IMG/VR virus record: IMGVR_UViG_3300043446_004613
Coordinates: 1 to 64,000 of that record
Strand: one strand, 5' to 3'
DNA: 64,000 nucleotides
Every line of letters starts with the position of its first letter. Within the stretch, counting starts at the first letter, position 1. The position numbers were made by a program, and so were the translations under genes. A model generated the notes under the pieces. The model was not told the origin of the DNA. It saw only the letters and a list, made by a program, of their open reading frames with translations, and did not search any database. Shown here one piece after another: positions 1 through 64,000 of this stretch.

Positions 1-462
1 ATGCACGCCATAGCTGAATACGAAGACTACCTGATCGAGGTTGATCGCCTCATCGAAGCCTGTACCTGCGACTGGTGCGGTGACGTGGCGGAGAAGCCGA
101 TCAAGAAGGAGTGGCTCTGCCGGAAGACCAAGAAGGATACGGTCAAGCATTACAAGTACTGGCGCGTATGCGCTAAATGCCTTTTTGCGGTGAACGTAAG
201 CAGGATGTACAGCAAGATGGTGTTTGATCTGACCGACATCCTCTCAGTTCAACCCATGAGCGTACCTTCCGGCCAGTTATTCTACATGGACTTTGTCCAT
301 ACGGCGCGGGAACCGATTGAGCGGGTAGTGCGACAAGCCATGCCGGGTGTAGACGCACGAGTCACGCGCATCGACGGGCAGAACGGCGAAATCCAAGTGG
401 ATGTAGAAAGCATACCGCCCAAGACGGCGGAGTACATCACTATCGACTACACTATCCCGTGA
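1..462 (+). CDS. Hypothetical Cys-rich protein carrying a gp23-like major capsid fragment and a tail-sheath-like C-terminus (may be 5'-truncated)
   Basis: CxCxxC and CxxC; DILSVQPMSVPSGQLFYMDF resembles the gp23-family motif; the C-terminal GEIQVDVESIPPKTAEYITIDYTI resembles a sheath C-terminus. Confidence 0.6.
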   Translation: MHAIAEYEDYLIEVDRLIEACTCDWCGDVAEKPIKKEWLCRKTKKDTVKHYKYWRVCAKCLFAVNVSRMYSKMVFDLTDILSVQPMSVPSGQLFYMDFVHTAREPIERVVRQAMPGVDARVTRIDGQNGEIQVDVESIPPKTAEYITIDYTIP

Positions 463-913
463 TCCCAGCCTGCTTGTAGGTCAGTTTGACCAGACCGGCG
501 TCGATGAGACGCTTACGATTGATCAGGTGCTGCGGGCGGACATCCAGCTTGTTTTCACCCATGTACTTCACGGCGAATCCATTCGTGACCAGTTCCTCAT
601 TGAGCACCTTGCCGGTCTTGGGATGGATGACCTCGCCCAGCAGGCGGCCAAACTTTTCGTTGTCATCGTTTAGCTTGTGCGTGCGCAGGACGATCCAGTT
701 GTCCGCGCTCTCGATGAAGTGTTTCACGAAATCCTTGCTGGCCAGCCCGAAGACCTTCTCAACGGCATCAGCGGTGCGACTTTCCGGCGTATCGATACCT
801 AGCAAGCGCACCTTCTGGTCGGCAAGGCGCACGTTGAATCCAAGGTCGATGTCGACTTCAATCGTATCGCCATCCACCACTTTGTTTACTTTCGCGTTGT
901 ATTCGTAAGGCAT
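452..913 (-). CDS. Thermonuclease (SNase-like nuclease)
   Basis: KVVDGDTI..D, VRLLGIDTPE and KFGRLLG motifs. Confidence 0.9.
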   Translation of the reverse strand: MPYEYNAKVNKVVDGDTIEVDIDLGFNVRLADQKVRLLGIDTPESRTADAVEKVFGLASKDFVKHFIESADNWIVLRTHKLNDDNEKFGRLLGEVIHPKTGKVLNEELVTNGFAVKYMGENKLDVRPQHLINRKRLIDAGLVKLTYKQAGITG

Positions 914-927
914 GAACTACATACATG

Positions 928-933
928 TAGTTA
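928..933 (+). promoter_or_regulatory. TAGTTA putative late-promoter motif
   Basis: 4 nt upstream of GTG 938; lies within an 8-bp inverted repeat at 915-932 between divergent genes. Confidence 0.55.
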
Positions 934-937
934 AGGC

Positions 938-1282
938 GTGAGCGCGAATATCATCGTAAACCGGCTACTTGAAAGCGATCTCGACGCACCGTCACCGGAC
1001 GTTAGTCCAGCGGAATTGGTCGCACCGAACTATAGACCTAAGCCGCGATCCAACGTCAGCCGGTTTGCAGAACCTTACCTTGAATTGAACGGCAGACTTG
1101 GTGAAGGCAAAGGTTTGACGCTGTCGTCCTATCTGGGCACGCAGCTATCCTTCAGCACCATCGCGAGCTACGGTAAACAGTACAAACTAGCACTTCAGCG
1201 GGCGATGGATGATTACGTCAATACCGGTTTAGCCCGTCAAGGTCGCTCCAGTCGTGGCGGCGTAGCTTACTACCCTGTCTGA
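938..1282 (+). CDS. Putative head-packaged protein with LLE tag
   Basis: Starts MSANIIVNRLLE|SDLDAP; TAGTTA upstream. Confidence 0.6.
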   Translation: MSANIIVNRLLESDLDAPSPDVSPAELVAPNYRPKPRSNVSRFAEPYLELNGRLGEGKGLTLSSYLGTQLSFSTIASYGKQYKLALQRAMDDYVNTGLARQGRSSRGGVAYYPV

Positions 1283-1304
1283 GCTTCCACAGTTACGCTT
1301 CAAC

Positions 1305-1541
1305 TCATTTACGCCGACTGTAGCTGACGCGCATGCTTGTGATGTACGGACGGCTGATCTCCGGGTCAACGGTGTAGCCTTCCGCTTCAAGGCGAGCGCG
1401 AGCTTCGGCGATGGCGCTGGCCTCATCCTCGAACGGAACGTAGTCCTGCACCACCGGCCCGCAGTAGCCCATGCGGCTGCCGAACAGGGCGATCTTGCCG
1501 TCGCTGATGGCGATCTGGGCTTCTTTGATTTCAGTACTCAT
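1305..1541 (-). CDS. Hypothetical protein
   Basis: ORF track; fits minus-strand gene packing. Confidence 0.5.
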   Translation of the reverse strand: MSTEIKEAQIAISDGKIALFGSRMGYCGPVVQDYVPFEDEASAIAEARARLEAEGYTVDPEISRPYITSMRVSYSRRK

Positions 1542-1656
1542 ATAGGTAAGTGTTTACATTGTACCCACCACCCGGTCGGCTCTTGGGTTACCTGCGTGAA
1601 CCCGTCCAGCGCAGCTAAACGCTCCATCTTCTGTTTTTCGTCGTAGGGCGTAGGTA

Positions 1657-1896
1657 TCAGCTGGGACGGATTTTATCCTTGGACAGATTCATCTGAGCGG
1701 CCACAGCCTGTACGGCGGCGTTCAGTTTGTGCGGTGTGATCTTAGGGTTGCCGTCGTTAGCGACCTGACAGTAACAGAGCAAACTCATCCCGCTCAGCAT
1801 AGCGGCGATGATCTCGCTTCTATGTTCCGGCGCGATCGGCGCGGTGTTGGCGTATTTGTTTACAGCGTCCGTGATTTGTTGTTCAAGGCTATTCAT
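1657..1896 (-). CDS. Hypothetical protein
   Basis: ATG at 1896 overlaps the upstream stop (ATGA coupling). Confidence 0.5.
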   Translation of the reverse strand: MNSLEQQITDAVNKYANTAPIAPEHRSEIIAAMLSGMSLLCYCQVANDGNPKITPHKLNAAVQAVAAQMNLSKDKIRPS

Positions 1897-2321
1897 GCAA
1901 GGTAGGCGAGCGCGAGTGCGTTGCAAAGTAGGTGGAGAGTGTTGTCGGTAATGATCAGCAACCAGATGCGCATCCAGATCGGCTTGATGTCGGACTTCAG
2001 CTTAGGCTTACCTTCCCATACGGGACAGACTTCCTCGTCGTAATAGCCGGTCATGCGGCACTCGTTCCACGGATAGTAACCGTTCGGCCCGATATGGTTC
2101 TTGGCCCAGATGACGCAGCGGGCCAGCCCGAAGCGGTCGATCAGGAAATGCGTGCCGTAGATGGCGAGCAAAGCCCACACCGAGTGGGTAAGCAGGATGA
2201 ACGGTAACGTGTAACAGAGACAGTGGACAGCGCAGGCTAGCGTGCTGTTGCGCTTGTTGGCTGCCATCCAATCGGACTGAAGAATGTAATCTCCGACGAG
2301 GTGGGCGATGAGTTGGTTCAC
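1893..2321 (-). CDS. DUF3307-like membrane protein
   Basis: HLVGDYILQSDWMA..K, HCLCY, THFLID and DNTLH motifs. Confidence 0.8.
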   Translation of the reverse strand: MNQLIAHLVGDYILQSDWMAANKRNSTLACAVHCLCYTLPFILLTHSVWALLAIYGTHFLIDRFGLARCVIWAKNHIGPNGYYPWNECRMTGYYDEEVCPVWEGKPKLKSDIKPIWMRIWLLIITDNTLHLLCNALALAYLA

Positions 2322-2509
2322 GTGTTCTTAGGTTTAATCCACGGGTGGTCGGTGTATCTCCAGTTGGTCATTGTGCGCTTCAACGCGCCACAGTCTGGAC
2401 ACCAATACACAACAACTGTACCCATGCCTTCCATAGAACTGCCTACATCAACTTTGTTGGTATGCTTGCAGCTGGGTCGTTGCGTAGGCTTTTTGGTGAG
2501 ATCGCTCAT
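2318..2509 (-). CDS. Small Zn-ribbon-like protein
   Basis: CxH...WCPDCG; start chosen downstream of the promoter motif. Confidence 0.5.
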   Translation of the reverse strand: MSDLTKKPTQRPSCKHTNKVDVGSSMEGMGTVVVYWCPDCGALKRTMTNWRYTDHPWIKPKNT

Positions 2510-2527
2510 GACGTAATCAGACTGAAG

Positions 2528-2557
2528 TGTATACACTTTGGCTTCTGATCCGTCAAC
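2528..2557 (-). promoter_or_regulatory. Early sigma70-like promoter (GTTGAC...TGTATACA)
   Basis: Matches the motif recurring at about 10 operon heads. Confidence 0.6.
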
Positions 2558-2565
2558 AAATTATT

Positions 2566-3180
2566 TCAATCTGTGGGGTAGAACGTGCGGTGCAGCCGAC
2601 GCATCTCGTCGGGGCTGAGGTGATGACCGGTCACCATGTCGTTCCGGGGATGGGGCAACGGCTTGTTCTCATGCTGCAAGCGCGGCGTCCAATAGAACTT
2701 GGCCTTGTTCTTCCGGCCCACCTCGCAGGCCCAGCCATCGTCGCAATCCGGGCAAGGTGTACGCGGCGGTGTCTTTACCATGCAATCGACCAGCCGTCGG
2801 CTGAACATCAGTCCGGCTCCGCCTGTGCTCCACTGATGCTCGGACATGATGTCACCGCCGATCATCTCCATTCCCGGCTGCCAGAACAGACTATCGAACC
2901 GTGCCGGTACGGCATAGGTGTCGTCGTCAACCCGGAACATGTAGTCGAACGTGAAATTGGCTGCCGCATAGCTGACTGCTGCGTGCATTTTATGGGGAAG
3001 CGCTTCGTAGTTGTCCTCCACGTACAGCTGGACTGTATTCGGCTCGTCGACCTTAGCGCCGTGCCCGACGTAGAACAGCGGCGTCATGTCTGGCAGCAGC
3101 TTGGTCAGCCACGTCTCCCGCTGCGCGGCCCGCCGGTCGGCGTTCTTGACGCAGGAGGCGATGAGGATCAGATAACGCAT
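2566..3180 (-). CDS. Glycosyltransferase, GT31/Fringe-like
   Basis: R.AQRETW, DNYEALPHK, FRVDDDTY (DxD) and GGAG motifs. Confidence 0.8.
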   Translation of the reverse strand: MRYLILIASCVKNADRRAAQRETWLTKLLPDMTPLFYVGHGAKVDEPNTVQLYVEDNYEALPHKMHAAVSYAAANFTFDYMFRVDDDTYAVPARFDSLFWQPGMEMIGGDIMSEHQWSTGGAGLMFSRRLVDCMVKTPPRTPCPDCDDGWACEVGRKNKAKFYWTPRLQHENKPLPHPRNDMVTGHHLSPDEMRRLHRTFYPTD

Positions 3181-3287
3181 TGCAGAAAAGCCAGCAGGAT
3201 CAAGAGCATGCCGATGCCCGCGCAAAGCAGAACGATGAGGATGCTCTGGCGGCGGGAGGGCCGGTTGTAGGAGCGTTCGTATTCCAT
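3168..3287 (-). CDS. 39-aa single-TM protein (not in ORF track)
   Basis: MEYERSYNRPSRRQSILIVLLCAGIGMLLILLAFLQCVI; TAGTTA 7 nt upstream. Confidence 0.5.
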   Translation of the reverse strand: MEYERSYNRPSRRQSILIVLLCAGIGMLLILLAFLQCVI

Positions 3288-3319
3288 GTTCTATTAACTA
3301 ACAGAACAGTATTTAGCGC

Positions 3320-4048
3320 ATGATCGTCGCTGTTGGAAACATGAATCGGGGAGTCGATCCCGTCCTGCTGCACCACTTCTACAAGCATTACACGGAGTGG
3401 GGCGTGAGTCGCTTTTACTGGGGTGTATACAGCGGTCGTGACAATCCTCACTGGGACTTGCTGGCTGACTGCTCAAAAGCGTACGACGCGGTGCTGATCC
3501 CGTGGATGGACGGTGTGTTCGAGAACAACAAGGACTTGGCTTTCTTCAACCATGTCCGGCAGCAGCTTGGCCCGGATGACTGGTACGTTCCGCACGACAC
3601 GGATGAGTTTGTCGTCGTACCGGGATACCGTAACTTAAACGACGTAGTAGCGGCTTGTGCCAAGGAGAGCGCGTCATGGGTCACCTCGGAACTGGTCGAC
3701 CGGATAACGATGAACGGTACGATCCCACCGGCTTTGACTATGGAGCCTTCCATCTGGCAGCAGTTCCCGCGCATCGGTACTGTGACCAAGCGGATTCAAC
3801 AATCGTGGACAGTCAAGGTAGCGCTGGCGCGATCAGACATTGCTGTCACCTCGGGTCACCATAAGATTGTCGGGAGCGCGATCCCGTTCAAAAAGACGGC
3901 GCAAACGCATCACTTCAAATGGTATGGTAACCTCTATGAACGCGAAGCGCAGAAGCTCTTGGGTTACGTCCAACAAAAGAAGCCGTGGATCACAGAGATC
4001 GCACGGCTTTTGACGTATATGAACTTGAACGATGGTCGCGTTACTTAG
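3320..4048 (+). CDS. Glycosyltransferase family 2-like (Glyco_tranf_2_4 type)
   Basis: HY..WGV..F, WYVPHDTDEF, GHH and HHFKW motifs. Confidence 0.75.
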   Translation: MIVAVGNMNRGVDPVLLHHFYKHYTEWGVSRFYWGVYSGRDNPHWDLLADCSKAYDAVLIPWMDGVFENNKDLAFFNHVRQQLGPDDWYVPHDTDEFVVVPGYRNLNDVVAACAKESASWVTSELVDRITMNGTIPPALTMEPSIWQQFPRIGTVTKRIQQSWTVKVALARSDIAVTSGHHKIVGSAIPFKKTAQTHHFKWYGNLYEREAQKLLGYVQQKKPWITEIARLLTYMNLNDGRVT

Positions 4049-5108
4049 CTGCCGGTAGCATGGTTTTTTGGCCTAACGGCGCGTGCTTCGGCGGAATAAG
4101 GTCGAGCAGTTCCCAGTAGTAGTCAACCACCGCGATACACTCACCCATGCGCGGTTGCCAACCTTCAGGAAGCCCGCGACTGGCGGCATACGCGTTGATG
4201 CAGTGCTTCGGCACAAAATTGTCGCCTAGCAGCTTGTCGGTATTCGCTAACGGAGTGTGGAGTACGAACCCAGCCTGAACAAACGCAGACAGTCCGAATT
4301 TCTTCGCTTCAGGCTGAACGGTGATAAAGTAAGAACCCTCTGATTCAGTCAGTTTGATACCGAGTTCAAGACGATCCAAGTGGCGTAAACGGATAAGACC
4401 GGTGGGCGGTGCAACTTTGTACGGACGACCCATCCAAGCAGTATATTCGTTTAATGCTTGAATGAGCTTGTGCTGCCGATTAGCAGCCAGTTTTGACCAT
4501 GCAAAGCAGAGGAAGGTCAAAGACCACATGGTAGCGTCATTCGCGGCGAAGTAAGTTTTCTTACGGGCGTTACGATTTCCAAGTATCGTGAACAACGTAG
4601 TCAGGTACTTGATGCGACCTTGTTCGCCAGATTGCATCCACTTACAAGACGCCGCACGTACTTCAGGCGTCGTTGCCGTTCTCTTGGGTGCTCTCGGCTT
4701 TAACGTTTCGAACGGCGCATCCGGCGCACTCTCTGACGCAACGACAGGCTCAGGTGCGGCAGGTGCGGCAGGTGCGGCAGGCGCGGAGCTTTCCGCGAGC
4801 GTATCAAACTGAGGAACAGGTGGCCGCTCGTTCAGTGCTAAAACACGCGCACACCCCGGCATAGGCACAGTCGGCGTGTTTATGTTTACCAGTTCTTGTG
4901 CGGCTGATGATGCAGCCCGATCGAAGTCGGCAAGGATACTCTGCAAGCGGTCGATCTTGCCTTCGAGCTTGCCGATGTCCTGATCGTACACCTTGATCTT
5001 TTCTTCAGCAGCCTGCTTTAGACTCTGGATGCCGAGAATGTTTTGTTTCGCCAGTTCAATTTCGGTTTGAACGGCCTTTTGTTGTTTGTCTAATGATAGG
5101 TTCATCAT
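4041..5108 (-). CDS. Hypothetical protein with N-terminal coiled coil and PAA linker
   Basis: 355-aa ORF; heptad-rich N-terminus; (PAA)n repeat. Confidence 0.65.
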   Translation of the reverse strand: MMNLSLDKQQKAVQTEIELAKQNILGIQSLKQAAEEKIKVYDQDIGKLEGKIDRLQSILADFDRAASSAAQELVNINTPTVPMPGCARVLALNERPPVPQFDTLAESSAPAAPAAPAAPEPVVASESAPDAPFETLKPRAPKRTATTPEVRAASCKWMQSGEQGRIKYLTTLFTILGNRNARKKTYFAANDATMWSLTFLCFAWSKLAANRQHKLIQALNEYTAWMGRPYKVAPPTGLIRLRHLDRLELGIKLTESEGSYFITVQPEAKKFGLSAFVQAGFVLHTPLANTDKLLGDNFVPKHCINAYAASRGLPEGWQPRMGECIAVVDYYWELLDLIPPKHAPLGQKTMLPAAK

Positions 5109-5317
5109 AATTCGTTAATGTTTAGAACGGCAATTCGATCGGATTTGCTCAAGCCCTTCAGGTACGTTTTACGCCAGCGTACGTCGAGGCTGTTATACTC
5201 TTCCCGCAGCCGCTTGATCCGGGTGCTGTCCCAGTCAGGATCGGTGCGCTCATAGCCACCACCAACGCCGCCACGGTTACTGCCGCGTGCGCGGCTGCTG
5301 CTATTTATTTTAGGCAT
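5105..5317 (-). CDS. Hypothetical protein
   Basis: Overlapping operon packing. Confidence 0.5.
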   Translation of the reverse strand: MPKINSSSRARGSNRGGVGGGYERTDPDWDSTRIKRLREEYNSLDVRWRKTYLKGLSKSDRIAVLNINEL

Positions 5318-5570
5318 ACCAGCTTATGTTGGTTCCGTGGTTTTTGTCGCGGAGTTCGATGGACTTTTTCATGTCGCTGCGGATGGCCCGCAGGGCCTGC
5401 TCAGCAGACATGCAACGGGCGTACCACTCCTTGTTTTCATCACGTAGCGCGTTCAGCTTTTTGGCCATAGCTTTGTTCTGCTGGAGCAGGTCGGCACGCG
5501 TGGCCGCTAGCTGTGGATGCAGCCGGAGCACGAGCCAGTGAACAAAGCGTTGAAGGTTACTCTCTTTCAT
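5310..5570 (-). CDS. Hypothetical coiled-coil protein
   Basis: Operon packing. Confidence 0.55.
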   Translation of the reverse strand: MKESNLQRFVHWLVLRLHPQLAATRADLLQQNKAMAKKLNALRDENKEWYARCMSAEQALRAIRSDMKKSIELRDKNHGTNISWYA

Positions 5571-6202
5571 CAGTTATCCTCCGGTTCGTCACCTGATATT
5601 TTCTTGATCTCTTCAGCGTGCTTTTCATAGACAGCGGCTGCGGCTTCGTGAAGCGTAGGTATATCAGCGCCTTCCGCCATTAACTTTTTGACGATAGTGG
5701 CAAGCTCGGCACGTGCTGCGGCAGGCAAGCGCACGCCAAGCACGCGGCCCGACCCGAACACACCGTCGGTTCTGTCAGTCAGTTTGTCCGGCCAGTTTGC
5801 GATGTATTTGGCTGATTCGATACCGTGCAACTTCAGCTGTTCAGCATTGTCTACAAGCACCTTGTTCCAGCGCTCAGTCGTAGGTTTGTCGAAGAGGTAG
5901 CTCATACCCAACGGAACGGCGTTCATCACGTCAAGCAGGTGAACTTCAAAAACCATCCAGCCACGATGGCGGGTTACGACAGCCGGAATTTTATCGACGC
6001 CGAACACGATGAGGTGTCCTTCCGCTGAGGTGACCGCCGTATCGCCAGCGCCAGTGAGCGCGTACCCGATCAGATCGTCAAACTCCGGCGTGTCACGTTC
6101 ACATTGGTTGTTGCACTCTTCACAGTTGTCTTTGCACTCATCGTGCGGTGACGTTTTATCCATTCTTGCCATACGTATTCCTAGAGCCAAAGGCGAACAC
6201 AC
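5570..6202 (-). CDS. Hypothetical protein
   Basis: 210-aa ORF; true start may be slightly downstream. Confidence 0.6.
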   Translation of the reverse strand: MCSPLALGIRMARMDKTSPHDECKDNCEECNNQCERDTPEFDDLIGYALTGAGDTAVTSAEGHLIVFGVDKIPAVVTRHRGWMVFEVHLLDVMNAVPLGMSYLFDKPTTERWNKVLVDNAEQLKLHGIESAKYIANWPDKLTDRTDGVFGSGRVLGVRLPAAARAELATIVKKLMAEGADIPTLHEAAAAVYEKHAEEIKKISGDEPEDN

Positions 6203-6363
6203 TCGCCGATGGTGGGGTGTTTGTGGACTTCGGTGTGTTCCACGGTTGTCTCAAAAATCTCAAACTTCTTCTCAGGAAGAACAGAGTGGGTGCAGGTGAC
6301 TTCGATGTCACCATGCTCCTTCTTGATGCGGCGCAGTTCGCGCATGAGGGCACTGATTTTCAT
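6181..6363 (-). CDS. Hypothetical protein
   Basis: MKISALMRELRRIKKEHGDIEV is a typical small phage protein N-terminus. Confidence 0.55.
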   Translation of the reverse strand: MKISALMRELRRIKKEHGDIEVTCTHSVLPEKKFEIFETTVEHTEVHKHPTIGECVRLWL

Positions 6364-6376
6364 TTTTATGCGTAGC

Positions 6377-6892
6377 TTATCTGGTCGGTTGACTGCGTTT
6401 ACGGGTTACAACTTCCTCAACCTCAATTAAAGTACTATTAGGGCACACAGCGTGCGCTGCTTCAGCTTTCGCCTTTACGCGGTATACGTAGCCCTTTTTA
6501 CGTAGTTCCTCTGGGTATACAACGATGAAAAAACGGCGTTTATGCTCACGGGTAACCTGCTTTGGCAGGCTGTCGCACGTTTTCCACGTCGTGCACAGTT
6601 CCTTGCTTACAGGGCATGTCAGTTCGCCGACGCGTCTGACGACACCCTGCTTCTCTAGCTCACACAGCCGCGCCACCGTATTGTTGCGATAGCCATCTGG
6701 AAATGTATACATGGACAGAACAAGCTTAGATATTTCATTATGCGTCAACCCAAGGTCTGGACGCTCTTCCTCATGCTTCCAGAGCGCAGAGTAGACCTGC
6801 CAGCGTCGCTCTGACAGCGTGCCGTCATACGTTATCTTCTGATACGTTTCAATGCTTGCTCGACTCATTGGTATTTCAAGATTACTTCCCAC
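6377..6892 (-). CDS. Winged-helix DNA-binding protein
   Basis: LT..EI...ARLCELEKQGVV pattern. Confidence 0.55.
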   Translation of the reverse strand: MGSNLEIPMSRASIETYQKITYDGTLSERRWQVYSALWKHEEERPDLGLTHNEISKLVLSMYTFPDGYRNNTVARLCELEKQGVVRRVGELTCPVSKELCTTWKTCDSLPKQVTREHKRRFFIVVYPEELRKKGYVYRVKAKAEAAHAVCPNSTLIEVEEVVTRKRSQPTR

Positions 6893-6941
6893 TTCGTGCC
6901 TTCCTTATTATCGCGGGCAGTTCGTTGCCATAATTAAACGC

Positions 6942-7706
6942 CTACTCAGCTACAGAATTCCACGTCCATCCGTGCCACGAGCCTTTTGCATGTTTATTAT
7001 GCGGAGACAGTTGCGAAAGTCCTCCCTGCGCTCGTGTACGACCAAATCTGTTAACGACACCAAGTTCATACTCAGTGAATAGCTCAGAGTGGTTTCGGAT
7101 AAAGTGGGCCAAATTCCGAAACTGGTACGTAACATTTGAAGGAGAACGTAAAAACCAAACTATGGCGCGGTTGTTTGTTTCAAATCTGCCTGTAAGCGGA
7201 CTGATGGCTCTTGCTGCCTCAGCTAGTTCGTGCCAGTTGCTTTTTTCACGGGCGTCGGCGGCGACTTTGGAAGACTTCAGGGATTGCGCAATACGTGCCG
7301 CTCTTTCTGGAGTAGCATTTATTTTAGCGTACTTTGCCTGCGTTTGACGTAAGCGCTCTTTTTCAGCTTCTGAGTGTGGCGTTTTCCGTAATACGCGACC
7401 CGAAAGTACCTTTGAAAGATGTGCTTTTCGATCAGCCGTCAAAGGGCCGCGTACAATTCCAGTTAGGGCCGCGCTAATTTTGGGAGCAGCTTTAAGATAG
7501 GCGCTTTTCGGCGTTGGCTTTCTGGTTCCACTGGCCCACTTCGCTTTCAGTGCAGCCGATAGCTTAGCACGCTGCTCAGGAGAGATGCTACGTGTTTTAC
7601 TTTCTAGTGCAGTAGCAGAGCAAACGGCTGAATTTACTTGTCGCTCGTCCACCATAGCATGAGGGCTGGTTTCTTGTTGGGTCATACCTGTTTTAGTCAC
7701 TGACAT
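6942..7706 (-). CDS. NUMOD3-repeat DNA-binding protein (homing-endonuclease-derived, no nuclease domain seen)
   Basis: SPEQRAKLSAALK, TADRKAHLSKVLSGR and HSEAEKERL repeats; C-terminal SP...Y.F.NL..F. Confidence 0.65.
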   Translation of the reverse strand: MSVTKTGMTQQETSPHAMVDERQVNSAVCSATALESKTRSISPEQRAKLSAALKAKWASGTRKPTPKSAYLKAAPKISAALTGIVRGPLTADRKAHLSKVLSGRVLRKTPHSEAEKERLRQTQAKYAKINATPERAARIAQSLKSSKVAADAREKSNWHELAEAARAISPLTGRFETNNRAIVWFLRSPSNVTYQFRNLAHFIRNHSELFTEYELGVVNRFGRTRAQGGLSQLSPHNKHAKGSWHGWTWNSVAE

Positions 7707-7989
7707 CTTTGATGCTTACAACTACACAACAACCAGCGTGCCACGCCGTTTCAACACAGCAATCTACGTCAGTCGGACGCACCTTTATGGCTTCATGGAT
7801 GTCCTTGTTATAGCTTCTAGGCACATAGCCGATCTGGACACCATCTTTGAGGACAGCGACAGCCCGAGCATCGTACGTGTTTTGCGGCTCAAGTGTGAGC
7901 GTGAGCCGATCACCGCGTTTAACTTGCGCGGTGCTAAACTGAGTTTGTTTATGGCTGATGCCAACGACTTGAAAATTGAACGTTTTCAT
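7693..7989 (-). CDS. HIRAN domain protein
   Basis: VVGISH...L.LEPQNTYDARAVAV...IGYVPR. Confidence 0.85.
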   Translation of the reverse strand: MKTFNFQVVGISHKQTQFSTAQVKRGDRLTLTLEPQNTYDARAVAVLKDGVQIGYVPRSYNKDIHEAIKVRPTDVDCCVETAWHAGCCVVVSIKDVSD

Positions 7990-7992
7990 CTG

Positions 7993-8268
7993 TTATTGCG
8001 CAGCTTTTAAGGTTACTTCCCACTTCGCGCCTTCCTTGTTCTCGCGGGCCGGGCGCAGCTTATCAGCCAACTTCTGTGTGAATTCCCAGTCCGGCAGCCG
8101 TACCTTGCCATCACGTTTGACAAGACGAAGACTCTTCCGGTCAAAGTCGATCACACGCACGATGGTAAGGGTATCCACGTGGCACAGTTCATTTTGATCG
8201 TCACGTTGGAAGATCAACACACGATCGCCTTGCAGGGCGAGCATGTCAGCGGGAGATGTGATATTCAT
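7993..8268 (-). CDS. Hypothetical protein
   Basis: Operon packing. Confidence 0.5.
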   Translation of the reverse strand: MNITSPADMLALQGDRVLIFQRDDQNELCHVDTLTIVRVIDFDRKSLRLVKRDGKVRLPDWEFTQKLADKLRPARENKEGAKWEVTLKAAQ

Positions 8269-8497
8269 AAGTTGCTTGGGCTTGAGCCAGAATTAGGTCA
8301 AACATAGCGAAATCAATTTTGTCGGTAGTCGTCTGCACGTATTGGAGCCAAGTGAGCGGACTGCTCACTTGCACGTCTGTCATCGGATAACCGGCTCGAC
8401 ATAGATCATCAATGTATACAACAAGCTGTCTCTTCAGCACTTCCTTTGGCGTTGCCAGTTCGTCGATATAGCGGTCAATGTCCGCGTCCAGATTCAT
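8246..8497 (-). CDS. Hypothetical protein
   Basis: Start reassigned to MNLDAD. Confidence 0.45.
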   Translation of the reverse strand: MNLDADIDRYIDELATPKEVLKRQLVVYIDDLCRAGYPMTDVQVSSPLTWLQYVQTTTDKIDFAMFDLILAQAQATYEYHISR

Positions 8498-8816
8498 CAC
8501 ATGATGCGCTCTGCTTGTTCCAGTTACGGCACCAGTCAATCCGGTTACGTTTGCACAGCCAGATGGCATGGAAGCCGACGAAGTTTATCCAGAGCAGCAG
8601 GCCGGAGATGCTGGCACCGAACAGCGCTCCACCGTAGTTTTGCCAGCGGTAGCAGCGCCAAGCGAGGTACAGGAACAGGCACAGCGTAGGCACCAGCATG
8701 ATCCATGCGATGCTGTGGACGCGAGCAAGCATGATGGTTGTGTGCCACTCTATTGCCGGACGTCCGCCGATCGTCGTCCGATAGAGCGGCGGGTTGTTGA
8801 TGTTGTTTTTGTTCAT
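8475..8816 (-). CDS. Membrane protein (2 TM)
   Basis: Two hydrophobic segments. Confidence 0.55.
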   Translation of the reverse strand: MNKNNINNPPLYRTTIGGRPAIEWHTTIMLARVHSIAWIMLVPTLCLFLYLAWRCYRWQNYGGALFGASISGLLLWINFVGFHAIWLCKRNRIDWCRNWNKQSASCDESGRGH

Positions 8817-8819
8817 AGA

Positions 8820-9185
8820 TCAACGCTTTTTCACGGACGCGAGCACCGCATCCAGTTGTTCATTGTGGTACGACCAGCGCGGTTGATCCTCAAACTTCAT
8901 ACGCTCGGCATGGAACTGCGCCTGATGCCAGAGTTCCTGATTGCGCAAGTTCCAGTGGTAGCTGCGGTAGTTGATCCAGCCGATCAAGACGTTGACCAGA
9001 ACACTCAGCACACTGTCGTCGGTCACAGGTAGCAGCCAAAGTTGCGCACTGGCCCAGCCAAACATCAGCAGGCACGCTCCTCCAAAAGCGTACGACATCA
9101 GACGGGCACGACGAGCCGCTTTACGGATTTTGCAGGTAATGGCAGCCCAGCCAGCAGCCGATTCCGCGTCAGCCCAGACACTCAT
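8820..9185 (-). CDS. Membrane protein (2 TM)
   Basis: Two hydrophobic segments. Confidence 0.55.
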   Translation of the reverse strand: MSVWADAESAAGWAAITCKIRKAARRARLMSYAFGGACLLMFGWASAQLWLLPVTDDSVLSVLVNVLIGWINYRSYHWNLRNQELWHQAQFHAERMKFEDQPRWSYHNEQLDAVLASVKKR

Positions 9186-9613
9186 GGAACCTCCGGTCTG
9201 TTGGCGTTGCGGTCGAGGGCGGCCAGCATCTCAGCCATGTTCTGGCACAGCTGCCAGCGGGCAGCTAGGTAGGCTTCACGACGTGTAGCATACATTATGC
9301 CGCAGCCTTGAGACGACGCTTCCGTCGTACTGCCTACACTGTGATAGTGTCCGCTTGAGCAGCCTTTGCTGACACAGCTGCCGACGCTCATGGACAGGCT
9401 TCCGTTGGCAAACCAGCCGACGAGTACACTGCCTTTGGCGTAGCGGTCTTTGAATTTGGCGGAGATGAGTTCGATGATCTCTTCGCTTGTATACGGAACC
9501 GGCTTAGGCTCATTCGGCCAGCAAAGCGCACGCTGAAGTTCCAGCTGGCGCTGCTGTGCGTTGAATTCATCTTGTGCCCATTTGGGCAGCTTTTGGAGTT
9601 TAGCGGGTGTCAT
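9182..9613 (-). CDS. Hypothetical protein
   Basis: KLPKWAQ N-terminus is common in phage proteins. Confidence 0.6.
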   Translation of the reverse strand: MTPAKLQKLPKWAQDEFNAQQRQLELQRALCWPNEPKPVPYTSEEIIELISAKFKDRYAKGSVLVGWFANGSLSMSVGSCVSKGCSSGHYHSVGSTTEASSQGCGIMYATRREAYLAARWQLCQNMAEMLAALDRNANRPEVP

Positions 9614-9903
9614 GATTTTGCTTTGCAGCGGTTCATCGCTTCAATCGCGGAATATTTCGGGGTGTGTTCACCGTTAGCTTTGACCGGGTCTTCGGTGAAC
9701 GGTACGATCTTGTAATCAATGCTCCGGCTACCTTCACACTGCCAGACAATCGTCAAAGCATAGCGGGCCAGTTCCATGTCGCGGTAGCAGGTAACGCCTT
9801 TGGCGGTGCCGACCCACCAGCCTTCATGGTGTCTGAGCGCGAACCAGCCGGGCCGGTTGACAGCGATCTTGGCCGCTAGTTCAGGTGGGATGTGATCGGA
9901 CAT
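9610..9903 (-). CDS. Hypothetical protein
   Basis: First gene after the early promoter. Confidence 0.55.
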   Translation of the reverse strand: MSDHIPPELAAKIAVNRPGWFALRHHEGWWVGTAKGVTCYRDMELARYALTIVWQCEGSRSIDYKIVPFTEDPVKANGEHTPKYSAIEAMNRCKAKS

Positions 9904-9911
9904 AGTGATGT

Positions 9912-9939
9912 TGTATACGAAGTAGGTTTCATCGTCAAC
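9912..9939 (-). promoter_or_regulatory. Early sigma70-like promoter
   Basis: GTTGAC-N-CGTATACA with upstream CATTTAGTTCAAATTT. Confidence 0.6.
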
Positions 9940-9951
9940 ATTAAATTTGAA

Positions 9952-10353
9952 CTAAATGATCGGCGTGCTCGTGATCGTAAAATCAAGTTCCGGCCCCGCC
10001 ATGCGCTCCCAGATCACAACACCTTCAGTCCTGTCGACTTCGGTTATGGATACTCCCGGACTGACGTACACTGAATCGTGAATAATTGCAGCGTTCGATT
10101 GCCGCAACGCGGCTGAGAGCAAATTGTCAGCTTGAATTGCGTACATCCGCTGGAGGGCTTGGTCTGCTTCATAACTCCAAGTAGCCTTCAGCTTGCGCGG
10201 GGCAGGTTTAGGTGGAACGTACGTATCAAGCAAATCAGCCACGTATCCGGCGGACGGGTCATCCGACAAGCCGACAGCGTGCTCAGTCCACGTCTTACTC
10301 AAGCGGGCGTGCAGACGGCGCTGGCATGTAACGTGTTTCTTATGGCTATTCAC
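9952..10353 (-). CDS. Paralog A: shared N-domain plus gp23-like capsid fragment
   Basis: GLSDDPSAGYVADLLDTYVPP followed by RKLKATWSYEADQALQRMYAIQADNLLS. Confidence 0.6.
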   Translation of the reverse strand: MNSHKKHVTCQRRLHARLSKTWTEHAVGLSDDPSAGYVADLLDTYVPPKPAPRKLKATWSYEADQALQRMYAIQADNLLSAALRQSNAAIIHDSVYVSPGVSITEVDRTEGVVIWERMAGPELDFTITSTPII

Positions 10354-10573
10354 GGCGGCGGTTCTTAATTACGACAAACGTCTTGCATGCAGACTCATTT
10401 GGCAGAAAGCTGATCACTGCGTCAGGTGGGAAGCCGTCCATCAGTGAAAATGTGACCGGCGGCCTGAGATCATCCAGCAAGTCTAAAACGTAGCACTCAT
10501 CCGGGTTTTCCCGGACGCTGTCGTCCAAGTTGCGCCACTTGCGCTTAACGTCAGTACTGCGTTTCAGGTTCAT
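10346..10573 (-). CDS. Paralog B: shared N-domain
   Basis: SVRENPDECYVLDLLDDLRPP. Confidence 0.55.
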   Translation of the reverse strand: MNLKRSTDVKRKWRNLDDSVRENPDECYVLDLLDDLRPPVTFSLMDGFPPDAVISFLPNESACKTFVVIKNRRRE

Positions 10574-10883
10574 CAAGATCAACTTCTAGTATTGAGCGGT
10601 AACGGGCTGCGTGTTCCCGCAGTGCTTGCTCAGCTGTATCCAGTCCCGCATTAAAAACCTGCTGTCCCAGTTGCGTGCTGCTCATGCCGTACAGAAGGCC
10701 GAAATTCAGAATCTTGTTCAGCTGATGATACGCATCTTTCGGCGGCTTCAGCGTATCAAGCAGTTCGGCGACGTACGTTTCGTCCGGGTCGTCCTTGATG
10801 CCATAGCCAAAGCGCGTCCAGTGCTGGCGCATCCGAGCGCGGAACATAGTGCGCTTATCGCGTCTTTGTCTACGAGTTGACAT
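10551..10883 (-). CDS. Paralog C: shared N-domain plus PolA motif-B-like fragment
   Basis: GIKDDPDETYVAELLDTLKPP followed by KILNFGLLYGMSSTQL. Confidence 0.6.
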   Translation of the reverse strand: MSTRRQRRDKRTMFRARMRQHWTRFGYGIKDDPDETYVAELLDTLKPPKDAYHQLNKILNFGLLYGMSSTQLGQQVFNAGLDTAEQALREHAARYRSILEVDLDEPETQY

Positions 10884-10893
10884 ATTAAAAAGC

Positions 10894-10987
10894 GAGCCTG
10901 CCTAATGCGCACTGCTGACGCGGTTCTGCTTCGCAGGGCGTTTAGAGTCAGGAAACCGCAAAAATTGACTCTGCATCAGGCAGGCTC
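10894..10987 (-). ncRNA. Structured RNA element (15-bp closing stem, two inner hairpins, possible pseudoknot)
   Basis: 10894-10908 pairs with 10973-10987; 10944-10950 pairs with 10966-10972; the loop segment 10954-10959 is complementary to 10920-10925. Confidence 0.5.
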
Positions 10988-11065
10988 AGATTGATCAACG
11001 TTCTACTTCGCGCTCATAGTCGATTTCCGCCATGAGTTGCGCTAACAAGGTGTCAGTGTAGTTGC

Positions 11066-11227
11066 TCACAGCGGTTTGCGGCGAAGGAGTCCACGAACGG
11101 TTGCAGCGGCCTGCTTGCTGGGATTCGCGAGTGCGTAAAGCGAGTGCTTCAGCCGGGCCATCGGTTTGGGGCTTTTGTTGTGCGCTTTGAGCTTGAGATC
11201 GTTAGGATTGAATTCGGTGACTTTCAT
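11066..11227 (-). CDS. Small basic protein
   Basis: Start MKVTEF downstream of the promoter. Confidence 0.5.
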   Translation of the reverse strand: MKVTEFNPNDLKLKAHNKSPKPMARLKHSLYALANPSKQAAATVRGLLRRKPL

Positions 11228-11249
11228 GGTGTTTAGCTTTCGTAGACGT

Positions 11250-11277
11250 TGTATACAATTTTTCAAGTGCCGTCAAC
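11250..11277 (-). promoter_or_regulatory. Early sigma70-like promoter
   Basis: GTTGAC-N14-TGTATACA. Confidence 0.6.
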
Positions 11278-11285
11278 TTTATTCG

Positions 11286-11873
11286 TCAATTAGCTTCTGA
11301 AGATAGCTGAACAATCCGCTTCTTGAGCGTATCAAGGCGCGGATCAGTCGCGGTCATGCCCATCTCGCGGTTGATGAATTCGTAAAGCGCTGTGTTCTCG
11401 GCACGCATCCGATTCACCAGTTCCGGTACTTTGAGCATGATAGGTGAATCCATCAGTGAACCGTCATCGGCAGTACAGGCTTCGTCGCCAAACGGATAAG
11501 CAATCCGCTTCAATAGCCCGAAGTAGTAGTCGGAGTTGCGACCGTACTGCTGGGCTGTTTCTTCCCAGCGAGCCGATTTTTCTTCCAGCTGCCGGATCAG
11601 ATCGTCACGCTTATGGAAGCCGCACAGGTAAGCCACAGTCAGGTCAGGGTCTTCTTCACGGGTAACGTGCTCGTAGTCGGTCGCAAAGAGCTTGGCAACC
11701 TCGCGCCAAGCCACGACCTGTTTGAGCTTCTTCTCGTCCGATACAAAGTCTTTCCACGCTGGCAGTGGATCACCGTTGAAGGCTTTGCCGCCGACTGCTT
11801 CACAGTACTTCGTGTACATCTTCTCCGCCATCTCGTCGACTTGCCGGAGGTATTTGGTGTCGATGGCACTCAC
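11286..11873 (-). CDS. Hypothetical protein
   Basis: 195 aa; YC..VGG.AFNGDPLP.W motif. Confidence 0.65.
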   Translation of the reverse strand: MSAIDTKYLRQVDEMAEKMYTKYCEAVGGKAFNGDPLPAWKDFVSDEKKLKQVVAWREVAKLFATDYEHVTREEDPDLTVAYLCGFHKRDDLIRQLEEKSARWEETAQQYGRNSDYYFGLLKRIAYPFGDEACTADDGSLMDSPIMLKVPELVNRMRAENTALYEFINREMGMTATDPRLDTLKKRIVQLSSEAN

Positions 11874-12043
11874 GCGGTGATTTCTTTTGTTTCAATAACG
11901 CGGATGAAAGGTGTTTCCACCACGGTGAGCAGCTTAGTGTCCGGGTAGCGGTCGCGCTGATCAGCTTGAGCGCACTCCAGACGGCGGTAAACGTGCCCGG
12001 TTTTACCGGACTCTGGCGGGTAGACAAGGATGTGATATTCCAT
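11870..12043 (-). CDS. 57-aa hypothetical protein (not in ORF track)
   Basis: MEYHILVYPP...; CTGTTCT motif 9 nt upstream; stop overlaps the next start. Confidence 0.45.
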   Translation of the reverse strand: MEYHILVYPPESGKTGHVYRRLECAQADQRDRYPDTKLLTVVETPFIRVIETKEITA

Positions 12044-12277
12044 ACGGCATTAAGAACAGATGTTGATGATAATGACGGCGATCAAAGAACCGACGGCGAA
12101 GAAAATGACCGTGGCAGCAAATTCAGCGATGGCGTTTGGATTTAGCACGGGGTTTACGTTTGGCGGCGGCAGCAAGAATCTCAACGTCACTCAGCACTTT
12201 ACGTTGTCGGGCGAGTTCATCGGCATCGATGCCGCAGAAGTGCATAATGACTTTGTCGTCTTTAGCGGATGTTTTAT

Positions 12278-13243
12278 TCATAGCGATTTGAGCAGTGTTA
12301 CATAGCGGTCAACAAACGTTTCAAGTCGACGTTCCTGCACCAATGTACGGTGCGCGTAAAGGCGGTCAATGCCGGTCGAAAGCGCAAGTGCTTTGTCGAT
12401 TACTTCCGGCAGGTCAGACCAGTCAGGCTTGCAGTAGAATACCGTTTTATCAGGTATGAAAGCTTCCGAACTGACTTCGGAAAAAGACGTATCAGGTTTG
12501 ATCAGGATACACATTGAGAGCAGAGCCTCAAAATCCCGGTAACACGTTTCGCCAAAACCCCACGGTGACACGCAGATTTTAGCCTGAATCATGCGTTTAG
12601 CGTACGCGTTCCAACTTGCCGGAGGTTTTCCTGACTTACCCAAGCAGGCATCCACGCGAAGGTTTTTGATTTCAGCCAGTTTCTGCATCAACAGGCTTCG
12701 ATGCGCAGTAAGCGACGACGTGCCTGCGAAGAAAATGTCAACGGGACGTTGTTTAACGCTAGGGCCACGCTTCGCCAGTTCGCTTTGACCGTACTGCTCG
12801 CTGCGACTGACCTGCTGAAGCATGCCGAAATGTACAAGTGATCGTATCTTGTGATACAGCGAGAGGACGGTTTTTTGGTAGCTGCCAAAATCCGGCTTAG
12901 TCAGAAGATCAGCGTGGCGCTCACGTACCCACTGATTTTCTGCCATACCTTTGTAGCCTTCAGGAGTAAACTTGGAGTATTTGTCGTACGATAAGACGTT
13001 AGACTGGCTCAATACATCAGTAACGACTAAAGCGCCGCTGTCGCACAGATGCGCCACGACGGTCGGTCGCGTATACGTAGCGGAGGGCCGCTTACAAATA
13101 ACGATGTCAAGGTCAGCCGCAGTTTCCGGCGCGGGATTGATGTTCAGCTGAATTCCACGAGCATCGAATAAACACAGACTGCGCTCAAAAAGGCTCAAAT
13201 ACAAGCTCAGCTGAATGTCTCTAGCGTATACGTTTATGCGCAT
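12278..13243 (-). CDS. GT-B glycosyltransferase
   Basis: DIFFAGT..R..L and SPWGFGETCYRDFEA...C.LIKP motifs. Confidence 0.75.
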   Translation of the reverse strand: MRINVYARDIQLSLYLSLFERSLCLFDARGIQLNINPAPETAADLDIVICKRPSATYTRPTVVAHLCDSGALVVTDVLSQSNVLSYDKYSKFTPEGYKGMAENQWVRERHADLLTKPDFGSYQKTVLSLYHKIRSLVHFGMLQQVSRSEQYGQSELAKRGPSVKQRPVDIFFAGTSSLTAHRSLLMQKLAEIKNLRVDACLGKSGKPPASWNAYAKRMIQAKICVSPWGFGETCYRDFEALLSMCILIKPDTSFSEVSSEAFIPDKTVFYCKPDWSDLPEVIDKALALSTGIDRLYAHRTLVQERRLETFVDRYVTLLKSL

Positions 13244-13830
13244 TTTTGGTAAACAGTGTAAAGACAAGCTACACGTGGCACTAGGCACATCGATTTAGTC
13301 TCACTAGGCAACGGCTCAGTCCAGTTCTGACGGAGGATCAGATAGCCTTTCGGCACAAGATGCGTGGCCATGTCCTCGATAAAGTATATCCAGTCATCGG
13401 CTGTCCAGCCCTTACTGTAGACAATACGGATGGATGTAATCGCAGCGTAAGTCCCGTTCAGTTCCAGCGGTGTTTGGGCCTTAACGGCGGCGATCTGTGT
13501 ATCAGCTATGCCGCAAGTTTCGCGGATAATCTGGAATCGTGGATCAGGCACATCAACCCCGGTAACCGTGCAACCTTTTAGCTCGCGCAACAGCCATAGC
13601 GTATAACCGGGGCCGCAGCCGATGTCACATACACGGCTGCCGTCACGGATGAACTTGGCAAGGATTTGGTGATCTTTTAGGTATTCGTCGTAAATCGATG
13701 TCCTCCAAGCCGTAGGGTCTACCCACTTGTCTACAACGTAGTCTTGCTGCACATAGGCAGCCCGCGCTTTGGCAACAATAGACAGGAAGGCACAGCGTAT
13801 GTCGTGCGTCATGACTCTAACTAGCGACAC
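13234..13830 (-). CDS. Class I SAM-dependent methyltransferase
   Basis: VCDIGCGPG, VTGVD and L.PKGYL motifs. Confidence 0.85.
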   Translation of the reverse strand: MSLVRVMTHDIRCAFLSIVAKARAAYVQQDYVVDKWVDPTAWRTSIYDEYLKDHQILAKFIRDGSRVCDIGCGPGYTLWLLRELKGCTVTGVDVPDPRFQIIRETCGIADTQIAAVKAQTPLELNGTYAAITSIRIVYSKGWTADDWIYFIEDMATHLVPKGYLILRQNWTEPLPSETKSMCLVPRVACLYTVYQKCA

Positions 13831-14048
13831 AACGGCATAAGTCCACGCTGCTTCAGAAAGGTCGAACTACTGACAAGAGCTTCCTGTAGCTTGTTCGCTC
13901 TGAGACTTTCAACGCAGACGTGCAGGGCAGTCCGGGTTGCTTGAAGTTCGGCGGCTAGATCGGCGGCGTTGTTTTCGGCGTTGTACGCCCGGTGCAAGGT
14001 GTTGGCGAGCCGTTCGCGCAGTTCAGTACTGTTGTCAAAGTTATTCAT
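13821..14048 (-). CDS. Hypothetical coiled-coil protein
   Basis: Operon packing. Confidence 0.5.
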   Translation of the reverse strand: MNNFDNSTELRERLANTLHRAYNAENNAADLAAELQATRTALHVCVESLRANKLQEALVSSSTFLKQRGLMPLCR

Positions 14049-14286
14049 GACCAGTCAGGCGGTCGACGAGGTTAGCGATGTCTTTGACGGTTTTGCACTC
14101 ATCTGCCTCACCATCAGTGATCTCGATGCGGTAGTGGTCTTCGATGGCCATAAGTGCTTCCAACCGGTCAAGTGAGTCGGAGATAACGTCGGCAAACAAG
14201 GCGTCATCGGCGATGCGTTCCGGTTTGCCGCTGATGTCGCATGAATGTACGGCGATGATTTCTTTAATGCGCTCGATGGTCTTCAT
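14041..14286 (-). CDS. acpP: Acyl carrier protein
   Basis: 81 aa, acidic; DSLD phosphopantetheine Ser motif; IED.Y.IEI.D.EA...TV.D. Confidence 0.85.
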   Translation of the reverse strand: MKTIERIKEIIAVHSCDISGKPERIADDALFADVISDSLDRLEALMAIEDHYRIEITDGEADECKTVKDIANLVDRLTGHE

Positions 14287-14918
14287 GCTTGTTTAGAACT
14301 TGCTGTTTCGTGTTTGGCGATAAAGTCACGTGTTTCCTGAACGTTGATTTCCAGAGCCTTTAAGCGTTGCGACAACGGCACCTGCGTATCATCCGGTAGC
14401 ACGAAGCCGCCCAGTAAGCGCAAAGCTTCCGCAAGAACGGCCTTGTCTAAAATGGTCACGACCTGATTCAACGCGTCGCGGTCGGCAGCCTGTTCGGGCG
14501 TCAAGTCGTAGCCGTCAGCTTTCCTGATCTCTTTGTACAGGTTGCTGAGCGAATCGAATAACTCACGGCGGACAAGCACGTAGTCGATCCCGTCAGTAGT
14601 AGTATCGGCATCGACCGGGCCGCCGTTCAAGGCGAGAATGGTGCTGACGATCTGGTTGTAGCTGTGACAGTGGGACGCTTTCTGAAAACTTGCCCGAGCG
14701 AGCGCCGGTAAATCAAGCGGTAGCGCTGTGTCGTGTTGACCGAGCGCATTTTTGATCTGGTGCAGCACGCTGGTGTACTCGCTGCGGATGCTGTCCAGCT
14801 GCTCCTGAATCTTGGTAGCCGCTGTAAGCATGTCAACGTCACCCGCTTTAAGCTGGGCGATCAGCCGTCCGATCTCTTTGTCTTGGGGTGCGTAGGAAAT
14901 AAGCATAACATCAGCCAT
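14283..14918 (-). CDS. Hypothetical helical protein
   Basis: 211-aa ORF. Confidence 0.6.
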   Translation of the reverse strand: MADVMLISYAPQDKEIGRLIAQLKAGDVDMLTAATKIQEQLDSIRSEYTSVLHQIKNALGQHDTALPLDLPALARASFQKASHCHSYNQIVSTILALNGGPVDADTTTDGIDYVLVRRELFDSLSNLYKEIRKADGYDLTPEQAADRDALNQVVTILDKAVLAEALRLLGGFVLPDDTQVPLSQRLKALEINVQETRDFIAKHETASSKQA

Positions 14919-15192
14919 TCAGTTTGTACCGGGTCAGCCAGTACGGGTCTTTCTCGCGGCGCGGTTCGACCGCGATCTTCTTTTTGTTCCGCAGCGAACT
15001 GACAACGTTCATGCTTACATTTTTGGTTTCGCCGCCTTTGCACAGGCCATCCTTCTGCAACCACGTGCGCGGATTCAATCCGTTGTTCAGGCCCAGTTCC
15101 CAGCCTTCGCGCATGTGCTGAAGGATTGCTTCGCCATTAAGAACGGCGCGTTTAACGATACCAACGCGTACATTTTGCTCGGTCATGCTCAT
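14911..15192 (-). CDS. Hypothetical protein
   Basis: Operon packing. Confidence 0.55.
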   Translation of the reverse strand: MSMTEQNVRVGIVKRAVLNGEAILQHMREGWELGLNNGLNPRTWLQKDGLCKGGETKNVSMNVVSSLRNKKKIAVEPRREKDPYWLTRYKLNG

Positions 15193-15195
15193 AAG

Positions 15196-15471
15196 CTATT
15201 TGGTTGAAACTTCCCAGTCGAGGTAATCGCTCTTGATCAGCGCGATGCCTTTCTTGACGCAGTCACCCATCGTGTCCCACGAGTAAACATGAAGTTTGCG
15301 TGCGCCGAGAGTACCTTCCGCAGGCAGCGTACCCCAAGCGTCCCAGCGGCAGACATCCCGATAGGCTACTTCCAGATTACTGTTCTGGTATATCATGTGC
15401 GCCTCGAACAGCGCACCTGTCTCCCGACAGAGCACTGTAGCTAGGCGTTCGCGTGTGGTTGGCTTGGGCAT
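15196..15471 (-). CDS. Hypothetical protein
   Basis: Operon packing. Confidence 0.55.
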   Translation of the reverse strand: MPKPTTRERLATVLCRETGALFEAHMIYQNSNLEVAYRDVCRWDAWGTLPAEGTLGARKLHVYSWDTMGDCVKKGIALIKSDYLDWEVSTK

Positions 15472-15473
15472 GG

Positions 15474-15863
15474 TCAGACGCTCTCGATGCTGACTGCATC
15501 TTTCGGCGTATAGGTGACTTTATACAGCTTGCCGTCGCGCACCATGTGGGCAATAACGGTGATACCGGACGGCAGCACCTGATAGTTGAAGCAGCTGCGC
15601 AGCGGCTGAAAACCTTCGTTCGCCAGTCTGGTGATCAGCATCTGACTGCGCTCAACAAACTTGTCGTAGTCGGCTTTTTCTTTTGCCGCTACCTTCTGTG
15701 CCTTAGCCTTAGCGTGGGCTTCGCGCTCCGCCGCCCATGCCATTTTCCAGCGGGCAAGCAAGCTGAGCTTTTTTGGCTGGGCGCTCGGGCCGGGATGCTG
15801 ATCACAGTTACCGTCGTGGTTATGGTCGCGGGAGCAGCATTGGGTTTTCTTTTCGGGATTCAT
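15474..15863 (-). CDS. Hypothetical protein
   Basis: CCxRDHNHDGNCDQH motif; start placed after the promoter. Confidence 0.55.
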   Translation of the reverse strand: MNPEKKTQCCSRDHNHDGNCDQHPGPSAQPKKLSLLARWKMAWAAEREAHAKAKAQKVAAKEKADYDKFVERSQMLITRLANEGFQPLRSCFNYQVLPSGITVIAHMVRDGKLYKVTYTPKDAVSIESV

Positions 15864-15874
15864 GTTGGTAATAC

Positions 15875-15903
15875 TGTATACACTGTTGGTATTGTCGGTC
15901 AAC
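15875..15903 (-). promoter_or_regulatory. Early sigma70-like promoter
   Basis: AAAATTT..GTTGAC-N15-TGTATACAGT. Confidence 0.6.
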
Positions 15904-15960
15904 TGTAAATTTTAATAGTCGCGCTCAGGCTTGAATTTAGGCGCAGTCGGCTTCCATTTG

Positions 15961-16341
15961 TCAGCACCTTCCAAACAGAAAACGTTCGCAGGCGAGCAAC
16001 TGAGGTGCCCATTCCAGATAGGCACCTTTCAGCGCGGCATCGCACAAGAACATCTCGTAGTCGCCGACGTGGTAGGCGTTCACATTCAGCACCTGATCCA
16101 TGTCGACAACCTGATTGCCAAATCCAAGATGCTTTTTAGTGTCATGCGGTGACTGGTAATAGTAGTTCGGCTTGTTCGGCACCGGACGGCTGTAATCGAT
16201 GCGCCAGTCGGTATTCACTTTTTCACCCAAGTCCCAGCGCAGCGTGACTTTCTTACGGTCTTTGCTGATCTTGGAGACGGTGCAGAACAACGGGCGTCGA
16301 GCAGCATCGCAGCGCATGGGTGATGCTCCAAATTTGCTCAT
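15961..16341 (-). CDS. Hypothetical protein
   Basis: ORF track. Confidence 0.55.
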   Translation of the reverse strand: MSKFGASPMRCDAARRPLFCTVSKISKDRKKVTLRWDLGEKVNTDWRIDYSRPVPNKPNYYYQSPHDTKKHLGFGNQVVDMDQVLNVNAYHVGDYEMFLCDAALKGAYLEWAPQLLACERFLFGRC

Positions 16342-16586
16342 ACTGCTGCACCTTTCTTGGCGATTAGCTTCTGCATGTATTGCTGCCGGAAAGCAAAGCC
16401 ATAGGCGTTGGTAAGGATACTGACGTGATAATTCCGAAGCTTGAGGCCATCCAATGTGACTTCATCGAGGGCGTCTAGGAGAGCTTTGCCGCTTAAACGC
16501 TTTTTGCCGCTCGCAACATGGGTAAATCCCAAGCGCACAGCTGCGTTGATGTAATTCTCCAGTGCTGCGTTGTCGTCTAAAGTCAT
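16338..16586 (-). CDS. Hypothetical protein
   Basis: First gene after the promoter. Confidence 0.5.
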   Translation of the reverse strand: MTLDDNAALENYINAAVRLGFTHVASGKKRLSGKALLDALDEVTLDGLKLRNYHVSILTNAYGFAFRQQYMQKLIAKKGAAV

Positions 16587-16594
16587 GGCCAAAC

Positions 16595-16622
16595 TGTATA
16601 CACAAGGTCTAAAGCAGTAAAC
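16595..16622 (-). promoter_or_regulatory. Early sigma70-like promoter
   Basis: GTTTAC-N14-TGTATACAGT with upstream CATTTAGTTAAAAT. Confidence 0.55.
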
Positions 16623-16684
16623 ACTATATTTTAACTAAATGCTTTACACGGCCAATCCACCAGCAGCACGCCAATCTTGAACTG

Positions 16685-16690
16685 TAGTTA
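16685..16690 (+). promoter_or_regulatory. TAGTTA putative late-promoter motif
   Basis: 7 nt upstream of ATG 16698. Confidence 0.55.
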
Positions 16691-16697
16691 GTAGTGC

Positions 16698-17114
16698 ATG
16701 AAAGGCGACACGATCAAATATAGCGAAGGCTACAAGTACCGCACGGAACAGACTTATACCGTCCAGACCGGGATTACCGGCTATTCGGTTTTTAATGCCT
16801 TTTACTCTCTTACCGCCAGCGGTCTGCTGACCATCGGCACCGGTTACGCATGGGACGGCCCAAGCGGCCCCTGCCCAGACTGGAAGTGTTTTCAGCGTTC
16901 GTCTCTGATCCATGATGTCCTGTATCAGATGATGCGCCGTGAACAGCTGCCGATCACCTGCTTTCACCCGGCAAATGTCGAATTCAAGGTCGCCAGTCTG
17001 GAAGACTGCAAGTTCTACGAGAAACCGGCGGTTTACATTGCATACGCGGCAGTCGAAAAATTCGGCATGCAGTTTGCCAAGGAACAGCCGGACATTATCC
17101 TGATTGCTCCGTAG
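16698..17114 (+). CDS. DUF1353-like protein
   Basis: GYAWDGPSGP...SLIHDVLYQ. Confidence 0.75.
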   Translation: MKGDTIKYSEGYKYRTEQTYTVQTGITGYSVFNAFYSLTASGLLTIGTGYAWDGPSGPCPDWKCFQRSSLIHDVLYQMMRREQLPITCFHPANVEFKVASLEDCKFYEKPAVYIAYAAVEKFGMQFAKEQPDIILIAP

Positions 17115-17151
17115 GCCAAGTAGTTAGAGCGCAGTAACACCGCAAAACGCT

Positions 17152-17610
17152 ATGATTTTTAACGACAATCCGATAACGACGTCCGTATTCAACGGCTATT
17201 GGATTACGACCGCCATCCTCGCTTTTCCAACTGGCACTAATAACAAAGGCTACATCCGCGCTGAATTCGCGCCGTACGATGGTACGCACGTACTTGCTTC
17301 AGGCGAGAAAGTGGAAAACATCTACCCGCTGACGGAAAAGATGACCGCCACGCCGTCACTGGCGGCAGCTGTCAATGCAGCCAAAGCGACCGCCACCCGT
17401 TTGTCCAAAAAGTCAGCTACCTGTACGCGCATCGGCGTAAGCGCTCCGGCTCCGGGTAAACAGGCGCGTGTTACGTTCATGTTTGATGACAAGAGCGTCT
17501 ATGCCGTACCGGATGCGTTCGACTTGATGACCAAGGACGCTGACTTTGCGTCAGTGTTCACGAACACAATGAACGAGATTGCCAAGCAGGCAGGTCTTCA
17601 GATTGGTTGA
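17152..17610 (+). CDS. Hypothetical protein, probably virion-associated
   Basis: TAGTTA at 17121-17126; located in the adhesin cluster. Confidence 0.6.
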   Translation: MIFNDNPITTSVFNGYWITTAILAFPTGTNNKGYIRAEFAPYDGTHVLASGEKVENIYPLTEKMTATPSLAAAVNAAKATATRLSKKSATCTRIGVSAPAPGKQARVTFMFDDKSVYAVPDAFDLMTKDADFASVFTNTMNEIAKQAGLQIG

Positions 17611-17690
17611 CTGCTGCTGACCTCAACAGCCCATGCTGACGGCGCACAGGTTGTTGGAACTAATAAACGGAAGCCGTAAAAAGATACGTT

Positions 17691-18014
17691 ATGAAACTGA
17701 CTTTAGACCACGTCAACGCGATTGAGACAGCAACCACAGCTTTCGGCGAAGCAGGCTTCAGCGCACTGCGCCGGGCAGTCGACCAGTACGACAAGATTTG
17801 CTGCGAGCAGTGCAAAGATAACTGGATGATCCGGCTGGCGAAGCTCAAACGCACCAACGAGGTGGCGTTTGCAAAAGTCTACGCCGTGCTGGAATCTGGA
17901 AAGCAACAGCAGCTGGACACGTTTATCGCCCAATACGCCGGAACAGACCTGCCGGAACCTGTCGAAGAGAAGAAGCTGAGCGAATTGATCGCTTCTGGCG
18001 CAGTAACCCTTTAA
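17691..18014 (+). CDS. Hypothetical protein
   Basis: ORF track. Confidence 0.55.
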   Translation: MKLTLDHVNAIETATTAFGEAGFSALRRAVDQYDKICCEQCKDNWMIRLAKLKRTNEVAFAKVYAVLESGKQQQLDTFIAQYAGTDLPEPVEEKKLSELIASGAVTL

Positions 18015-18028
18015 CAAAAAAAAAGATT

Positions 18029-18769
18029 GTGCAACGCTACGCATCAAACACATACCTACCCGGCTATCCCGGCGTGCGCATAATCCGTCGGCTCGACCCT
18101 CCGCCGCCGCAGGCTTCACCCTACATCCGGCCCAATGCCAGCATCTTCATGGCAGGTACTCCGCCGGAAGATTATATCTGGCAGAACAACACGCCGGACT
18201 TTTACGAGTACGTATCGCTGGATTTGTACACGTCGGGAATCGCAGAACCTTACAGCTTGGTGTGCTATGTTTCCGCGCTTCGGAGTAACTCCTACTTTTC
18301 AGACGCCGAACTGATAGCGCTGAGCTTTCCAAGTTTGACGTATATTGGTGATAACGTGTTCTTTGAAGGAAGTAACCTTGAGTCGCTTGATATGCCGAAT
18401 CTGGTTGCTTGCGGCGACATCACTTTTGATATTACCAGCACAAAACTTACCAGTGTGGTGCTGCCTTCGCTTGTTCAACCACCTACGATATTCGCTATCT
18501 CAAACAACTATAACGGACTGGAGACAATCAGTTTGCCGAGTTTGCAGGCTACCGACTACTGGTACCGAGCGCTGTTTACAGAGAATTCGCTTACGCAGGA
18601 GTGTGTTGATGCTTTGCTTGCCCAGTGGGTCAGCATCGGTCAAGACTTCGGCGAACTCTGGCTGTGCTACGGCAGCAACGCCGCACCTTCTGTCCAAGGA
18701 GAAATCGACGCCCAAACGTTGCGTGATCGTGGCATGCTTGTTTACACCAACCCTGATCACCTGCCATAA
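18029..18769 (+). CDS. LRR/receptor-L-like beta-solenoid protein
   Basis: Repeats L.SL..P.L; C-cap LTQECVDALLA...L.DRG..V.TN. Confidence 0.7.
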   Translation: MQRYASNTYLPGYPGVRIIRRLDPPPPQASPYIRPNASIFMAGTPPEDYIWQNNTPDFYEYVSLDLYTSGIAEPYSLVCYVSALRSNSYFSDAELIALSFPSLTYIGDNVFFEGSNLESLDMPNLVACGDITFDITSTKLTSVVLPSLVQPPTIFAISNNYNGLETISLPSLQATDYWYRALFTENSLTQECVDALLAQWVSIGQDFGELWLCYGSNAAPSVQGEIDAQTLRDRGMLVYTNPDHLP

Positions 18770-18770
18770 C

Positions 18771-19496
18771 ATGCAAAACTCACCCTACAGCTGGAGTCCA
18801 GAAACAATCGATTTTGCCGGTGCAGCCGGTTGGAATCTTGATACTGAGGGCAGTGGTATTGTAAACCTGCTTTATATTCCAACGACGCTTCGTTATCTGT
18901 ACTTCTATGGACAAAACAGTCTTGAGTCGTTTGAGGCACTTAACCTTGTACACGTAACGGATGGACTCTACATCTACTCAAATTCAGCGCTCACTACGAT
19001 TGCATTGCCCGAGCTTGTACTGGTAGAGGGTTATTTTGAACTTGATGCCTGTCCTTTGGTGACATCGCTAAGTTTGCCAAAGCTCGTAAGCGTCTACGAC
19101 TTCTACGTCTACGTCTCAAACGTGACAACGCTAAGTTTGCCAGAGCTTACTGAATCGCCGAACGAGTTTTCTGTCACCAGCTGTCCGAGTCTAACTTCGG
19201 TTGACTTACCGAAACTTACGACGTGCGACGCTTTTTACCTGAGCTATAATCCAGCACTGACCACGCTGAACGTTCCAGAGCTTGTTCCCAACAGCTGGTT
19301 CTATTTCTCAGCGTACGGCAGCGCTCTTTCTTCTGAATCCGTAAATGCCGTGCTGGCCCGCTGCGTAGCTTCGCTTGCTTGCGTTTCAGGTATTATGGAC
19401 TTCAGTGGCGGCACGAATCAGCTGCCGACAGGTCAAGGCTTGATCGACATGCAAACGCTTATCGATCGCGGTGTAGCAGTCAACATAAACACCTAG
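18771..19496 (+). CDS. LRR/receptor-L-like beta-solenoid protein (paralog)
   Basis: LTTL.LPEL repeats; same C-cap; start reassigned to MQNSPY. Confidence 0.7.
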   Translation: MQNSPYSWSPETIDFAGAAGWNLDTEGSGIVNLLYIPTTLRYLYFYGQNSLESFEALNLVHVTDGLYIYSNSALTTIALPELVLVEGYFELDACPLVTSLSLPKLVSVYDFYVYVSNVTTLSLPELTESPNEFSVTSCPSLTSVDLPKLTTCDAFYLSYNPALTTLNVPELVPNSWFYFSAYGSALSSESVNAVLARCVASLACVSGIMDFSGGTNQLPTGQGLIDMQTLIDRGVAVNINT

Positions 19497-19508
19497 GCGG
19501 ACTGTACC

Positions 19509-19946
19509 ATGACCGCGCCACAGCAGATTGTAGGACGGCTTCTTGAAGACGAAGTAAATCCGCAAGATTACATCGACGCACTGCCATTCAGTTTAGAAAT
19601 AAATCGTCTCGTCAAAGGGATCATGCGTGAAGCGCCGTACTGCATGGACGTGCCAGAAGAGAAGCAGAATTTTCTTAACTGGCTGGATAACAATTCGCAA
19701 TTATTACCGGACTTGGAGCGAGCCAAGGACATCATAACGGCGAATCAGTCGTGGTGCTTTGACAACGTCGAAGACGTAGCCCTGTTCATTTCGATGCTGA
19801 CCGGTAAAGTCCATACCGAAAATCCGTGCGAGCGCTGCGATGGTACCGGGGATGATCCAAATGATGTCGGCTACCTGTGCCCAGCGTGCTACGGGTGGGG
19901 CTACCAGCTTATCTCCGATCTCGGCTCCAAGGAACCTACACAATGA
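19509..19946 (+). CDS. LLE-tagged protein with DnaJ-type Zn finger
   Basis: IVGRLLE|DEVNPQDYID; CERCDGTG and CPACYGWG. Confidence 0.65.
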   Translation: MTAPQQIVGRLLEDEVNPQDYIDALPFSLEINRLVKGIMREAPYCMDVPEEKQNFLNWLDNNSQLLPDLERAKDIITANQSWCFDNVEDVALFISMLTGKVHTENPCERCDGTGDDPNDVGYLCPACYGWGYQLISDLGSKEPTQ

Positions 19947-20347
19947 AACCTAGATCAATCATATCCCGGATGCTTGAGGACGAAGAAGTCGATCGCTACG
20001 TCGACCAGTTGAAGTCCAGACCGAACATCAAGGATGTATTCGCAGCACTGGAAGCTGCGTTCGGTTTGGTAGACGGTTGGTGGCAGTACGTCAACGACCG
20101 CTGGCACGGCGGCCCGGTGCTAGTTGTGCTCGGAATCCCGACAACAAATACCGAAGACGTAAACGCTACGGCGATTGAGACACTGAGTCCGTTCGGTATT
20201 AAACCAGTAGACGTCTCGTATGACTTAGAGTTTGAGCAACTTTCCGTGTTTCTGCCGTTGGACAGTATCAACGCACCACCGCCAAAAACCAAAGAAGAGG
20301 CGGAAGAGGCTGACCTGTTCAGCGGTCGAGAGGAAGAAGGTAGTTAG
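19943..20347 (+). CDS. LLE-tagged protein
   Basis: MKPRSIISRMLE|DEEVDRYVD. Confidence 0.6.
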   Translation: MKPRSIISRMLEDEEVDRYVDQLKSRPNIKDVFAALEAAFGLVDGWWQYVNDRWHGGPVLVVLGIPTTNTEDVNATAIETLSPFGIKPVDVSYDLEFEQLSVFLPLDSINAPPPKTKEEAEEADLFSGREEEGS

Positions 20348-20355
20348 ACTGGAAC

Positions 20356-21003
20356 ATGAACATTCCGGTCACATACGTACCCGATCCACTCAAAGTGGAC
20401 GGCGGAGGAACGGTAGTGCCTCAAGCGCTGCCGAGCGCAGACATGCCTATCACCGTAATACCTGCGCCGGTCTTGCCTCCCGTGCCGCTTCCGCAGTTCT
20501 CGTGTACGTTGGTACCTGATCCGAACAAAGTCGATGGCGGTGGTATCGTCGAACCGCAGCCCGAACCTGTCTCCAACATTCCGGTGACCTATGTCCCTCC
20601 GCGTTCGACCACACTGCCGACAGTTTACTTCACAGCCGCGCCGACAAGCGGTGAAGCTCCGTTGAGTGTCGTGTTCACAAACGAAAGTACGCTAGGCGTC
20701 TATTTCACGTGGGATTTTGGTGATGGCACAACCAGTAACAGCGTATCGCCGACACACATCTATACCGGAACAGGTACGTACACGGTTGAATTAGCCGGTA
20801 TCGATGCAAGCGGTACGACGTACTACACCCGCGAGAACTACATCGCAGCAGTGAACAGCGCACCGCCAGCCCCGGTTGCTGACTTTACTGCTACGCCGTT
20901 AACCGGCGATGCTCCTTTGAGTGTTACGTTTACCAACCTGAGTACGAACGGAACGTACTTCACATGGGATTTCGGCGACGGCACCATCGTCAATAATCCT
21001 TGA
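20356..21003 (+). CDS. Pro-rich protein with 1.5 PKD domains
   Basis: PDP.KVDGGG twice; F.A.P..G.APL.V.FTN.S...WDFGDG twice; TAGTTA at 20341. Confidence 0.8.
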   Translation: MNIPVTYVPDPLKVDGGGTVVPQALPSADMPITVIPAPVLPPVPLPQFSCTLVPDPNKVDGGGIVEPQPEPVSNIPVTYVPPRSTTLPTVYFTAAPTSGEAPLSVVFTNESTLGVYFTWDFGDGTTSNSVSPTHIYTGTGTYTVELAGIDASGTTYYTRENYIAAVNSAPPAPVADFTATPLTGDAPLSVTFTNLSTNGTYFTWDFGDGTIVNNP

Positions 21004-21015
21004 CTACGCGCTACC

Positions 21016-22758
21016 ATGAATCCGACTCACCTCTATATCAGCGCTGGAACGTACACGGTCGTACTCACAGCTACCGGCCCTAGCGGAACCAGTACAAAAA
21101 CACGCACGAATTACGTTGTGGTCGCTGAACCGCCAGTGATCTACTGGAAAGGTATAAATTCGGACTGGAACGATCCGAATAACTGGTATCTAGATTCAGC
21201 TGGTACAGTTCCGTCGCCGTATGCCCCTTGGCTTGCTTCTGACGCTCACTATCTAGCTTCAGACTTGGCGCTGTGTGATTCAGCCATTGAAACGCCCGGA
21301 ATCACGAGCGTTTTAAGTGCTAATGTTACCGGTACGTGCAACCTGCACGTTGAGCTTAGTGGTGGTTCTGTATACAGCGGTAAATGGCAGAGCAACGATT
21401 TTTACGCTTACAGCGGATCAATTTACGGAGGTATGTACGAGTCGCTGTTGTTCGTCGATGGCGCTACGATTTATTCAGGTACGTTCAACTCGGAAGTTAA
21501 TTTAAGCAGCGGTGAAATATACGGCGGCACCTTCAACGGAATCGTATACACATCCGGTGAAATCTACGGTGGTACGTTTAACGATTACGTAGAAAACTCA
21601 AATAACATTTGGGGTGGAACATTCAACTCTGATTTCGTAAACGGCAGCGGCAGCTTCGTGTATGACGGCAATTTCAACGGTGCCGTCACCAATAACGCAG
21701 GTGCCGGATTCTACGGTGGATTTGTTACATCGTCCTCGTTTACAAACTACGGTACCGTATCTGGGCCTGATGTAGATTATCTGAGCATCACTGTAACAGC
21801 GTTGATGAACTATGGCTTCATTTGGGGAGGCTACTGGGCGATGACCAGTATATCGACGGAAAGCGGTGAAGTACATGGTGGCACTTTCTTGACGGCGGAT
21901 GCTAGTTTTACCGTATACAATACCGACTTCAGTTCGCAGGATTATCCGCTCGTATCAGACGGAGGTACTATCTACATCGATCTAGCAACATGCCTCAATG
22001 CCTACGATCCGACATTTCCGTTTAGCGGCATAAATGGAGGTCAAGTCGTATTAGTCGAACCGCCTAACGGGTTGCTCAATTCGCTGGAAGCTTACTGGAC
22101 ATTCAGCGCACCACCCGTAAACGGAGTCTATTATTACGATGTTACCGGTAACCACACGCTCGATGTAGCCGCTAATCAGCCATCAGATGCAACAGGTATT
22201 GTCGATACCGCGCTTGTTTTTGGACAAAACAGCCCTGATTACTTGGTCGGCGACGCTATCTTTGTCGGTATGGACTACGGGCACGACGCAGTGACAATCA
22301 ACTATTGGGCACAGTACCAGTCGACGATTATCGATAGCTCGTCGGCAGCTTATCAGCTATTAAACGTTGACCAGAACTCAGGTATTGCTACTTATCAAGC
22401 GTACTGCGACCCATCCGGTGATTTTGGATACTTCAAAAATGACGAAATCGGAACCGTTAACCTCAACGGCGATGTCTATGATCGCTGGATAATGTTTACA
22501 GCCGTTCGCTTATACATTGACAATAATGGCGGATACTGGCTGTTCTACGTTGATGGTGCTTTGGTGCTTGAAGGCTACGATAACGGCATATACAGTTACA
22601 CATCTACGCACTACTTAGGAAACGATTCATCTGAAGGTTATGGTTGGATTGGTTCTGTCTGCGGCTTAGGGATATGGTCAACAGCACTGAGCGTAACGCA
22701 GATAAATCAGCTGTACAACAACGGCAATGGTTTGTCGTACTCGCATTTTACTACTTGA
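21016..22758 (+). CDS. Virion adhesin/tail-fibre-like protein: half-PKD, beta-helix (IYGGTFN repeats) and LamG/ConA domain
   Basis: NPTHLY..AGTYTV.LT; GGTFN repeats; AYW.F...W.M.T.V...YVDG...IWS.ALS..QI.QLYNNGNG. Confidence 0.8.
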   Translation: MNPTHLYISAGTYTVVLTATGPSGTSTKTRTNYVVVAEPPVIYWKGINSDWNDPNNWYLDSAGTVPSPYAPWLASDAHYLASDLALCDSAIETPGITSVLSANVTGTCNLHVELSGGSVYSGKWQSNDFYAYSGSIYGGMYESLLFVDGATIYSGTFNSEVNLSSGEIYGGTFNGIVYTSGEIYGGTFNDYVENSNNIWGGTFNSDFVNGSGSFVYDGNFNGAVTNNAGAGFYGGFVTSSSFTNYGTVSGPDVDYLSITVTALMNYGFIWGGYWAMTSISTESGEVHGGTFLTADASFTVYNTDFSSQDYPLVSDGGTIYIDLATCLNAYDPTFPFSGINGGQVVLVEPPNGLLNSLEAYWTFSAPPVNGVYYYDVTGNHTLDVAANQPSDATGIVDTALVFGQNSPDYLVGDAIFVGMDYGHDAVTINYWAQYQSTIIDSSSAAYQLLNVDQNSGIATYQAYCDPSGDFGYFKNDEIGTVNLNGDVYDRWIMFTAVRLYIDNNGGYWLFYVDGALVLEGYDNGIYSYTSTHYLGNDSSEGYGWIGSVCGLGIWSTALSVTQINQLYNNGNGLSYSHFTT

Positions 22759-22759
22759 T

Positions 22760-23002
22760 ATGAACATGAACATTGTAAACGTAATCCCAAAAGCTGTGGA
22801 AATCGTTTCGGCACGTACTGAAACGTTCAGCACCATTAAATGGACGACGCTCGACGACGCTTTTAACTCCAAGCTGTTGATCATCGTCAACGGTCAAATC
22901 CGTATAACTGTTACGGGCCAAGACTACATCAGCCTCGGTGACTGGACAGATGCTACGATCAAGCAGCTGGTTTTAACGCGCTTGGGTCTTACGGAAGCGT
23001 AA
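22760..23002 (+). CDS. Small tail-fibre-associated protein
   Basis: GQDY..LGDWTD...LGL; follows the fibre-like gene. Confidence 0.55.
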   Translation: MNMNIVNVIPKAVEIVSARTETFSTIKWTTLDDAFNSKLLIIVNGQIRITVTGQDYISLGDWTDATIKQLVLTRLGLTEA

Positions 23003-23058
23003 GGACGAGTAAGTTCTGAAGCCTGATAGCGCCCTGACTGCTTAAAGCAGCGGTCAGG

Positions 23059-23226
23059 TCATCCCGCGCTGCCCATTTCTGCCTCGGTCTTGACCCATTC
23101 GGCACCGTTCTCATCGACGATGACGTACATGCCGTTTTCAAGGACAACATCGCCTTCCGGGGTTGTAACGGTAACAGGATCGCCGTCATGCTTGATGACT
23201 TGGCATTTGGATAGGTCAAGAGCCAT
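23059..23226 (-). CDS. Hypothetical protein
   Basis: VTTPEG...G.YVI motif. Confidence 0.45.
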   Translation of the reverse strand: MALDLSKCQVIKHDGDPVTVTTPEGDVVLENGMYVIVDENGAEWVKTEAEMGSAG

Positions 23227-23230
23227 AAAA

Positions 23231-23626
23231 TCAAAGGTCACGCTGCCGCCTAACGTCATACACCTCGTAGCTGTACTTGAAACCCATGCGTTCAGCCACT
23301 ACCCACATCGGATCGCAGCTGCCGTTCTTGGAACGTTCGCGCTTGATGTACCCGTTATCTTCCAGCCACTGGGCAGCTGTCCACTGGAACTGATCACCGT
23401 AACCGTATTCCATCGGTGTTGTGTGGACAAGCTTGTCGTTAACGTAGATGTCTGCGACGTGATAGGTGTTGCCATACGTGCGCTGGAACCAGCGCCGACC
23501 GACTACGTGAATGGAGTCGATCTTATGGTGTTTGTTCTCGATCTCGTGATAGATGAACGCCATCGGATCATTCGGATCAAACGAATCATCTTCCAGCAGT
23601 GTTTTGGCAATAGTGCTCGCGTTCAT
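23231..23626 (-). CDS. LLE-tagged protein
   Basis: MNASTIAKTLLE|DDSFDPNDP; RWF..TYGNTYH...YGYGDQ domain. Confidence 0.65.
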   Translation of the reverse strand: MNASTIAKTLLEDDSFDPNDPMAFIYHEIENKHHKIDSIHVVGRRWFQRTYGNTYHVADIYVNDKLVHTTPMEYGYGDQFQWTAAQWLEDNGYIKRERSKNGSCDPMWVVAERMGFKYSYEVYDVRRQRDL

Positions 23627-23829
23627 CTTAAAGCAAGGCCGCCGAGGCCCTTGATCAGTTCCTCTATTACATACGGAAGATCAAGCGGGTCTAGCGTCAT
23701 AGCCCGGTGCCCGCTGGCCGTGACGTAGTAGCTCAAGCGCTGACCATTGAACGGTGTGACGTAAATCCAGCCCTCACAACAGGCAATCTTGGTCTTACGG
23801 TTGCGTGAAATCGGCGGGGTCATACTCAA
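23623..23829 (-). CDS. Hypothetical protein
   Basis: Operon packing. Confidence 0.45.
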   Translation of the reverse strand: MSMTPPISRNRKTKIACCEGWIYVTPFNGQRLSYYVTASGHRAMTLDPLDLPYVIEELIKGLGGLALR

Positions 23830-24070
23830 CTAGCTGGCCGGACGTTTCCGGGTTCATTGAAACGAAGCACTCCGCCATGCCTAACTGCCAAGCGACTTCT
23901 GACGGATAGAGAAACTGCGCGGAAAGAAGCTGTTGGATGACACGGCTTGTCGCGCCCGGCTGCTCACTGTCCTGTACCAATGTCACACTGGGAGTCGATG
24001 AAGAATAGCGCAAGGCCGGGCGATTGCGCAGCAGTGCCTTGTTGACGGCGGTTTGGCGGGTGACAGTCAT
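23795..24070 (-). CDS. Hypothetical protein
   Basis: Operon packing. Confidence 0.4.
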   Translation of the reverse strand: MTVTRQTAVNKALLRNRPALRYSSSTPSVTLVQDSEQPGATSRVIQQLLSAQFLYPSEVAWQLGMAECFVSMNPETSGQLVEYDPADFTQP

Positions 24071-24249
24071 ATACGTTTCACTTTGTGGGCATCGACTTGC
24101 AACCAGACTTCGCCACGGGCCGGATTGCGTACGAGAACGCTCTCCTGACTGTGACTATCGACTTTGACTACGTAGCCACGCTCGCGCCCACCGGTAGAGC
24201 TTTCGTATTCGACCGGGTCGCCGGGTTGTAGAGGTTGCGGCTTGTTCAT
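24067..24249 (-). CDS. Small SH3/KOW-like protein
   Basis: LQPGDPVEY...G.VVKV. Confidence 0.5.
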   Translation of the reverse strand: MNKPQPLQPGDPVEYESSTGGRERGYVVKVDSHSQESVLVRNPARGEVWLQVDAHKVKRI

Positions 24250-24252
24250 AGC

Positions 24253-24567
24253 TTAATTACGGCTCCAGTTGTCACTGATACCCGGCATACGCTCTGTCAA
24301 TTTACCGGAACCAGCATCGGCAGCGGTGAGCACGGTGGCATTTGAAGCCGCAGCGTACTCGGTTGTGTAGCCCAGATGCTGGCAGACAATCGTGATGCGA
24401 TCATACATGTCATCCTTTGGGCCGCTGGTGCAGACCAGCTTTTTGTCGGTATGGTTTATCCGCCAGATGCTGCCGTTCATCGGGATGATCCAAGTCCCGC
24501 CGTTGTTGATGCGGGCGATATGCGAACGCGTCCATTCAATATCAGATGCGCGAGGTTTCCAGTTCAT
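24253..24567 (-). CDS. Hypothetical protein
   Basis: First gene after the promoter. Confidence 0.55.
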   Translation of the reverse strand: MNWKPRASDIEWTRSHIARINNGGTWIIPMNGSIWRINHTDKKLVCTSGPKDDMYDRITIVCQHLGYTTEYAAASNATVLTAADAGSGKLTERMPGISDNWSRN

Positions 24568-24575
24568 GTGGACAC

Positions 24576-24603
24576 TGTATACAGCATCGATTAGAGCGTC
24601 AAC
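24576..24603 (-). promoter_or_regulatory. Early sigma70-like promoter
   Basis: CATTTAGTAAAATTTTAGGTTGAC-N14-TGTATACAGT. Confidence 0.65.
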
Positions 24604-24624
24604 CTAAAATTTTACTAAATGTGC

Positions 24625-27600
24625 TCACGGCTCAAAACGCATGGCGCTGAGCACTTCATCGTACCATTTGCTGTAATGGATACCGATCCGCTCGATCACT
24701 TTTGCCTCTTCTTCTGGCGGGACACTGCTGGCCGCACAGCGCTCAAGGGCTGAGTCGAGATCACGAAGCATGGCCGCCGCGCTGTTCGGTGTCTCACAGT
24801 TGACGTCCTGAGCCGCGTTGAGCCAAGTCTTGTCGCGATAGTTGTACACCCGCACAACAGCTTCTACAGTGTTTCCGCCAAACAGCCAGAGATGGATGGC
24901 GTGCTGATTTCCGTCCGGCGCTTTGATGCCTTTGATCCAGCTGCGCGTCATTGCCGACTCGGTGTTGTTGAAGATAAAAACTTCATGTTTTTCACCGTTC
25001 TTGGGTACGCTCCAACCAAGCCGCTGAAGCTCTGTCAGCAGCGGATTCGCATCCAAGTTGCCGATAATTCCTTCGGGATCGTCAGGATCAGAAGATTCAG
25101 CTACCGGCCCTTTGGCCAGCGCTTTAGCACGGGCTTCTAGTGCGTCAATGCCGTTGATTAAATCGTAAAATGACAGGCTGTGCTCGTGCTCCATATCGCG
25201 CCAAGCCATACCATCAGCCAGCCAGAACGTGACATCGTAGATCGTATTCGCGTCGTCTGTTGCTATGGAGCCGCGACGGCTGATACCGAGCATTACCTCG
25301 CGCTGACGTCCGCTGAGTTCATTTCGCGGCCCGCAGAATATCTTGTAGATGAGATCAGCTTCGCGGGTGTAGCCGCGCTGTTTTAGCATGTCGCGCAAGT
25401 TCAGTAGGTGCTCAGCCCCCTCAGCAGATGGTTCATCAAATGATTCTGCGTTCTCGACGATGCGCGGTTGCGTCCAACGCTTTATGCAGGCGTTCAATGT
25501 ATCCGCCAGTTGTGGCAGGTCGCAGGTAACTTCAAAATGTGTCGGCATGTACGCCGAGTCGAAGAAGTACGCTAAGTAGATGTGATAGGCGTACTCGCCA
25601 GCCGCTGGTTTTGTGCGGCGGTCACGATCCACGTAAATGTAGCGAGCCGGATCGTTCTTGCCACGGCCCTGATAAATCAGTTTTTTCCACTCAAGCGTAA
25701 AGCGATCATCATAGTAGCGCACCGGCTCGAACCCAAGCCGAGTAAGCAGCGCACTGGCTTCCTCTTCCTGCGAAAATTGCTCCTTGTAGCGTTCAAGGTC
25801 GCCAGTGTCATCGACGTCAGCAGCGCTCTCTTCGACGGCTTCTTCGTAATCTGCCGGGAATAGTTCAGCGGAGCGCTGGTACACGAGCGATCGGATGTGT
25901 TCAGCCTCCGGGCTTTCGTAGGAGATGTCGTTGTTGTCGATGTACTGGGAGGACACTTCAGATGCAAGTTCGTCCGCCCGGCGCGGCGTGAGATCACCGC
26001 GTTTGTTCGCCTGTCGGTCAAATTCAGCAACGGCCTGCTGGGCCAGCAGCTTGTACGCGTTAGCCACTTCGGCTGCGTAGGCATCAACACTGGCCTGTGC
26101 GTCTACATCCTCACTTTCCGTGACGCTCACCTCTGGAGGCACAGTGAAGTACAAACCGAAATCGCCATCGCTGAACGGAGCGTAAAACTCGAATTTACGT
26201 GCTTGAGGGCATGCAGAACGGATAGCCAGTACACCGTCTTTTTTGGCTTTATCCGCAATAGCGTCATACTCTTTGTCCGGCATATCATACGTAAGTTCAA
26301 GCGGACTGTTCCACTCCATAAGATATATCGTGCTGGGAGTCGGGTTGCTTTCACTGTTCGGCGGAAACGCCGCTCGGCAGTAAACATACTCGTAGCCTGC
26401 TTGTTTCAGGTTACCGGCAGCCTCTTTCAGCGAAAATGCAACGGGAAGTTTGTCGATGTAGCCAGCTACATCGTCATCAGGAAGCTCAAAGCTTTCACGA
26501 ACCGGCTTGCGCGGAAAACGGACAAGTTCGTCACGCATGCTCGTGTCCCAGCGGCGAATTTCTTCTTCAGGCTCGTCATGTAAAAAGGCTAGTGACTCGA
26601 TGTCCGTTTCCCACCCGGCATCACGCATTGTCTTGATCCACTTCTGGTGAAACTTAGACTTACTGCCTTCATCCGGTAACGCAGTACCGGTTAGCTTTGT
26701 GGAGGTCTGGTCGGCGAGTTCACCAAGCTTTGCCAGCCATTTCCGGGCTACACCGGCTTTGCGCATCGATTTTGGCACGTACAGGCGGTCTATGTGAAAC
26801 GAGTCTTTGTTCGGTGTACCGCTGATCTTAACCCCGTTAGGCAGCGTCCAGTGATAATCTATCTGCACGGTGCCAGCGTTGTCTATTTCCTCAGCGTCCG
26901 TGCGCGTGGCCATAGCGGACATGGCCTCAATAAAAGGACTCTGGTAAACACTCATCTGGCGCTGAATGAACGGCTCGGGATCATCTTCTGATTCTTTGAT
27001 GTGCGCAACCATGCCGGGATGTTCGTTGAATACATCGGCACGCTTAGACGCGACAGTTGTATTCTGACTGATGAGCCACTCTTTAGGCGGAGGCTCTGAT
27101 GGTTGGAACAGTCGCTCTACATCATCAACATCTGTCTGCGTGAAACGATAAACGCCGATACGTTGGTCAACCGCAAAACCCTTCAGATCAATCATCTCGA
27201 TATTGAAATTAGGATAACGGTCGATTCGATGGGTGATACGTGTCGGGTAATAGTAGCAAACACCTCTACGATCGAGCTTAGGTGCTACGTACCAGCGATT
27301 CAAAAACTTCTGCGCCCGCTTATATTCATCCTTGTTTACGACGTCAACTGGAACCTCTGTATCGACATATTCCTGCGCATTGACGTCATCTTCCTGCGAC
27401 TCGTAGGTATTCACGTAGTTCATCCGAGACTCAGGCGTCAGCTGTGCTTTTGAGATCAGAAGAGAAAAGCCGGTTCCGGTAACATGCTTCCACGGCTCCA
27501 TCTTAATTCTATACGATGTAAGCTTGTGATCGGTACAAAACTTTTCCAGCTGATTGCGGAAAAACTCAGTTTCAAGCGGCTTGCCGTTTTCATCTTCCGC

Positions 27601-28737
27601 CCAGTAGCTGAAACCTTCGACCATAACCCATTCGACATAGCTGCTGACACGCTTGTGCGCCAAGCCGTAGTTGGTCAAGTCGTTGAGCAAGTCACCAAGG
27701 TCATGGACGTTCTCGATGTAAGTGTCCGGCGCGTCCAAATCCGCACTCTCTTGTACCACGTCGTTCGTCATCTCAATGGTGCCTGTGATACCAGTGTACT
27801 CACGGAGCGCCGCACAAAACTTCTTGAAATGCGCCTTACAGGCAGGCATGTCTTCCACAGGCGGCGCTTCGTCCGTCCAGCCCCGGTCAGGCGCGTTTAG
27901 ATAGTAGCCGCCGTAAAGTTTCAATGTCGGCTTAGGGAGCGCACCAATGTCGACATCTTCTGGATACTCAGGAAACTCAACCGTAAAGCGCCAGCCTGAG
28001 TAAGAGTCGTCCTCGTGTCGCACGACATAGCTGTCAAAATCAACGTAATGATCATTCTGACCTGCGAAGGTGCGGGTCAGGATGCTTTTAGGATCGTTGA
28101 TTTCATGCAAAAAGTTGCTCAACTGATTGGGTGTCTTGAAATCCAGCGTATGGCTGTCGACGTAGTCCTGCGCATCGACGTCATCTTCAGACTCGATTAT
28201 GTTAAGCTTGAACCACTCTTTAAGCGCATCCGTGCCGGTAAATTCGATCGACACGTCCAAGACGCGTTTACCAAGCTCGCTGACAAACTGGTAAGGATCA
28301 ATGCGAGGCTTGAAGTCTTTGAAGAACGGCTCCAGTGTACCGCTTGTGGTGCTGAGCCATTCATCAGTGCAGTCGATGATCCGTTGCGCCATCTGGGTAT
28401 TGCGGGCCGGGGCGTCGTTGGATAGGTAAACACTGCATACACGTTCACCACTGTCACCGTGGCCCTCGTCATTTACGTATAGACCGGCGTTGGTCAGCAT
28501 CATGATGACGTTTGTTTCAATATTTTCAACATCGCGGGCCAGCTGATTCCAGTCGACGCCTATCTGCGCCTCAGCAGCGTTTTGTTGAATCGTGTCTTCA
28601 TCTGACGTGTGGATGTGACAGCCAAAGCGGATGCGTGATAGATCGCCGATCCGTGTTTTGGCTTTAAGCCACGACACGTACTGATCAGGATCATCAAAGT
28701 TGTTTACAACATTTCCGCCGTCATCCATAATAAACAA
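24625..28737 (-). CDS. 1370-aa modular polyprotein (about 10 cassettes, one GNAT-like)
   Basis: Nine x-x-E|S(N) acidic linkers; IDRLYVPKSMRKAGVA GNAT motif. Confidence 0.75.
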   Translation of the reverse strand: MFIMDDGGNVVNNFDDPDQYVSWLKAKTRIGDLSRIRFGCHIHTSDEDTIQQNAAEAQIGVDWNQLARDVENIETNVIMMLTNAGLYVNDEGHGDSGERVCSVYLSNDAPARNTQMAQRIIDCTDEWLSTTSGTLEPFFKDFKPRIDPYQFVSELGKRVLDVSIEFTGTDALKEWFKLNIIESEDDVDAQDYVDSHTLDFKTPNQLSNFLHEINDPKSILTRTFAGQNDHYVDFDSYVVRHEDDSYSGWRFTVEFPEYPEDVDIGALPKPTLKLYGGYYLNAPDRGWTDEAPPVEDMPACKAHFKKFCAALREYTGITGTIEMTNDVVQESADLDAPDTYIENVHDLGDLLNDLTNYGLAHKRVSSYVEWVMVEGFSYWAEDENGKPLETEFFRNQLEKFCTDHKLTSYRIKMEPWKHVTGTGFSLLISKAQLTPESRMNYVNTYESQEDDVNAQEYVDTEVPVDVVNKDEYKRAQKFLNRWYVAPKLDRRGVCYYYPTRITHRIDRYPNFNIEMIDLKGFAVDQRIGVYRFTQTDVDDVERLFQPSEPPPKEWLISQNTTVASKRADVFNEHPGMVAHIKESEDDPEPFIQRQMSVYQSPFIEAMSAMATRTDAEEIDNAGTVQIDYHWTLPNGVKISGTPNKDSFHIDRLYVPKSMRKAGVARKWLAKLGELADQTSTKLTGTALPDEGSKSKFHQKWIKTMRDAGWETDIESLAFLHDEPEEEIRRWDTSMRDELVRFPRKPVRESFELPDDDVAGYIDKLPVAFSLKEAAGNLKQAGYEYVYCRAAFPPNSESNPTPSTIYLMEWNSPLELTYDMPDKEYDAIADKAKKDGVLAIRSACPQARKFEFYAPFSDGDFGLYFTVPPEVSVTESEDVDAQASVDAYAAEVANAYKLLAQQAVAEFDRQANKRGDLTPRRADELASEVSSQYIDNNDISYESPEAEHIRSLVYQRSAELFPADYEEAVEESAADVDDTGDLERYKEQFSQEEEASALLTRLGFEPVRYYDDRFTLEWKKLIYQGRGKNDPARYIYVDRDRRTKPAAGEYAYHIYLAYFFDSAYMPTHFEVTCDLPQLADTLNACIKRWTQPRIVENAESFDEPSAEGAEHLLNLRDMLKQRGYTREADLIYKIFCGPRNELSGRQREVMLGISRRGSIATDDANTIYDVTFWLADGMAWRDMEHEHSLSFYDLINGIDALEARAKALAKGPVAESSDPDDPEGIIGNLDANPLLTELQRLGWSVPKNGEKHEVFIFNNTESAMTRSWIKGIKAPDGNQHAIHLWLFGGNTVEAVVRVYNYRDKTWLNAAQDVNCETPNSAAAMLRDLDSALERCAASSVPPEEEAKVIERIGIHYSKWYDEVLSAMRFEP

Positions 28738-28740
28738 AAG

Positions 28741-29052
28741 TTAGTCCCAAATTGAAGCCATGTTCCGTTTGAGGCGCTTTATGGCGGTGTCCACCTGAAC
28801 CTCGTCATCAAGTTCTTCACAGGCAATGCGGAGCAAGGCGCGGTTGATCACGTGATCGGGAATATTGCCGATCACGGATTGAGACAAAGCTCCGGCCTGT
28901 TGCGCCTGTTCCCGCAGGAATTTGGCATGATCGAGAATATCACGGACATCGGCGATAAGCCACGCGTCATTGGTGAAATGTTCCATGCCAATGGCGCTTG
29001 GGTCATCAAGAGCGTCGTTCTCGACCAGTTTACGGACATATAGCGAACTCAT
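28741..29052 (-). CDS. LLE-type tagged protein
   Basis: MSSLYVRKLVE|NDALDDP; TAGTTA at 29057-29062. Confidence 0.6.
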   Translation of the reverse strand: MSSLYVRKLVENDALDDPSAIGMEHFTNDAWLIADVRDILDHAKFLREQAQQAGALSQSVIGNIPDHVINRALLRIACEELDDEVQVDTAIKRLKRNMASIWD

Positions 29053-29066
29053 GTTCTAACTATCGT

Positions 29067-29537
29067 ATGGACACAGAAATTAACGTGGATGAGGTGATGC
29101 GCCTGCTTCGTGGCGGCGTCAAGGCTAAGAACACCAAAAAACGGTGGGAACGCATCTTTGAGATGTACCACGAGGGTAAGTCCTTCGAGGAGATCGCAGA
29201 ATGGTACGGGCGGAGTGAGTCGACTGTCCGTCGCCTGCTTAAACGGGCGGCGATTGAGCGTGCCAAACAGCCCGGATTCGCATGGCCGATCGATGCGTCT
29301 GGTCGTAAAATCTGCGACATCCCGCACCCAATGCCGTTAGGTCAACATCCCGGCGAGTGGGAACATCCACGTGCCCGTCCACTGCTCAGAAAGCGGTTTT
29401 TGAAGACATTTAATCCGAAGACGCGCTTGATTGAGCGTAGTAAGCCTAAAATAAAGCACATGTGGTGTCCGGTGTGCCGTCGCCCGTTTCAGCGTTCACT
29501 TACGTTGGCTGAAGTATTCTCGGCTGAAACGTCATGA
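29067..29537 (+). CDS. Sigma70 region-4-like HTH protein
   Basis: EGKSFEEIAEWYGRSESTVRRLLKRA; C-terminal CPVC. Confidence 0.7.
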   Translation: MDTEINVDEVMRLLRGGVKAKNTKKRWERIFEMYHEGKSFEEIAEWYGRSESTVRRLLKRAAIERAKQPGFAWPIDASGRKICDIPHPMPLGQHPGEWEHPRARPLLRKRFLKTFNPKTRLIERSKPKIKHMWCPVCRRPFQRSLTLAEVFSAETS

Positions 29538-29882
29538 AGACGGCGGCTGCCACTTTTCAATCTGCATGATGGCCGCGTTGTAGTCTTCATGGGTTCCTAC
29601 CCAGCGCCAGTACCACGTATCAGGGTAGGCGTAGCAGATGGCTCGATAGCGTCGACCGAGACGGATAGACCACCAGCTTTTAGCCCGAGTGAGCTTCTTA
29701 AACTCAAGGCTGGGATCGAAAGGATTGGCACGCCACTGGGCAAATACCTCACGGGCTAGGTTTTGCACATCGCTGGGCAGTTTTGACAGGAGCTTGTCAA
29801 ATTCGCGGCTGCGCTTGGAGGCTTTGCCTGCGACTACGACAGTGTCATCAAGAAGCAGGTTTACGATCAGGTTCGCGTTCAT
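29532..29882 (-). CDS. ParE/RelE-superfamily toxin-like protein with N-terminal tag
   Basis: F.KL...LP..VQ..A......NPF.PSL.FKKL...WSIR.G..YRA...WVGTHEDYN. Confidence 0.75.
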   Translation of the reverse strand: MNANLIVNLLLDDTVVVAGKASKRSREFDKLLSKLPSDVQNLAREVFAQWRANPFDPSLEFKKLTRAKSWWSIRLGRRYRAICYAYPDTWYWRWVGTHEDYNAAIMQIEKWQPPSS

Positions 29883-30015
29883 AGGTGTCTTCTGTCAATA
29901 CAGGCGGCAGCGGAAACAAGTCCTTCGCCTCACTCAGACGGGGCTGTTCCGGGGTCAAACCGAACGCTTCACATACGACTGCGTCCGGCACGTTGTTCGA
30001 CTGCTTTGTGCTCAT
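29848..30015 (-). CDS. Small hypothetical protein
   Basis: Follows the early promoter. Confidence 0.4.
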   Translation of the reverse strand: MSTKQSNNVPDAVVCEAFGLTPEQPRLSEAKDLFPLPPVLTEDTYEREPDRKPAS

Positions 30016-30023
30016 GGCCGTAA

Positions 30024-30050
30024 TGTACATACAAGCGTAATTCGGTCAAC
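30024..30050 (-). promoter_or_regulatory. Early sigma70-like promoter (variant)
   Basis: AAAATTTTAAGTTGAC...TGTATGTACATT. Confidence 0.5.
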
Positions 30051-30107
30051 TTAAAATTTTAATAAAAAGCTTGTGCGAAAAAGCGGATCATGCTGTTCTT
30101 TTAGTAG

Positions 30108-30437
30108 ATGTCAGCACAATCAACATTGTTGTCGCGGTTTCGCAGCCTGCTTGGTGTACAACCGCATGTCCACATCGAGCCTATACGCTCATGGCCGAAA
30201 GGCGAGCACACTATGACCACCACCATGTCTAATCCAACTGTCGAACAGATCAAAGAAGTCCACGCCGCCGTCGCCAACATCTATGGTGAAGGTTTTGCCC
30301 GGAAAAACCCAGCAGTCGTCGCCCAGTTCATGCAGGCGCTCGCCACCGATAAGTTGGCGACCGAAGTCGGCGCTGTTCGTGCAATGCTTGAAGCAGGGAC
30401 AGGTGGAATCAACGTTGCACTCGAACATTCAGCGTAA
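30108..30437 (+). CDS. Hypothetical protein
   Basis: YGEGFARKNPAVVAQFM motif; CTGTTCT upstream. Confidence 0.55.
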   Translation: MSAQSTLLSRFRSLLGVQPHVHIEPIRSWPKGEHTMTTTMSNPTVEQIKEVHAAVANIYGEGFARKNPAVVAQFMQALATDKLATEVGAVRAMLEAGTGGINVALEHSA

Positions 30438-30664
30438 TGAAGTGGCCGGAACCAGCCTCATACCAGCTGTTTGATGGTACGAACTGCGGGAATGTGCTCG
30501 TGATCCGTGGCCGGGTAGTTCATACTACCTGTGACGCGTTCAAGCGCTTTTTAGGGCGCAAGTTCGACGCGGTTCCGCTGGAATTCAAAGCGGGTAGTTA
30601 CAACGATGGCTGTCAATCCGAGCAATCTGAAGAAAAGCACGCCGATACCGGAAGACCCAACTGA
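30437..30664 (+). CDS. Hypothetical protein
   Basis: TAATG coupling with the upstream gene. Confidence 0.4.
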   Translation: MKWPEPASYQLFDGTNCGNVLVIRGRVVHTTCDAFKRFLGRKFDAVPLEFKAGSYNDGCQSEQSEEKHADTGRPN

Positions 30665-33503
30665 CATCTCACAAGATGCGTTGGATACGGTATTGGATCG
30701 CGTTACTACCGTATGCTACCCGAAAGGAACTCGGGTTCGTATCTCTTCAAAAGTCCCGTCGCAGCGTCTGCGCGGAAAGACCGGCACAGTTACCGGCGCA
30801 TCCCAAACCATGTGCTGGGTGGCTATCGACGATTTTGTCGCTGCTGGTGACCCCGATCCATTTTACTTCGTGGATTCAGACGTTGAGCCGCTGAACGAAG
30901 CAGAAACTACAGACGCTCCAGAGAACTATTTGCCGAGCAACGATTACATCAGCGTGCTGGGCAACCTCGGCTACAAGTTTAACGGCTGGCGCTGGGAGAA
31001 GCTGCTGCCTTTTGGCCCTGCCACGCTGTTCATTTCGGTCAAAGACAACAGCAGCGAACTGTTTGGTGCTCAGGCTTTCATCGATGTCCGCTACGTCAGA
31101 TACGGCGTGTGTGAACGGGTGCAGAGCATGAGCGTGGATGTCTACGACGTTGTAGACGTGTTGCGCCAGATCGAACAGTTTGCGCTCAGCGGTGATGTTC
31201 AGACCTTTACCGACAAGCTCAAGGCCGCCAAGTTTAGCGACATACCCGTGACGGAACCAAACCGGCTGTTGAATCTGTTTGGCGAGTCGATCATGGAAGC
31301 TATCGACCCGGATGACCCGGAGAGCTACATCGATACGCTAAAGCAGCACGAAAGCGTGATTGATGCTTTCGTGCAGAAGGGCTGCACACTAAGTCGGCGC
31401 ATGTCTGCCGACCGTCCGAGTTATGAACTAGGGCTGATCCACGAACCAGACAAGACAAAGCCTTGGGTCTATTACACCGTGGTGCTTGAACCTGACAGCC
31501 CGACACGGTGGAACGTTTATGCAGGCGGTTACCGAGAATACACTGACTCACCTGATGACACTTACAGTCAAGGTTTTGACATCGACGGCACATGTTCGAT
31601 TGATGTCACTGCCCCGCTTGAGCCGCAGGTAGCCTCAATTCTAGCTGAAATCACAAAGCACGACGGCGAACTCAAGGATCGCGCTGTAGACGAGTCCGCA
31701 CCAGATAATCTCGACGCCACACCGGAGACTATCCAGCACGTCGTTGATACGACAGTCCTGATTCCTGATGAGAGCGATCCAAGTTCAGAAGACTGTCGCG
31801 AGTGCAAGGAACACGGCGGTGCGCCGGAAGGTGACAGACCATTCAAAGGTGATAACCTGTGCTGGGATTGTTACCGGCATCTGTATCCTGAGCCTGATGC
31901 AGAAGATGACGCCGTAGTTGAGAGTACTGAAACATGCCCTGATTGTGCCGGATCGGACGGTCGGCAAATCAATGGTACGTGGTACGTCAGCAGTCCTTGT
32001 GATGACTGCGGTGGTAGCGGCTTTGATGCGTCTGTCGATGGAGAATGTGCCCACTGTAAAGGTGTAGGTGAGCTACCCTGCTGTCGCTGTGAAGGTACAG
32101 GCAGCATAGCAGAATCAGTCGAGAAAGACCCCGACGTTGTAGATTACACGACGTACGCAGATAGCACACCCGACTTCAACTTTGTCCAGCTGATTGATCC
32201 GCAGAAAGTGCGCAAGCTGCTGCTCTCTTTTGGTTACCGGGCCGTCAACCTATCGCGCAGTCCGCGCACAACCGGTCTATGTGGGAGCGCGATCCCGAGG
32301 ACGCAAGAACGCCAGCAGGCGCTACAACGTGAAGAGCATCACGAAGAAGCGTACTTTCGCCATCACCTTGAACAAGGGTTGTTGAAACTTTACCCCAATC
32401 AGGCCGAGGAAGTATACAAGCCATTTGTCGGTAACATCTACAAGCTGTACCACAGTGTCATCATACATGTCTGGTGCATGGCGGAAAAACAGGCGATCTA
32501 CTTCGACATCCTGCCGGTCGACTCCAACATCTGGAAAAAAGGTAAGCGCACGCTTCCGTCTGATGACGTAAGTCGCTACGTGCGTGAAACTGAATCGGAG
32601 GACGATCCGCAGACTTACGTCGATGCCGCTAAACCGAACGTATACACTCTCTACGGACAAGTGGAGAACTACGACGCGCCGGTTGCACTGGGCGTGTTTA
32701 CCAGCTTACAGGCTGCGGTCGACCGTGCTCGCGAGCGGGATGCCTACGCAGAATTCGCTACCGTATGGGCGGACGAAGAGGTCATCAACTCGCTTGAAGA
32801 CTGGGATAAGCCGACCGTAAAAGCGGTACGCTACAGCGGCGTCAAGTACCTCATCACTCCAAACTGGCAAGTGATCCGCTCAGAAACACCTGACCGTATC
32901 ATCAGCGGTGTGCGCTACAGCAATCCTCCCGTGCAGGAAAGTGCAGACGATAACGTTGATCTCGACGCAGAGCAGTACGTTCAAACCACGGCAAATATAG
33001 ATGAATTCCTATCTGGCCTAGGCTGGTCACGGGATGCCGGATCATCGTACTACCGCAAACGGTTCCAGCTGCCTACCATTTACCGACTCGGTGGCCTTGT
33101 TTTTACAGCTATTGAGTTCATTCTAGCTGTTGATCTGGAAAACGATCTGGCTGCACCGTGGTTGACCCTCTACTTTGACAACGAGCAGGGGAATAATCTC
33201 ATGTCGCGTTCGTGGCGACTTCCGATGCAGGAAGTGAAGGGTGAAACTGAAGACGATGAGGATTGGTTAAACCGTGATGTCACGCTTCGGCGCTTCGCAC
33301 ACGCGCTTCCAAGTGTCATCGCTAACGTTGACTGGCCGCGTACGAATAAGCGGCTTGCCCGCGAGATCGAACAGGACATCCAGCCAACCGCAGCTGTCAT
33401 GGGACGTCACCTTACGCTTAAAGCCAGCAGCCGCGTGGAGCAGGCTGTGCAAGAACTAATCGATTGCCTCAGCCACAAGGCAAAAACACTCTACGGTACT
33501 TAG
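30606..33503 (+). CDS. 965-aa modular polyprotein (KOW/SH3-like, Zn-finger and DnaJ-CXXCXGXG cassettes)
   Basis: Seven [VIL]-x-E linkers; TAGTTA at 30595-30600. Confidence 0.75.
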   Translation: MAVNPSNLKKSTPIPEDPTDISQDALDTVLDRVTTVCYPKGTRVRISSKVPSQRLRGKTGTVTGASQTMCWVAIDDFVAAGDPDPFYFVDSDVEPLNEAETTDAPENYLPSNDYISVLGNLGYKFNGWRWEKLLPFGPATLFISVKDNSSELFGAQAFIDVRYVRYGVCERVQSMSVDVYDVVDVLRQIEQFALSGDVQTFTDKLKAAKFSDIPVTEPNRLLNLFGESIMEAIDPDDPESYIDTLKQHESVIDAFVQKGCTLSRRMSADRPSYELGLIHEPDKTKPWVYYTVVLEPDSPTRWNVYAGGYREYTDSPDDTYSQGFDIDGTCSIDVTAPLEPQVASILAEITKHDGELKDRAVDESAPDNLDATPETIQHVVDTTVLIPDESDPSSEDCRECKEHGGAPEGDRPFKGDNLCWDCYRHLYPEPDAEDDAVVESTETCPDCAGSDGRQINGTWYVSSPCDDCGGSGFDASVDGECAHCKGVGELPCCRCEGTGSIAESVEKDPDVVDYTTYADSTPDFNFVQLIDPQKVRKLLLSFGYRAVNLSRSPRTTGLCGSAIPRTQERQQALQREEHHEEAYFRHHLEQGLLKLYPNQAEEVYKPFVGNIYKLYHSVIIHVWCMAEKQAIYFDILPVDSNIWKKGKRTLPSDDVSRYVRETESEDDPQTYVDAAKPNVYTLYGQVENYDAPVALGVFTSLQAAVDRARERDAYAEFATVWADEEVINSLEDWDKPTVKAVRYSGVKYLITPNWQVIRSETPDRIISGVRYSNPPVQESADDNVDLDAEQYVQTTANIDEFLSGLGWSRDAGSSYYRKRFQLPTIYRLGGLVFTAIEFILAVDLENDLAAPWLTLYFDNEQGNNLMSRSWRLPMQEVKGETEDDEDWLNRDVTLRRFAHALPSVIANVDWPRTNKRLAREIEQDIQPTAAVMGRHLTLKASSRVEQAVQELIDCLSHKAKTLYGT

Positions 33504-33506
33504 AAT

Positions 33507-34220
33507 ATGCAGCTGAGCGAAGGTTTTAAGCAGCCAGAGAATTTTGACCCCGTAGCGGACGGTTCCGGGTGGGTCATGTATGCCGGTGCGAATGATTGGG
33601 AAGTCGGCACCACGGCAGTCAGCGTCATTTTTCCGAGCGACGAACAGAATCAGCGTGTCTGGATGACCGTCAAGCAGCGCTTCGACGGCGATGCCGAAGC
33701 ACCGGTTAAAGAGCATCCCGCGATCAAGGAGCATGGCGATAAGGCATGGCGTACGTGGAAGCGCGAAGCGATTGCCGCCTACCGTAACAAGAACAACGGG
33801 ACGCGCACATGGATGGACGCCTTCAAAGCGGCGTTGAAAACCAAGGCCATGAGTCCTTACGTCAAGGACTGGGGTATTGAGCGTACCAAGTGGGATAACG
33901 TCAAGGAGCACGCAGGGGTGATCGTCGCCAAGCTTTTGGAATCGGATGTCGATGATCCGTCGCCTAACCCCGACGAGATTGACCGACTTCTGCCGACCAA
34001 GACTTTCACCATGAAAGGCAGTAGCTTGCTGCATGCTCCCGGCCTGATTGATTTTGCCAAACGGCGCTGGCGCGAGCGCAGCCGTAAAGCTAAGCAGAAC
34101 GCGCTCGACATCTTGAAGGCATGGCAGCTACCACAAGAGGACGCCGAAGCGATTCTCAACGGAAAAGCAACGATAGAGACGCAAGGCGACGATGCCGTCG
34201 TGACCATTCAAAAGTATTAA
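33507..34220 (+). CDS. Two-cassette LLE-tagged protein
   Basis: Internal IVAKLLE|SDVDDPSPNPDEID; TACTTA at 33497-33502. Confidence 0.65.
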   Translation: MQLSEGFKQPENFDPVADGSGWVMYAGANDWEVGTTAVSVIFPSDEQNQRVWMTVKQRFDGDAEAPVKEHPAIKEHGDKAWRTWKREAIAAYRNKNNGTRTWMDAFKAALKTKAMSPYVKDWGIERTKWDNVKEHAGVIVAKLLESDVDDPSPNPDEIDRLLPTKTFTMKGSSLLHAPGLIDFAKRRWRERSRKAKQNALDILKAWQLPQEDAEAILNGKATIETQGDDAVVTIQKY

Positions 34221-34228
34221 AGGATTTT

Positions 34229-34256
34229 GTTGACTTAGTCACGGTGTTTGTATACA
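34229..34256 (+). promoter_or_regulatory. Early sigma70-like promoter
   Basis: ATTTTGTTGAC-N14-TGTATACA. Confidence 0.6.
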
Positions 34257-34265
34257 CATAAGCCG

Positions 34266-34784
34266 ATGACGGACACTGAACTGCAAATTGAACGCGCAAC
34301 TTGGGTCGTAAAGCTCAAGGGCGACATCATCAGCGCCGGTTTCCTTGTAACTGAATCTTCCACCGCCACGCAGACACTGATCACCATAAATCATCCTTCT
34401 GTTCCACACTGGAATAGCGAAATGATTGTTGAATCCGTACGTGGACGTAACCGCATCCTGCTGGATAGATCATCTTTTAGTACATGTAGCGACAACAACC
34501 GGCATAAAATTCGTGAGTATGTCAAGCTGACGATGGTGCTTTACCGGTTCAAGGAGGACAGCGCAAAAATGTGGTCAGAACGGCAGGACAAAGAAATCGG
34601 TAACCTGTCAGAGATTCCGGGTATCGATGCACAAATCATCACCAGCGGCCCGAACAAGGGCTGCTACAGTATAAAACTATCACCGGGCAACCCGCTGGAA
34701 CGTCTGACTCTGGATCAGTACAAGGCGTTGCACGTATTCATCATAGGACTCCAAAAATGCTCCCTTACAATCCAGAAAGTCTAA
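34266..34784 (+). CDS. Hypothetical protein
   Basis: First gene after the promoter. Confidence 0.55.
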   Translation: MTDTELQIERATWVVKLKGDIISAGFLVTESSTATQTLITINHPSVPHWNSEMIVESVRGRNRILLDRSSFSTCSDNNRHKIREYVKLTMVLYRFKEDSAKMWSERQDKEIGNLSEIPGIDAQIITSGPNKGCYSIKLSPGNPLERLTLDQYKALHVFIIGLQKCSLTIQKV

Positions 34785-35143
34785 GCGCAATGCGTGAACG
34801 CGTACAGCACGCGATTGATCGTGTATACGACGCTACCAGTCAGTTTGATACGCTTCGTCCCGGAGAACAGCGCGAGAACGTGTTTGATTTTGAAGATGGT
34901 GTGCGTGCTATCATCTCCATCGACAGTGTAAAAGATAATCCTTTCCTTCACTGCTCTTACAGCCTCAGTTCAGAGTCAAAGTTGACGATGTGGCAGTTCG
35001 TCGACCACGTGGAAACAATTCCAAACCAGCTGTGGCCGGATACTGTTTTGACGCTGATGCACTGTTTTGCGACTCAGCGTGCTTTCCACTTCATCTACAG
35101 CATCCCGCAGGCGTGGAAAAATCACCTGACCTGCGTGGTCTAG
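34757..35143 (+). CDS. Hypothetical protein
   Basis: VFDFEDG.R.IIS...LH.S.S motif. Confidence 0.6.
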   Translation: MLPYNPESLSAMRERVQHAIDRVYDATSQFDTLRPGEQRENVFDFEDGVRAIISIDSVKDNPFLHCSYSLSSESKLTMWQFVDHVETIPNQLWPDTVLTLMHCFATQRAFHFIYSIPQAWKNHLTCVV

Positions 35144-35150
35144 CTTTGCA

Positions 35151-35807
35151 GTGAACAACGTCAACACCGCTTCTCGGTACGATGACATCGACTCACCGTC
35201 GGTGGTTATCCCACGTGTCATGGATGTCGAAGGCATGTTGAAACGCATGGGGTTCAAACAGTTTCCGGGCGAGCACCGTTGGAATAACAGCGCATGGATC
35301 AACAACGTGCCTCTATTTGGCGGCGGCTGCCCTGCCCGCATTGGTGTGCGGAACATCAGCCACATGGGTATTTCTGCCACACTATCGGATTCGTGGAACA
35401 ACCTGTCACTTAGAATAAGGTTCGGTTACCCGGTGAGTAAACCTAGAAAATCCAAGATAATTCTAGGTTTTAAGGAGATGCTTGACGGAGTAAGCAAACA
35501 CTACTCTCTGACTGATGACGATTACCTGCTGAAGTTTGAGCGCTTGATGACTAAGGTGATCGGTAATTTCAGCACAAAACGCCTTAGCCTTTATGAAGCT
35601 GTAGATTCAGAAGGTGGTATCGCTTTGTATAAGCACGTTCCGTGCTGGGAGGCTTTACCGCGTGCGCTAGAGTGTGCTCTAGGTGACCTTAGTGAACCGG
35701 CTGATCCTGATCGCTGGTTTGGGCTTGATCCGGTAAAGCCTGTGAAGCGAGCAGAACGCTCTACGGCTCTTCTGCCTGCAACCCGCCGGGGACTTGTAAC
35801 CAGATAG
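35151..35807 (+). CDS. Hypothetical protein resembling a stand-alone polyprotein cassette
   Basis: DDIDSP...MLKRMGF.....W. Confidence 0.55.
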   Translation: MNNVNTASRYDDIDSPSVVIPRVMDVEGMLKRMGFKQFPGEHRWNNSAWINNVPLFGGGCPARIGVRNISHMGISATLSDSWNNLSLRIRFGYPVSKPRKSKIILGFKEMLDGVSKHYSLTDDDYLLKFERLMTKVIGNFSTKRLSLYEAVDSEGGIALYKHVPCWEALPRALECALGDLSEPADPDRWFGLDPVKPVKRAERSTALLPATRRGLVTR

Positions 35808-36468
35808 CTTTATTCCTGATTACGGCATTACAGGCGTCGTAGTTGCACCGTACCTTTTTGTAAAGCGCTGCGGGCTTGAACCCAGTGCCGGTCGAAATCC
35901 AAGTTTCATAGTAGCTGCGGGTAACCGTATCGGGCCGTTCGGGCGCTTGAATGGTTCGGATGTAGCTTGCACTAGCCCACCAGAAGTTACCGGAAAAGAA
36001 CTGACCGTTGAAATTTATGCCGCAGCAGTTGGCAGCACTTAACCGGCGCAGGCACGTTTGATAATCGGTAAGGCAGGCAAAATTCATCAGATCGCGCCAG
36101 CCTTTGACGCCAGCAGCACTAGGACGTGTTAAACCTGTCTCAGACACTACACCTTTTGAGTGGAAATATAGAACACGAGCGTCATGTAGTAAGCAGTAGT
36201 CGTGAAGCAGCTTTAGCGTAGGGTACTCGAACTTGTTGCCTCTACCAGAGTGTATACGCAATTTATCGTAGCCGCTAAACATCTGGCCGAATTCCACTAA
36301 AGCAGAGGCGTCTTTTGCCTGAACCCCGCAGACTACTGTCGAAGCTTCGTCATACAGACCGCTCTCTTGCATTAAACGGAACTGTTCAGAGACTATTTCT
36401 TTCCAGTTGTTTACAAGATACACGTGGTAGAAAACAGCAATAGGCTCATGTATACTCAGGCTTATCAT
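35761..36468 (-). CDS. Putative glycosyltransferase-like protein
   Basis: FEYPTL, VLYFHSKG, WR..M and FSGNFWWA...YI motifs, as in large-virus glycosylation clusters. Confidence 0.6.
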   Translation of the reverse strand: MISLSIHEPIAVFYHVYLVNNWKEIVSEQFRLMQESGLYDEASTVVCGVQAKDASALVEFGQMFSGYDKLRIHSGRGNKFEYPTLKLLHDYCLLHDARVLYFHSKGVVSETGLTRPSAAGVKGWRDLMNFACLTDYQTCLRRLSAANCCGINFNGQFFSGNFWWASASYIRTIQAPERPDTVTRSYYETWISTGTGFKPAALYKKVRCNYDACNAVIRNKAIWLQVPGGLQAEEP

Positions 36469-38419
36469 CTGGAAAATTCTTCAGATTTACGGAAAGGTTA
36501 ACGTACCAACGCGGGTACGTCTTGTCTGCTGCTTCACCTACCCAAAGTTTGGAAGACGTGACTTTCATCACCCCGTTTTCTTCCAGCCATTGGATAACGA
36601 ACGCTTTGAATCGCCGGGCAAAGTCGTCCTTATCGTACGGAAAATAGAGGGTCGCTGTGACTAAGCCACCCTTGCCGCTGATGTCGATCGCATCGTAACG
36701 TACGCCGGTTGGGTGCCACTTCCAGAGCGCTTCGCAGACGTCTTTATCCCAGTCGGTTTGAGCCACCACCTGCGAGATCACGCTATCTGGATCGTCAAGG
36801 CTCTCTCCCATCGCTAGTGCCGACTTGAACGTATTGAACTCAATCGTTGGATTCTTACGCAGAACCCCGATGATCTTCACGCTACCCATCTGAACAAATC
36901 CTTTGTCCTCTAGCCACTGTTCAACGTAGTCAACAAGTTGCTTACGCCAGTCAATAAAACCGTAGCGACCATTCTGCATACCAGTCAAACGCGGCAAGCG
37001 TAGGCTTTCGTCGCGCTGGCATTGAAGTGTCCAATGGTACGCCCCTTTTAGAGCCATGAACGGTTCGCGATGGACTGAAACGCTACTGTAAAACGGCGTG
37101 AGCATCCGGCGCAGTTCACCTTCCAAGCGCTCGTACTTGGGCTGTTTGCTGTCATCTTCGGGATGAATGTAGGCAGTGACATCGTCAACATCTTCGGACT
37201 CGTTCACGTAAGGAAAAGAGTCTTCAAATTTAGAGACATCGACGTAAAGATAGATTGGAGCTTCCAGCTGGCTTGCTTGTACAAGAGTGGTCGCTGCTAT
37301 GCCGTTTGTGCGTAAGGCGCTGAAGACTGCTGGACTTTTAATGTTCAGCGGAAACCGGTACGTATTGAGCGGCATCATGCTGGTTTGCTCGCGCTTGCGC
37401 TTGTACAGCATCGCATGTCGAAAAGCGTCGGCCTGCTGATAAGGCGTCAGAGCTACCCACAGCGCAGCCGCGTCATTAACGGTAGTGATTACATTAGACT
37501 GATTAGGGTTTATAGCGCGGAAATCGATGCGGATTTGACCCCGAAAGCTGTTCAAAAAACTACCCAGAGTTGCATCCGGTGAATCAACATCCAAACTCTC
37601 GTAATTGTAACCTAAATACTTATCGGGCGTCAGCTTCAGCTTACGCTTGCTTTCAAGCTCGCGGCGGATAAAGGCCCGAACTTGATCCATTGCGTTGTCC
37701 GCAACTTTCCAAACGTCAATACCGCCATACAGATCAAGGCCGCCCGGTGACCACCAAGGCCCGCCGTCCGTAGGCCGTTCCATAAGTGTGGACGCGTAGT
37801 AGCTGGATACAAACTGACCTTCATCGAATTTCGTGATGTCGTAAAAATCGACAAGAGGCTTAGGTTTGCCTTCGGCGTAGCTATCTTTCCAATGGAGCAC
37901 AACACGGAATTTCCGCTTATCGTACGCTGTGCCGGGTGCTTCGTTCGTCACTTCGATGGAAGGTTCGTAATCTTCCAGAAAAGCACTTGGATCATCCAAG
38001 TCCTCCGACTCGCGCACCGGACGACCTGTTTTAGCGACGTGGATCGCTAGGATGAACTCAAGGGCTTCGTCAAACGACTTGCACGCCTTGGATTCACTGT
38101 CGCGGAATCCGGCAACAGCCACCCACGGGTAATCCTGCCAGTTTTTACGCGCCTCTTCGGACGGAGCATCCGCAGCATCTGTCGTGTAAATTTCACCAAT
38201 GAACGTTTGGTAACTTTGCGTACCAAATGTTATCTCGTTTGGCTTACCGGCAGGAGCAGGTGTTCCGGGTACCTTTCTGTAGACGTTCCAGTGCTGACCT
38301 TCCTGTTCTAATTCAATGTCTGGATAGCGCGTTTTGGCCAAACGATCGATTTCGCCCAACGGGTCAAAATCATCGTCGGCGCTCTCAAGGATGCGGTTTG
38401 CAAGTATACGTCCAGTCAC
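36446..38419 (-). CDS. 657-aa modular polyprotein (5 cassettes)
   Basis: N-terminal LANRILE|S plus four E|S acidic linkers; TACTTA at 38424-38429. Confidence 0.75.
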   Translation of the reverse strand: MTGRILANRILESADDDFDPLGEIDRLAKTRYPDIELEQEGQHWNVYRKVPGTPAPAGKPNEITFGTQSYQTFIGEIYTTDAADAPSEEARKNWQDYPWVAVAGFRDSESKACKSFDEALEFILAIHVAKTGRPVRESEDLDDPSAFLEDYEPSIEVTNEAPGTAYDKRKFRVVLHWKDSYAEGKPKPLVDFYDITKFDEGQFVSSYYASTLMERPTDGGPWWSPGGLDLYGGIDVWKVADNAMDQVRAFIRRELESKRKLKLTPDKYLGYNYESLDVDSPDATLGSFLNSFRGQIRIDFRAINPNQSNVITTVNDAAALWVALTPYQQADAFRHAMLYKRKREQTSMMPLNTYRFPLNIKSPAVFSALRTNGIAATTLVQASQLEAPIYLYVDVSKFEDSFPYVNESEDVDDVTAYIHPEDDSKQPKYERLEGELRRMLTPFYSSVSVHREPFMALKGAYHWTLQCQRDESLRLPRLTGMQNGRYGFIDWRKQLVDYVEQWLEDKGFVQMGSVKIIGVLRKNPTIEFNTFKSALAMGESLDDPDSVISQVVAQTDWDKDVCEALWKWHPTGVRYDAIDISGKGGLVTATLYFPYDKDDFARRFKAFVIQWLEENGVMKVTSSKLWVGEAADKTYPRWYVNLSVNLKNFPDDKPEYT

Positions 38420-38423
38420 AGAA

Positions 38424-38441
38424 TAAGTACCTACGTAGTTA
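38424..38441. promoter_or_regulatory. Back-to-back TACTTA(-)/TAGTTA(+) motifs
   Basis: 4 and 7 nt upstream of the divergent starts at 38419 and 38449. Confidence 0.6.
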
Positions 38442-38448
38442 GAACATA

Positions 38449-39003
38449 ATGAATAAGAAAGCAGCCCAAATTGTAAGCAACCTTCTTGAGTACGGTGTCG
38501 ATCCCGACGCGCCCCGTCCGGGCGGCCCGGAAGACCCGTGGCGTCAGTCCAGCGGCCCGCTGCCGCCGTTCACCGTAAAAGCCCGCCCCGGTCACGAAGA
38601 TGAAGTGATTGACGAGATTCCAGCAGAAGAAGATGAAGCTCCGGTCAAGCCTGCACCAAAGCCTAACAAGCACTTGGGGCGCTTCAACATCACTTTTCCG
38701 CCGTCAATGGAATCGGTGCCAAGTGCCCGCTCTTTGCTGCATGAACTGGGCGGCCACTACTGCACCACGTGCCGCAAGCCGACGGAAGGCTCATTCGACC
38801 CCAAGAGCAAAAAGGTCGTCTGTAAACACTGCGGTAACGAACTTGTCTATCCCAAGTCTTCGTCACTTCGTTCACGCGAGGTCGTTCACGGAAAATCTGC
38901 CAATGAATCGTTGAAGAAAGCCTGCTGGAAAGGTTACGAGGCTGTCGGCACCAAAAAGAAAGGCGGGCGCACGGTGCCAAACTGCGTCCCGAAAAAGAAA
39001 TGA
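38449..39003 (+). CDS. LLE-tagged protein with Zn ribbon and CWKGY...VPNCVP module
   Basis: IVSNLLE; CTTC..CKHC; ACWKGYEAVGTKKKGGRTVPNCVP as in T4-like phage proteins. Confidence 0.7.
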   Translation: MNKKAAQIVSNLLEYGVDPDAPRPGGPEDPWRQSSGPLPPFTVKARPGHEDEVIDEIPAEEDEAPVKPAPKPNKHLGRFNITFPPSMESVPSARSLLHELGGHYCTTCRKPTEGSFDPKSKKVVCKHCGNELVYPKSSSLRSREVVHGKSANESLKKACWKGYEAVGTKKKGGRTVPNCVPKKK

Positions 39004-39254
39004 AGACTATTCTTACCGCCGCTGTAGCGCTGACCTTGCTGATCTCAGCAGGCTGCGCATCACACAACGCTGTCCTTGAGACAGACGGCAAGTACCTGTA
39101 CCGGCTGGCTAGTGCCAAGCCCGGCGAGGTAAAGCTGTACGTGCGCGTAGGTTCGGAGTCAAAAACGAATCGCTACTACATGAAGACGCTGGAGTCAGAG
39201 ATTCACACAAACCAGCTTCCCATGTTCCGGTCAACGCCGTGGCCTATTGAATGA
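39000..39254 (+). CDS. Lipoprotein
   Basis: Signal peptide plus ISAGC lipobox. Confidence 0.6.
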   Translation: MKTILTAAVALTLLISAGCASHNAVLETDGKYLYRLASAKPGEVKLYVRVGSESKTNRYYMKTLESEIHTNQLPMFRSTPWPIE

Positions 39255-40486
39255 TGGAAACGCGCCACCAGCGCCTCATGGCGATATTGACGCCACTTCA
39301 GCGAGTCATGCTCGATCTGGACGTGGCCGTCACTGGTGTACCGATAGAGCAGGCCGTCACGCAATACCACCATTACCCGAAAACGGTTGAAGACTGGCTC
39401 AACGAACCCGGCGGTAACCCGGAGTGGTACTTGTCTGACGGAGGGTATAGCCGGATAATCTGGATGCCCTACGCGGATAACGTGAACGACAACCACCTAT
39501 TTTTGACAGACAACAGCACGACTAAAGCAAAAGCTCGCTGGGAGAACGCGCTGACTCAACGCAAAGCTGCCTTAAACCTGCTTCACGCTGAACTAGGCAG
39601 ACTAGAAGAAAGCAGTGATGACGATCCAAATACTTTCCTAACGCATTACCGGCCACTTCCGACGGTCAGGCTGCATACCGGCGAGGTTGTTCCAAAGTAC
39701 TGGCGGTGCTTAGACACCATTTGGTACTGCGGTGGTCAGGATGACGATGACTGTATACGTGAAGATGAAATCGTAACTGTCGATCCTAGTGAATATGAAA
39801 GTTTCAGGTTCAAGGCCGACGAGTTGGCGTTCAACGAGCACGCTTCACGCTACGGCCCGTGGAACCGGGATGACTTTGAACCGCTGACGTTGGAAGAGAT
39901 TGACGCTATGAACTTAAAAGAGTCAACTGAACGTCCTGAATTTAAGCCCGGTGCTTTTGGTCGCCCCAAGCGCAAAGACCCGCGCTATCCGACTGATTTG
40001 CGCTATCCTAACGATCCGCACGCACAGGTAGTTCATGAGCTTGGCGGCAAGCTGGTTTACGCGCCGCTTCCGTCACGCGCCAAGTGGAACGCCATGCTTG
40101 CAGCCTACGCACCCGGCTGTGGCTCACCAACACCCTATCCCGGCACCGGCGGCACCGCCCCATGCGGTTCTAAGGTGGAAGGTAAACTGTTTCTGTGCCC
40201 GCACTGTGAGTCATCAAACCTAACAACGGAATCGATCACGAGCGTGCTCTGCGAAGATGGCGCTTCACCTTTCAGCAAGCAGCGCGTCAAGCTCCAGTAC
40301 CGGCCCTATACGTTCGGAGAGGATTGGAAATGGTTTTGGGTGCTACTGCCGGAAGACGGACGGGCTGCGCTGGCTAACGGCGAAGCTGACACGCGGGCAG
40401 CTGCCTCAGTGCAGGCACGGCTAAAGGCACGTCAACTGCGTATGATCGTTGATAAGGTCGAGGTTGTTTTCTCGCACAAAGACTAA
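39251..40486 (+). CDS. 411-aa modular polyprotein
   Basis: LEE|SSDDDPNTFL, LKE|S and TTE|SITSVLCED linkers. Confidence 0.65.
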   Translation: MMETRHQRLMAILTPLQRVMLDLDVAVTGVPIEQAVTQYHHYPKTVEDWLNEPGGNPEWYLSDGGYSRIIWMPYADNVNDNHLFLTDNSTTKAKARWENALTQRKAALNLLHAELGRLEESSDDDPNTFLTHYRPLPTVRLHTGEVVPKYWRCLDTIWYCGGQDDDDCIREDEIVTVDPSEYESFRFKADELAFNEHASRYGPWNRDDFEPLTLEEIDAMNLKESTERPEFKPGAFGRPKRKDPRYPTDLRYPNDPHAQVVHELGGKLVYAPLPSRAKWNAMLAAYAPGCGSPTPYPGTGGTAPCGSKVEGKLFLCPHCESSNLTTESITSVLCEDGASPFSKQRVKLQYRPYTFGEDWKWFWVLLPEDGRAALANGEADTRAAASVQARLKARQLRMIVDKVEVVFSHKD

Positions 40487-40827
40487 GTCAGCAAGTCGGT
40501 ATCGGCACTGAACTGAACAGTACGGTTCACTTTGCCTTTAACCTCTGGGCCGGGAACCACAGAGAGCTTTCGAGCCGATAGTCCGTGAAGCTCCAGCAAT
40601 GCTTCGATTTCAGCCTTTGCTTTCAAGTACGTGGTGTTGTTGTGGATCACTTTGAAGTGTACAAGCTGACCCTGCGGGCGCGGCCACGCTGTTCCATACT
40701 GATCATGGAGATCGATGATAAAATCCGCTAGGTTGGCTTCTTGTAAAATCACAGCATAACTACGGCCATGTTGGAGGCTACGGCGTATTTTGGCTGCGAG
40801 AGGTCGATCTTTAGGTCGACTAGCCAA
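40483..40827 (-). CDS. Hypothetical protein
   Basis: ORF track. Confidence 0.45.
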   Translation of the reverse strand: MASRPKDRPLAAKIRRSLQHGRSYAVILQEANLADFIIDLHDQYGTAWPRPQGQLVHFKVIHNNTTYLKAKAEIEALLELHGLSARKLSVVPGPEVKGKVNRTVQFSADTDLLT

Positions 40828-41312
40828 GAACCATCCATAAACACGTAGTGCGGGCGAGCGAAAGCTTCAAACACAGCACGGATTACCCCGCTTTTATTGT
40901 AGTTGTAGTCGTGACCGCCGATGTAGCGCCGAGTTTTGCTACTCCACGCTTGGATGTCAGCAACAATATTTTCATACTTATGGCTGGCATCGATGTAAAC
41001 AAGATCAAATGACTGTGCGGCAAACGTTGCGGCGGCATCCGTAGACTTTGCCTTAACTTTGCGCATTTTTGGGTGAATATTTAGGTCAAATAGCATCTCT
41101 GCATCGTCCTTGTTGCTCCAAGAATCAACGCAAGTAACAGAACGAACACGATCACATGACGCAAACAAGTTGGCAGACTCTCCGATCCATGATCCGACTT
41201 CTACGATGTCTAGTTCAGTTCCTTCAAGGCGCTCAATCAGATCAAGAAGTCCGCAGCGTCCACGTTGACCGCCACGTTGCAGTTTCAGCTTAGAGTCTGA
41301 CTTGATTATCAC
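40749..41312 (-). CDS. Methyltransf_24-type SAM methyltransferase
   Basis: VEVGSWIGES, DLVYIDASHKYE..D and GHDY motifs. Confidence 0.85.
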   Translation of the reverse strand: MIIKSDSKLKLQRGGQRGRCGLLDLIERLEGTELDIVEVGSWIGESANLFASCDRVRSVTCVDSWSNKDDAEMLFDLNIHPKMRKVKAKSTDAAATFAAQSFDLVYIDASHKYENIVADIQAWSSKTRRYIGGHDYNYNKSGVIRAVFEAFARPHYVFMDGSWLVDLKIDLSQPKYAVASNMAVVML

Positions 41313-41316
41313 AGCA

Positions 41317-42618
41317 CTATTGTTGATTAGACGGCACTTCGCAGCGGTGTGACCCGGTTTCTATGTCATCGTGTGAAATTAGCTTACCACAATTTTCGCA
41401 CGGATACGTAGGTGTTGAGTCGAGATGTCTGTACTCCAGCTTATGTCCGTTAGGGCACTCGTAGCAGTCGAGATCGTCAGGGTCACCGGCTTCAATACCG
41501 TCGAAACCTGCGCGTAGATAGCTGAAATCATTCAGCAAGCTACCTGTTTCGCCGCAAGCAGGGCAGCGAACAATAGGAAAACTGACACCACCGTCTACGT
41601 CTGGCTCAACAAATTCCAGTCTATGCGGAACTTCAAGCGTCCTTACGTCAATATTTTCAATATCACGCTCGCTAGGATCGTCAATATCTTCCAACAAGCC
41701 TGAACGGTAGACAGCTTCTTTCAATTTTGTATACGTCGCCGCATCAAAAGCGTCGCCAACATCAAGGGTAAGCGCTGCTACCGGCATTTTTGAGCGAAGA
41801 TGATCCAAAATATCCAGAGGGACGCCGCGCAATCGTAGAGCATCCCAGTCAATGTCTGCTCCGGCTTCGAGCACGTGTCGGTTTTCCTTCAGTGCCGGTA
41901 GAATAAGGCTTTCATAGCGCCACATTGCGTCTGAAACGCGCAAAAGGCACTCTAAAACCGGGGTAAGCTGCCGTCGATTGTGCGCTCTTTCCAGAGCCGA
42001 GCTAGTGCTCTCAAAAATTTTAGCCGTGATGCTTGCTGCTTTAGGTAGATTTTCGGCTAGGCGTTTGGCAAAGGCAGGTGCCGCAGCGCCGGTTAACCGG
42101 ATATGGTGACCGTAAACTGCATCTGGAGCTTGAAGAACGTTGCTTGTGGGGTAACCAAGTGCTTCGGCTTCCTCAATCAACTCTTCAACGATGCCGCCGA
42201 CGTCGTGTACACGGCTCGCTGCTGCCGCGATGGCGAGGCGGTCGGTACCGTTCAAGCTGCCCAGTGCGTTTACAGGCGTCCATTCGACCTTAGTGACGTC
42301 ACCACCACCCGGTTTGGCCTTGGTGTTAGGTTCAACGATGGCGTAGTAGAGCGTGACCGGCAGTTTCCGCGCCGCATGGCTGGCCAAAAAGAGCGGTTGA
42401 GGGTCGACATCCATGCCTGTCTCTTCTCTGACTTCACGCTTGCAGGATTCGACACCTGATTCGGCACCGTTGGCATGACCTCCCGGTATGCTCCAACGTC
42501 CGATTTCATCGGCAACCAGTGCAACTTCCAGTCTGTCGTTTGTTTTGCGCAGGACAACGCATAGGTACGATTGATCGTCCGTATCGGTCATCTTCTGGAT
42601 CAAAGCTTCTGCGCTCAT
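41317..42618 (-). CDS. Nudix hydrolase plus degenerate dTMP-kinase-like domain plus Zn-finger cassette
   Basis: GGH....ES....KREVREETG Nudix box; LL..SD.......ILPALK...VL; LLE|DIDDP; CPAC, CPNGH and CENC. Confidence 0.75.
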   Translation of the reverse strand: MSAEALIQKMTDTDDQSYLCVVLRKTNDRLEVALVADEIGRWSIPGGHANGAESGVESCKREVREETGMDVDPQPLFLASHAARKLPVTLYYAIVEPNTKAKPGGGDVTKVEWTPVNALGSLNGTDRLAIAAAASRVHDVGGIVEELIEEAEALGYPTSNVLQAPDAVYGHHIRLTGAAAPAFAKRLAENLPKAASITAKIFESTSSALERAHNRRQLTPVLECLLRVSDAMWRYESLILPALKENRHVLEAGADIDWDALRLRGVPLDILDHLRSKMPVAALTLDVGDAFDAATYTKLKEAVYRSGLLEDIDDPSERDIENIDVRTLEVPHRLEFVEPDVDGGVSFPIVRCPACGETGSLLNDFSYLRAGFDGIEAGDPDDLDCYECPNGHKLEYRHLDSTPTYPCENCGKLISHDDIETGSHRCEVPSNQQ

Positions 42619-43751
42619 ATCATGTAAAGGTCTATGGTGGTAGAACCGGTTACCGTGAATGTGTAAGGGTTCGAGGTGATCGTTACACCGTTGATGATCC
42701 AGTGATCAAACTGCCACGACAACGCCCCTACGATCTGTGCCGTCAATACCGCAGTAAATGCGTTTGAAAACGCTGTTGCATAGAGGCCGCCGTTTCGCAA
42801 AATCTCTAAATCCCACACACTACCGCCATGAGTATCGGTTAGATTGCAGTAGTCAGCTATTACGTTAGCGGTTTGGCTGTCCGTCGATGGGGTATAATGA
42901 TCAAATGTCCCTAGTGTATAGTATGGACTAGAAGCGCTGTACAGGTACAAGGCTGTTCCATATTTTCCGATTCCGTCTACGTTTGAAACGTTACGTATAC
43001 GAGCATTGATGCAGGAGGCAAGAATGACGTTATACGAACCCAGTTCAGCGAGCATCGAAGCGTAGGTCAGGCTGTGACCGGGAAGGGTATTAGGCCCTTG
43101 ACGGTCAGAATCAGTCACCAGTACGAACACGACGGCGGCTCCGACTCTGAACGTGTATGGGCCGTGCCCTGTAGCAGTATCACCTGCACCAGTCAGTGCA
43201 GCGTCCATCGCTTGGTAACCATCTTCAATGTTACCGAGAGTATTAAGGTTAAGCGCAGCTGCTTGTAGCTGAACAGCTGTTCCCCAATCACCGGTTCCAA
43301 CGACAAGTTTGTAGGCACGATCAGAATTAGTGGTGCTGGCATATCCCATGAGCGCGTACTTGTTTTGCGTTACTGTTCCAATTCCAGCCGCTAAAAGAGC
43401 AGCTTCCAGCTGACTCGGCATTGTTGTAAGCCAACTGTGCTCAGTTGACATAGAGCCAGACTCGTCGACTAGAAACACAATATCGACGTAATTGTCACCA
43501 GCCGGTTTTGGCTCACCGATAGCTGTCAGCGTGACGGATGTACCGGCAGGGTATTCACCCAACCCGGTTACGACCGCAGAATCTGTCGGATGAATTGTTG
43601 CGGTCAAAACGTACGTGGGATTGTACGCTGTGATGTAGTTCGTTTTAACAACCGTATCCGTGTTGTAGCGCCCAACGCCTGTTAGCGACACGGTGAATAT
43701 ACCAGCGGCGCTGTACGTGTGGATCGGATTTCTGTCGTGACTGGTTGACAT
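42615..43751 (-). CDS. Half-PKD plus vWA domain inserted in an InlB-B-repeat-like domain
   Basis: NPIHTYSAAG.FTVSL; DIVFLVDESGSM MIDAS; EDG; VLVTD. Confidence 0.8.
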   Translation of the reverse strand: MSTSHDRNPIHTYSAAGIFTVSLTGVGRYNTDTVVKTNYITAYNPTYVLTATIHPTDSAVVTGLGEYPAGTSVTLTAIGEPKPAGDNYVDIVFLVDESGSMSTEHSWLTTMPSQLEAALLAAGIGTVTQNKYALMGYASTTNSDRAYKLVVGTGDWGTAVQLQAAALNLNTLGNIEDGYQAMDAALTGAGDTATGHGPYTFRVGAAVVFVLVTDSDRQGPNTLPGHSLTYASMLAELGSYNVILASCINARIRNVSNVDGIGKYGTALYLYSASSPYYTLGTFDHYTPSTDSQTANVIADYCNLTDTHGGSVWDLEILRNGGLYATAFSNAFTAVLTAQIVGALSWQFDHWIINGVTITSNPYTFTVTGSTTIDLYMI

Positions 43752-43754
43752 AAG

Positions 43755-46400
43755 TTAATCGCCAAAGTCCCAAGTCCACGAAGCGCCGCCTCCGTTGGTT
43801 GAGAGGTTTGTGAAATTGACTACCAAAGGTAGTGTGCCTGCGGTCGGCGCGGCCACAAAATCAACGTCAAGGTACGGGATCGGCACTGCGTCAGACGGCA
43901 GCGTGAAACCCAAGCACTCAGGCATCCAGAACTCCGCCTGAGCAACGTAAAGTCCGTACTGAACCATCCAAGGCTGGCAGGTAACGACAATCGGTACGGA
44001 CTGGGCCGTATCGTACGCTGCCAGTACGGTGTCGGTGGCGTCATCGTAGTACAGTCCACGAGGCATCAGTACGGGTTTGCCGACATGGCCTGCTTGACTG
44101 AGCTTGAACGCTCCGACCTGCGCTACTGAACCGCCAGAGTAGTCTGTACCGGCAGACACGACGCCGTAGAACTTCTGTCCGTCAGTGTACGTCGTACCGT
44201 TGTACGTTACCGGCCCGACTGTCACTTCGTACTGATGTCCAGCGGTAATGCCGTCAGTAGGAATAGACGGCATTGAGCGTAAACGCGGATTGTAGATTTC
44301 GCAGAAGGCCATCCAGTTTTCGGTGCTCTCGTTTGACCAGACCGAACCGGTACCGCTAAATGTGGGTACGTCCGTACCGTAGGCTTTGACCGCCATCGTG
44401 TAGCCTTGCTGGATAGCCCGCTCAGCCCGATCAAGACATTCCTGACGCCAACCCTGAAAGCCTGCACTTAGCGGGGTAGTGTCGTACTCGTACATGCGCT
44501 GAACCTGAATCTGCTCGATGCGTACGGGCAAGGAAGGCTCATCGGTATAGTTCAGCACAAGGCTCTGTGCGCCGCTGCTCGAGGAAGCGACGGAGAACTG
44601 CCAACGGAATACGGAGGGCGTACGGTTTTCACCGAGAGCGTCCATCACGGCGTGGCTGCCTGCAAATGTACCGCTGATTGCGTAACGTCCGTACTGGGCC
44701 TTGCTCTCAAACACCAGCTTGCGGATATGCAACTGGCCTGTACCGCCTGTCCACTGGATAGGGTATTGGAACTGGCCGTTGTCGCGTACATCCATGACGG
44801 CAATCGGGCTGGTTACAACATCACCGTTCTGACCGCTAAAGGGAAGCGGCGCTACGTTCTGAACAACCGGTACAGCTTCAGAACCGGTTGCGATGTAATC
44901 CGCTTTGACGCGGAAGCCTGTTGTTTCGCCCGAGATATTGGTGTACTCCATCCACGTGTAGTACGGGCCTGCCGGAAGCGAAACGAGAAAGTTTATGGCA
45001 CTTTGGCGCACACTGCTATCCGTTGCACCGTACTGCGAGTACGTCGTGACAGCAGAAGTACCGGCAAACACCTCTCCGGGCAGATACAGTGATCCGCTGT
45101 AGTAAATGCCGTCACCGCCATCGACCATGTACAACTTGTCAGCAATACTGCCGCTTGGCACGTTGATCTCAAAGGTAGCGCCGCCGAGTGTACCGGTCGT
45201 ACTGGAGATGTTGGCGATACCTGCAAGCTCTACCCGGCCATTCGGCTGGGCGAGCACGCTCAACCGGTACGCGCCCGGCGTTACCGACCCGTCCAGCGTG
45301 ATGTCCATGACGGCTGGTACGGTGAAGCTGGCGCAGTCGTACTGCATCACTCCGCCGTAGACAGCGTCATTATTGGTGTAATTCAGGTACATCTCAGTGT
45401 CCTGCAAACCGACGCCCTTCGGCGCAAGCTGCCCAGCTTTGCCGCGCCAGTACTGCGCGTCTTTACGGTCAGGAATTTGCGTGAGAGTTTCAACGGTTTG
45501 ACCTACCTCGATACCCGGAATCGCTAGAGCATAGATTTGCGGAACATGTACTTCGTCCACACGTTCGCGCTGCCACTGGAGCGTCTTTTCGGCGATGTTG
45601 TAGATGATCTGATTTGCGCCGGGGAGCGCTGGTTCGGTCTGAAATACCCGGTGTGTACCGTCATCGTTGATGAGCGCGTAAATGTCCGGCTCACGCTGTA
45701 CCGTCCCGTACGATTCAATCTGGGTGTACAGACGGAGAGCGTGCTCAAATGGATTCTTCAGCACCTGACATAACTGGGCCACGTAACCGGCCAGCTGGTT
45801 ATCGCGGTCAGCGAGATTGCGGTCAGGTGTCTTGAAAAGATCGCGATTAAGAGGCAACGCCGGATTTATGTCGGCGCGGGCAGGCGTGCCTTCGCCCAAT
45901 GACCAGATGCTGGTGGATGGGATGATGGTGCCGGTTGCGTCTGAAAGCGGAATAGACGGATCGGCAAATGTAGCGTTGCAGGCCCGCGCCAGCACTTCGT
46001 ACACGATAGCGTCACGGCCATAAAGGTCAGCATCAGCGTAGCGGGCAGCGTCGTACGGGACGCTGACATTCGTGACGTGCCGCAGCTGAGTATTGAGTTG
46101 ACCAGCTTGATCCTCTGAAAAAGGCAGATTTGTTTCCGCCGGGCCTTGTAAAGTCGGCTTCAGTACGGAGTAGTTCCAAACGTCGCCTACTTGAACGGAT
46201 ACCTCAACGACAGCAGCGCCGACCATTAGGTCGCGGTAAGCCAGCTGACGGTCGCGCTGCTGGTACACCTTGGCGTCAAACGGCAGGTCAGGATTGACCG
46301 GCGCGAGGGTGCCGCTCAACGGTGCGACGTGCGTACCGGATTCCCATTTGATGGTGTTCCGTAACGCGAGTACTAAAGCGCTCTCTAGCTGATCAGACAT
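43755..46400 (-). CDS. Large virion structural protein ending in half-PKD
   Basis: 881 aa, beta-rich; C-terminal DF.AAPTAGTLPLVVNFTNLST...WTWDFGD*. Confidence 0.7.
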   Translation of the reverse strand: MSDQLESALVLALRNTIKWESGTHVAPLSGTLAPVNPDLPFDAKVYQQRDRQLAYRDLMVGAAVVEVSVQVGDVWNYSVLKPTLQGPAETNLPFSEDQAGQLNTQLRHVTNVSVPYDAARYADADLYGRDAIVYEVLARACNATFADPSIPLSDATGTIIPSTSIWSLGEGTPARADINPALPLNRDLFKTPDRNLADRDNQLAGYVAQLCQVLKNPFEHALRLYTQIESYGTVQREPDIYALINDDGTHRVFQTEPALPGANQIIYNIAEKTLQWQRERVDEVHVPQIYALAIPGIEVGQTVETLTQIPDRKDAQYWRGKAGQLAPKGVGLQDTEMYLNYTNNDAVYGGVMQYDCASFTVPAVMDITLDGSVTPGAYRLSVLAQPNGRVELAGIANISSTTGTLGGATFEINVPSGSIADKLYMVDGGDGIYYSGSLYLPGEVFAGTSAVTTYSQYGATDSSVRQSAINFLVSLPAGPYYTWMEYTNISGETTGFRVKADYIATGSEAVPVVQNVAPLPFSGQNGDVVTSPIAVMDVRDNGQFQYPIQWTGGTGQLHIRKLVFESKAQYGRYAISGTFAGSHAVMDALGENRTPSVFRWQFSVASSSSGAQSLVLNYTDEPSLPVRIEQIQVQRMYEYDTTPLSAGFQGWRQECLDRAERAIQQGYTMAVKAYGTDVPTFSGTGSVWSNESTENWMAFCEIYNPRLRSMPSIPTDGITAGHQYEVTVGPVTYNGTTYTDGQKFYGVVSAGTDYSGGSVAQVGAFKLSQAGHVGKPVLMPRGLYYDDATDTVLAAYDTAQSVPIVVTCQPWMVQYGLYVAQAEFWMPECLGFTLPSDAVPIPYLDVDFVAAPTAGTLPLVVNFTNLSTNGGGASWTWDFGD

Positions 46401-46402
46401 AG

Positions 46403-46834
46403 TCAGTAATAAAATTTGGCAGCACCGCTGGCGGCGATTGCTAGATCAATGTTGCTGGTGTTGTTGCTGACGACCACCGCGTAAATTCCGGGAGTTTCAA
46501 TAACGCATGGAGCGAACGGATTCACAGTACAGCTGGATTCGGTGACACCTGCGAAAGCCAGCGGGCTGGTGATTGGCGGATAATTGACACTGGAAGCGCG
46601 GTAGATTCCGACAGAGCAGCTACCCAACGCACTGTTCAAGTATGCAGGCGTGACACCGGGCGTCAGCACGGCAATCAGTGAACAAGTCAATGACCGGATG
46701 ACAAGGCGCTGATTAAGCCCAAGCTCGTAGCGGCACACGACCATCTGCTTGCCGCTGCGCACTTCGGTTTGCGCGAAGGCCATCGGCAGGTCAAATACCC
46801 GATTAAACCGGTTAGTTGTGATGAATCCGTTCAT
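46403..46834 (-). CDS. Putative virion structural protein (paralog of 46831-47319)
   Basis: Shared N-terminus (T.N..N.V.D.P.A...T..R.G) and TPG.Y...S.N...ID.....SG.A. Confidence 0.65.
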   Translation of the reverse strand: MNGFITTNRFNRVFDLPMAFAQTEVRSGKQMVVCRYELGLNQRLVIRSLTCSLIAVLTPGVTPAYLNSALGSCSVGIYRASSVNYPPITSPLAFAGVTESSCTVNPFAPCVIETPGIYAVVVSNNTSNIDLAIAASGAAKFYY

Positions 46835-47319
46835 GCGCTGTCTAGTTCAAGGCGGGCACTGCCGCTCACAGAAATACGAAAATCGATCGATGTCGTGAGC
46901 GGGATGACCGGCGACGTATCAGTGGACGGCTGCATATTACTGGAAATGATCCAAGAATACACGCCGGGAGTTGTCAGTAGCACAGCGGACGACGGATCGC
47001 GAGTGTAGACACCGAGGTCATAAGCGACCAGCACGTCCAGACCGCCAGCGGCACCGGGTGAGCCGGTGATGTAATCGCGCCGGAGGGCTAGATAAGCTAA
47101 TCCGAGGTTGCCGTAGATCAAGTTACCGCTGGTGATGTTTGCCGTGTTTACGGTCGAGCCGGAGATGGCGATGTTGGCCATTCGGTAGCTCAGGCGCATC
47201 GGTGCTTCGATTTTGACCGTAGCAGCAACAATCCAGTCGCCCATGCGCAAGTCAGTCGATGACAGCGCGATTGGAATATCAACCACGTTGTTCAGCTGGT
47301 TTTCAGTTAAGTAGGCCAT
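46831..47319 (-). CDS. Putative virion structural protein
   Basis: Paralog of the adjacent gene. Confidence 0.65.
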   Translation of the reverse strand: MAYLTENQLNNVVDIPIALSSTDLRMGDWIVAATVKIEAPMRLSYRMANIAISGSTVNTANITSGNLIYGNLGLAYLALRRDYITGSPGAAGGLDVLVAYDLGVYTRDPSSAVLLTTPGVYSWIISSNMQPSTDTSPVIPLTTSIDFRISVSGSARLELDSA

Positions 47320-47322
47320 AAA

Positions 47323-48438
47323 TTAAACAGCAGGCGGTCGCTTCACGATCGCGTTCCAAATTTGCTTTTCCTGCTCTTCGGTAAAGCCGTGCAGGTGGTA
47401 CGCTAACTCTGTCTCCACCCCCGTGCGGTAATCCTGACTTACGCCGTCGGAATACCATACGCCGACGTGAAAGTGACTGGATGACTGGCGCGTCGCGCAT
47501 TCTTTCTTTAAGAACTTGATCGCTTTATCGGCGGCAGTGATACCTTCAGAATAATCAAATTCATCCGGCTCCATGCTGACACCTTCCTCGTCTATCCAAC
47601 CCGTTTCTTCATAATCTCCGTTCGCCGCACTTTCGGGGCTTACTTTATAGTACGAAATAGTGATACGCGGGCCGGGTAAATCTGGCATGCTGGCGACAAA
47701 CTCAGCCGGGTCGTCGGGATCAGCGCTCTCGCCGATAAATGAATCGACATGCCAGCTTGAAGCCAGTCCGCGCAGCGGCTCACACAGACGCATGAAGTCA
47801 TCTAGGTACGCCTGACGGGATTTGCGCCGCTTCATCATAACACATACCTGTTTGGCAACAGCGTAGACGGCGTCCCGACGCGGGATGTAGTCCGCATCGC
47901 TCTCGAACGGCACTATGACAACAGCGTCACCGTAGTATCCGACCGTGAAGATCAATTTCAATTCGCCACCCGCGACATAGTCACGTGGATTACCGGTATT
48001 ATGATTCGTGTGGGACGAAAGCCGGAACTCGTTGTAGCGCGTACCGTAGTCAATGAGCAGCCGCCAGCTTTCGCTTCCGTAGTGCCCGCGTGAGTATTCT
48101 TCCTCCTCCATACCCCAGTTGGAAGGTAGTTCTAGGTCGTGAATATAGTCAATCGGGCTGACGTCTTCTTCCGACTCGCCAAGGTTATTCGGATGCAGCG
48201 GGTCAAACCAGATGCCGCAGTCGCCGCAATCAACCAAGCCTTCATCATCCGGCTCGGTCACCTTAGTGCTCTTGCATGCCGGGCAGTGACCGGGAAAAAT
48301 CCGGTCAAGGGCGGCCTGCGGATCGAACGCATCGACCGCGTTGTCGAGCAAACTGCGCACAACGTCGCGAGCTTCAGCAATCGTCACCGAACGCTGAATC
48401 GAAGCTAGAAAATCGAGATTGGCAGGTGTCTTAGACAT
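47323..48438 (-). CDS. 371-aa modular polyprotein (3 cassettes)
   Basis: VVRSLLD; LGE|SEEDVSPIDYI; IGE|SADPDDPAEFV; Zn ribbon. Confidence 0.7.
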   Translation of the reverse strand: MSKTPANLDFLASIQRSVTIAEARDVVRSLLDNAVDAFDPQAALDRIFPGHCPACKSTKVTEPDDEGLVDCGDCGIWFDPLHPNNLGESEEDVSPIDYIHDLELPSNWGMEEEEYSRGHYGSESWRLLIDYGTRYNEFRLSSHTNHNTGNPRDYVAGGELKLIFTVGYYGDAVVIVPFESDADYIPRRDAVYAVAKQVCVMMKRRKSRQAYLDDFMRLCEPLRGLASSWHVDSFIGESADPDDPAEFVASMPDLPGPRITISYYKVSPESAANGDYEETGWIDEEGVSMEPDEFDYSEGITAADKAIKFLKKECATRQSSSHFHVGVWYSDGVSQDYRTGVETELAYHLHGFTEEQEKQIWNAIVKRPPAV

Positions 48439-48754
48439 TCAAGATACCTTCGGCAGCCAGCCGTGTTTTGGTTGGGATACGGAGTTCAGTACCTTCCGGC
48501 ACCGCCACTAACGGGTCGATGATGTTGTTTACACTCGCGATGACCCACCACAGCGCCGGAGTGTTGTAGAAAGAGTTGGCCAGCAGGTCTAGGCGCGGCA
48601 CACCAGCAGAAGGCATCACCCAAAGCTCGTCCGTGTAATTCTGGACGACTGCGGGGTGCATAAGGCCAAACACGACGTTTTCACCACCCAAGTCATAGAC
48701 CGGGGTCTTTGAAAACATCGAGTACTGCGGTAGTTCTATGCGTTGACCAGCCAT
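48431..48754 (-). CDS. LysM-like baseplate wedge/tail protein
   Basis: RLDLLA..FY..P.LWWVIA.VNNI.DP....G..LRIP; TAGTTA at 48761-48766. Confidence 0.8.
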   Translation of the reverse strand: MAGQRIELPQYSMFSKTPVYDLGGENVVFGLMHPAVVQNYTDELWVMPSAGVPRLDLLANSFYNTPALWWVIASVNNIIDPLVAVPEGTELRIPTKTRLAAEGILNV

Positions 48755-48767
48755 ACGCTTTAACTAC

Positions 48768-50945
48768 CTAAGCCCTGAATACCTTAGTGCTGGTGTACCC
48801 TTTGCTTGGTAACGGGATGTCCACAGGCGGTGCTTCCGACGACAACTGCACCTGTTGGCCGGTGTAAAGTGTCGGAGAATTCTGGCTCATGATCGTCATT
48901 TTCTCATCCGCGTTGACCGCGTTGAAGAAAGCTCCGGCGGCGGCGTCGGTTGTATCTTTTGACCCGTCTGGCGGATGATCGAACTTCTTATCCATCTCCA
49001 GCAGGTTTTCCGCCTCACGGATCATCTGAGGATTGCGGTGCAGCCGGATGCGGTGTTCTTCAAATCCGGCACGCCAAGCAGTATACACTGACTTGTCCCG
49101 GTCGAGTGACAGCTTGTCGGTAGCAAAGTTTTTAGCCTGAAGTTCCTGAAGGGGAAGTTCGGACTGGTACATGTCCGCCGTAATCAACCCGAAGCGGTAT
49201 CCGCAGACGTCGCGGAGCCAGAAGAAAAAGTCGCGTATCTTGGCGATGCTGATCGGCTTGTTCTGCCCGGCGCAGATTGTCAGGATGAAATCATATTCAA
49301 CGACAAGCCGGTAATCGGAAAAAGGCTGACCGTCGCGTACCAAGCCGTCGACCTTCTGGCTGCCTGCAAGATGGCAGATCGCCACCCCGGCCAGTGTTTG
49401 GGTCGCCAAGTCGATGTGCGCATAACGAAGCGCCTGCGGGTGACGGATCGGTTGGATACGTGAGGATACGCGGGTTAGAAACGTCTTGTGGTTCAGGTAG
49501 TCCCACGCGTGCTTTTTGTCCTCCATGCTCAACGGAATGTGACCGACACCGGGCATGAGCGGATCAGGCACCTTCTCTTCAACCGATACCGCTAGGCAGT
49601 GCTCGATGTCGATTAGGCTTGGGAATAAGCGGTGAGCACCTCCAACGCTGATACCTGACAGGTTTTGCAGCTGCGCTTTGCAGTTACGCCGAAAAGCTTC
49701 GATGTAAAACTTAGGCACCAGTTCCGTCCGTGCGCCGTTAGGCGGCTCTTCGTGGATGTCGGTTCCTATCTTGGAGCCGTCTTCTTTATACCAGCCGCTC
49801 AACATGTACGGCTCCATGTTTTTCAAGCCATACGCGACACGGAACCAGTGATGATCCGGGCCGATACCCGGTAGTGCGTGCCGTTTGATCTTGTAGACGG
49901 CGTTGCGGATGACCAGCTGACTGACCTCTTCTTCGGCGACGCCGGGAGCCAGTGTGCGGTTGTTGATTTCGCGCACGCGATTAGCTTCGTCGATTTCGGA
50001 TACAACCTTTTCAGTGAAGCTCGATTCGTCCGCCGCTGAAGAGGCGATGATGGAGAGCGCCGGAAGAAACGTGGCTACCTTCTGGAAACGGTTGGCGATA
50101 CGTGTGCGCACTTGATCGTAAAGCTCGTACGCTTTCAAGTCCGGGTCTTTTTCCAGACGGAAGTTACCTTCGTCCAGCCCGATACCGACAAGGTTACGAC
50201 CCAGCACGTGCTGGCCTTTTGAACCGGCAGTCAGCCAGATACGCGAGCTTCCGCCGTCAGGCAGGGTATGCTGCATCGGGATGCGGTAGCTGCTGTAATC
50301 GCTTTCCGGGTCAAACCCGCAGATTTCGATGAAATAGGCGCTATCAGCCATGAAGCTCATCGCGGTACCAAACGCGGTATCTTTCACAGCTTCTTTCGTA
50401 ACGGACAGCAGGTTGTATACGATATTGGAGTTACGGTTCAGACCGAAATAGTTCTGCGGATTCTTCAAGAGCGTAGACAGCATCAAACGGTACAGAATCA
50501 GCGTCACCATGATGACAGTCTTTCCGATACCGAGTGATCCGGTGATGACCATGTTATGGATTTTGCTCTCCAAATCCATGTGTTCGTTCAGCAGGCTTAT
50601 CCATGCAGGCCACATGCCTTCGTTTTCACCGGGCACGTGTCGCCACGTCTTTCCGAGGTAAAAATCGTCTTCAATGAACTCCTTGATCGTTGGCGGTTTT
50701 CGGATGTAGTCGAAGTGCCACAGCTGCTGGATCACCGCTTGATCCATCCGCTGGTTCTTGGCAGCCGCTTCCAGCATAGCCTTAGCAATACCTTGCAGGC
50801 GCTGCCATTCAAGGTCGGTCAGCGACGGATCACGCCTATCAAAGATAAACGGGCGCTCGCCTGCCAAGACTTGCTCAGCATGCCGTTCGGCGCGTTCCGT
50901 GGGCATAGGGTGAACCACGGTTTTCTTCTCGTTCGTACCAGTCAT
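48768..50945 (-). CDS. terL: Terminase large subunit
   Basis: Walker A GSLGIGKT, Walker B GIGLDE, RNaseH-like HIDLA, TADMYQS and DHPPDGSKDTTDA. Confidence 0.9.
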   Translation of the reverse strand: MTGTNEKKTVVHPMPTERAERHAEQVLAGERPFIFDRRDPSLTDLEWQRLQGIAKAMLEAAAKNQRMDQAVIQQLWHFDYIRKPPTIKEFIEDDFYLGKTWRHVPGENEGMWPAWISLLNEHMDLESKIHNMVITGSLGIGKTVIMVTLILYRLMLSTLLKNPQNYFGLNRNSNIVYNLLSVTKEAVKDTAFGTAMSFMADSAYFIEICGFDPESDYSSYRIPMQHTLPDGGSSRIWLTAGSKGQHVLGRNLVGIGLDEGNFRLEKDPDLKAYELYDQVRTRIANRFQKVATFLPALSIIASSAADESSFTEKVVSEIDEANRVREINNRTLAPGVAEEEVSQLVIRNAVYKIKRHALPGIGPDHHWFRVAYGLKNMEPYMLSGWYKEDGSKIGTDIHEEPPNGARTELVPKFYIEAFRRNCKAQLQNLSGISVGGAHRLFPSLIDIEHCLAVSVEEKVPDPLMPGVGHIPLSMEDKKHAWDYLNHKTFLTRVSSRIQPIRHPQALRYAHIDLATQTLAGVAICHLAGSQKVDGLVRDGQPFSDYRLVVEYDFILTICAGQNKPISIAKIRDFFFWLRDVCGYRFGLITADMYQSELPLQELQAKNFATDKLSLDRDKSVYTAWRAGFEEHRIRLHRNPQMIREAENLLEMDKKFDHPPDGSKDTTDAAAGAFFNAVNADEKMTIMSQNSPTLYTGQQVQLSSEAPPVDIPLPSKGYTSTKVFRA

Positions 50946-51225
50946 TGATTGTAAAGCCTTTGTCGGTCAGCAGGTATACCAGCTTCGGCTTGGGAAGTCC
51001 GGGTATCATACGAAATGTGTTTGTACGCCGCAGCATCCCACGTTTTACCAAGAAGCTCAGCTTCATAGCTGCCAGCATCTGCATCGATCGAACGGGTTTG
51101 TGCGGCCACATTATCGCAGCGAACTCCCGAGCCGATAGCTGCACGTGCTGTGCAATTATCCGTAGTGTTTTTATGACAAACGGAGTGCATGGATAAGGTA
51201 TTCTTGGATCGCGACGTCTACACAT
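50875..51225 (-). CDS. Winged-helix protein
   Basis: SAREFA..MWP...L..LVKRG.L...Y.LTDKG. Confidence 0.55.
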   Translation of the reverse strand: MCRRRDPRIPYPCTPFVIKTLRIIAQHVQLSAREFAAIMWPHKPVRSMQMLAAMKLSFLVKRGMLRRTNTFRMIPGLPKPKLVYLLTDKGFTINDWYEREENRGSPYAHGTRRTAC

Positions 51226-51664
51226 TCCAGTTGTTCAGTAACGCTTTTTGTTCAGCAGCGCGGCGTTCGGCCTCGGAACGAAACAGATAAACCGCACACT
51301 GGCCTGCATATACTTTGGCTAACTCGCCCAGCGCAGGTAAAATCTTTGCGCCGTTCACCAGCTGCCAGCTGTAGTGGCTGGTGAAAGCGATAGCTAGTTC
51401 GTATACGTGGTAGTCGCGCAGAGCACGCACCGCACGTTCACCTGCTGTATACGTCAAATAGGGCAGCACGTCGTTGCTTTTCTGCGTCGATTTCTTCGAC
51501 GTTCCGAGCATGAGCATGTGCTGGTCGAACCAAGTATCGGGCGGAAACGTCTCGACACGGTTTGGCTCTTCAAGGGAATAGCCAACCATCTGGCCGTCCA
51601 TGAAATGGAACCAGAGGCTGGTTGTGCTTCCAAAGCCTGCCAAACATTCTTTGCTTGCTGTCAT
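51218..51664 (-). CDS. Hypothetical protein
   Basis: CCGTTCT motif upstream. Confidence 0.55.
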   Translation of the reverse strand: MTASKECLAGFGSTTSLWFHFMDGQMVGYSLEEPNRVETFPPDTWFDQHMLMLGTSKKSTQKSNDVLPYLTYTAGERAVRALRDYHVYELAIAFTSHYSWQLVNGAKILPALGELAKVYAGQCAVYLFRSEAERRAAEQKALLNNWNV

Positions 51665-51683
51665 TACAACAAAGAACGGAAAA

Positions 51684-52523
51684 TCAGGTCGTATGCGCGG
51701 GAGTTACTTCAATTTTCGCAGGAGCCGTGTCTTCCTCGAAATCTTCCGGCGGGTCTGGTGGCGGTTCTGGTGGAACAGCTTGGGCCAGCTGCGCATCAAG
51801 CTGCTTCTGGAGCTTGTGCAACGTCTTACGGATGATTTCGCGACCTTGCGGCGTTGTGCCTTCCCACATCTTTTTGGACTCTTCGTCGGAAACCTTACGA
51901 GCCGAATCCGCTTTTTCAAGAGTCGAGTTGATGTCTACAGCTTTAGCGTTTGAATCGATAGAATCCATCAGCTTAGGCAGGTCTTCGTTTACGGTGCGCC
52001 ACAACACGATCGACTCACTGGTGGAAATCTTGCCGTACGTGGAAGCGTTGTTGATGGCTCGCAAAGACCGGTCACGCACCGTCAGGTAGGTTTGAACAGC
52101 TTCAAGATCAGAGTAGAGCTTCAGTGTCTTAACGATGTCGACCTTTTCCAGCACGCCGGTAGCGATCAGCTTCAAGAACGGTACGGCCTTCTCGATGCTT
52201 TCTCCGGTGATGAACGCGTTCAACGCGTGCTTGAGATGCTCATTGACGACGCTCGGAGGCTCCGGCGGCGGTATCTTAGGATCAAGCGCCGCCTTGGCGA
52301 TGACATTATTCAGTACGTCGTCAGGTGACGTAGGCAGGACAAGAGAAGGCGTGCCCATCTCAGCCTTGCGGGCAGAGATTACTTCGCAGTTCGTCCCAGA
52401 CATTTTAACTTCCGGCGGTTTAACCTCCGGTGCGGCGATGTCTTTTGTAACCGCTGGCTGTTTAGGCTTGCGGGTTTTTGGTCTTGGGTGAACTTTCGGT
52501 TTTTGCTTATCCGCGTCAGCCAT
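51684..52523 (-). CDS. Hypothetical helical protein (terminase small subunit candidate)
   Basis: Position upstream of terL only. Confidence 0.45.
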   Translation of the reverse strand: MADADKQKPKVHPRPKTRKPKQPAVTKDIAAPEVKPPEVKMSGTNCEVISARKAEMGTPSLVLPTSPDDVLNNVIAKAALDPKIPPPEPPSVVNEHLKHALNAFITGESIEKAVPFLKLIATGVLEKVDIVKTLKLYSDLEAVQTYLTVRDRSLRAINNASTYGKISTSESIVLWRTVNEDLPKLMDSIDSNAKAVDINSTLEKADSARKVSDEESKKMWEGTTPQGREIIRKTLHKLQKQLDAQLAQAVPPEPPPDPPEDFEEDTAPAKIEVTPAHTT

Positions 52524-52711
52524 TAGCCACAGAGGTTCTGTTTGACTGCGGCGCGGCGATTTTCAGGAACCGGCTGGCCGTTGCTTTCAGCAAGCTGGTT
52601 GCGCTTGGCTGCTTCAGACGCAGCTTCGTGCTGCGATACCGGGGCAGTCACACGCTGTCCATTTTGGATGACGACGAATTTACCGTCTGTCGGGTTGTTT
52701 ACGTTTTCCAT
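52523..52711 (-). CDS. Hypothetical protein
   Basis: CTGTTCT upstream; TAATG coupling. Confidence 0.55.
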   Translation of the reverse strand: MENVNNPTDGKFVVIQNGQRVTAPVSQHEAASEAAKRNQLAESNGQPVPENRRAAVKQNLCG

Positions 52712-52783
52712 ACAGGTCTATAGAACAGAATATCGCGGTTACTTTGGGCCATCAACAGCGAAGACCCTCACAGTAGTTACAGC

Positions 52784-53035
52784 GTGAACGCGACACCGCT
52801 TGATATGTTCAGAACCAAACCCGCCGTTGATACGGAGGATTTGGCCTTGTCGTTCATTGAGGAAGAAGTCGGACGTTTCGACTGGGTCAACAACTGGCCT
52901 AAGATAAAGGAGTCAGGTAATGCCCGCTGGCGCGTGCAGAACTGGCTGGACGCCTTGGGAGTCGAACACAGCGCCGACGAGATTGTTTCCTACTTGGATA
53001 AGCTCGTGGCCGAGCGGACAGGTCGTTGGCTCTGA
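52784..53035 (+). CDS. Hypothetical protein
   Basis: TAGTTA at 52774-52779. Confidence 0.55.
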   Translation: MNATPLDMFRTKPAVDTEDLALSFIEEEVGRFDWVNNWPKIKESGNARWRVQNWLDALGVEHSADEIVSYLDKLVAERTGRWL

Positions 53036-53058
53036 CCGGGTCGCCTCATCCGTAAACA

Positions 53059-53514
53059 ATGACGAAAAGACTAACTCCGCTGGGGCTGGCGCTATTGCTG
53101 GCCGTAACCCTCGTTCCAATCACCGGCTGTGAAACCACACAAGACGCGGTTCAACGTGCGCAGATCATTGACGATACAGCCATTCTGTTGCGTAGCGCTG
53201 CTCGTAACGGCGCGATGCTGGCAATCGAAGATCACCCGGAATCAGCAAAGTACTTTGAACTGGCGCGTGCAGTCATTGCCGATTTTGCCACAGGCACGGA
53301 CTATTCACCTGATGCGTTCAAAGCGGCCATGCAGGCAAATATCAAGCAGTTGAACGACAAGTGGGTTAAGTTTGGCGTATACAACGTCACTGACTTGTAC
53401 GAGCTTTACTATGGTCGCTATGTGCGCGATCAGGTCAACGGTAACGTTGTCGCGAATAAATTCCTGAACGCTATTCAGGAAGGCTTTAAGCAGGCGCTAG
53501 AATCTAAGCCGTAA
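53059..53514 (+). CDS. Lipoprotein
   Basis: Signal peptide plus ITGC lipobox. Confidence 0.7.
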   Translation: MTKRLTPLGLALLLAVTLVPITGCETTQDAVQRAQIIDDTAILLRSAARNGAMLAIEDHPESAKYFELARAVIADFATGTDYSPDAFKAAMQANIKQLNDKWVKFGVYNVTDLYELYYGRYVRDQVNGNVVANKFLNAIQEGFKQALESKP

Positions 53515-53537
53515 GTATACAGCACTGGCTATTGACG

Positions 53538-54365
53538 CTAACTGCTGGCGCTTACAGGACGACAGCAGTTAGCGTCGATATGGTGGGAATCACTCACCAC
53601 TGTCCATTTTTTGTGGTCAATGATGTGCTTGATGTACGGTTGGTATTCTGCGCTTGGCCGATTGTTGTTTTTACCCTTGCACTGAATGATACCGCCATCG
53701 TGTACTTCGAGCGTCACGTGCGGTTTGTTGTGCAGGTCACGCAGGCTGTAGTAGTCGTAGTTTTCAGCCGTACGGAAGCGGTTAAAATAGGTGCCATTAC
53801 CGATGCAATGGTTCATAAGGCGACCTTCGCGCTCAAACTGAAGTGTGCTGACCAGCTTAACCCAGCTGATGTGATCGTCGTAGCGGAAAATCGTAACGGG
53901 CTTGTCGGTCACATAATTCCATACGTTTTCCGATACATCCTTATACCAGAGGATAGAAGCATCAACCGCAACAGGGAAAGCGATGCGGTCAAGACGGCGC
54001 AACCGTGTATCGGTCGGCTTTAAGCTGTTAAACCAGATGACGATAATGTCCAAGCACTGCCACAGGTTGCGGCGGCGAACTTGAATCGGGTCAAACCAGT
54101 ATATCAGCTGTCCGGCAGCGAGACTGCTTACTGCCCATGCAGGAAGACTAGCAGCAGGAAAGTATTTGTAGGCCGAGTCTTCTTTTTCAAAGCGCTCGTC
54201 GTCAGTCAACAGCCGGTAATTGGCGTTTACGTCCTTTTCCGGCAATTTGCTGATGATGTGATTACGTGCTACCGACATGACCCAGCGGCTGGCCGGTTCA
54301 TGTACGCAGCGGGCCGCGTAGCGGCGAAGTTCGCGTTCAATGTCAGCGACGTTGAGTACATTCAT
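53538..54365 (-). CDS. PcfJ-like domain protein
   Basis: EG..MNHCIG..Y, YSLRD...PHVTLE and QCKGKNN motifs. Confidence 0.8.
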   Translation of the reverse strand: MNVLNVADIERELRRYAARCVHEPASRWVMSVARNHIISKLPEKDVNANYRLLTDDERFEKEDSAYKYFPAASLPAWAVSSLAAGQLIYWFDPIQVRRRNLWQCLDIIVIWFNSLKPTDTRLRRLDRIAFPVAVDASILWYKDVSENVWNYVTDKPVTIFRYDDHISWVKLVSTLQFEREGRLMNHCIGNGTYFNRFRTAENYDYYSLRDLHNKPHVTLEVHDGGIIQCKGKNNNRPSAEYQPYIKHIIDHKKWTVVSDSHHIDANCCRPVSASS

Positions 54366-54372
54366 GCCGGAA

Positions 54373-54402
54373 TGTATACATTACGGCAGGCAGCCAGTTC
54401 AA
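54373..54402 (-). promoter_or_regulatory. Early-type promoter (variant)
   Basis: AAAATTTTACTTGAAC...TGTATACATT, 7 nt before ATG 54365. Confidence 0.5.
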
Positions 54403-54434
54403 GTAAAATTTTATGATGACTGTTAAAAACGTGT

Positions 54435-55691
54435 CTACGCAGGCTGAGGCTGACCGATAACGCCACGCAAACGAGCTTCACCTTGATTACCGTTACGATA
54501 TGCCTGAACAGCGCGGGCAAGTTCGCTGCTGCCGCGTTTAAGCAATTCCATAGGGAAACGCTGCGCATCAGCAAAAAGAGGCGCGACATTGCGGGCTTCT
54601 TCCGCAGTGATCTGGCTGTTGTAAGGATTGCGCACCTGTCCTGACTCGAAATGCGCCAGCACATAGGGACGGTCGTTTCGATCGGCAAAATAAAGTGGGC
54701 CTTGGTTTGCGTAAGTGTCCGCATGGCTACCTTTAGTACACCAAGTAGGCCAGTACCCTTCACCGTTTTCAGCGGGTGTTAGATTGCCCATTCGCCACAA
54801 CGCAGCGTCAACAGCACGACGGCTGAACGCTTTGACTGTTTCCGGGAAAATGGTTTTGCGCAACGTATATTCGCCATGCTGTGCAATCGTCTTGCCGTCT
54901 TTGGTGAACACCCACGGCTTTTCTTTCACTTCAACCGTGAAGTCAGCTGACTTTTTAAGGACGTCACGGAAACCGGCAACATCGTCGGCTTTCATGCCTT
55001 TGAGGCGGTCAAGCAGAGCATCCGCTTCCTGACCGTTGATGATCTCAACCTGCTCTTCACGGTTCATGGTCGCCATGTTCTTGTTGCGGTTGTTCTGATA
55101 GAAATTTGACAACACCGCCTGATAATTCAGGAAATTAACGACATTGTTTAGCCTAATGAAAAGCTCACGGCGGCGTGTTTGGATTGGATCAAAATGATGC
55201 AGTTCCTTCTCGTCGTTTCCTGCTGCCGTCATCCACGGCTGGAGTTCGCTCTTGGTCGGCGGTTCGCCAAAAGCACGCTTGGCTTTAGCCTTGGTCGGCT
55301 TGAATTTTTGGAACGACTGCTCGATGTCTTTCTGCACGACTGGCTCGTGCAGCGCCGTCGTGTAAGTGCGCTTCTCAGGATCGTACTCTTCGCGCACAGG
55401 CAGCGGGCTTTTCGGTGATTCAGATTCCGGCTTTCCGTGCGCCATCCAACCGCCCTTCGGAGAGTAGTAATACTTGCTTGAACCATGAGGGCGAGGCTCG
55501 GCTTTCGCCACATACGGTTCTTTAAGGAGACGGTCAATGTTTACAAGAAAATAGCGGGGTACGCGCTTGAACCATCCCTGAGCGCGTGGGTCGCTGAGCT
55601 TGGCAGCAAGCTTGTTGATCTCGTTATCAATGTCTTTGACGTTGATCACGTTCAATTCCAGCAGCAAATCGACAAGTATATTAGCGTTCAC
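54435..55691 (-). CDS. LLE-tagged paralog of the PcfJ-like protein
   Basis: Start reassigned to GTG 55691 (MNANILVDLLLE), TAGTTA 4 nt upstream; shares NV.DI..E and FDPIQ.RRR.L; TWCT..Y..QGPLY. Confidence 0.7.
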   Translation of the reverse strand: MNANILVDLLLELNVINVKDIDNEINKLAAKLSDPRAQGWFKRVPRYFLVNIDRLLKEPYVAKAEPRPHGSSKYYYSPKGGWMAHGKPESESPKSPLPVREEYDPEKRTYTTALHEPVVQKDIEQSFQKFKPTKAKAKRAFGEPPTKSELQPWMTAAGNDEKELHHFDPIQTRRRELFIRLNNVVNFLNYQAVLSNFYQNNRNKNMATMNREEQVEIINGQEADALLDRLKGMKADDVAGFRDVLKKSADFTVEVKEKPWVFTKDGKTIAQHGEYTLRKTIFPETVKAFSRRAVDAALWRMGNLTPAENGEGYWPTWCTKGSHADTYANQGPLYFADRNDRPYVLAHFESGQVRNPYNSQITAEEARNVAPLFADAQRFPMELLKRGSSELARAVQAYRNGNQGEARLRGVIGQPQPA

Positions 55692-55706
55692 GCAGTAACT
55701 ACTGAT

Positions 55707-56165
55707 ATGATTGATAGTTCCACGTTTGATGCTCGGTTGAATACCTGCCGGGCCTGTGAATTTTGGCGCGGGGTATGCGTAAAAGGGCACGCTTTGCGGG
55801 GCGACCTAGGCTGTCCCGACAAGAAGTTTGAGGGCATAAATGGTGCCGGTTACGTAGTAAGCCTGCCTTTTGCAGAACGGCAGCTACCGGCAGTAAGCGC
55901 GTCAGGCTGCTGCGGTTCGGTAGCGGAGCAGGAGATAAAACCAATGTCGTGGCGACAGGTTTGGGATCATTTTACAGCGTCGATGAAGACGTGGTCAGCT
56001 TCTGGGTTTGAGCTTGCCGACAATAGCTTGTATCTGCACCGCTTGAGCGTTTGCCACAACTGTCCTAAAAGCCAGTACCAGTGGTATCAATGTCGTCAGT
56101 GTAAATGCCTTGTTTACACAAAAACAAAGTTGAGTACAGAAAGCTGCCCGCTTGGTTTCTGGTAG
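55707..56165 (+). CDS. Cys-rich protein with two metal-binding modules (DUF6171-like)
   Basis: R...C..C...C..C.C....K......CP...W. Confidence 0.65.
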   Translation: MIDSSTFDARLNTCRACEFWRGVCVKGHALRGDLGCPDKKFEGINGAGYVVSLPFAERQLPAVSASGCCGSVAEQEIKPMSWRQVWDHFTASMKTWSASGFELADNSLYLHRLSVCHNCPKSQYQWYQCRQCKCLVYTKTKLSTESCPLGFW

Positions 56166-56173
56166 TTAAAAGC

Positions 56174-56533
56174 ATGAAGTTTTACACATTTGCTGCTGTC
56201 ATCGCCGCGCTCGTTGTAGCGGCCATCTATTCCCACAACTGGGACTTGGCTATCAGCATCGTAACGCCAGTCATCGTTACGTCTATCGCGAAATACATCC
56301 CAAAACTTCCTAAATGGGCGCTTCCCGTGAGCACGCCGCTGATCGGAATGGTGCTCGGTATCGTGCTGGATAAGCTCGGAGCAGCTAGTCTCAGCTGGTT
56401 CGATACCGCCAAAGCTGGTGCGCTGGCGGTTTTTATACGTGAATCTTGGAACCAAGCTGTCACAAAGCAGATGGCTGAGCCTGACGCGCCTGCCCAAGTT
56501 CCCACCGTCACTTCGTCAGGTAGCAACGGCTGA
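56174..56533 (+). CDS. Multi-TM membrane protein, holin-like
   Basis: 3-4 hydrophobic segments; TAGTTA at 56163-56168. Confidence 0.55.
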   Translation: MKFYTFAAVIAALVVAAIYSHNWDLAISIVTPVIVTSIAKYIPKLPKWALPVSTPLIGMVLGIVLDKLGAASLSWFDTAKAGALAVFIRESWNQAVTKQMAEPDAPAQVPTVTSSGSNG

Positions 56534-57166
56534 AGTCAATATGCCATTGATAAACGTAAGCTGGTAGTGGGTTTGGCCGTTACGCGAATCACCGGCCCAA
56601 ACTGTGTATGTTCCGCTGAGGCCTATGCTCAATCTATTCATGGCTTGTTGAGCTACAGAACCAGCAGAAGTTGCAGTTACCTGTGCTTGTTGAGCTAAAT
56701 TCGTACCGGTAACAGCAATCTCATAAGCGGACTGAGCTAAATTCGTACCGGTAACAGCAATCTCATAAGCGGACTGAGCTAAATTCGTACCGGTAACAGC
56801 AATCTCATAAGCGGACTGAGCTAAATTCGTACCGGTAACAGCAATCTCATAAGCGGACTGAGCTAAATTCGTACCGGTAACAGCCAGTTCGTAGGCCAAG
56901 TCAGCGGTTGTTGTTCCGTTACTATCGCACGACGAGTACTCGTAAAGCAGCGACAGGATCGACCACTTGGATGACGTCTGCGGATTCTCGTTGGTGTTGT
57001 CTACAACGCAGATGTACATGGCACTACCGTAAGTGACAACGTCCATCTGGGATGCGCTGTATGCGGTAGAACCTGACCAAAGGCCGGTGTAGTTGTAATC
57101 ACCGACGTTGTCGACGTAACGCGTGGTCTTACTCGCGTCTGCAAAGCTGTATACACAGATGTTCAT
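56516..57166 (-). CDS. Fibre-like protein: CBM5/12-like domain plus 14-aa coiled repeats
   Basis: W...TAY....V.Y....Y.C......P.....W; (LAQSAYEIAVTGTN)n; FINGIL C-terminus. Confidence 0.65.
   Translation of the reverse strand: MNICVYSFADASKTTRYVDNVGDYNYTGLWSGSTAYSASQMDVVTYGSAMYICVVDNTNENPQTSSKWSILSLLYEYSSCDSNGTTTADLAYELAVTGTNLAQSAYEIAVTGTNLAQSAYEIAVTGTNLAQSAYEIAVTGTNLAQSAYEIAVTGTNLAQQAQVTATSAGSVAQQAMNRLSIGLSGTYTVWAGDSRNGQTHYQLTFINGILTSAVAT
56691..56884. repeat. 42-bp perfect tandem repeat, about 4.6 copies
   Basis: Unit tgagctaaattcgtaccggtaacagcaatctcataagcggac. Confidence 0.95.
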
Positions 57167-57324
57167 AAGCGCTGGAAAATCAATACAAGGTTGTTTAGGT
57201 GTACGAAAGTAGACGCAAGCGTATAACCAGCTACGGCGTTAATGTGGCACAGATCAGCAATCGCTTTATCAAGCTCAATTCCTGTCTTAGCCATATCGAT
57301 GCGTTGGACAACTACGTCGGTCAT
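57163..57324 (-). CDS. 53-aa protein (not in ORF track)
   Basis: MTDVVVQRIDMAK...LVLIFQRL; ATGA overlaps at both ends. Confidence 0.6.
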   Translation of the reverse strand: MTDVVVQRIDMAKTGIELDKAIADLCHINAVAGYTLASTFVHLNNLVLIFQRL

Positions 57325-57890
57325 TGGATAGCTCCTGTGCCTTTCAAAGCAGATTTGACGGTTTCAAGCTTAACCATCGAGGTATTGGCTTCCATCAGGA
57401 ACGCTACGAAATCGGCATATCCTGCCTGCTTAGCCGCCTCGTCAAATTTGGCGCGGTCAGTTGCATTTTTGTAGGCGTCAGACAGTTCGGCCTTGCTGGA
57501 CAGCGTCGAGGTGTTTACCGCAGGTATGCTATTCACTGATGAGGTAACGGCTTTGGCTACCGCCGGATCAAGCGCTCCATCAGCATCCTTGGCAAACATC
57601 AGCACGGACTGCTCAACCGCTTTCCGGCCTACCGCCATGCGTTGGTATAGGCCGCCATTGCCGGTGACGTTCCGGTAGTTGATCTCTGTGATCACGTCCG
57701 GGCCGTTGGTCGGTACGAGCGCAAATTCATTGCGGGCGTAGCCGAACTTCAGCTGATACATCTGAGTGCTTGGATTTTGAGACAGGTCAAAGCCAAGCAC
57801 AGTCTGGGTGCTGACCATCACTTTATTCTGAAGGGCTGAACAGCCGATCAGAAGCGCTGCGCCAACGCATGCAATCGCGGTTTTTACCAT
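57321..57890 (-). CDS. Lipoprotein
   Basis: LIGC lipobox. Confidence 0.7.
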   Translation of the reverse strand: MVKTAIACVGAALLIGCSALQNKVMVSTQTVLGFDLSQNPSTQMYQLKFGYARNEFALVPTNGPDVITEINYRNVTGNGGLYQRMAVGRKAVEQSVLMFAKDADGALDPAVAKAVTSSVNSIPAVNTSTLSSKAELSDAYKNATDRAKFDEAAKQAGYADFVAFLMEANTSMVKLETVKSALKGTGAIQ

Positions 57891-57891
57891 G

Positions 57892-58137
57892 TTACTTAAA
57901 ATCTTGAAACACGTAGCGGGTTTTTACTTCAGTGACCTCACTGGTTGCGTACCCGACGACACAGTTCACGGTAGGCTTTGTTAAAAAACCAAAACCGACG
58001 ACAGTCGTTTTTGTATTCACTACGTCGTACTGATTCGTTTTAATATCCGTCCAGCCGATGCCGACGATAGGCAGGCAGCGCTTGGAGGCGCACCCGCATA
58101 TAAGCAGGGATGCAGCACATATCAAAATCAGTCTCAC
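57892..58137 (-). CDS. Lipoprotein
   Basis: ICGC lipobox; TACTTA upstream. Confidence 0.6.
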   Translation of the reverse strand: MRLILICAASLLICGCASKRCLPIVGIGWTDIKTNQYDVVNTKTTVVGFGFLTKPTVNCVVGYATSEVTEVKTRYVFQDFK

Positions 58138-58141
58138 AACC

Positions 58142-58156
58142 TAAGTACGGTAGTTA
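58142..58156. promoter_or_regulatory. Back-to-back TACTTA(-)/TAGTTA(+) motifs
   Basis: 4 and 5 nt from the divergent starts. Confidence 0.6.
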
Positions 58157-58161
58157 TCTCG

Positions 58162-58578
58162 ATGAAACGCGTGTACACAGACAATCGGATGCCCGGTGTT
58201 GAGATCGTGAACCACGGAAAGGCCGTGTTTGAGGTCTATAAAGACAACCGACTCCACTCAGCTTTTGACTCGTATGAGCGCCCAGACGGCACGGTAACCG
58301 AAGAGTTTGCTTTCCGCCGTGCGACCAAATGGTTTGACCGTGTCTGTGAAACCGGCGAATTCAAGCGTGTTCAGATTCCAGACGATCTGGATCATACGGA
58401 TATTCTCAACTCAGCTGAGAAGGCTACTTCTCGTCAGATTGACGCGCTCATGGCGCAGGAAAAAGCTGAAACCGATCCCAACCGGAAAAGTCAGCTGCGG
58501 AAACGCTTATTGCAGATGATGGCGCAAGAAGAGTCATTGGCTGAATCCGTCGTCAGCCATCTACTCGAAGAGCGCTGA
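58162..58578 (+). CDS. Protein with C-terminal LLE tag
   Basis: Ends LAE|SVVSHLLEER. Confidence 0.6.
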   Translation: MKRVYTDNRMPGVEIVNHGKAVFEVYKDNRLHSAFDSYERPDGTVTEEFAFRRATKWFDRVCETGEFKRVQIPDDLDHTDILNSAEKATSRQIDALMAQEKAETDPNRKSQLRKRLLQMMAQEESLAESVVSHLLEER

Positions 58579-58777
58579 GTTTTTCAAGAAACGCGGCATA
58601 CGCACTGGCAGGTATAATAACGGAACTGCGTGTTCCACCGGTAAACTCGGTGATCCTAATAAAGCGTCCGCGATGATTTTCTTTAAGCGCGAACGTTAGC
58701 GTCTTGCGGTCAACCACAAGCTCCAGCACTTCCAAAGTGTGCTCTTGAGCGCTGTATTTATGCTGTTTACTCGACAT
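58553..58777 (-). CDS. PUR-family (DUF3276-like) ssDNA/RNA-binding protein
   Basis: RKT..F.LKEN.RGRF.RITE..GG.R..IIPA. Confidence 0.8.
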   Translation of the reverse strand: MSSKQHKYSAQEHTLEVLELVVDRKTLTFALKENHRGRFIRITEFTGGTRSSVIIPASAYAAFLEKLSALRVDG

Positions 58778-58796
58778 AAGATAAATACACCAAAAC

Positions 58797-59399
58797 ATGA
58801 AACAAATAGCCCTAGTATGCGTTGCAGCGATTTCACTGGTCGGCTGTACAACCTCAACCAAGAAAGTGGGTAACGTCGGCAGCACCGAATTTTACTCACT
58901 TCATTCTGGCAACTTTGACGGGCCTAACTTTACGGCGCTGGTCAGCAAGAACGCGGACGGTACCGTGGTCGTGAACTACGTATTCGGCAGCGCTGGTATC
59001 GGTTCATCCATCGTGTCCGCAGGCGGCCAGATTGCATCTTCAGCGGCTATGGGTGTATCGATGCCGCGCAGCGGAGACAACATCAGCGTAAACGGAGGCA
59101 CTGTAAACACCACGGCCAACGGCGGCAGTTCAACATCGTCATCAACATCAAGCAGCCACAGTTCAAGCCACAACAATAACTCAAACAACAGCAGTGCAAC
59201 CGGCGGTGCCGGTGGCTCTGGTGGCAACGGAGGATCAGGCGGTGCCGGTGGCTCTGGTGGCAACGGAGGATCAGGCGGTGCCGGTGGCTCTGGTGGCAAC
59301 GGCAATGGCGGTAATGGCAATGCAGGCGGCAATGGTAACAACGGTATTGGAAACGGTACCGATCCACAGCCTCCCGGCAACCCACCTCAGAACGATTAG
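58797..59399 (+). CDS. Gly/Ser-rich lipoprotein
   Basis: LVGC lipobox; GGAGGSGGNGGS repeats; C-terminal GNNGIGNGTDPQPPGNPPQND. Confidence 0.7.
   Translation: MKQIALVCVAAISLVGCTTSTKKVGNVGSTEFYSLHSGNFDGPNFTALVSKNADGTVVVNYVFGSAGIGSSIVSAGGQIASSAAMGVSMPRSGDNISVNGGTVNTTANGGSSTSSSTSSSHSSSHNNNSNNSSATGGAGGSGGNGGSGGAGGSGGNGGSGGAGGSGGNGNGGNGNAGGNGNNGIGNGTDPQPPGNPPQND
59202..59302. repeat. 36-bp tandem repeat, about 2.8 copies
   Basis: Unit ggcggtgccggtggctctggtggcaacggaggatca. Confidence 0.9.
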
Positions 59400-59926
59400 T
59401 GTTGTATCACGTGGCCCGGAATAGCGTGTCCGTGCTCGTCAAAGTATAGGCCGACTGTAGGCGGTACGATTGACGGACGATTTTCGTTAGCTACCGGCGC
59501 GGACTGAATGACTAAGATATTCGTAGTCACTACCGGCTGGAATAGCTGCACAACATTTGTAACCGTTACAGTGTGCGCTTCTACCGTTACATTCGTTATG
59601 TACGACATCACTGTATTCGTGGTGTAAACAGTTACGACGTTGGTTGATACGGTTGCCGCGCTAGGCACCGGTTTAAGTAGATCGGTTAGTGCGGTTAAAG
59701 GCAGTCCGTGGGTTCCTAGAAGCCATGAAAGTAGGCCGGTACCGAGCGCACCGGCAAGGCTACCGAGCAGCCGTTTAGGACTGGATGTGATCCAGAGCCA
59801 AAGACGTTTGATCCGCCGGAAAAGGAACTGCCAGAGATTGATTATGCTGTCCAGAAGCGCGTTGATGCGCGGGCAGACGAATGGACAAATTTGTTTACGC
59901 CGATTTGCAAGCCAGTTAAGGATCAT
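59396..59926 (-). CDS. Membrane protein with TN/V-rich beta segment
   Basis: One TM followed by TNVVTVYTTNTV... Confidence 0.55.
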   Translation of the reverse strand: MILNWLANRRKQICPFVCPRINALLDSIINLWQFLFRRIKRLWLWITSSPKRLLGSLAGALGTGLLSWLLGTHGLPLTALTDLLKPVPSAATVSTNVVTVYTTNTVMSYITNVTVEAHTVTVTNVVQLFQPVVTTNILVIQSAPVANENRPSIVPPTVGLYFDEHGHAIPGHVIQH

Positions 59927-60333
59927 TGCGGTTCTTGTGGTTTATACAGGCGAGTCACAGTCCAGTTCTCTGGGCTGCTCCACATATATGTCCACGAACT
60001 CGCGCCAACATAACTACCGTTGCTGTCGTAACCGGTCACGCTGACCAGCGTTTTGTCGTAACACGGTTCCAGCGAAAAGTGCGGCATGCTGTACAATCCG
60101 TACTGATTATACCCGTAAGCCGGGCCAGACGGAAAATAGCTGTTACTGTTTTTGACCACCATAACACAGCCATTCGTCAGATCGCACACGTAGTCGCCAT
60201 TTTGGTAGACTTTAAGCGTGTAACCGCTGTTGTTTACCAGCGTCGACTTTGGCAGTTCCAGCACGGTAGACGTATACTTGAATGAAGCGCATCCAGTCAG
60301 CAGGACAAGCGGCAGTAGCAGTAGTGTTTTCAC
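59923..60333 (-). CDS. Lipoprotein
   Basis: GTG start MKTLLLLPLVLLTGC. Confidence 0.65.
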   Translation of the reverse strand: MKTLLLLPLVLLTGCASFKYTSTVLELPKSTLVNNSGYTLKVYQNGDYVCDLTNGCVMVVKNSNSYFPSGPAYGYNQYGLYSMPHFSLEPCYDKTLVSVTGYDSNGSYVGASSWTYMWSSPENWTVTRLYKPQEPQ

Positions 60334-60530
60334 CGACGAACCTTTCCAGTGCCTTGGCACATGTCGCACGTATGCGGCGTGTCGCCGTAGCGTGCCATGA
60401 CCTCAGTAGAATAACGGCCTTCTCCGGCGCACTGAGGGCAGCGCCGACGGAAGGGCCAGCCGGTTAGTTCCCACATGACCCACATGCGGAACCGGTCGCG
60501 TAAATTTGAGATGGTGTAGCTGATGTTCAA
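60330..60530 (-). CDS. Small DnaJ-type Zn-finger protein
   Basis: CPQCAGEG and CDMCQGTG. Confidence 0.6.
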   Translation of the reverse strand: MNISYTISNLRDRFRMWVMWELTGWPFRRRCPQCAGEGRYSTEVMARYGDTPHTCDMCQGTGKVRR

Positions 60531-60979
60531 GAATGGTGTTTATGCTCGATGTCGACCACGGCCCCAGCTAAGCGCTGCGACTTTGCAGCCAGCCGGATGC
60601 GCCGGTCTGCCGCCGCGATTGCCCGACGTTCGCGACTGACTTTGAGTTTTTCTTTGCGTTCACGCGCACGCTCAAGCTGGGCACGCAGAGCGCGGTTACG
60701 GAGTCCCCATGCGTAGATGTCCTTCAGATTTAAGCGTACTTCTTGCCGCGTGCCTTTGGGGTAAAGCACCAGCTGGTCAACGGCGACAAGACCGACAACA
60801 AGTTTGCGGTGTTTATCACGGCCATACTGGCCTCCGAGCGTGTCGCGGGTTTGACGCCAGACATCGCTGGTAGCGACTTTGGTTTCAGGAGAGCCTTCAG
60901 CCGTGCGTTTGATGGTAAGTTTGCCGTTCGGGCCTTTGACCCGGACAGCGATAATTTTGGTTTTGCCGATCTCAATCAT
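60527..60979 (-). CDS. Hypothetical basic protein
   Basis: Start placed after the early promoter. Confidence 0.55.
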   Translation of the reverse strand: MIEIGKTKIIAVRVKGPNGKLTIKRTAEGSPETKVATSDVWRQTRDTLGGQYGRDKHRKLVVGLVAVDQLVLYPKGTRQEVRLNLKDIYAWGLRNRALRAQLERARERKEKLKVSRERRAIAAADRRIRLAAKSQRLAGAVVDIEHKHHS

Positions 60980-60988
60980 GCCGCATAG

Positions 60989-61016
60989 TGTATACAGCGG
61001 CATATAACGAGTCAAC
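60989..61016 (-). promoter_or_regulatory. Early sigma70-like promoter
   Basis: AAATTTTGGTGTTGAC-N14-TGTATACACT. Confidence 0.65.
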
Positions 61017-61024
61017 ACCAAAAT

Positions 61025-61321
61025 TTAATTATCCTCAAGCAGCACAGCAACAATCGACTGGGCGGACTCGCGCATGGACTTTTCACCACGACACTTCCAC
61101 TTCTTACGGGAAAGTGCGTTGGGGCTGTTGGGATCGTTGCGCCAGTTGCCCTTGATGTGTGCGGAGCGTGCGCAGTAGGCGTCACCCTTGCTCGTGCCGG
61201 GACGGATGCGGTCGCCGCCGTCCTTGGCCTTACCAGCCTGTCCGTAGCGGACAGTCTTAGTGCGACCTGTTTCCGGGTTTTTGACGACTTTCTTAAAACG
61301 TTTTTTGACGGTGTCAGCCAT
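61025..61321 (-). CDS. DUF6321-like basic protein with C-terminal LLE tag
   Basis: KTVRYGQAG...YCARS...SRKKWKC; ends MRE|SAQSIVAVLLEDN; TAGTTA upstream. Confidence 0.65.
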   Translation of the reverse strand: MADTVKKRFKKVVKNPETGRTKTVRYGQAGKAKDGGDRIRPGTSKGDAYCARSAHIKGNWRNDPNSPNALSRKKWKCRGEKSMRESAQSIVAVLLEDN

Positions 61322-61327
61322 AGCGCT

Positions 61328-62155
61328 CTAACTACGTATGGCCGATAATATTTTAATCACCCGGTCGATAATGTCCGCATCACCCGAGGTGGCGTAATCA
61401 TCTGCGTAGAGGACGTCGCAGATACGGTTATAGGCTGCCGTGGTCAGGCGACGCTCACCGTTTCGAGCAGGATATTCCGGCGAATTGGTGTAGTACTCCA
61501 GTTCGCGCAGGCGCTCGGCAATACGGCCCAGTCCGGCGACAGCATCGTCACGTCGATCGAGCGTGGATTGCCGACTTAAACGGCGCAGCTTTCGGGCAAT
61601 GACTTTCAAAAGCTGGATTATTTCCTGCCGAGCTTCGGCGTTATTCAGCGCTATTGCGTTCCAGCTTTCCGCGTTTCTTTTGGCTACGGAATCAGCAAAG
61701 TCACTTACGTAGTTCTCAGCGTCCACTTCATCTTCCAACAAGGTATTAGCCAATGACTCGACGTTGAAACGTTTACGTATGCCAGAAACGTGCTCCTGCT
61801 CTTTGGCAATCTCCATATCGCGACGCTCCGCGTATTTTTGGGCTAAGCGCTGGATAGCGGTTTTTATCGTAGCCTGTATACCGGCGGGCAGCTTGGCGGC
61901 ATGCAGCTTGCCGCCGATAAGACCGACGAAAGCTTCGTAAGCTTGCTCCGGCTCCAGTTCAAGGATGCGTTCAACAGTGGCCGGTTTAACTTCGACCTGC
62001 TTGCTTCCGAGATAGTTGTACAGCGCCTGTAGCACATTATCCGGGCGATCATCACGATCCAGCGCCTGTTTGAGCGCAAGGTACTGTGGCGTCCAAATAC
62101 CTGTTGGATTTGTCGGGCCGGACAAATCGCTAAAATTGGCAGCAAAAGCTTTCAT
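61328..62155 (-). CDS. Two-cassette LLE-tagged protein
   Basis: NVE|SLANTLLE|DEVDAENYVSD; TAGTTA at 62162-62167. Confidence 0.65.
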   Translation of the reverse strand: MKAFAANFSDLSGPTNPTGIWTPQYLALKQALDRDDRPDNVLQALYNYLGSKQVEVKPATVERILELEPEQAYEAFVGLIGGKLHAAKLPAGIQATIKTAIQRLAQKYAERRDMEIAKEQEHVSGIRKRFNVESLANTLLEDEVDAENYVSDFADSVAKRNAESWNAIALNNAEARQEIIQLLKVIARKLRRLSRQSTLDRRDDAVAGLGRIAERLRELEYYTNSPEYPARNGERRLTTAAYNRICDVLYADDYATSGDADIIDRVIKILSAIRS

Positions 62156-62164
62156 CTGGTGTAA

Positions 62165-62353
62165 CTACCAGTTCAGCGCATCTTCGTACTTGCGCATCAA
62201 CTGCTCGATATAGCCGCGTTCATCGTCAGTGTAATGCTCCTTGTCGAGGCTTTTAGCTATAAATTGCTGTTCAGATTCGGTCAACTCAAGCTCTGAGTCG
62301 GAGAGCTTTATCAAAAAGTTGCCGCGAATCTGGTCGGTGTCGTAGTAGCTCAT
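62165..62353 (-). CDS. Hypothetical protein
   Basis: Operon packing. Confidence 0.55.
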   Translation of the reverse strand: MSYYDTDQIRGNFLIKLSDSELELTESEQQFIAKSLDKEHYTDDERGYIEQLMRKYEDALNW

Positions 62354-62868
62354 TTTCGGATACTGCCGCTAATGTAGGACTTCAAGCCCGGTTTTTGGCG
62401 AACGTACATCTGATCTGTCACTGGCCGCCAGACCCGCAACTTAAAGCGGTGCTCAACCCGATTCCACATATCATCAAAAGGCGGCGTGCTGGCAGGATCG
62501 GTGTACTGCTTCGCCCATTCAGTCATGCGCCCGCGTGCGTAAGGTGAAACCCACATGGCGTGTGTACCCCATGATCCGGTTGGCCCGCAGCGACAAAGCA
62601 CGCCGATGTACACAAGATCGTGATCGTGACAGTGCTTCAGTGGGGCTAGAAAGTTATCGGCAACAATCAGGCAGTCATCCTCGAAAACAAGAACGTCTTC
62701 GTCTGGAGCTAGGCTATTGTAGATGCCGAAATGACTGCGGCGACAGCCTTCCCGGCCATCATCCATCATCACGGCAGGCCAGATTTGAGCGTTCGCACGT
62801 TGCACCAGTTGCTGCACCATGTCGGAACGCTCAGTACACTTAGTATCGTGTATAACGTACGTTTTCAC
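62350..62868 (-). CDS. Glycosyltransferase family 25-like
   Basis: YVI....ER, GC..SH, LVFEDD and GTHA motifs. Confidence 0.75.
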   Translation of the reverse strand: MKTYVIHDTKCTERSDMVQQLVQRANAQIWPAVMMDDGREGCRRSHFGIYNSLAPDEDVLVFEDDCLIVADNFLAPLKHCHDHDLVYIGVLCRCGPTGSWGTHAMWVSPYARGRMTEWAKQYTDPASTPPFDDMWNRVEHRFKLRVWRPVTDQMYVRQKPGLKSYISGSIRK

Positions 62869-62889
62869 AGGGTCTTCGATGTGACGTCG

Positions 62890-63126
62890 TCAAGACCAGT
62901 CAATAACGCACGGGCCGATGGCGTATACAGCCACTTTAGCTTTACGCTCTTGCGCGTCTGCGATGTAGGCAAACACGTCGGCGGATTTAAGCACAACACA
63001 CACCGGCTCATCACCCGGCGCAATACCTGTGTAGTCTTTGGCTATAAATCCGTTGGCTTCGCACATGCGCCAACGTGAAAGATCAGCGGCGGCGGCACTC
63101 AGTTTATTTTCAGTTTCTTTGTTCAT
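62890..63126 (-). CDS. Hypothetical protein
   Basis: Start MNKETEN with CTGTTCT 7 nt upstream. Confidence 0.55.
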   Translation of the reverse strand: MNKETENKLSAAAADLSRWRMCEANGFIAKDYTGIAPGDEPVCVVLKSADVFAYIADAQERKAKVAVYAIGPCVIDWS

Positions 63127-63311
63127 GTTTGATAGAACAGCATCTGGTTGATTTATTTCGTGCTTGTCAATGATTGACGTCAGGTTGAGCCATGAACGCG
63201 GCACCCTCGGCAGTTTTCATCCAGCGATCTAACCGGCTAAAATAGACCGGCACTTTCAACGGACGCTGAGGACGCTTAACTTTACGAAAAAATTCGCGCT
63301 CTGTTAGAGGT

Positions 63312-63986
63312 TTACGCTTGCGGGACATTTTCCACCTCCGGGGCGTTGATCAAGACCGGTTCGATCCAAGTCAAACGTTTTGGTGACGCATCGTTCCAAG
63401 GCTTCGGGCCGAAGGGTTGATTACGCATGTGGCCGCGCCGCCAGTGCATGCGAGGAGATGCGTGAGCGCCGGGTGCTCCTGAACTTTCGACACGCTGCGC
63501 CTTGTAGTCCCAACCGATGCAGTTCGGCTGCCAAAGTGCTTCCTGTTCAATCGCACCTTTACGGTTGCGCTTTTCCGGGCGCTGCAAGGCTCCAAGCTTG
63601 ATGACATGAGGCCGGGCAGTCATGGCCAACAACAGCTTGATCGCAAACATCTGAACTTTTGCGTTGAACTGCTTATCTTCGGCGTCGGTCGGAAAGCCGT
63701 CACGGCATGCGTTTAGCGTATCCGGTGAAAGTTGCTCTTCAAGATACGTTGCATCTTCAAACGGAGCGCTATCCATGTCGCGGATGTTCATGTGCGTCGG
63801 AAAACTTCCGACATAGTCCATAGGAATAGCGCCGTCGTTTCCAACCACGATACTGACAATATTGATGCGCTCTGACTGGTTATCGATCTTGTTGAGCGCG
63901 TCCAGCGGGATGTCACAGGCAGGCATGTTTTTAAGGCACTGCGGATAAATGCCGATCGGACTGCGCGTAACGCTGATAAATGGCAC
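63312..63986 (-). CDS. Conserved phage protein (SPRxHWRRGH motif); may extend beyond the window
   Basis: HASPRMHWRRGHMRNQ..G...WIEPVLIN. Confidence 0.65.
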   Translation of the reverse strand: MPFISVTRSPIGIYPQCLKNMPACDIPLDALNKIDNQSERINIVSIVVGNDGAIPMDYVGSFPTHMNIRDMDSAPFEDATYLEEQLSPDTLNACRDGFPTDAEDKQFNAKVQMFAIKLLLAMTARPHVIKLGALQRPEKRNRKGAIEQEALWQPNCIGWDYKAQRVESSGAPGAHASPRMHWRRGHMRNQPFGPKPWNDASPKRLTWIEPVLINAPEVENVPQA

Positions 63987-64000
63987 GGCATAGCCAAAGT

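What the first reader, a model, noticed from the sequence alone, without database searches (positions are those of the whole stretch)
9952..10883. Paralog triplet whose common N-domain is fused to fragments of core phage proteins (major capsid, PolA): possible immune decoys
Seen: three tandem small ORFs share W-x5/6-[GS][LIV]-x-[DE][DN]P-x3-YV-x-[DE]LLD-x3-PP. One continues with RKLKATWSYEADQALQRMYAIQADNLLS, matching the gp23-family segment RxLKAxWxxExxQDLxxxHxxDAxxELxxxL. Another continues with KILNFGLLYGMSSTQL..A...L......Y, matching family-A DNA polymerase motif B (K..NFG..YG). They are far too short to be functional capsid or polymerase and lie downstream of an early promoter. Established knowledge: several bacterial defence systems sense capsid or replication proteins. 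Inference: these are epitope-display decoys or sponges that titrate host sensors, or dominant-negative inhibitors of competing phages. The shared DDPxxxYV also resembles the polyprotein linker.
Basis: partly seen in the sequence, partly recalled or inferred. Interest (0 to 1): 0.78.

Follow-up and report, generated by a model that had tools for sequence, protein, structure and literature searches.

The report
Small phage proteins carrying capsid/polymerase pieces
A 211-kb freshwater jumbo phage encodes three neighbouring small proteins that share a unique N-terminal module; two of them end in short, still-recognisable pieces of a major capsid protein and a family-A DNA polymerase, and they look like maintained genes whose job (possibly molecular mimicry) is untested.

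Summary
Three minus-strand ORFs share a ~50-aa N-module: O1 10551-10883, O2 10346-10582, O3 9952-10353. It occurs nowhere else in the ~150 kb of this genome read, and no credible homologue (only repeat-protein artefacts) turned up among 1.84 billion representative proteins.

- O1's tail matches PolA motif B and the helices after it (Pfam 1.7e-4, NCBIfam 5e-4). It does not resemble the phage's own PolA, which I found about 94 kb into the genome.
- O3's tail is a diverged partial copy of the phage's own gp23-type capsid protein, which lies at about 129 kb. O3 residues 54-133 match capsid residues 271-345 (BLASTP 3e-8) and carry clade-specific residues.
- O2's tail matches nothing.

The ORFs look maintained: open despite saturated synonymous divergence, native codon usage, pN below pS.

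A fourth small gene (window 1-462) carries the other highly conserved gp23 block, the region a T4 review describes as Gol, which binds EF-Tu and activates Lit. Similar capsid-fragment mini-ORFs occur in other large phages.

The decoy idea is neither shown nor refuted. The "polyprotein linker" is unsupported and the "early promoter" is unverified. My best guess, at low confidence, is accessory mimic proteins.

The parts
10551..10883 (-). O1: 110 aa from ATG 10883, or 98 aa from M13 at 10847 as gene callers have it. N-module is residues 1-51. The tail, residues ~52-100, is a family-A polymerase fingers segment (motif B / O-helix, KILNFGLLYGMS, and the following helices).
   Evidence: codon usage
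10346..10582 (-). O2: 78 aa from TTG, or 75 aa from ATG 10573. N-module plus a 36-aa tail of unknown origin. Its start overlaps the end of O1.
9952..10353 (-). O3: 133 aa, GTG start, overlapping the O2 stop. N-module is residues 1-51. The tail, residues 53-133, is a diverged copy of residues ~270-345 of the phage's own-clade gp23-type capsid protein. By alignment to T4 gp23 this starts at R264; I infer it covers the E-loop return strand, the spine helix and the next strands.
10731..10847 (-). Conserved core of the N-module in O1. Equivalents are 10448-10564 in O2 and 10201-10317 in O3. It is a basic helix ending in an invariant W, followed by an acidic DDP-x3-YV-x-[DE]LLD-x3-PP helix.
10894..10987 (-). 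Inverted repeat with 15-nt arms in the 182-bp spacer just upstream of O1, followed by a TTTTT run that ends at the O1 ATG. Possibly a terminator, attenuator or structured RNA.
   Evidence: z -3.7; weak Rfam CyVA-1 match, 30.3 bits against a gathering score of 41.4
11248..11259 (.). Copy of the over-represented palindrome TTGTATACAA. A second copy lies at 9910-9921. The two bracket the unit [small ORF 11066-11266 - hairpin - O1-O2-O3].
1..462 (+). ORF-A, a related feature outside the finding: a complete 153-aa gene with a Cys-rich N-part (CxCxxC...CxxC) followed by the N-terminal conserved gp23 block ILSVQPMSVPSGQLFYMDF.
   Evidence: Pfam Gp23 7e-4; own capsid protein, 1e-4; PHROG 138, 0.002

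Best explanation
O1-O3 are expressed, selectively maintained accessory proteins of one jumbo-phage lineage. A lineage-specific ~50-aa N-terminal module (a basic helix with an invariant Trp, then an acidic helix ending in PP) is fused at a fixed junction to a short segment copied from a core protein. In O3 the segment comes from the capsid protein of the phage's own clade. In O1 it is a canonical PolA fingers segment of foreign or ancient origin. O2's tail is unrecognisable.

Most likely they act as molecular mimics. The retained conserved block would engage a factor that normally recognises that block in the full-length protein. That factor would be a host sensor or a host factor such as EF-Tu or a chaperone. 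The mimic would act as a non-productive competitor (decoy or antagonist), with the common N-module supplying solubility, localisation or an inhibitory function.

Shown: the anatomy, the homology, the origin of O3's tail, intact coding status, constraint, and restriction to this lineage. Inferred: expression, binding by mimicry, and the identity of the partner.
For: - Homology of the tails to PolA and gp23.
- O3 shares the clade-specific signature EADQxLQxMYxIxA with capsid proteins of its own clade. It has diverged far more than any orthologue in that clade.
- Synonymous sites between the paralogues, and between O3 and the capsid gene, are saturated (pS 0.58-0.74). pN is 0.36-0.49 in the N-module and in the conserved capsid block, but 0.56 in O3's last 30 codons. 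The constraint is therefore concentrated on the N-module and the conserved block.
- Codon usage is phage-like only in the annotated frames.
- The family looks accessory, not core. No credible homologue turned up among 1.84 billion representatives or 5.8 billion clustered proteins. Yet capsid proteins 73-96% identical to this phage's are abundant, many on 196-246 kb contigs. The flanking glycosyltransferase-like gene also has only distant homologues, 38% identical at best.
- A separate small gene (window 1-462) carries the other highly conserved gp23 block. A review states that the Gol region, the most conserved part of gp23 in its first quarter, binds EF-Tu and activates Lit (PMC3014915).
- Capsid-fragment mini-ORFs recur in other large phages. 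In one 371-kb contig both blocks sit in two mini-ORFs 1.2 kb apart.
Against: - There are no expression data; no RNA run was listed.
- There is no partner and no structure. AlphaFold models are low confidence, with pLDDT 51-55.
- Purifying selection keeps ancestral residues whatever they now do, so retained motifs do not prove mimicry.
- The fragments were found because they kept conserved motifs, so ascertainment bias applies.
- O1's piece differs from the phage's own PolA motif B (NFLTGYGGG in the phage's PolA against NFGLLYGMS in O1). A decoy for the phage's own polymerase is therefore unlikely.
- A true mimic of a trigger could activate abortive infection rather than block it.
- O2's tail has no recognisable source.
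Confidence: 0.3

Rival explanations
1. Chimeric genes in which the fragments are only raw material. The function would lie in the N-module, for example nucleic-acid binding by the Arg/Lys-rich helix with its invariant Trp. That could be regulatory and linked to the structured element just upstream of O1. The C-terminal pieces would be captured by illegitimate recombination and serve only as a stabilising tail, so their capsid or polymerase origin would be irrelevant to function.
For: - The N-module is the only part shared by all three, and it is under constraint.
- O2 has a short, unidentifiable tail.
- O3's last 30 codons evolve almost neutrally.
- A strong hairpin followed by a T-run lies directly upstream of O1.
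- ORF-A and the mini-ORFs in other phages show that capsid pieces fuse to quite different N-parts. That fits frequent fragment capture.
Against: - The conserved capsid block in O3 is as constrained as the N-module (pN 0.36).
- The same two gp23 blocks recur in mini-ORFs of several unrelated large phages and co-occur in L127. That is unexpected if the source of the tail did not matter.
- The junction sits at the same position in O1 and O3.
Confidence: 0.27
2. Inter-phage or anti-host interference. The fragments would act as dominant-negative pieces that poison capsid-protein folding or assembly in co-infecting gp23-type phages. O1 would disturb a canonical family-A polymerase, either the host's Pol I or a competitor's.
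For: - O1's motif B is canonical (NFGLLYGMS), unlike the phage's own NFLTGYGGG, so any target would not be the phage's own polymerase.
- O3's strand RKLKATWSYEA is closer to the general gp23 consensus than the phage's own MKLKTLWSEEA is.
- gp23-type phages occur in the same sample: L085 comes from metagenome 3300046804.
Against: - PolA is a monomer, so a 45-aa fingers fragment has no obvious way to poison it.
- O3's helix carries the signature of the phage's own clade, so it would also interfere with the phage's own capsid protein.
- There are no experimental data.
Confidence: 0.12
3. Helpers or regulators of the phage's own capsid assembly or replication, for example trans-acting folding templates or timing factors that bind nascent capsid protein.
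For: - O3's tail derives from the capsid protein of its own clade.
- By my structural inference, ORF-A and O3 carry the two blocks that pair with each other in the gp23 fold.
Against: - No homologue of O1 or of the N-module was detected in any protein database, although phages with 90-96% identical capsid proteins are well sampled. The genes therefore appear dispensable for assembling that capsid protein.
- O1 does not match the phage's own PolA.
- The genes lie about 120 kb from the head module, in a block of small accessory genes.
Confidence: 0.1
4. Non-functional remnants: pseudogene debris of duplicated capsid and polymerase genes that happen to lie in open frames.
For: - The family is an orphan.
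- The pieces are short.
- The distal part of O3 is almost unconstrained.
Against: - Three adjacent ORFs of 78-133 codons remain open despite saturated synonymous divergence.
- A coding signal appears only in the annotated frame, for both the N- and C-parts.
- Starts and stops overlap, the arrangement is operon-like, and the motif pattern is conserved.
- The region is identical in contigs from different assemblies.
Confidence: 0.08

Closest known systems
T4 gp23 Gol region, EF-Tu and the Lit protease (e14 prophage exclusion)
   Same: A short, highly conserved segment of a gp23-type capsid protein acts on its own as a ligand; a 29-residue Gol peptide suffices (review PMC3014915). By alignment to T4 gp23, ORF-A (window 1-462) carries the most conserved N-terminal gp23 block, which fits the review's description of Gol. 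My identification of that block with Gol is an inference from the description, not from coordinates. O3 carries the second conserved block.
   Different: Gol is part of the full-length capsid protein and triggers defence. Here the blocks sit in separate small genes fused to unrelated N-parts. O3's block, at T4 R264 onward, is not the Gol region. No EF-Tu binding or Lit-like partner was tested.
gp24-type vertex proteins (full-length paralogues of gp23)
   Same: They arise by duplication of the major capsid gene within a phage genome (PDB 1YUE and 5VF3 appear as gp24).
   Different: gp24 keeps the whole HK97-type fold and lies beside gp23. O3 keeps about 80 of 487 residues, is fused to a foreign N-module and lies about 120 kb away. 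No gp24-like gene was seen next to the phage's own capsid gene.
Phage anti-defence proteins that act by mimicry or competition (for example the ICP1 antitoxin mimic of DarG)
   Same: They are small, fast-evolving, lineage-restricted accessory proteins that work by occupying a binding site (review PMC13728456).
   Different: The known examples reviewed there are not described as fragments of the phage's own structural or replication proteins. No fragment-display architecture with a shared N-module appeared in the papers searched.
Small protein families with a conserved N-part and variable C-part in tandem arrays (RiPP precursors, polymorphic toxin or effector families); comparison from general knowledge
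   Same: Tandem paralogues, a conserved N-terminal ~50 aa, a fixed junction (after PP-K-x-A) and unrelated C-termini.
   Different: The C-termini here are recognisable pieces of capsid protein and PolA. No modifying enzyme, secretion or immunity gene is adjacent. Nothing about this comparison was tested.

Membership tests
Gp23 major capsid protein family (PF07068) | The whole protein scores above the Pfam gathering threshold, and the match covers most of the ~376-position profile | tested here: not met
   O3 scores 15.2 bits against a cut-off of 24.4 and covers only profile positions 148-180. ORF-A scores 19.5 bits and covers positions 21-49. For comparison, the phage's own capsid protein carries the precomputed Pfam Gp23 annotation and the LR756511 capsid protein scores 290.9 bits.
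Gp23 major capsid protein family (PF07068) | Sequence homology to a gp23-type capsid protein, i.e. common descent of the matched segment | tested here: met
   O3 residues 54-133 match the phage's own capsid protein residues 271-345 (BLASTP 3e-8). A local HMM of 77 capsid proteins gives E 1.6e-5. O3 shares own-clade residues.
Family-A DNA polymerase (PF00476) | Presence of the catalytic motifs A and C (the carboxylates) together with motif B | tested here: not met
   Only profile positions 209-252 of 381 are matched, corresponding to motif B and the following helices. O1 is 110 aa and has no room for the palm motifs. By my own reading of the alignments, the motif-B arginine is His.
Family-A DNA polymerase (PF00476) | Derivation from this phage's own polymerase gene | tested here: not met
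   The phage's own PolA (L102:14251-17628, Pfam 1.8e-60) has the motif-B region KTVNFLTGYGGG. BLASTP of O1 against it finds no motif-B match. The closest viral or bacterial PolA segments are only 38-50% identical over ~40-50 aa; shorter core-motif stretches reach 52-70%.
Known anti-defence or defence protein families (Pfam Acr families, PHROGs) | A significant profile match | tested here: not met
   O1-O3 give no hits in Pfam, PHROGs or NCBIfam other than the fragment hits. PADLOC was not run.
   This needs co-expression or binding assays. Host and sensors are unknown; the source is a freshwater metagenome.
Arg-rich-motif RNA-binding regulators (lambda N-like; resemblance recalled from memory) | A basic N-terminal helix that binds a cognate RNA hairpin | not tested
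   There is only a compositional resemblance, plus a hairpin upstream of O1. This is a lead, not a test.

The most novel reading that the evidence does not exclude
Jumbo phages may carry a previously unrecognised class of small accessory proteins that display the most conserved segments of core virion and replication proteins: the two gp23 blocks and PolA motif B. These would act as non-activating baits that blind host pattern-recognition defences, or hijack the host factors such as EF-Tu that those segments bind. This phage's N-module family would be one architectural solution, and the Zn-ribbon-like ORF-A and the mini-ORFs of other large phages would be others.
Probability: 0.15. Interest if true: 0.85.

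Novelty: new variant of a known kind. Interest (0 to 1): 0.62.

Why it matters
If these proteins work through the captured blocks, they would be a new counter-defence or host-manipulation principle: fragment display of conserved viral epitopes. They would also point directly to which segments of capsid proteins and polymerases are read by bacterial sensors or host factors.

The hypothesis is easy to test by expression. The survey idea is also cheap: look for small ORFs with sub-threshold hits to core-protein profiles. It already returned further capsid-fragment mini-ORFs in 233-kb and 371-kb phage contigs.

If the pieces are instead only raw material, the locus is still a clean example of how orphan phage genes can be built from fragments of essential genes and then kept for a long time.

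Tried and rejected
- **Homing endonuclease, intron or intein remnant.** No endonuclease domain is found in the neighbours. No group I or II intron match in the window passed E 0.01. L048, which looked like a split capsid gene, has no other capsid exon within 3 kb and no intron hit.
- **N-module derived from the phage's own PolA exonuclease N-terminus.** BLASTP gave a suggestive alignment at E 1.3, but the N-module profile does not hit PolA. Rejected.
- **'Polyprotein linker'.** The representative search hits P0003, P0004 and P0006 are large repeat proteins with LSDDPDETYVASI in each repeat. Their significance comes from summing about 9 short stretches, and this is not homology.
- **Neighbouring 66-aa ORF as a tubulin fragment.** Pfam Tubulin_C gave E 0.014, but the ORF has no match to the phage's own tubulin. 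Rejected.
- **A genome-wide habit of fragment ORFs.** Small ORFs searched against the phage's own large proteins give only noise apart from O3 and ORF-A.
- **Comparative dN/dS with orthologues.** This is impossible because no homologues exist. All other contigs are 100% identical across the locus.
- **Expression evidence.** No RNA run was listed.
- **Structure.** Both AlphaFold models are low confidence, so I ran no fold search on them.
- **ESM Atlas.** The look-alikes for O3 (PQQ-repeat clusters, score 0.84) are below a meaningful level.
- **One wasted scan.** reused the same peptide pattern.

Full report
**What is there**

The window is the first 64 kb of a 211,113-bp viral contig, IMGVR_UViG_3300043446_004613. 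Window coordinates equal contig coordinates. The only sequencing runs found to hold it are from a freshwater metagenome. Three minus-strand ORFs lie head to tail with overlapping stops and starts:
- O1: 10551-10883, 110 aa. Gene callers start it at M13, giving 98 aa.
- O2: 10346-10582, 78 or 75 aa.
- O3: 9952-10353, 133 aa, GTG start.

Their first ~50 residues are paralogous. BLASTP gives O1/O3 7e-13, O1/O2 5e-9 and O3/O2 5e-5. Invariant residues are W22, P33, Y37-V38, L41-L42-D43 and P47-P48. The motif occurs exactly three times in the six-frame translation of the window. A profile of the module finds no further copy in the ~150 kb of this genome that I could read. AlphaFold models are low confidence (pLDDT 51-55). 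They agree only on a long basic helix, a short acidic helix, and helices in the tails.

**The tails**

O1 residues 55-99 match Pfam DNA_pol_A positions 209-252 at E 1.7e-4. Three NCBIfam Pol I models hit at 5e-4 to 6e-3. Of 19 weak PDB hits, 18 are Pol I or Klenow, aligned to Klenow-chain residues 432-477. An alignment with real polymerases shows the match running from the RQxAK position through NFGLLYGMS to the ...Y... helix. The motif-B arginine is replaced by His, which is my reading of that alignment.

O3 residues 53-85 match Pfam Gp23 (0.015) and PHROG 138 (0.017). They are 52% identical to a bona fide gp23-family capsid protein of the 595-kb phage LR756511, with RKLKA.WSYEA.Q matching at 11 of 13 positions. 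A local HMM built from 77 gp23-type capsid proteins scores O3 at E 1.6e-5 against 1,877 six-frame ORFs.

O2's 36-residue tail matches nothing.

**The phage's own genes**

I walked along overlapping contigs and found both core genes.
- The phage's own family-A polymerase is L102:14251-17628, 1,125 aa, Pfam 1.8e-60, at about 94-97 kb.
- Its own gp23-type capsid protein is L108:12138-13601, 487 aa, annotated Pfam Gp23, at about 129 kb. It lies next to an S77 prohead protease.

O3 residues 54-133, the whole tail, align to capsid residues 271-345 at 33% identity over 80 aa (BLASTP 3e-8). The capsid protein has many relatives at 73-96% identity, a dozen of them on contigs of 196-246 kb. O3 shares their clade-specific signature EADQxLQxMYxIxA, which is absent from the other gp23 clade examined. 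O3's tail is therefore a strongly diverged partial paralogue of the capsid protein of its own clade. By alignment to T4 gp23 it begins at R264. From general knowledge of the fold, I infer that this is the E-loop return strand followed by the spine helix.

O1 is different. The phage's own polymerase has KTVNFLTGYGGG at motif B, and BLASTP finds no motif-B similarity to O1. The closest viral and bacterial polymerases are only 38-50% identical over ~40-50 residues. Shorter core-motif stretches reach 52-70%. All of these matches lie in full-length polymerase genes.

**Are they genes?**

- A codon model trained on 18 confident genes of this phage gives 0.15-0.30 bits per codon in the annotated frames of O1, O2, O3 and ORF-A. 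This holds for the N- and C-parts separately. All five other frames score negative, except one reverse frame of ORF-A at +0.025. Confident genes score 0.23-0.39.
- Nei-Gojobori counts show saturated synonymous differences (pS 0.58-0.74) between the paralogues and between O3 and the capsid gene. pN is 0.39-0.49 in the N-module, 0.36 in O3's conserved capsid block and 0.56 in O3's last 30 codons.
- Three ORFs staying open through that much divergence, with constraint concentrated on the N-module and the conserved block, argues against neutral remnants.
- No orthologues exist to refine this. The only matches were the phage's own proteins, plus repeat-protein artefacts, among 5.8 billion clustered proteins, among 1.84 billion representatives searched exhaustively with the N-module profile, and in IMG/VR. 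A metagenome scan found none.
- Contigs from other assemblies are identical across the locus.
- The flanking 336-aa glycosyltransferase-like gene also has only distant homologues, 38% identical at best. The locus therefore sits in a lineage-specific accessory region.

**Beyond the finding**

The first gene of the window (1-462, + strand, 153 aa) is complete, and it is called identically in a contig that extends upstream. It joins a Cys-rich N-part to the N-terminal conserved gp23 block. Evidence: Pfam Gp23 7e-4, PHROG 138 0.002, own capsid protein residues 96-138 at 1e-4, and HMM positions 66-108. By the T4 alignment this block is gp23 ~V99-Y131.

A review describes the Gol region as the most conserved part of gp23. 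It lies in the first quarter of the protein, binds EF-Tu and thereby licenses the Lit protease (PMC3014915). I infer that the two are the same region. That rests on the review's description, not on coordinates.

The only four differences between the two assemblies in 10.9 kb fall in this gene: three synonymous and one A63T.

Searching this gene's peptides in IMG/VR returned only small ORFs in other contigs (11 kb, 233 kb and 371 kb), not capsid genes. Each has the same ~45-aa block and unrelated flanks. In the 371-kb contig a second mini-ORF 1.2 kb upstream carries capsid-HMM positions 241-304, the same block as O3. A further contig has a 97-aa ORF that is a pure fragment of that block (Pfam Gp23 7e-21, profile 134-202). 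It sits between a helicase and a MerR-HTH serine recombinase. These searches were motif-driven, so the choice of blocks is ascertained. The co-occurrence in L127 is not.

**Interpretation**

- Close relatives with near-identical capsid proteins appear to lack these genes, so a role in the phage's own capsid assembly is unlikely.
- Neutral debris is unlikely because the ORFs are intact and constrained.
- Two readings remain: mimic proteins acting through the captured block, or N-module proteins for which the tails were merely building material.
- I favour the mimic reading slightly. The constraint includes the conserved capsid block, the same two blocks recur in mini-ORFs elsewhere, and one of them appears to be a documented ligand and trigger. 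Confidence is low (0.3), and no partner is known.
- The immune-decoy version is plausible background-wise. A preprint links capsid-protein escape mutations to several defence systems and reports that Borvo senses the phage DNA polymerase. It is weakened for O1, because the piece is unlike the phage's own polymerase and Borvo escape mutations map to the exonuclease cleft.
- The 'polyprotein linker' remark is unsupported.
- The 'early promoter' is unverified. No sigma-70-like site lies upstream. Instead there is a strong hairpin plus T-run directly before O1, and copies of the over-represented palindrome TTGTATACAA bracket the unit.

**Limits**

- About 63 kb of the genome (roughly 138-201 kb) was not read.
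- The host is unknown.
- There are no expression data and no reliable structure.

Noticed in passing
window 1-462 (+): A complete 153-aa gene joins a Cys-rich N-part (CxCxxC...CxxC) to the N-terminal conserved gp23 block ILSVQPMSVPSGQLFYMDF. I infer this block is the T4 Gol/EF-Tu-binding region. All four differences from the JGI assembly in 10.9 kb fall in this gene (3 synonymous, 1 A63T).
   Followed up: partly
L127:1259-1618 and L127:2501-2755; L126:2216-2692; L125:2216-2674; L048:2956-3249: Other viral contigs (371 kb, 233 kb, 11 kb and 26.7 kb) carry mini-ORFs that contain only one conserved gp23 block with unrelated flanks. In L127 the two blocks lie in two mini-ORFs 1.2 kb apart and in non-collinear order. 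The L048 fragment (Pfam Gp23 7e-21) lies near a MerR-HTH serine recombinase.
   Followed up: partly
window 10894-10987 (-): An inverted repeat with 15-nt arms forms a long branched hairpin, followed by TTTTT directly before the O1 start codon. Folding z-score is -3.7. There is a weak full-length match to Rfam CyVA-1 (30.3 bits, gathering score 41.4), which does not survive a whole-window search. The element is unique in the window.
   Followed up: partly
window, e.g. 11248-11259, 9910-9921, 8411-8422, 50412-50423: The palindrome TTGTATACAA is over-represented: 47 matches at up to 2 mismatches against 13.7 expected, reached by 0 of 100 shuffles. Some copies lie just upstream of small genes. It could be a phage promoter or operator.
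   Followed up: no
window 63312-64000 (-), continuing to about 64385 in L099/L100: A 357-aa gene carries a precomputed Pfam AcrVA2-like (PF26125) annotation.
   Followed up: no
L101:18034-19164; L105:18288-19058; L108:10406-12100; L102:14251-17628: Genome content beyond the window includes a tubulin/TubZ-like gene, a T4 gp13-like neck protein and an S77 prohead protease next to the gp23-type capsid gene. It also includes a 1,125-aa PolA with an unusual motif B (NFLTGYGGG), DnaB, an NAD-dependent ligase and a RecA-like protein. The phage therefore has T4-like head genes although the ten largest window ORFs gave no capsid or other structural-protein hit in PHROGs (E 1e-5) or Pfam (E 0.01); only a NUDIX domain and three sub-threshold Pfam matches appeared.
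   Followed up: partly
upstream of several genes (own capsid gene, tubulin, SNase, gp13-like): AACTAC/GTAGTT-type short palindromic words sit just before the start codons. Shine-Dalgarno sequences are largely absent from the genes inspected.
   Followed up: no
window 11066-11266 (-): The 66-aa ORF just upstream of the hairpin gave a weak Pfam Tubulin_C hit (E 0.014). It shows no similarity to the phage's own tubulin, so the hit is probably chance.
   Followed up: yes

What the first reader, a model, noticed from the sequence alone, without database searches (positions are those of the whole stretch)
10894..10987. Pseudoknot-capable structured RNA directly upstream of the decoy-like triplet
Seen on the minus strand: a 15-bp closing stem GAGCCUGCCUGAUGC/GCAUUAGGCAGGCUC whose only non-Watson-Crick pair is G-U on this strand, an inner stem AGAGUCA/UGACUCU whose loop GCGGUU is complementary to a downstream AACCGC, and a CUGC-GAA-GCAG hairpin. 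These are followed by GCUUUUU and the ATG 10 nt after the stem. This is more complex than a simple terminator. Inference: a cis-regulator/attenuator, processing site or small RNA.
Basis: partly seen in the sequence, partly recalled or inferred. Interest (0 to 1): 0.6.

Follow-up and report, generated by a model that had tools for sequence, protein, structure and literature searches.

The report
CyVA-1-type kissing-loop RNA in phage
The flagged stretch is a real, strongly conserved folded RNA of the little-studied CyVA-1 class (a three-way junction locked by pairing between two hairpin loops), here carried by a freshwater jumbo phage and ending in a terminator-like stem; what the class does is still unknown.

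Summary
On the minus strand, 10987-10894 folds into a 15-bp closing stem (P1), a 7-bp hairpin (P2) and a second 7-bp hairpin (P3). The P2 and P3 loops can pair over 6 bp, GCGGUU with AACCGC. This is not chance and not a plain terminator. Rfam matches only CyVA-1 (RF02965), at 30.3 bits, below the 41.4 cut-off. A covariance model built from 75 other members, without this phage, scores it 64 bits (E 3e-12) over its full length. Across 76 distinct members, P1, P2, P3 and the loop-loop helix all covary. In those I tested, bacterial members carry their own ECF-type or sigma-54-type promoters. The downstream gene is often convergent. So the class looks like a stand-alone or 3'-terminal small RNA, not a 5'-leader switch. 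In this phage, P1 plus UUUUU sits 10 nt before the next ATG. It therefore also works locally as a read-through barrier (an inference). Function is unknown and no RNA data exist. I also found a hairpin-swapped relative just after LAGLIDADG endonuclease genes in many viral contigs. Verdict: a new, divergent member of a known kind.

The parts
10973..10987 (-). P1, 5' strand (GAGCCUGCCUGAUGC). U10988 may add a 16th U-G pair with G10893.
   Evidence: Sequence; MFE fold. P1 covaries in the family: 7 of 7 modelled pairs show double changes and 80.8% of cells are paired.
10966..10972 (-). P2, 5' strand (AGAGUCA). It stacks directly on P1 with no junction nucleotides.
   Evidence: P2 covaries: 8 of 8 pairs show double changes.
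10951..10965 (-). Loop L2 (AUUUUUGCGGUUUCC). It matches the family consensus UUUUUGNNGUUUC. GCGGUU at 10959-10954 is the 5' half of the loop-loop helix.
   Evidence: The invariant columns T-T-T-T-G..G-T-T-T hold in all 34 aligned members.
10944..10950 (-). P2, 3' strand (UGACUCU).
10940..10943 (-). Junction J2/3 (AAAC).
   Evidence: alignment to model R2.
10933..10939 (-). P3, 5' strand (GCCCUGC), with one C-U mismatch.
   Evidence: P3 covaries: 9 of 9 pairs show double changes and 90.2% of cells are paired.
10916..10932 (-). Loop L3 (GAAGCAGAACCGCGUCA). It matches the family consensus GAAGNAGAACNNCGUCA. AACCGC at 10925-10920 is the 3' half of the loop-loop helix.
   Evidence: 14 of 17 letters identical to the Rfam consensus loop.
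10909..10915 (-). P3, 3' strand (GCAGUGC).
10894..10908 (-). P1, 3' strand (GCAUUAGGCAGGCUC).
10884..10893 (-). Tail GCUUUUUAAU: a U5 run 2 nt after P1. Together with P1 it is terminator-like. It is also the whole spacer before the next start codon.
   Evidence: A T-rich tail directly after the fully extended P1 occurs in 11 of 76 members.
10551..10883 (-). Downstream ORF (110 aa), first of three paralogous small ORFs. It is context, not part of the RNA.
11066..11266 (-). Upstream co-directional ORF (66 aa). Its stop lies 78 nt before P1. It is context and a possible source of the transcript that ends at P1.
   Evidence: no family match.

Best explanation
The element is a divergent member of the CyVA-1 RNA class. 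A closing helix P1 formed by the two ends encloses two neighbouring hairpins, P2 and P3. Their large, almost invariant loops pair with each other over 6 bp (GNNGUU with AACNNC), which locks the hairpins side by side. That much is shown. The rest is inferred. The RNA is read from the minus strand together with, or just behind, the upstream small genes. The 15-16-bp G+C-rich P1 followed by UUUUU forms the 3' end of that transcript. This releases a stable RNA of roughly 95-105 nt, or a 3'-terminal domain of the upstream mRNA. The product presents its invariant unpaired loop letters (UUUUU, UC, GAAG.AG, GUCA) to a partner acting in trans, most likely a protein. Because only 10 nt with no promoter or ribosome-binding motif separate P1 from the next ATG, the same stem must also limit read-through into the three downstream paralogous genes. 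In this reading, that limit is a consequence of the RNA's position and not its purpose.
For: Identity. CyVA-1 is the only Rfam match worth noting: 30.3 bits, E 4.8e-4 in 3 kb, 8e-6 per genome. The leave-one-out model R2 was built from 75 members without this phage or its twin contig. It scores 10979-10902 at 64.0 bits, E 2.8e-12, over model positions 1-80 of 80, and gives no other hit in 64 kb. Twelve of 15 tested members of the alignment set pass Rfam's own CyVA-1 cut-off, five viral ones among them. Structure. In 76 distinct members, 86.7% of cells are paired, against 56.9% in shuffles. The covariation score is 0.694, against 0.188 in shuffles (0 of 500 reach it) and at most 0.175 when partners are slid. 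The loop-loop helix is 98.2% paired, and its two variable pairs change together (CG, UA, UG, AU, GC). Among 119 viral pattern hits, 57 have a partner loop; 53 of these are perfectly complementary at NN and 3 more pair by G-U, over 9 NN types. G-U pairs and the better fold place the RNA on the minus strand. Small-RNA reading. An ECF-type GGAAC-N15-18-YGTT box ends 9-11 nt before P1 in 12 of 76 members (0.26 expected). A sigma-54-type TGGCAY-N5-TTGC box occurs in 5 of 76 (0.08 expected). A T-rich tail follows the extended P1 in 11 of 76, this phage included. The downstream gene is variable and mostly convergent. A metatranscriptome study reports CyVA-1 as an expressed sRNA in halite cyanobacteria (bioRxiv 10.1101/761684).
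Against: There are no RNA data for this phage: only two DNA runs from one freshwater sample hold it. No sigma-70-type promoter lies upstream, and the simple terminator scan does not call the element, because its 'loop' is a 64-nt structured insert. The U-run is short (5 U) and set off by 1-2 nt. Most family members lack a clear U-tail (65 of 76). The Rfam gathering score is not reached. No trans partner is known for any CyVA-1 RNA. The three genes downstream have no visible promoter of their own, so a regulated rather than a passive read-through is not excluded.
Confidence: 0.55

Rival explanations
1. It is a cis-acting attenuator or riboswitch-like switch for the downstream triplet. Folding of the kissing-loop domain, perhaps helped by a ligand or protein, would decide whether P1/U5 terminates or lets RNA polymerase into the three paralogous genes. 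It could also decide whether the start region 10 nt away is accessible.
For: P1/U5 lies 10 nt before the ATG, with no room for a promoter or Shine-Dalgarno motif. The architecture (P1 closing two hairpins with kissing loops) is that of the purine-riboswitch aptamer (my own knowledge). The loops are almost invariant, as in ligand pockets. In several phage loci an ORF starts 5-19 nt after the element.
Against: Across the family the downstream gene is not conserved and is convergent in about two thirds of loci. None of the window's neighbouring ORFs recurs beside another member. The junction strands, where such aptamers bind ligand, are short and variable, and J1/2 is absent here. Bacterial members have their own promoters directly before P1 and no expression platform.
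Confidence: 0.15
2. It is only an elaborate intrinsic terminator or 3'-end stabiliser. In this view the structured insert merely protects the upstream mRNA from 3' exonucleases and insulates transcription units, and there is no trans function.
For: A G+C-rich 15-16-bp stem plus a U-run. U-runs also follow the closing helix in other phage members and in the swapped relatives behind homing-endonuclease genes. The element is positioned at the 3' side of co-directional ORFs.
Against: A stabiliser does not need about 20 unpaired loop letters to stay invariant across Cyanobacteria, Acidobacteriota, Alphaproteobacteria, Planctomycetes and phages while every stem drifts. Own promoters immediately before P1 in bacteria would then produce a transcript consisting of nothing but the element. 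Most members lack a U-tail.
Confidence: 0.15
3. It is a self-cleaving ribozyme or a nuclease-processing signal that separates the upstream and downstream messages.
For: Small phage-borne three-way junctions with loop-loop contacts and rearranged helix order recall hammerhead and twister ribozymes (my own knowledge). A rearranged relative exists.
Against: No ribozyme family of Rfam matches. Twister-P5 at 11530-11567 has E = 1, lies elsewhere in the window and is noise. No conserved junction core exists. The rearrangement is a swap of hairpin order, not a circular permutation.
Confidence: 0.05
4. It is a self-assembling RNA. L2 of one molecule would pair with L3 of the next, as in phi29 packaging RNA, giving dimers or rings.
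For: There are two loops with a private, covarying 2-nt 'address' inside an otherwise invariant 6-bp helix. The closing helix plus three-way junction resembles pRNA (PMC4201828). Some viral members lie just upstream of terminase genes.
Against: P2 and P3 are adjacent, similar in length and joined by 2-4 nt, which favours pairing within one molecule. The class is common in cellular genomes with stress-type promoters. Here it is not near recognisable packaging genes.
Confidence: 0.04

Closest known systems
CyVA-1 RNA motif (Rfam RF02965; Weinberg et al. 2017, PMC5737381)
   Same: The order P1[P2, P3] is the same. So is the U-rich 13-15-nt L2 (UUUUUGNNGUUUC) and the 17-nt L3 (GAAGNAGAACNNCGUCA, 14 of 17 letters identical to the Rfam consensus). 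L2 and L3 are complementary, and the size is the same (about 78 nt core).
   Different: It scores 30.3 bits, below the 41.4 gathering score. P1 is 15-16 bp instead of about 6-7 and stacks on P2 without junction letters. The NN pair CG/CG occurs in no other locus fetched here apart from the near-identical twin contig L133 (GC at that pair is 1 of 34 and 3 of 76). The host is a 211-kb freshwater phage, not a bacterium. The function of the family itself is unknown.
Purine-riboswitch-type 'tuning fork' aptamers (three-way junction with L2-L3 kissing); from my own knowledge
   Same: P1 closes two parallel hairpins of similar length that are held together by loop-loop pairs.
   Different: There is no conserved junction pocket. 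The loops are much larger, with a full 6-bp helix. The element is not tied to a 5' leader or to a gene family. No Rfam riboswitch model matches.
Intrinsic (Rho-independent) terminators and terminator-sharing 3'-UTR small RNAs; from my own knowledge
   Same: A G+C-rich stem followed by a U-run at the end of a co-directional gene. The 3' end of the RNA would be made by its own closing helix.
   Different: The 'loop' is a 64-nt conserved, pseudoknotted domain. The U-run is short and absent in most relatives.
phi29-family packaging RNA (pRNA; PMC4201828)
   Same: It is phage-borne. The 5' and 3' ends pair into one helix at a three-way junction. Two loops have covarying complementarity.
   Different: In pRNA the loops pair between molecules and the RNA is part of the packaging motor. 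Here nothing shows multimerisation or a link to packaging, and there is no sequence similarity.

Membership tests
CyVA-1 RNA (RF02965) | Closing helix P1 formed by the 5' and 3' ends | tested here: met
   There is a 15-bp P1. It aligns to P1 of models R1 and R2. P1 covaries in the family.
CyVA-1 RNA (RF02965) | First hairpin with a U-rich loop, consensus UUUUUGNNGUUUC | tested here: met
   The loop is AUUUUUGCGGUUUCC at 10965-10951. All invariant columns are kept.
CyVA-1 RNA (RF02965) | Second hairpin with a 17-nt loop, GAAGNAGAACNNCGUCA | tested here: met
   The loop is GAAGCAGAACCGCGUCA at 10932-10916, an exact match to the pattern.
CyVA-1 RNA (RF02965) | Loop-loop (pseudoknot) complementarity GNNGUU / AACNNC | tested here: met
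   GCGGUU pairs with AACCGC over 6 Watson-Crick pairs, and the changes at NN are compensatory relative to the other members. I could not check whether Rfam's own annotation lists this pseudoknot.
CyVA-1 RNA (RF02965) | Score at or above Rfam's gathering threshold (41.4 bits) | tested here: not met
   The score is 30.3 bits. However, a leave-one-out model of 75 members gives 64.0 bits, E 2.8e-12, and 12 of 15 tested members of that set pass the Rfam threshold.
CyVA-1 RNA (RF02965) | Expressed as a discrete small RNA | not testable with these tools
   Only DNA runs hold this sequence. Expression of cyanobacterial CyVA-1 is reported in 10.1101/761684.
Intrinsic terminator | G+C-rich stem directly followed by a U-run | tested here: met
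   A 15-16-bp stem is followed by (G)C and then UUUUU.
Intrinsic terminator | A simple hairpin with a short loop | tested here: not met
   The stem encloses 64 nt with two hairpins. The consensus scan does not report it.
Riboswitch / 5'-leader cis-regulator | Recurrent position upstream of one gene family in the same orientation | tested here: not met
   The downstream gene is co-directional in 11 loci and convergent in 21 (crude ORF calling). The window's neighbours are absent from all other loci.
Self-cleaving ribozymes (hammerhead, twister, pistol, hatchet, HDV-like) | Match to a family model or a conserved catalytic core | tested here: not met
   No match lies at the element. Cleavage itself is not testable here.

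The most novel reading that the evidence does not exclude
The L2-L3 kissing-loop module would be a widely shared, mobile RNA device that phages copy from, or share with, their hosts. In bacteria it is a stress-regulated small RNA (ECF-type or sigma-54-type promoters). Phages of several kinds, this jumbo phage included, would carry their own version to occupy or mimic the same still unknown cellular partner. A hairpin-swapped version would have become the fixed 3' end of free-standing LAGLIDADG homing-endonuclease genes. The covarying 2-nt 'address' in the loop-loop helix would keep each copy from pairing with foreign copies.
Probability: 0.2. Interest if true: 0.75.

Novelty: new member of a known kind. 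Interest (0 to 1): 0.5.

Why it matters
CyVA-1 is one of many orphan structured RNAs: it has been known only as a computer-predicted motif, with no function. This case shows three things. The class reaches into large freshwater phages. Its loop-loop pseudoknot is among the best-supported features of the fold. In the loci examined, bacterial copies sit behind stress-type promoters, while many viral relatives sit at the 3' end of homing-endonuclease genes. Together these give concrete handles for finding its partner: which sigma factor to induce, which loop letters to mutate, and which phage loci to delete. For annotating this phage, it means the 182-nt gap holds an RNA gene or terminator module and not an unannotated protein or a promoter.

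Tried and rejected
- Deposited phages: blastn of 1 kb around the element found nothing.
- Rfam at gathering thresholds over the whole window found nothing.
- tRNA/tmRNA scan found nothing.
- The sigma-70 promoter and simple terminator scan gave nothing at the element.
- Orthologous loci in related phages: only one near-identical contig exists (L133/L185/L186), so no orthologous covariation was available.
- A metagenome scan for the window's own NN=CG version gave 0 hits.
- RNA expression: no RNA run holds the sequence.
- Further copies in the 211-kb genome: none, by the Rfam model or by the loop pattern with 2 mismatches.
- A repeated promoter-like motif upstream was not found. The 9-mer excess seen did not resolve into a repeat.
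- A homing-endonuclease link for window-type members: there was no LAGLIDADG hit. There was only a weak HNH hit upstream and a clear HNH gene downstream in L128.
- Cyanobacterial and acidobacterial neighbour ORFs mostly have no Pfam match. The acidobacterial ORFs are probably spurious high-GC frames.
- The 110-aa ORF as a recent copy of the phage's own DNA polymerase: rejected, no similarity by tblastn.
- A literature search for the loop sequences gave no paper.

Full report
THE OBSERVATION

- P1 is a 15-bp closing stem, 10987-10973 paired with 10908-10894, with a single G-U pair.
- P2 is a 7-bp stem, 10972-10966 paired with 10950-10944.
- The P2 loop (L2) is AUUUUUGCGGUUUCC.
- The stretch AACCGC at 10925-10920 is complementary to GCGGUU in that loop.
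- After P1 come GC, UUUUU and AAU, and the ATG of the next ORF lies at 10883.

The 121-nt stretch folds at -48.2 kcal/mol, with z -4.5, and none of 200 shuffles folds as well. The opposite strand is weaker: -45.2 kcal/mol, z -3.7.

One detail needs correction. The small CUGC-GAA-GCAG hairpin is possible but is not the conserved pairing. In all relatives the CUGC segment belongs to a 7-9-bp stem, P3. Here P3 is 10939-10933 paired with 10915-10909, with one C-U mismatch. It closes the entire 17-nt loop GAAGCAGAACCGCGUCA (L3). P3 is also the more stable alternative in this sequence: -42.3 against -38.9 kcal/mol for the whole structure.

WHAT IT IS

A permissive Rfam scan of 3 kb gives one meaningful match. 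CyVA-1 (RF02965) covers 10974-10900 on the minus strand at 30.3 bits and E 4.8e-4. This is below the curators' 41.4-bit cut-off, so nothing is reported at gathering thresholds.

The match is carried by the two loops. L3 is identical to the family consensus at 14 of 17 letters, and L2 keeps UUUU.C.GUUU.

CyVA-1 is a motif predicted by comparative genomics. It averages 78 nt (PMC5737381) and Rfam lists it as an sRNA gene. One metatranscriptome study lists it as an expressed sRNA in halite cyanobacteria (10.1101/761684). I found no paper on its function.

The window is the first 64 kb of a 211,113-bp viral record that is 93% complete. The record is held only by DNA runs of one freshwater metagenome. 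The element is unique in that genome.

RELATIVES AND MEMBERSHIP

I scanned public collections for the two loops in the same order (TTTTNNNGTT, 10-40 nt, GAAGNAGAACNNCGTCA). The scans returned:

- members in viral contigs;
- members in genomes of Cyanobacteria, Acidobacteriota, Alphaproteobacteria and Planctomycetes;
- many members in soil and water metagenomes.

Twelve of 15 such loci that I tested pass Rfam's own CyVA-1 threshold at 44-68 bits. Five of these are viral. The set is therefore the genuine family.

I built a covariance model (R1) from 34 of them and realigned 76 distinct members.

To avoid circularity I then built a second model, R2, from 75 members. It excludes this phage and its near-identical twin contig L133. 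R2 finds exactly one match in the 64-kb window: 10979-10902 on the minus strand, 64.0 bits, E 2.8e-12, covering all 80 model positions.

The element is thus a full-length but peripheral member. Its low Rfam score reflects three things: an unusually long P1 that stacks on P2 with no junction letters, a mismatch in P3, and loop variants typical of the non-cyanobacterial members.

THE FOLD IS SUPPORTED BY COVARIATION, PSEUDOKNOT INCLUDED

These counts come from the 76-member alignment.

| Helix | Cells paired | Pairs with changes on both sides |
|---|---|---|
| P1 | 80.8% | 7 of 7 |
| P2 | 78.9% | 8 of 8 |
| P3 | 90.2% | 9 of 9 |
| Loop-loop helix | 98.2% | 2 variable pairs (see below) |

- The overall covariation score is 0.694, against 0.188 in shuffles; 0 of 500 shuffles reach it.
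- When the 3' partners are slid by 1-3 columns the score is at most 0.175.
- In the loop-loop helix three pairs are fully invariant (G-C, U-A, U-A). A fourth, the outer G-C, holds in 75 of 76 members.
- The two middle pairs change together. One shows CG 54, UG 8, UA 7 and AU 2. The other shows CG 31, UA 29, UG 11 and GC 3.
- The alignment was fitted to the model, so these counts lean towards the structure. However, an independent MAFFT alignment gives the same picture.

An independent viral data set agrees. I took 119 hits to the L3 pattern alone.

- 57 have a TTTNGNNGTT partner within 150 nt.
- 53 of those 57 are perfectly complementary at NN.
- 3 more pair through G-U.
- Nine different NN dinucleotides occur.

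The frequent G-U pairs fix the transcribed strand. The window's NN (CG in both loops) is seen in no other locus fetched here except the twin contig. A metagenome scan for exactly this version found nothing.

HOW IT PROBABLY WORKS

Three lines of evidence place the family among stand-alone or 3'-terminal small RNAs rather than 5'-leader switches.

First, bacterial members have specialised promoters at a fixed distance.

- GGAAC-N15-18-YGTT, the ECF/EcfG type (naming it so rests on my own knowledge), ends 9-11 nt before P1 in 12 of 76 members. Only 0.26 are expected by chance.
- TGGCAY-N5-TTGC, the sigma-54 type, lies 31-38 nt upstream in 5 of 76 members, against 0.08 expected.
- In those sigma-54 cases P1 is extended outward.
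- Such a transcript would consist of little more than the element.

Second, the gene downstream is not conserved. By a crude ORF call it is convergent in 21 loci and co-directional in 11. None of the window's neighbouring ORFs recurs beside any other member.

Third, the closing helix is followed by a T-rich tail in 11 of 76 members, this phage among them. Here P1 can extend to 16 pairs.

From this I infer the following for the phage. The P1/U5 structure forms the 3' end of a transcript coming from the co-directional upstream genes or from an unrecognised phage promoter; no sigma-70-type site is present. The product is a compact RNA of roughly 100 nt. Its roughly 20 invariant unpaired loop letters are the recognition surface for an unknown partner.

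Only 10 nt without a ribosome-binding motif separate P1 from the ATG of the first of three paralogous small ORFs. The element must therefore also throttle read-through into them. I cannot tell whether that throttle is regulated. This is the main rival, the attenuator or switch.

A plain terminator is unlikely, because the unpaired letters are conserved across phyla while all stems drift. A ribozyme or a pRNA-like self-assembling RNA remains an untested minor possibility.

CONTEXT IN THE PHAGE

All genes from about 4 to 15 kb lie on the minus strand.

- The flanking ORFs have no Pfam or PHROG match. These are 195 aa and 66 aa upstream, and 110, 78 and 133 aa downstream.
- The one exception is a weak DNA_pol_A hit (E 1.7e-4) to the motif-B region in the 110-aa ORF.
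- The phage has a complete family-A polymerase elsewhere, at 94165-95181.
- The fragment is not a recent copy of that polymerase.
- The three downstream ORFs share an N-terminal segment of about 30-50 residues.

These points belong to the 'decoy-like triplet' finding. They do not bear on the identity of the RNA.

A RELATED, REARRANGED RNA FOUND ON THE WAY

Most viral hits to the L3 pattern carry the two hairpins in the opposite order, L3 hairpin first.

- An alignment of 31 such elements folds into a larger RNA of about 120-140 nt.
- The L3 hairpin comes first. A new closing helix follows, CCAGG/CCUGG covarying with GGGG/CCCC.
- That helix encloses the L2 hairpin, a conserved junction (UGGNAANUGAUC) and a fourth hairpin.
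- Twenty of 26 predicted pairs show compensatory changes.
- A T-run often follows the closing helix.
- No Rfam family matches it. Only the L3 hairpin gives 17 bits to CyVA-1.

In 22 of 47 non-redundant loci a member of one conserved ORF family lies upstream, and where the ORF frame is intact its stop lies only 2-23 nt before the element. One member of that family, from L012, was scanned and matches LAGLIDADG_2 at E 7.8e-9. In L012 the second half of that gene continues in another reading frame up to the stop codon just before the RNA. These genes lie between a divergent major-head gene and tail-fibre genes of podophage-like contigs. The endonuclease looks free-standing, because there is no room for an upstream exon.

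Window-type viral members lie in other places. One group is just upstream of a terminase gene next to an HNH endonuclease. Another is beside a metallophosphoesterase.

The shared unit is therefore the loop-loop complex, reused in two architectures.

NOVELTY AND VERDICT

The element is real and is far more than a terminator hairpin. It belongs to a known but functionally orphan class, so I rate it a new member of a known kind.

What is new here:

- the class occurs in a jumbo phage;
- the loop-loop helix has strong covariation support;
- the promoter evidence indicates that bacterial copies are regulated small-RNA genes;
- a hairpin-swapped relative is attached to homing-endonuclease genes.

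None of this reveals the molecular function, and no expression data exist for this phage.

My confidence that it is a CyVA-1-class RNA with this fold is about 0.9. My confidence in the mechanism given above, a terminator-capped trans-acting RNA with incidental attenuation, is about 0.55.

Noticed in passing
L012:7922-8043 (-) and about 45 further viral loci (e.g. L016:1107-1228, L033:344-465, L025:4814-4935): A hairpin-swapped relative of CyVA-1. The L3 hairpin comes first. A closing helix then encloses the L2 hairpin, a conserved junction UGGNAANUGAUC and a fourth hairpin. Twenty of 26 pairs are compensatory. No Rfam family matches it.
   Followed up: partly
L012:8522-9229 (-) and homologous ORFs in 22 of 47 swapped-type loci: A LAGLIDADG homing-endonuclease gene family lies upstream of the swapped RNA, and where the ORF frame is intact its stop is 2-23 nt before the RNA. 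In L012 the second endonuclease domain continues in another reading frame (a frameshift or two ORFs). The gene looks free-standing, between a divergent major-head gene and tail-fibre genes.
   Followed up: partly
55 nt upstream of P1 in L152, L154, L162, L165, L171, L174, L182, L196, L211, L240, L248, L270: A GGAAC-N15-18-YGTT box (ECF/EcfG-type promoter) ends 9-11 nt before the CyVA-1 closing helix in 12 of 76 members. These are mainly alphaproteobacterial, plus one acidobacterial MAG and several unassigned metagenome contigs. This suggests control by an alternative sigma factor of the stress-response type.
   Followed up: partly
Upstream of P1 in L141, L145, L163, L229, L262: A TGGCAY-N5-TTGC box (sigma-54-type promoter) lies 31-38 nt before the modelled P1 in five loci (three from acidobacterial genomes, two unassigned metagenome contigs). 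Their P1 is extended, and in some a T-run follows.
   Followed up: partly
L144:670-1020, L153:1354-1698, and homologues in L149 and L150: A pterin-4a-carbinolamine dehydratase gene lies convergent to CyVA-1, 38-275 nt away, in three cyanobacterial loci and in one acidobacterial locus. This could be a cross-phylum neighbourhood or a coincidence.
   Followed up: no
L137:302-1024, L144:1500-2189, L149:4708-5430, L156:1759-2526, L159:2431-3180: A conserved ORF of about 230-255 aa without any Pfam match lies 94-138 nt upstream of CyVA-1, in the same orientation, in seven cyanobacterial loci.
   Followed up: partly
window 10551-10883 (-), 10346-10582 (-), 9952-10353 (-): The three small ORFs after the RNA are paralogous over an N-terminal segment of about 30-50 residues. 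The first also carries a DNA-polymerase-A motif-B-like stretch (NFGLLYGMS; Pfam E 1.7e-4). That stretch is not a recent copy of the phage's own polymerase at G000:C1:94165-95181.
   Followed up: partly
L126:2998-4461 (-), L128:3803-4294 (+): In two viral contigs a bona fide CyVA-1 lies just upstream of the terminase large-subunit gene. In L128 a convergent HNH endonuclease gene overlaps its 3' end by 9 nt.
   Followed up: no
L111:2809-2871 (+), L114:7055-7165 (-), L007:218-299 (-): Glutamine riboswitch aptamers occur in two of the viral contigs that carry the swapped RNA. In L007 a tRNA gene lies about 90 nt downstream of the swapped RNA.
   Followed up: no
window 10995-11033 (-): A 12-codon mini-ORF (MAEIDYEREVER) ends 5 nt before P1, 4 nt if the optional U10988-G10893 pair forms. 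There is no evidence that it is translated.
   Followed up: no

What the first reader, a model, noticed from the sequence alone, without database searches (positions are those of the whole stretch)
20870..21130. PKD domain split across two adjacent genes (site 1)
Seen: ORF 20356-21003 ends with the first half of a PKD (PVADFTATPLTGDAPLSVTFTNLST..WDFGDGTIVNNP*). ORF 21016 begins with the second half (MNPTHLYISAGTYTVVLTATGPSG..TRTNYV). The junction CCT TGA CTA CGC GCT ACC ATG is in frame. Inference: either readthrough of a leaky UGA-C stop to give a longer fibre, or two chains that dock by reconstituting one Ig-like fold.
Basis: partly seen in the sequence, partly recalled or inferred. Interest (0 to 1): 0.6.

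Follow-up and report, generated by a model that had tools for sequence, protein, structure and literature searches.

The report
PKD domain split between phage genes
In this freshwater jumbo phage, one small Ig-like (PKD) domain is encoded half at the end of one gene and half at the start of the next, at two separate places, and comparison with relatives suggests the halves are made as separate proteins that snap together to hang an adhesin module on an anchor protein.

Summary
ORF 20356-21003 ends with the first half of a PKD domain, then TGA and 12 in-frame bases. ORF 21016-22758 opens with the second half. The genome, a 211-kb IMG/VR phage, uses all three stops normally, so there is no recoding.

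A second split lies in the same PKD loop at 43751/43755 on the minus strand. There an 881-aa protein ends WDFGD-TAA, followed by CTT and the ATG of a 378-aa vWA protein.

Site 2 has many relatives:
- Fifteen orthologues at 50-66% identity end exactly at W[DN]FGD.
- In 12 junctions the next gene starts 2-5 nt later. Six are in frame and six are out of frame, after TAA or TGA.
- Both halves show dN/dS of 0.07-0.39.
- The halves are present together or absent together.
- Other relatives fuse the same two parts covalently with no PKD.

This rules out readthrough as the conserved mechanism at site 2. It supports two polypeptides joined by fold complementation.

Site 1 has no relatives, so its support is indirect:
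- The anatomy matches site 2.
- The loop is lengthened by about 6 residues.
- The complex prediction gave weak support (ipSAE 0.52, best control 0.01).
- No RNA structure follows the stop.

A minor readthrough product at site 1 cannot be excluded. I found no description of this arrangement in the literature searched.

The parts
20356..21003 (+). Site 1 upstream gene (215 aa). It has an N-terminal part with two copies of an NIPVTYVP...KVDGGG motif, one whole PKD, and the N-terminal half of a second PKD.
   Evidence: ORF list and Pfam. The direct repeat is at 20359/20575. No relatives of residues 1-95 were found.
20650..20844 (+). Intact PKD domain no. 1 of the upstream gene.
   Evidence: PF18911, 49.3 bits, no stop inside. 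It is 53% identical to the split PKD.
20869..21000 (+). N-terminal half of split PKD no. 2 (strands A to C), ending WDFGDGTIVNNP.
21001..21003 (+). TGA stop of the upstream gene, followed by C.
   Evidence: It is the same in a second contig and in Logan contigs.
21004..21015 (+). 12-nt in-frame spacer (CTA CGC GCT ACC) with no Shine-Dalgarno motif.
   Evidence: Only 25 of 264 ORF starts in the genome have an SD-like motif.
21016..21123 (+). C-terminal half of split PKD no. 2 (strands C' to G), at the very start of the downstream gene (M-NPTHLY...).
   Evidence: Pfam profile positions 51-85 of 85. HMMER hits to thousands of PKD proteins all start at query residue 2. AF2 model.
21016..22758 (+). 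Site 1 downstream gene (580 aa): half PKD, a GGTF-type repeat region (about residues 100-330), and a LamG/ConA-like lectin jelly roll (330-580).
22003..22755 (+). LamG-like lectin domain of the downstream gene. It carries four clustered non-synonymous strain differences (A432G, T437M, V451F, S455L).
   Evidence: ESM Atlas features 0.96 and TM 0.71-0.77 to Laminin_G_3 clusters. SNPs.
43755..46400 (-). Site 2 upstream gene (881 aa). It is a conserved jumbo-phage protein with a CBM6/35-like jelly roll, and it ends with the N-terminal half of a PKD (...WTWDFGD-TAA).
   Evidence: AF2 pLDDT is 87.9 overall but 34-47 for residues 836-881. CBM-like domain Z 12.6.
43758..43880 (-). N-terminal half of the site 2 PKD.
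43752..43757 (-). TAA stop plus the 3-nt spacer CTT before the next ATG.
42615..43751 (-). Site 2 downstream gene (378 aa): C-terminal half PKD (MSTSHDRNPIHTY...), an InlB-B-repeat-like Ig domain, and a vWA domain (DESGSMS).

Best explanation
Both sites are naturally split PKD domains that act as a plug and socket between two separately made proteins.

The upstream gene ends with strands A to C of the beta-sandwich. The downstream gene begins with strands C' to G. The cut falls in the surface loop between the WDFGDG motif and the NPxHxY motif, and that loop is lengthened to hold the new termini.

The two genes sit 3-12 nt apart in one operon. The downstream ATG is therefore probably used by ribosomes that have just terminated, which would give roughly equal amounts of both chains (inferred). 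Neither half can fold alone (predicted). Each strand of one half pairs with strands of the other in both sheets, so folding and binding would be one event that gives a tight non-covalent joint (inferred).

The joint would hang a distal adhesin-type module on a proximal anchor protein. At site 1 the module is a repeat region plus a LamG-like lectin. At site 2 it is an Ig-like domain plus a vWA domain.

Shown by comparison for site 2: the split state is conserved, it is independent of reading frame, both halves are under purifying selection, and the halves are gained or lost together. Inferred for site 1 from identical anatomy and from structure prediction only. Physical binding has not been shown for either site.
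For: 1. The same loop is cut at two unlinked places in one genome.
2. Fifteen orthologues of the site 2 protein, at 50-66% identity, end exactly at W[DN]FGD.
3. In 12 junctions the next gene starts with ATG 2-5 nt after the stop. Gap 3 occurs six times (in frame). Gaps 2, 2, 2, 4, 5 and 5 occur once each as listed (out of frame). The stop is TAA eight times and TGA three times. The product always begins M-[SGA]-T-S...[ND]P-x-[HY]-x-Y.
4. dN/dS of both halves is 0.07-0.39 with synonymous sites near saturation.
5. A half-PKD start lies downstream in 9 of 9 further split loci and in 0 of 16 loci whose base protein lacks the half PKD.
6. Fifteen relatives carry the same base protein fused covalently to the homologous Ig-vWA part with no PKD at all. 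The split PKD therefore sits exactly where a peptide bond links the two parts elsewhere.
7. In the AF2 model of the 881-aa protein, the body has pLDDT near 90 but the terminal half PKD has 34-47.
8. The site 1 junction read with X at the stop folds as one PKD (pLDDT 93), with the break in a loop.
9. Complex test of the site 1 halves gave ipSAE 0.52 (runs 0.51-0.53) against a best control of 0.01. The tool's verdict was weak support. The runs agree in at least 99% of contacts. The partner's pLDDT is 78-79, and the same chains score 38-39 with a wrong partner. On the tool's calibration the mark was reached by 51 of 78 solved complexes and 2 of 108 mismatched pairs. At 0.60 or under it was reached by only 5 of those solved complexes, and by all 4 mismatches that passed.
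10. The site 1 loop is about 6 residues longer than in 60 ordinary PKDs and contains the ATG. A lone nonsense mutation in a bacterial PKD (L155) shows neither feature.
11. The four strain differences in ORF2 are all non-synonymous and cluster in the lectin tip, as expected of an expressed binding protein.
Against: There is no protein-level or expression data: no RNA run holds the locus. Site 1 has no relatives, so its split cannot be shown to be conserved. Its junction is in frame with a TGA-C stop, so some fused product is possible. The complex score is in the range the tool itself calls weak, and a model may simply recognise a PKD from memory. What the anchor proteins attach to is unknown. 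The site 2 protein gives only weak structural hits to tail and baseplate proteins, and the Baseplate_J gene lies about 35 kb away. No intact-PKD intermediate was seen among the 120 listed relatives, so the origin of the split is unexplained.
Confidence: 0.7

Rival explanations
1. Stop-codon readthrough at site 1. A share of ribosomes reads TGA-C as a sense codon and makes one 800-residue fibre with an intact PKD, and this fused chain is the functional form, with or without the separate chains.
For: The junction is in frame. UGA followed by C is the weakest termination signal reported for E. coli (my own knowledge: Poole, Brown and Tate 1995). The read-through sequence folds as a normal PKD. 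Phages are known to add Ig-like domains by recoding (PMC5009743).
Against: At the sister site, half of the 12 junctions are out of frame and most stops are TAA. ORF2 has its own ATG four codons after the stop. No RNA structure follows the stop (z +1.03). TGA-C is an ordinary stop in this genome, ending 27 of 114 TGA ORFs. Being in frame has a one-in-three chance, and stop-NNN-ATG is a routine junction here, seen in 13 gene pairs.
Confidence: 0.12
2. The two halves do not pair with each other. Each is a leftover or has its own role, for example a flexible tail on the upstream protein and an N-terminal arm on the downstream protein that binds something else, or strand exchange among copies of the same chain.
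For: No binding data exist. The complex prediction is only weak support.
Against: The halves are always present or absent together. Both keep the PKD core residues under purifying selection. Together they make a full-length Pfam match. Fused relatives show that the two proteins belong together.
Confidence: 0.1
3. Artefact or recent decay: a sequencing or assembly error, or a fresh nonsense mutation that broke one long gene, with the downstream part no longer made.
For: Site 1 is known from one phage population only. The second contig and the Logan contigs may come from the same sample.
Against: The contigs are covered at word depth 18-26 with no variant at the junction, while a co-occurring strain differs elsewhere. 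The loop carries a 6-residue insertion with an ATG. The 580-aa ORF is intact. The same design at site 2 is conserved across phages at about 65% identity.
Confidence: 0.04
4. Recoding in every lineage: readthrough where the junction is in frame, and +1 or +2 frameshifting where it is not, as with the Ig-like extensions of other phage structural proteins.
For: Phage Ig-like extensions are reached by +1, -1 or in-frame decoding, apparently without preference (PMC5009743).
Against: There is no slippery run at ...TTT GGN GAY TAA.... The ATG is conserved right after the stop in all 11 sequenced junctions, which recoding does not need. In the known cases a whole domain follows the shift site, not half of one.
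Confidence: 0.04

Closest known systems
Single-chain orthologues of the site 2 pair (for example P0083-P0092, P0097 and P0102; 1166-1427 aa)
   Same: They have the same base protein and a homologous InlB-B-repeat-like plus vWA module in the same order, in related jumbo-phage contigs.
   Different: The two parts are joined by a peptide bond with no PKD between them. Here they are two genes, with half a PKD on each side of the boundary.
Donor-strand complementation of chaperone-usher pilins (my own knowledge)
   Same: An incomplete Ig-like sandwich in one subunit is completed by a segment of the next subunit, which gives a very stable non-covalent joint.
   Different: Pilins lack only the last strand, and a chaperone first fills the groove. 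Here the domain is cut in the middle, about 3-4 strands per chain. No chaperone or usher is evident, and the partners are two different proteins rather than a polymer.
Ig-like domains added to phage structural proteins by programmed frameshifting (Fraser et al. 2006, as reviewed in PMC5009743)
   Same: An Ig-like domain lies at a gene end in a phage protein that looks structural or adhesive, and there is an unusual decoding signal at the boundary.
   Different: In those cases a whole domain lies after the shift site and has no start codon of its own. Here the boundary runs through the domain, the downstream part has a conserved ATG, and its frame varies among relatives.
Leaky UGA readthrough in phage Q-beta, which makes the A1 protein (my own knowledge)
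   Same: An in-frame extension follows a UGA in a phage structural gene.
   Different: The Q-beta extension has no independent start. At the sister site here the frame is not conserved and TAA is the usual stop.
Naturally split inteins and engineered split folds such as SpyTag/SpyCatcher and split GFP (my own knowledge)
   Same: One fold is encoded in two pieces that find each other and fold together.
   Different: There are no splicing or isopeptide chemistry motifs. The pieces are encoded by adjacent, probably translationally coupled genes. The presumed role is structural attachment.

Membership tests
PKD domain (Pfam PF18911 / PF00801) | A full-length match to the profile above the gathering score | tested here: met
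   This holds only when the two genes are read together. Site 1 gives 54.7 bits over profile positions 3-85 of 85, and residues 172-256 of the X-read product match. Site 2 gives 40 bits. The downstream half alone scores 23.2 bits, below the 27-bit cut-off.
PKD domain (Pfam PF18911 / PF00801) | A beta-sandwich fold with the WDFGDG and NPxHxY motifs | tested here: met
   The AF2 model of the junction read with X at the stop has pLDDT 93 and strands in the expected order. The motifs are seen in the alignment.
Programmed stop-codon readthrough | The downstream frame is conserved in phase with the stop among relatives | tested here: not met
   At site 2, six of 12 junctions are out of frame. Site 1 has no relatives to test.
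Programmed stop-codon readthrough | The extension lacks its own start codon | tested here: not met
   An ATG lies 12 nt after the stop at site 1, and 2-5 nt after it in all 11 sequenced site 2 junctions.
Programmed stop-codon readthrough | A stimulatory downstream RNA structure or a special stop context | tested here: not met
   The fold of 20995-21100 has z +1.03 against shuffles. TGA-C is a common ordinary stop in this genome.
Alternative genetic code (TGA or TAA as sense) | In-frame stops of one kind throughout long genes, and poor coding density under code 11 | tested here: not met
   Of 265 ORFs covering 94% of the genome, 114 end in TGA, 88 in TAA and 63 in TAG. The 881-aa and 1370-aa ORFs are open under code 11.
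Chaperone-usher type donor-strand complementation | Only the C-terminal strand is missing, and it is supplied by an N-terminal extension of the next subunit | tested here: not met
   The cut is mid-domain. About 40 residues (strands A to C) are on one chain and about 40 (strands C' to G) on the other.
Chaperone-usher type donor-strand complementation | A dedicated periplasmic chaperone and an usher | not tested
   No such genes were noticed near either site, but they were not searched for specifically.
Split-fold complementation (functional class, not a sequence family) | The two fragments bind and fold together | tested here: inconclusive
   The prediction gives ipSAE 0.52 against a best control of 0.01, which the tool rates as weak support. 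The half PKD is unfolded in the AF2 model of the lone protein. There has been no experiment.

The most novel reading that the evidence does not exclude
Split PKD halves are a portable, genetically encoded plug-and-socket system. Jumbo phages would use it to attach and exchange adhesin modules on virion proteins without covalent fusion. The two pairs in this genome arose separately, since the cut points differ and site 1's split PKD is closest to its own intact neighbour. They may be mutually orthogonal, which would make them natural prototypes for small self-assembling protein tags.
Probability: 0.4. Interest if true: 0.8.

Novelty: new variant of a known kind. Interest (0 to 1): 0.68.

Why it matters
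If the halves really fold on each other, this is a natural case of a small Ig-like domain used as a two-piece connector between different proteins. The comparative record is unusually clear. The same two protein parts occur unlinked, covalently fused, or joined by the split domain in related phages.

This bears on three things:
- How phages build and swap receptor-binding modules.
- How gene callers and domain annotators treat half domains at gene ends, since each half scores below the Pfam threshold.
- Protein engineering, because a 40+40-residue self-assembling beta-sandwich would be a compact non-covalent tag pair.

It also warns against reading every in-frame stop inside a domain as readthrough, recoding or a pseudogene.

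Tried and rejected
**Searches that found no relatives or matches**
- Near-identity search of 19500-23000 in GenBank phages found nothing.
- The word search and the full HMMER search with the 580-aa protein gave only PKD-half and repeat matches and no full-length relative. A few hits with a PKD half near their N-terminus look like truncated gene calls in PKD arrays.
- Residues 1-95 of the upstream protein have no relatives.
- PHROGs found nothing for any of the four proteins or for most neighbours.
- An IMG/VR scan with the site 2 protein or its alignment gave only one fused relative.
- The profile of the 881-aa family against PDB sequences gave nothing. Its ESM Atlas entry is a poor model. Foldseek against PDB gave only low TM scores.
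- Seven literature searches found no description of a split PKD or split Ig-like domain across adjacent phage genes.

**Pattern scans for other split PKDs**
- An IMG/VR scan for WDFGD-stop-N0-12-ATG gave 9 chance hits and no other split PKD.
It returned only lineages that read TGA as Gly at the canonical WDFGDG position, plus one lone nonsense mutation.

**Ideas rejected**
- Stop recoding.
- A diversity-generating retroelement behind the clustered SNPs: there is no reverse transcriptase and no template repeat.
- A Shine-Dalgarno argument: the genome hardly uses SD motifs.

**Limits**
- The complex-prediction result is reported with its controls under the best explanation. It is weak support, not proof.
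Full report
**1. The observation**

The window is the first 64 kb of a 211,113-bp IMG/VR virus record that CheckV rates 93% complete. ORF 20356-21003 (215 aa) ends ...FTWDFGDGTIVNNP, followed by TGA. Twelve in-frame bases follow (CTA CGC GCT ACC). Then ATG 21016 opens a 580-aa ORF that begins MNPTHLYISAGTYTV.

Pfam places ORF2 residues 2-36 on positions 51-85 of the 85-position PKD_4 profile, at 23.2 bits, which is below the cut-off. Read across the stop with X, residues 172-256 cover positions 3-85. The six-frame search scores 20869-21123 at 54.7 bits with one TGA inside.

In an alignment with 60 ordinary PKD domains, the break lies in the loop between WDFGDG and NPxHxY. That loop is about six residues longer here.

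The stop is present in a second IMG/VR contig, which is identical over 10 kb and so is weak as independent support. It is also present in Logan contigs of two runs of one freshwater metagenome sample, at word depth 26 and 18. That sample may be the source of the window. One of those contigs differs from the window at four other places but not at the junction.

**2. No recoding**

A simple greedy ORF set covers 94% of the genome under code 11. It uses TGA 114 times, TAA 88 times and TAG 63 times as stops. TGA-C ends 27 of the 114 TGA ORFs. Gene junctions of the forms ATGA (43 pairs) and stop-NNN-ATG (13 pairs) are routine. Only 25 of 264 starts have a Shine-Dalgarno-like motif. The junction therefore looks like an ordinary, tightly coupled gene boundary in this phage.

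**3. A second site**

The genome has three PKD matches. One is intact, at 20650-20844. The third, at 43629-43832 on the minus strand, contains a TAA.

At that site an 881-aa ORF (43755-46400) ends ...WTWDFGD-TAA. CTT follows, and then ATG 43751 opens a 378-aa ORF that begins MSTSHDRNPIHTY. This protein continues with an InlB-B-repeat-like domain and a vWA domain (DESGSMS).

The cut is in the same loop as at site 1 but at a different residue, and the loop is 2-3 residues longer than usual. The split PKD of site 1 is 53% identical to its intact neighbour and 46% identical to the site 2 PKD. This hints at separate origins, although the difference is small.

**4. Relatives of site 2**

The 881-aa protein belongs to a large family found on contigs of up to about 260 kb. 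Among the 120 listed members:
- 15 end exactly at W[DN]FGD, at 50-66% identity to the window's protein.
- 72 end about 50 residues earlier, with no PKD.
- 15 continue as one chain into a part homologous to the 378-aa protein, with no PKD between.
- 15 carry other extensions, and the remaining 3 lack the motif used to sort them.

I obtained DNA or gene coordinates for 12 split junctions. The next gene always starts with ATG 2-5 nt after the stop.

| Gap after stop | Frame | Loci |
|---|---|---|
| 3 nt | in frame | window, L005, L008, L010, L185, L186 |
| 2 nt | out of frame | L006, L184, and the contig of P0109 |
| 4 nt | out of frame | L183 |
| 5 nt | out of frame | L009, L012 |

The stop is TAA in eight junctions and TGA in three. 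The downstream product always begins M-[SGA]-T-S...[ND]P-x-[HY]-x-Y and is 343-384 aa long.

Three further results bear on the split:
- Both halves keep the PKD core residues. Pairwise dN/dS is 0.07-0.39, with synonymous differences of 0.5-0.7 per site.
- A half-PKD start lies downstream in 9 of 9 further split loci and in none of 16 short-form loci, where a NUDIX gene usually follows directly.
- On a tree of the base part, split, short and fused forms are interleaved, and one split form (P0109) sits in a separate subclade.

So the accessory module is often lost or exchanged, but the two halves travel together.

**5. What this excludes**

A reading frame that varies among relatives, TAA as the usual stop, and a conserved ATG rule out stop-codon readthrough as the conserved way of making the site 2 joint. 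There is no slippery sequence for frameshifting either. Phages do add whole Ig-like domains by +1, -1 or in-frame decoding (PMC5009743). In those cases the domain follows the recoding site and has no start codon of its own.

Purifying selection on both halves, and their joint presence or absence, rule out a decaying gene.

The fused relatives show that the two proteins belong together physically. The split PKD sits exactly where a peptide bond links them in other phages.

**6. Structure predictions**

With a 90-sequence alignment, AF2 models the 881-aa protein well (mean pLDDT 87.9, pTM 0.77). The exception is residues 836-881, the half PKD, at pLDDT 34-47. This is what an incomplete fold should look like.

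The site 1 junction read with X at the stop folds as one PKD (pLDDT 93, pTM 0.81). The stop, spacer and Met lie in a loop whose ten-residue block averages 78. The upstream chain supplies strands A to C, and the downstream chain supplies C' to G.

The complex test on site 1 used residues 160-215 of ORF1 and 1-45 of ORF2:
- ipSAE was 0.52 (runs 0.51-0.53), and the best of three controls was 0.01.
- The runs agree in at least 99% of contacts.
- The partner's pLDDT was 78-79, and the other chain's was 75.
- With a wrong partner the same chains scored 38-39.

The tool calls this weak support. Overall the mark was reached by 51 of 78 solved complexes and 2 of 108 mismatched pairs. At 0.60 or under it was reached by only 5 of those solved complexes, and by all 4 mismatches that passed. 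A known fold may also score from memory.

**7. What the proteins are**

ORF2 of site 1 has a GGTF-type repeat region with many partial matches. It also has a LamG/ConA-like jelly roll at residues 330-580 (Atlas features 0.96; TM 0.71-0.77). Four strain differences, all non-synonymous, cluster at residues 432-455 of that domain. There is no reverse transcriptase or template repeat that would point to a diversity-generating retroelement.

Upstream neighbours include a tail-assembly-chaperone-like gene at 16698-17114 and a BspA-type LRR protein.

The site 2 base protein has a CBM6/35-like jelly roll (Z 12.6, rmsd 2.8, 121 residues aligned). It gives only weak matches to tail and baseplate proteins. 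A Baseplate_J gene lies at 79.5-81.9 kb.

Both downstream proteins thus look like adhesins. Where the anchors sit on the virion is not known.

**8. Mechanism proposed**

- Step 1, shown: the two genes are adjacent, on the same strand, 3-12 nt apart.
- Step 2, inferred: terminating ribosomes restart at the nearby ATG, which gives matched amounts of both chains.
- Step 3, predicted: neither half folds alone.
- Step 4, inferred from the PKD topology and the predictions: the halves interdigitate in both sheets, so binding and folding are a single event and give a stable non-covalent joint.
- Step 5, inferred from the fused and short relatives: the joint hangs an optional adhesin module on a conserved anchor.

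For site 2 I put this at about 0.85. For site 1 I put it at about 0.6, because that site has no relatives and is in frame. Overall I put it at 0.7. A small amount of read-through fusion at site 1 would not contradict it.

**9. Comparison with known systems**

The arrangement works like donor-strand complementation of pilins and like split inteins or engineered split tags. It is not a member of any of these. The cut is mid-domain, no chaperone or splicing motifs are evident, and the partners are two different proteins. It is not Q-beta-type readthrough.

That pattern would miss variants such as site 1 itself. Seven literature searches found no description.

I rate it a new variant of a known kind, with interest 0.68.

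**10. Caveats**

All evidence is computational. The read support may come from the sample of origin. The census for other split PKDs was narrow.

Noticed in passing
window 22310-22379 (ORF2 residues 432-455): A co-occurring strain (run X2) differs at four places within 70 bp and nowhere else in 3.2 kb. All four changes are non-synonymous (A432G, T437M, V451F, S455L) and lie in the LamG-like domain. The genome has no reverse transcriptase and no template repeat, so this is not a DGR; it may reflect selection on a binding surface.
   Followed up: partly
window 938, 19509, about 19940, 23626(-), 42618(-); genome 75515(-), 87552(-), 126396, 132497; NUDIX genes of loci L007, L013, L014, L019: Many unrelated proteins of this phage and its relatives begin with a shared peptide, roughly M-x(3-5)-[IV][IV]-x-[RKS]-[LM]-[LT]-E-[DAS]-[DE]. 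It could be a targeting or packaging signal.
   Followed up: partly
window 24625-28737 (-): A 1370-aa ORF with no family match carries several copies of an acidic motif, ESEDDVDAQ[DE]YVD. The motif resembles the tail of the shared N-terminal peptide noted above.
   Followed up: no
whole genome (G000): Only 25 of 264 ORF starts have a Shine-Dalgarno-like motif, and positions -10 to -5 are A/T-rich. ATGA overlaps (43 pairs) and stop-NNN-ATG junctions (13 pairs) dominate, which suggests a host with weak SD use and widespread translational coupling.
   Followed up: partly
window 16698-19496: Just upstream of site 1 lie a tail-assembly-chaperone-like gene (phrog_1158, E 1e-12) and a BspA-type leucine-rich-repeat protein (18029-18769). 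A second ORF with a similar repeat pattern seems to follow up to 19496.
   Followed up: no
window 20359-20381 and 20575-20597: The upstream protein of site 1 has an internal duplication: NIPVTYVP...KVDGGG, spaced 216 nt apart. No relatives were found in the databases, and its binding partner is unknown.
   Followed up: partly
L093, L150, L158, L160 (GTDB MAGs); L155: WDFGD-TGA occurs in several MAG contigs at the canonical Gly of WDFGDG. L160 has 106 in-frame TGAs in 1360 codons, and L093 is titled Candidatus Gracilibacteria, so these fit a lineage that reads TGA as a sense codon. L155 is a multi-PKD protein with a T9SS-type tail and a single TGA at the same spot, with no ATG after it. That is what a plain nonsense mutation or sequencing error looks like.
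   Followed up: partly
L005:1-614 and L184:604-1086: Relatives carry mobile-element-like genes near the site 2 module: an intein-type (Hom_end_hint/LAGLIDADG) 998-aa gene in L005, and an HNH/AP2 gene inserted between the two small conserved upstream genes in L184.
   Followed up: no
window 41317-42618 (-): A 433-aa NUDIX-domain protein follows the site 2 pair. In relatives without the vWA module it directly follows the base protein, so it is a conserved neighbour of unknown role.
   Followed up: no
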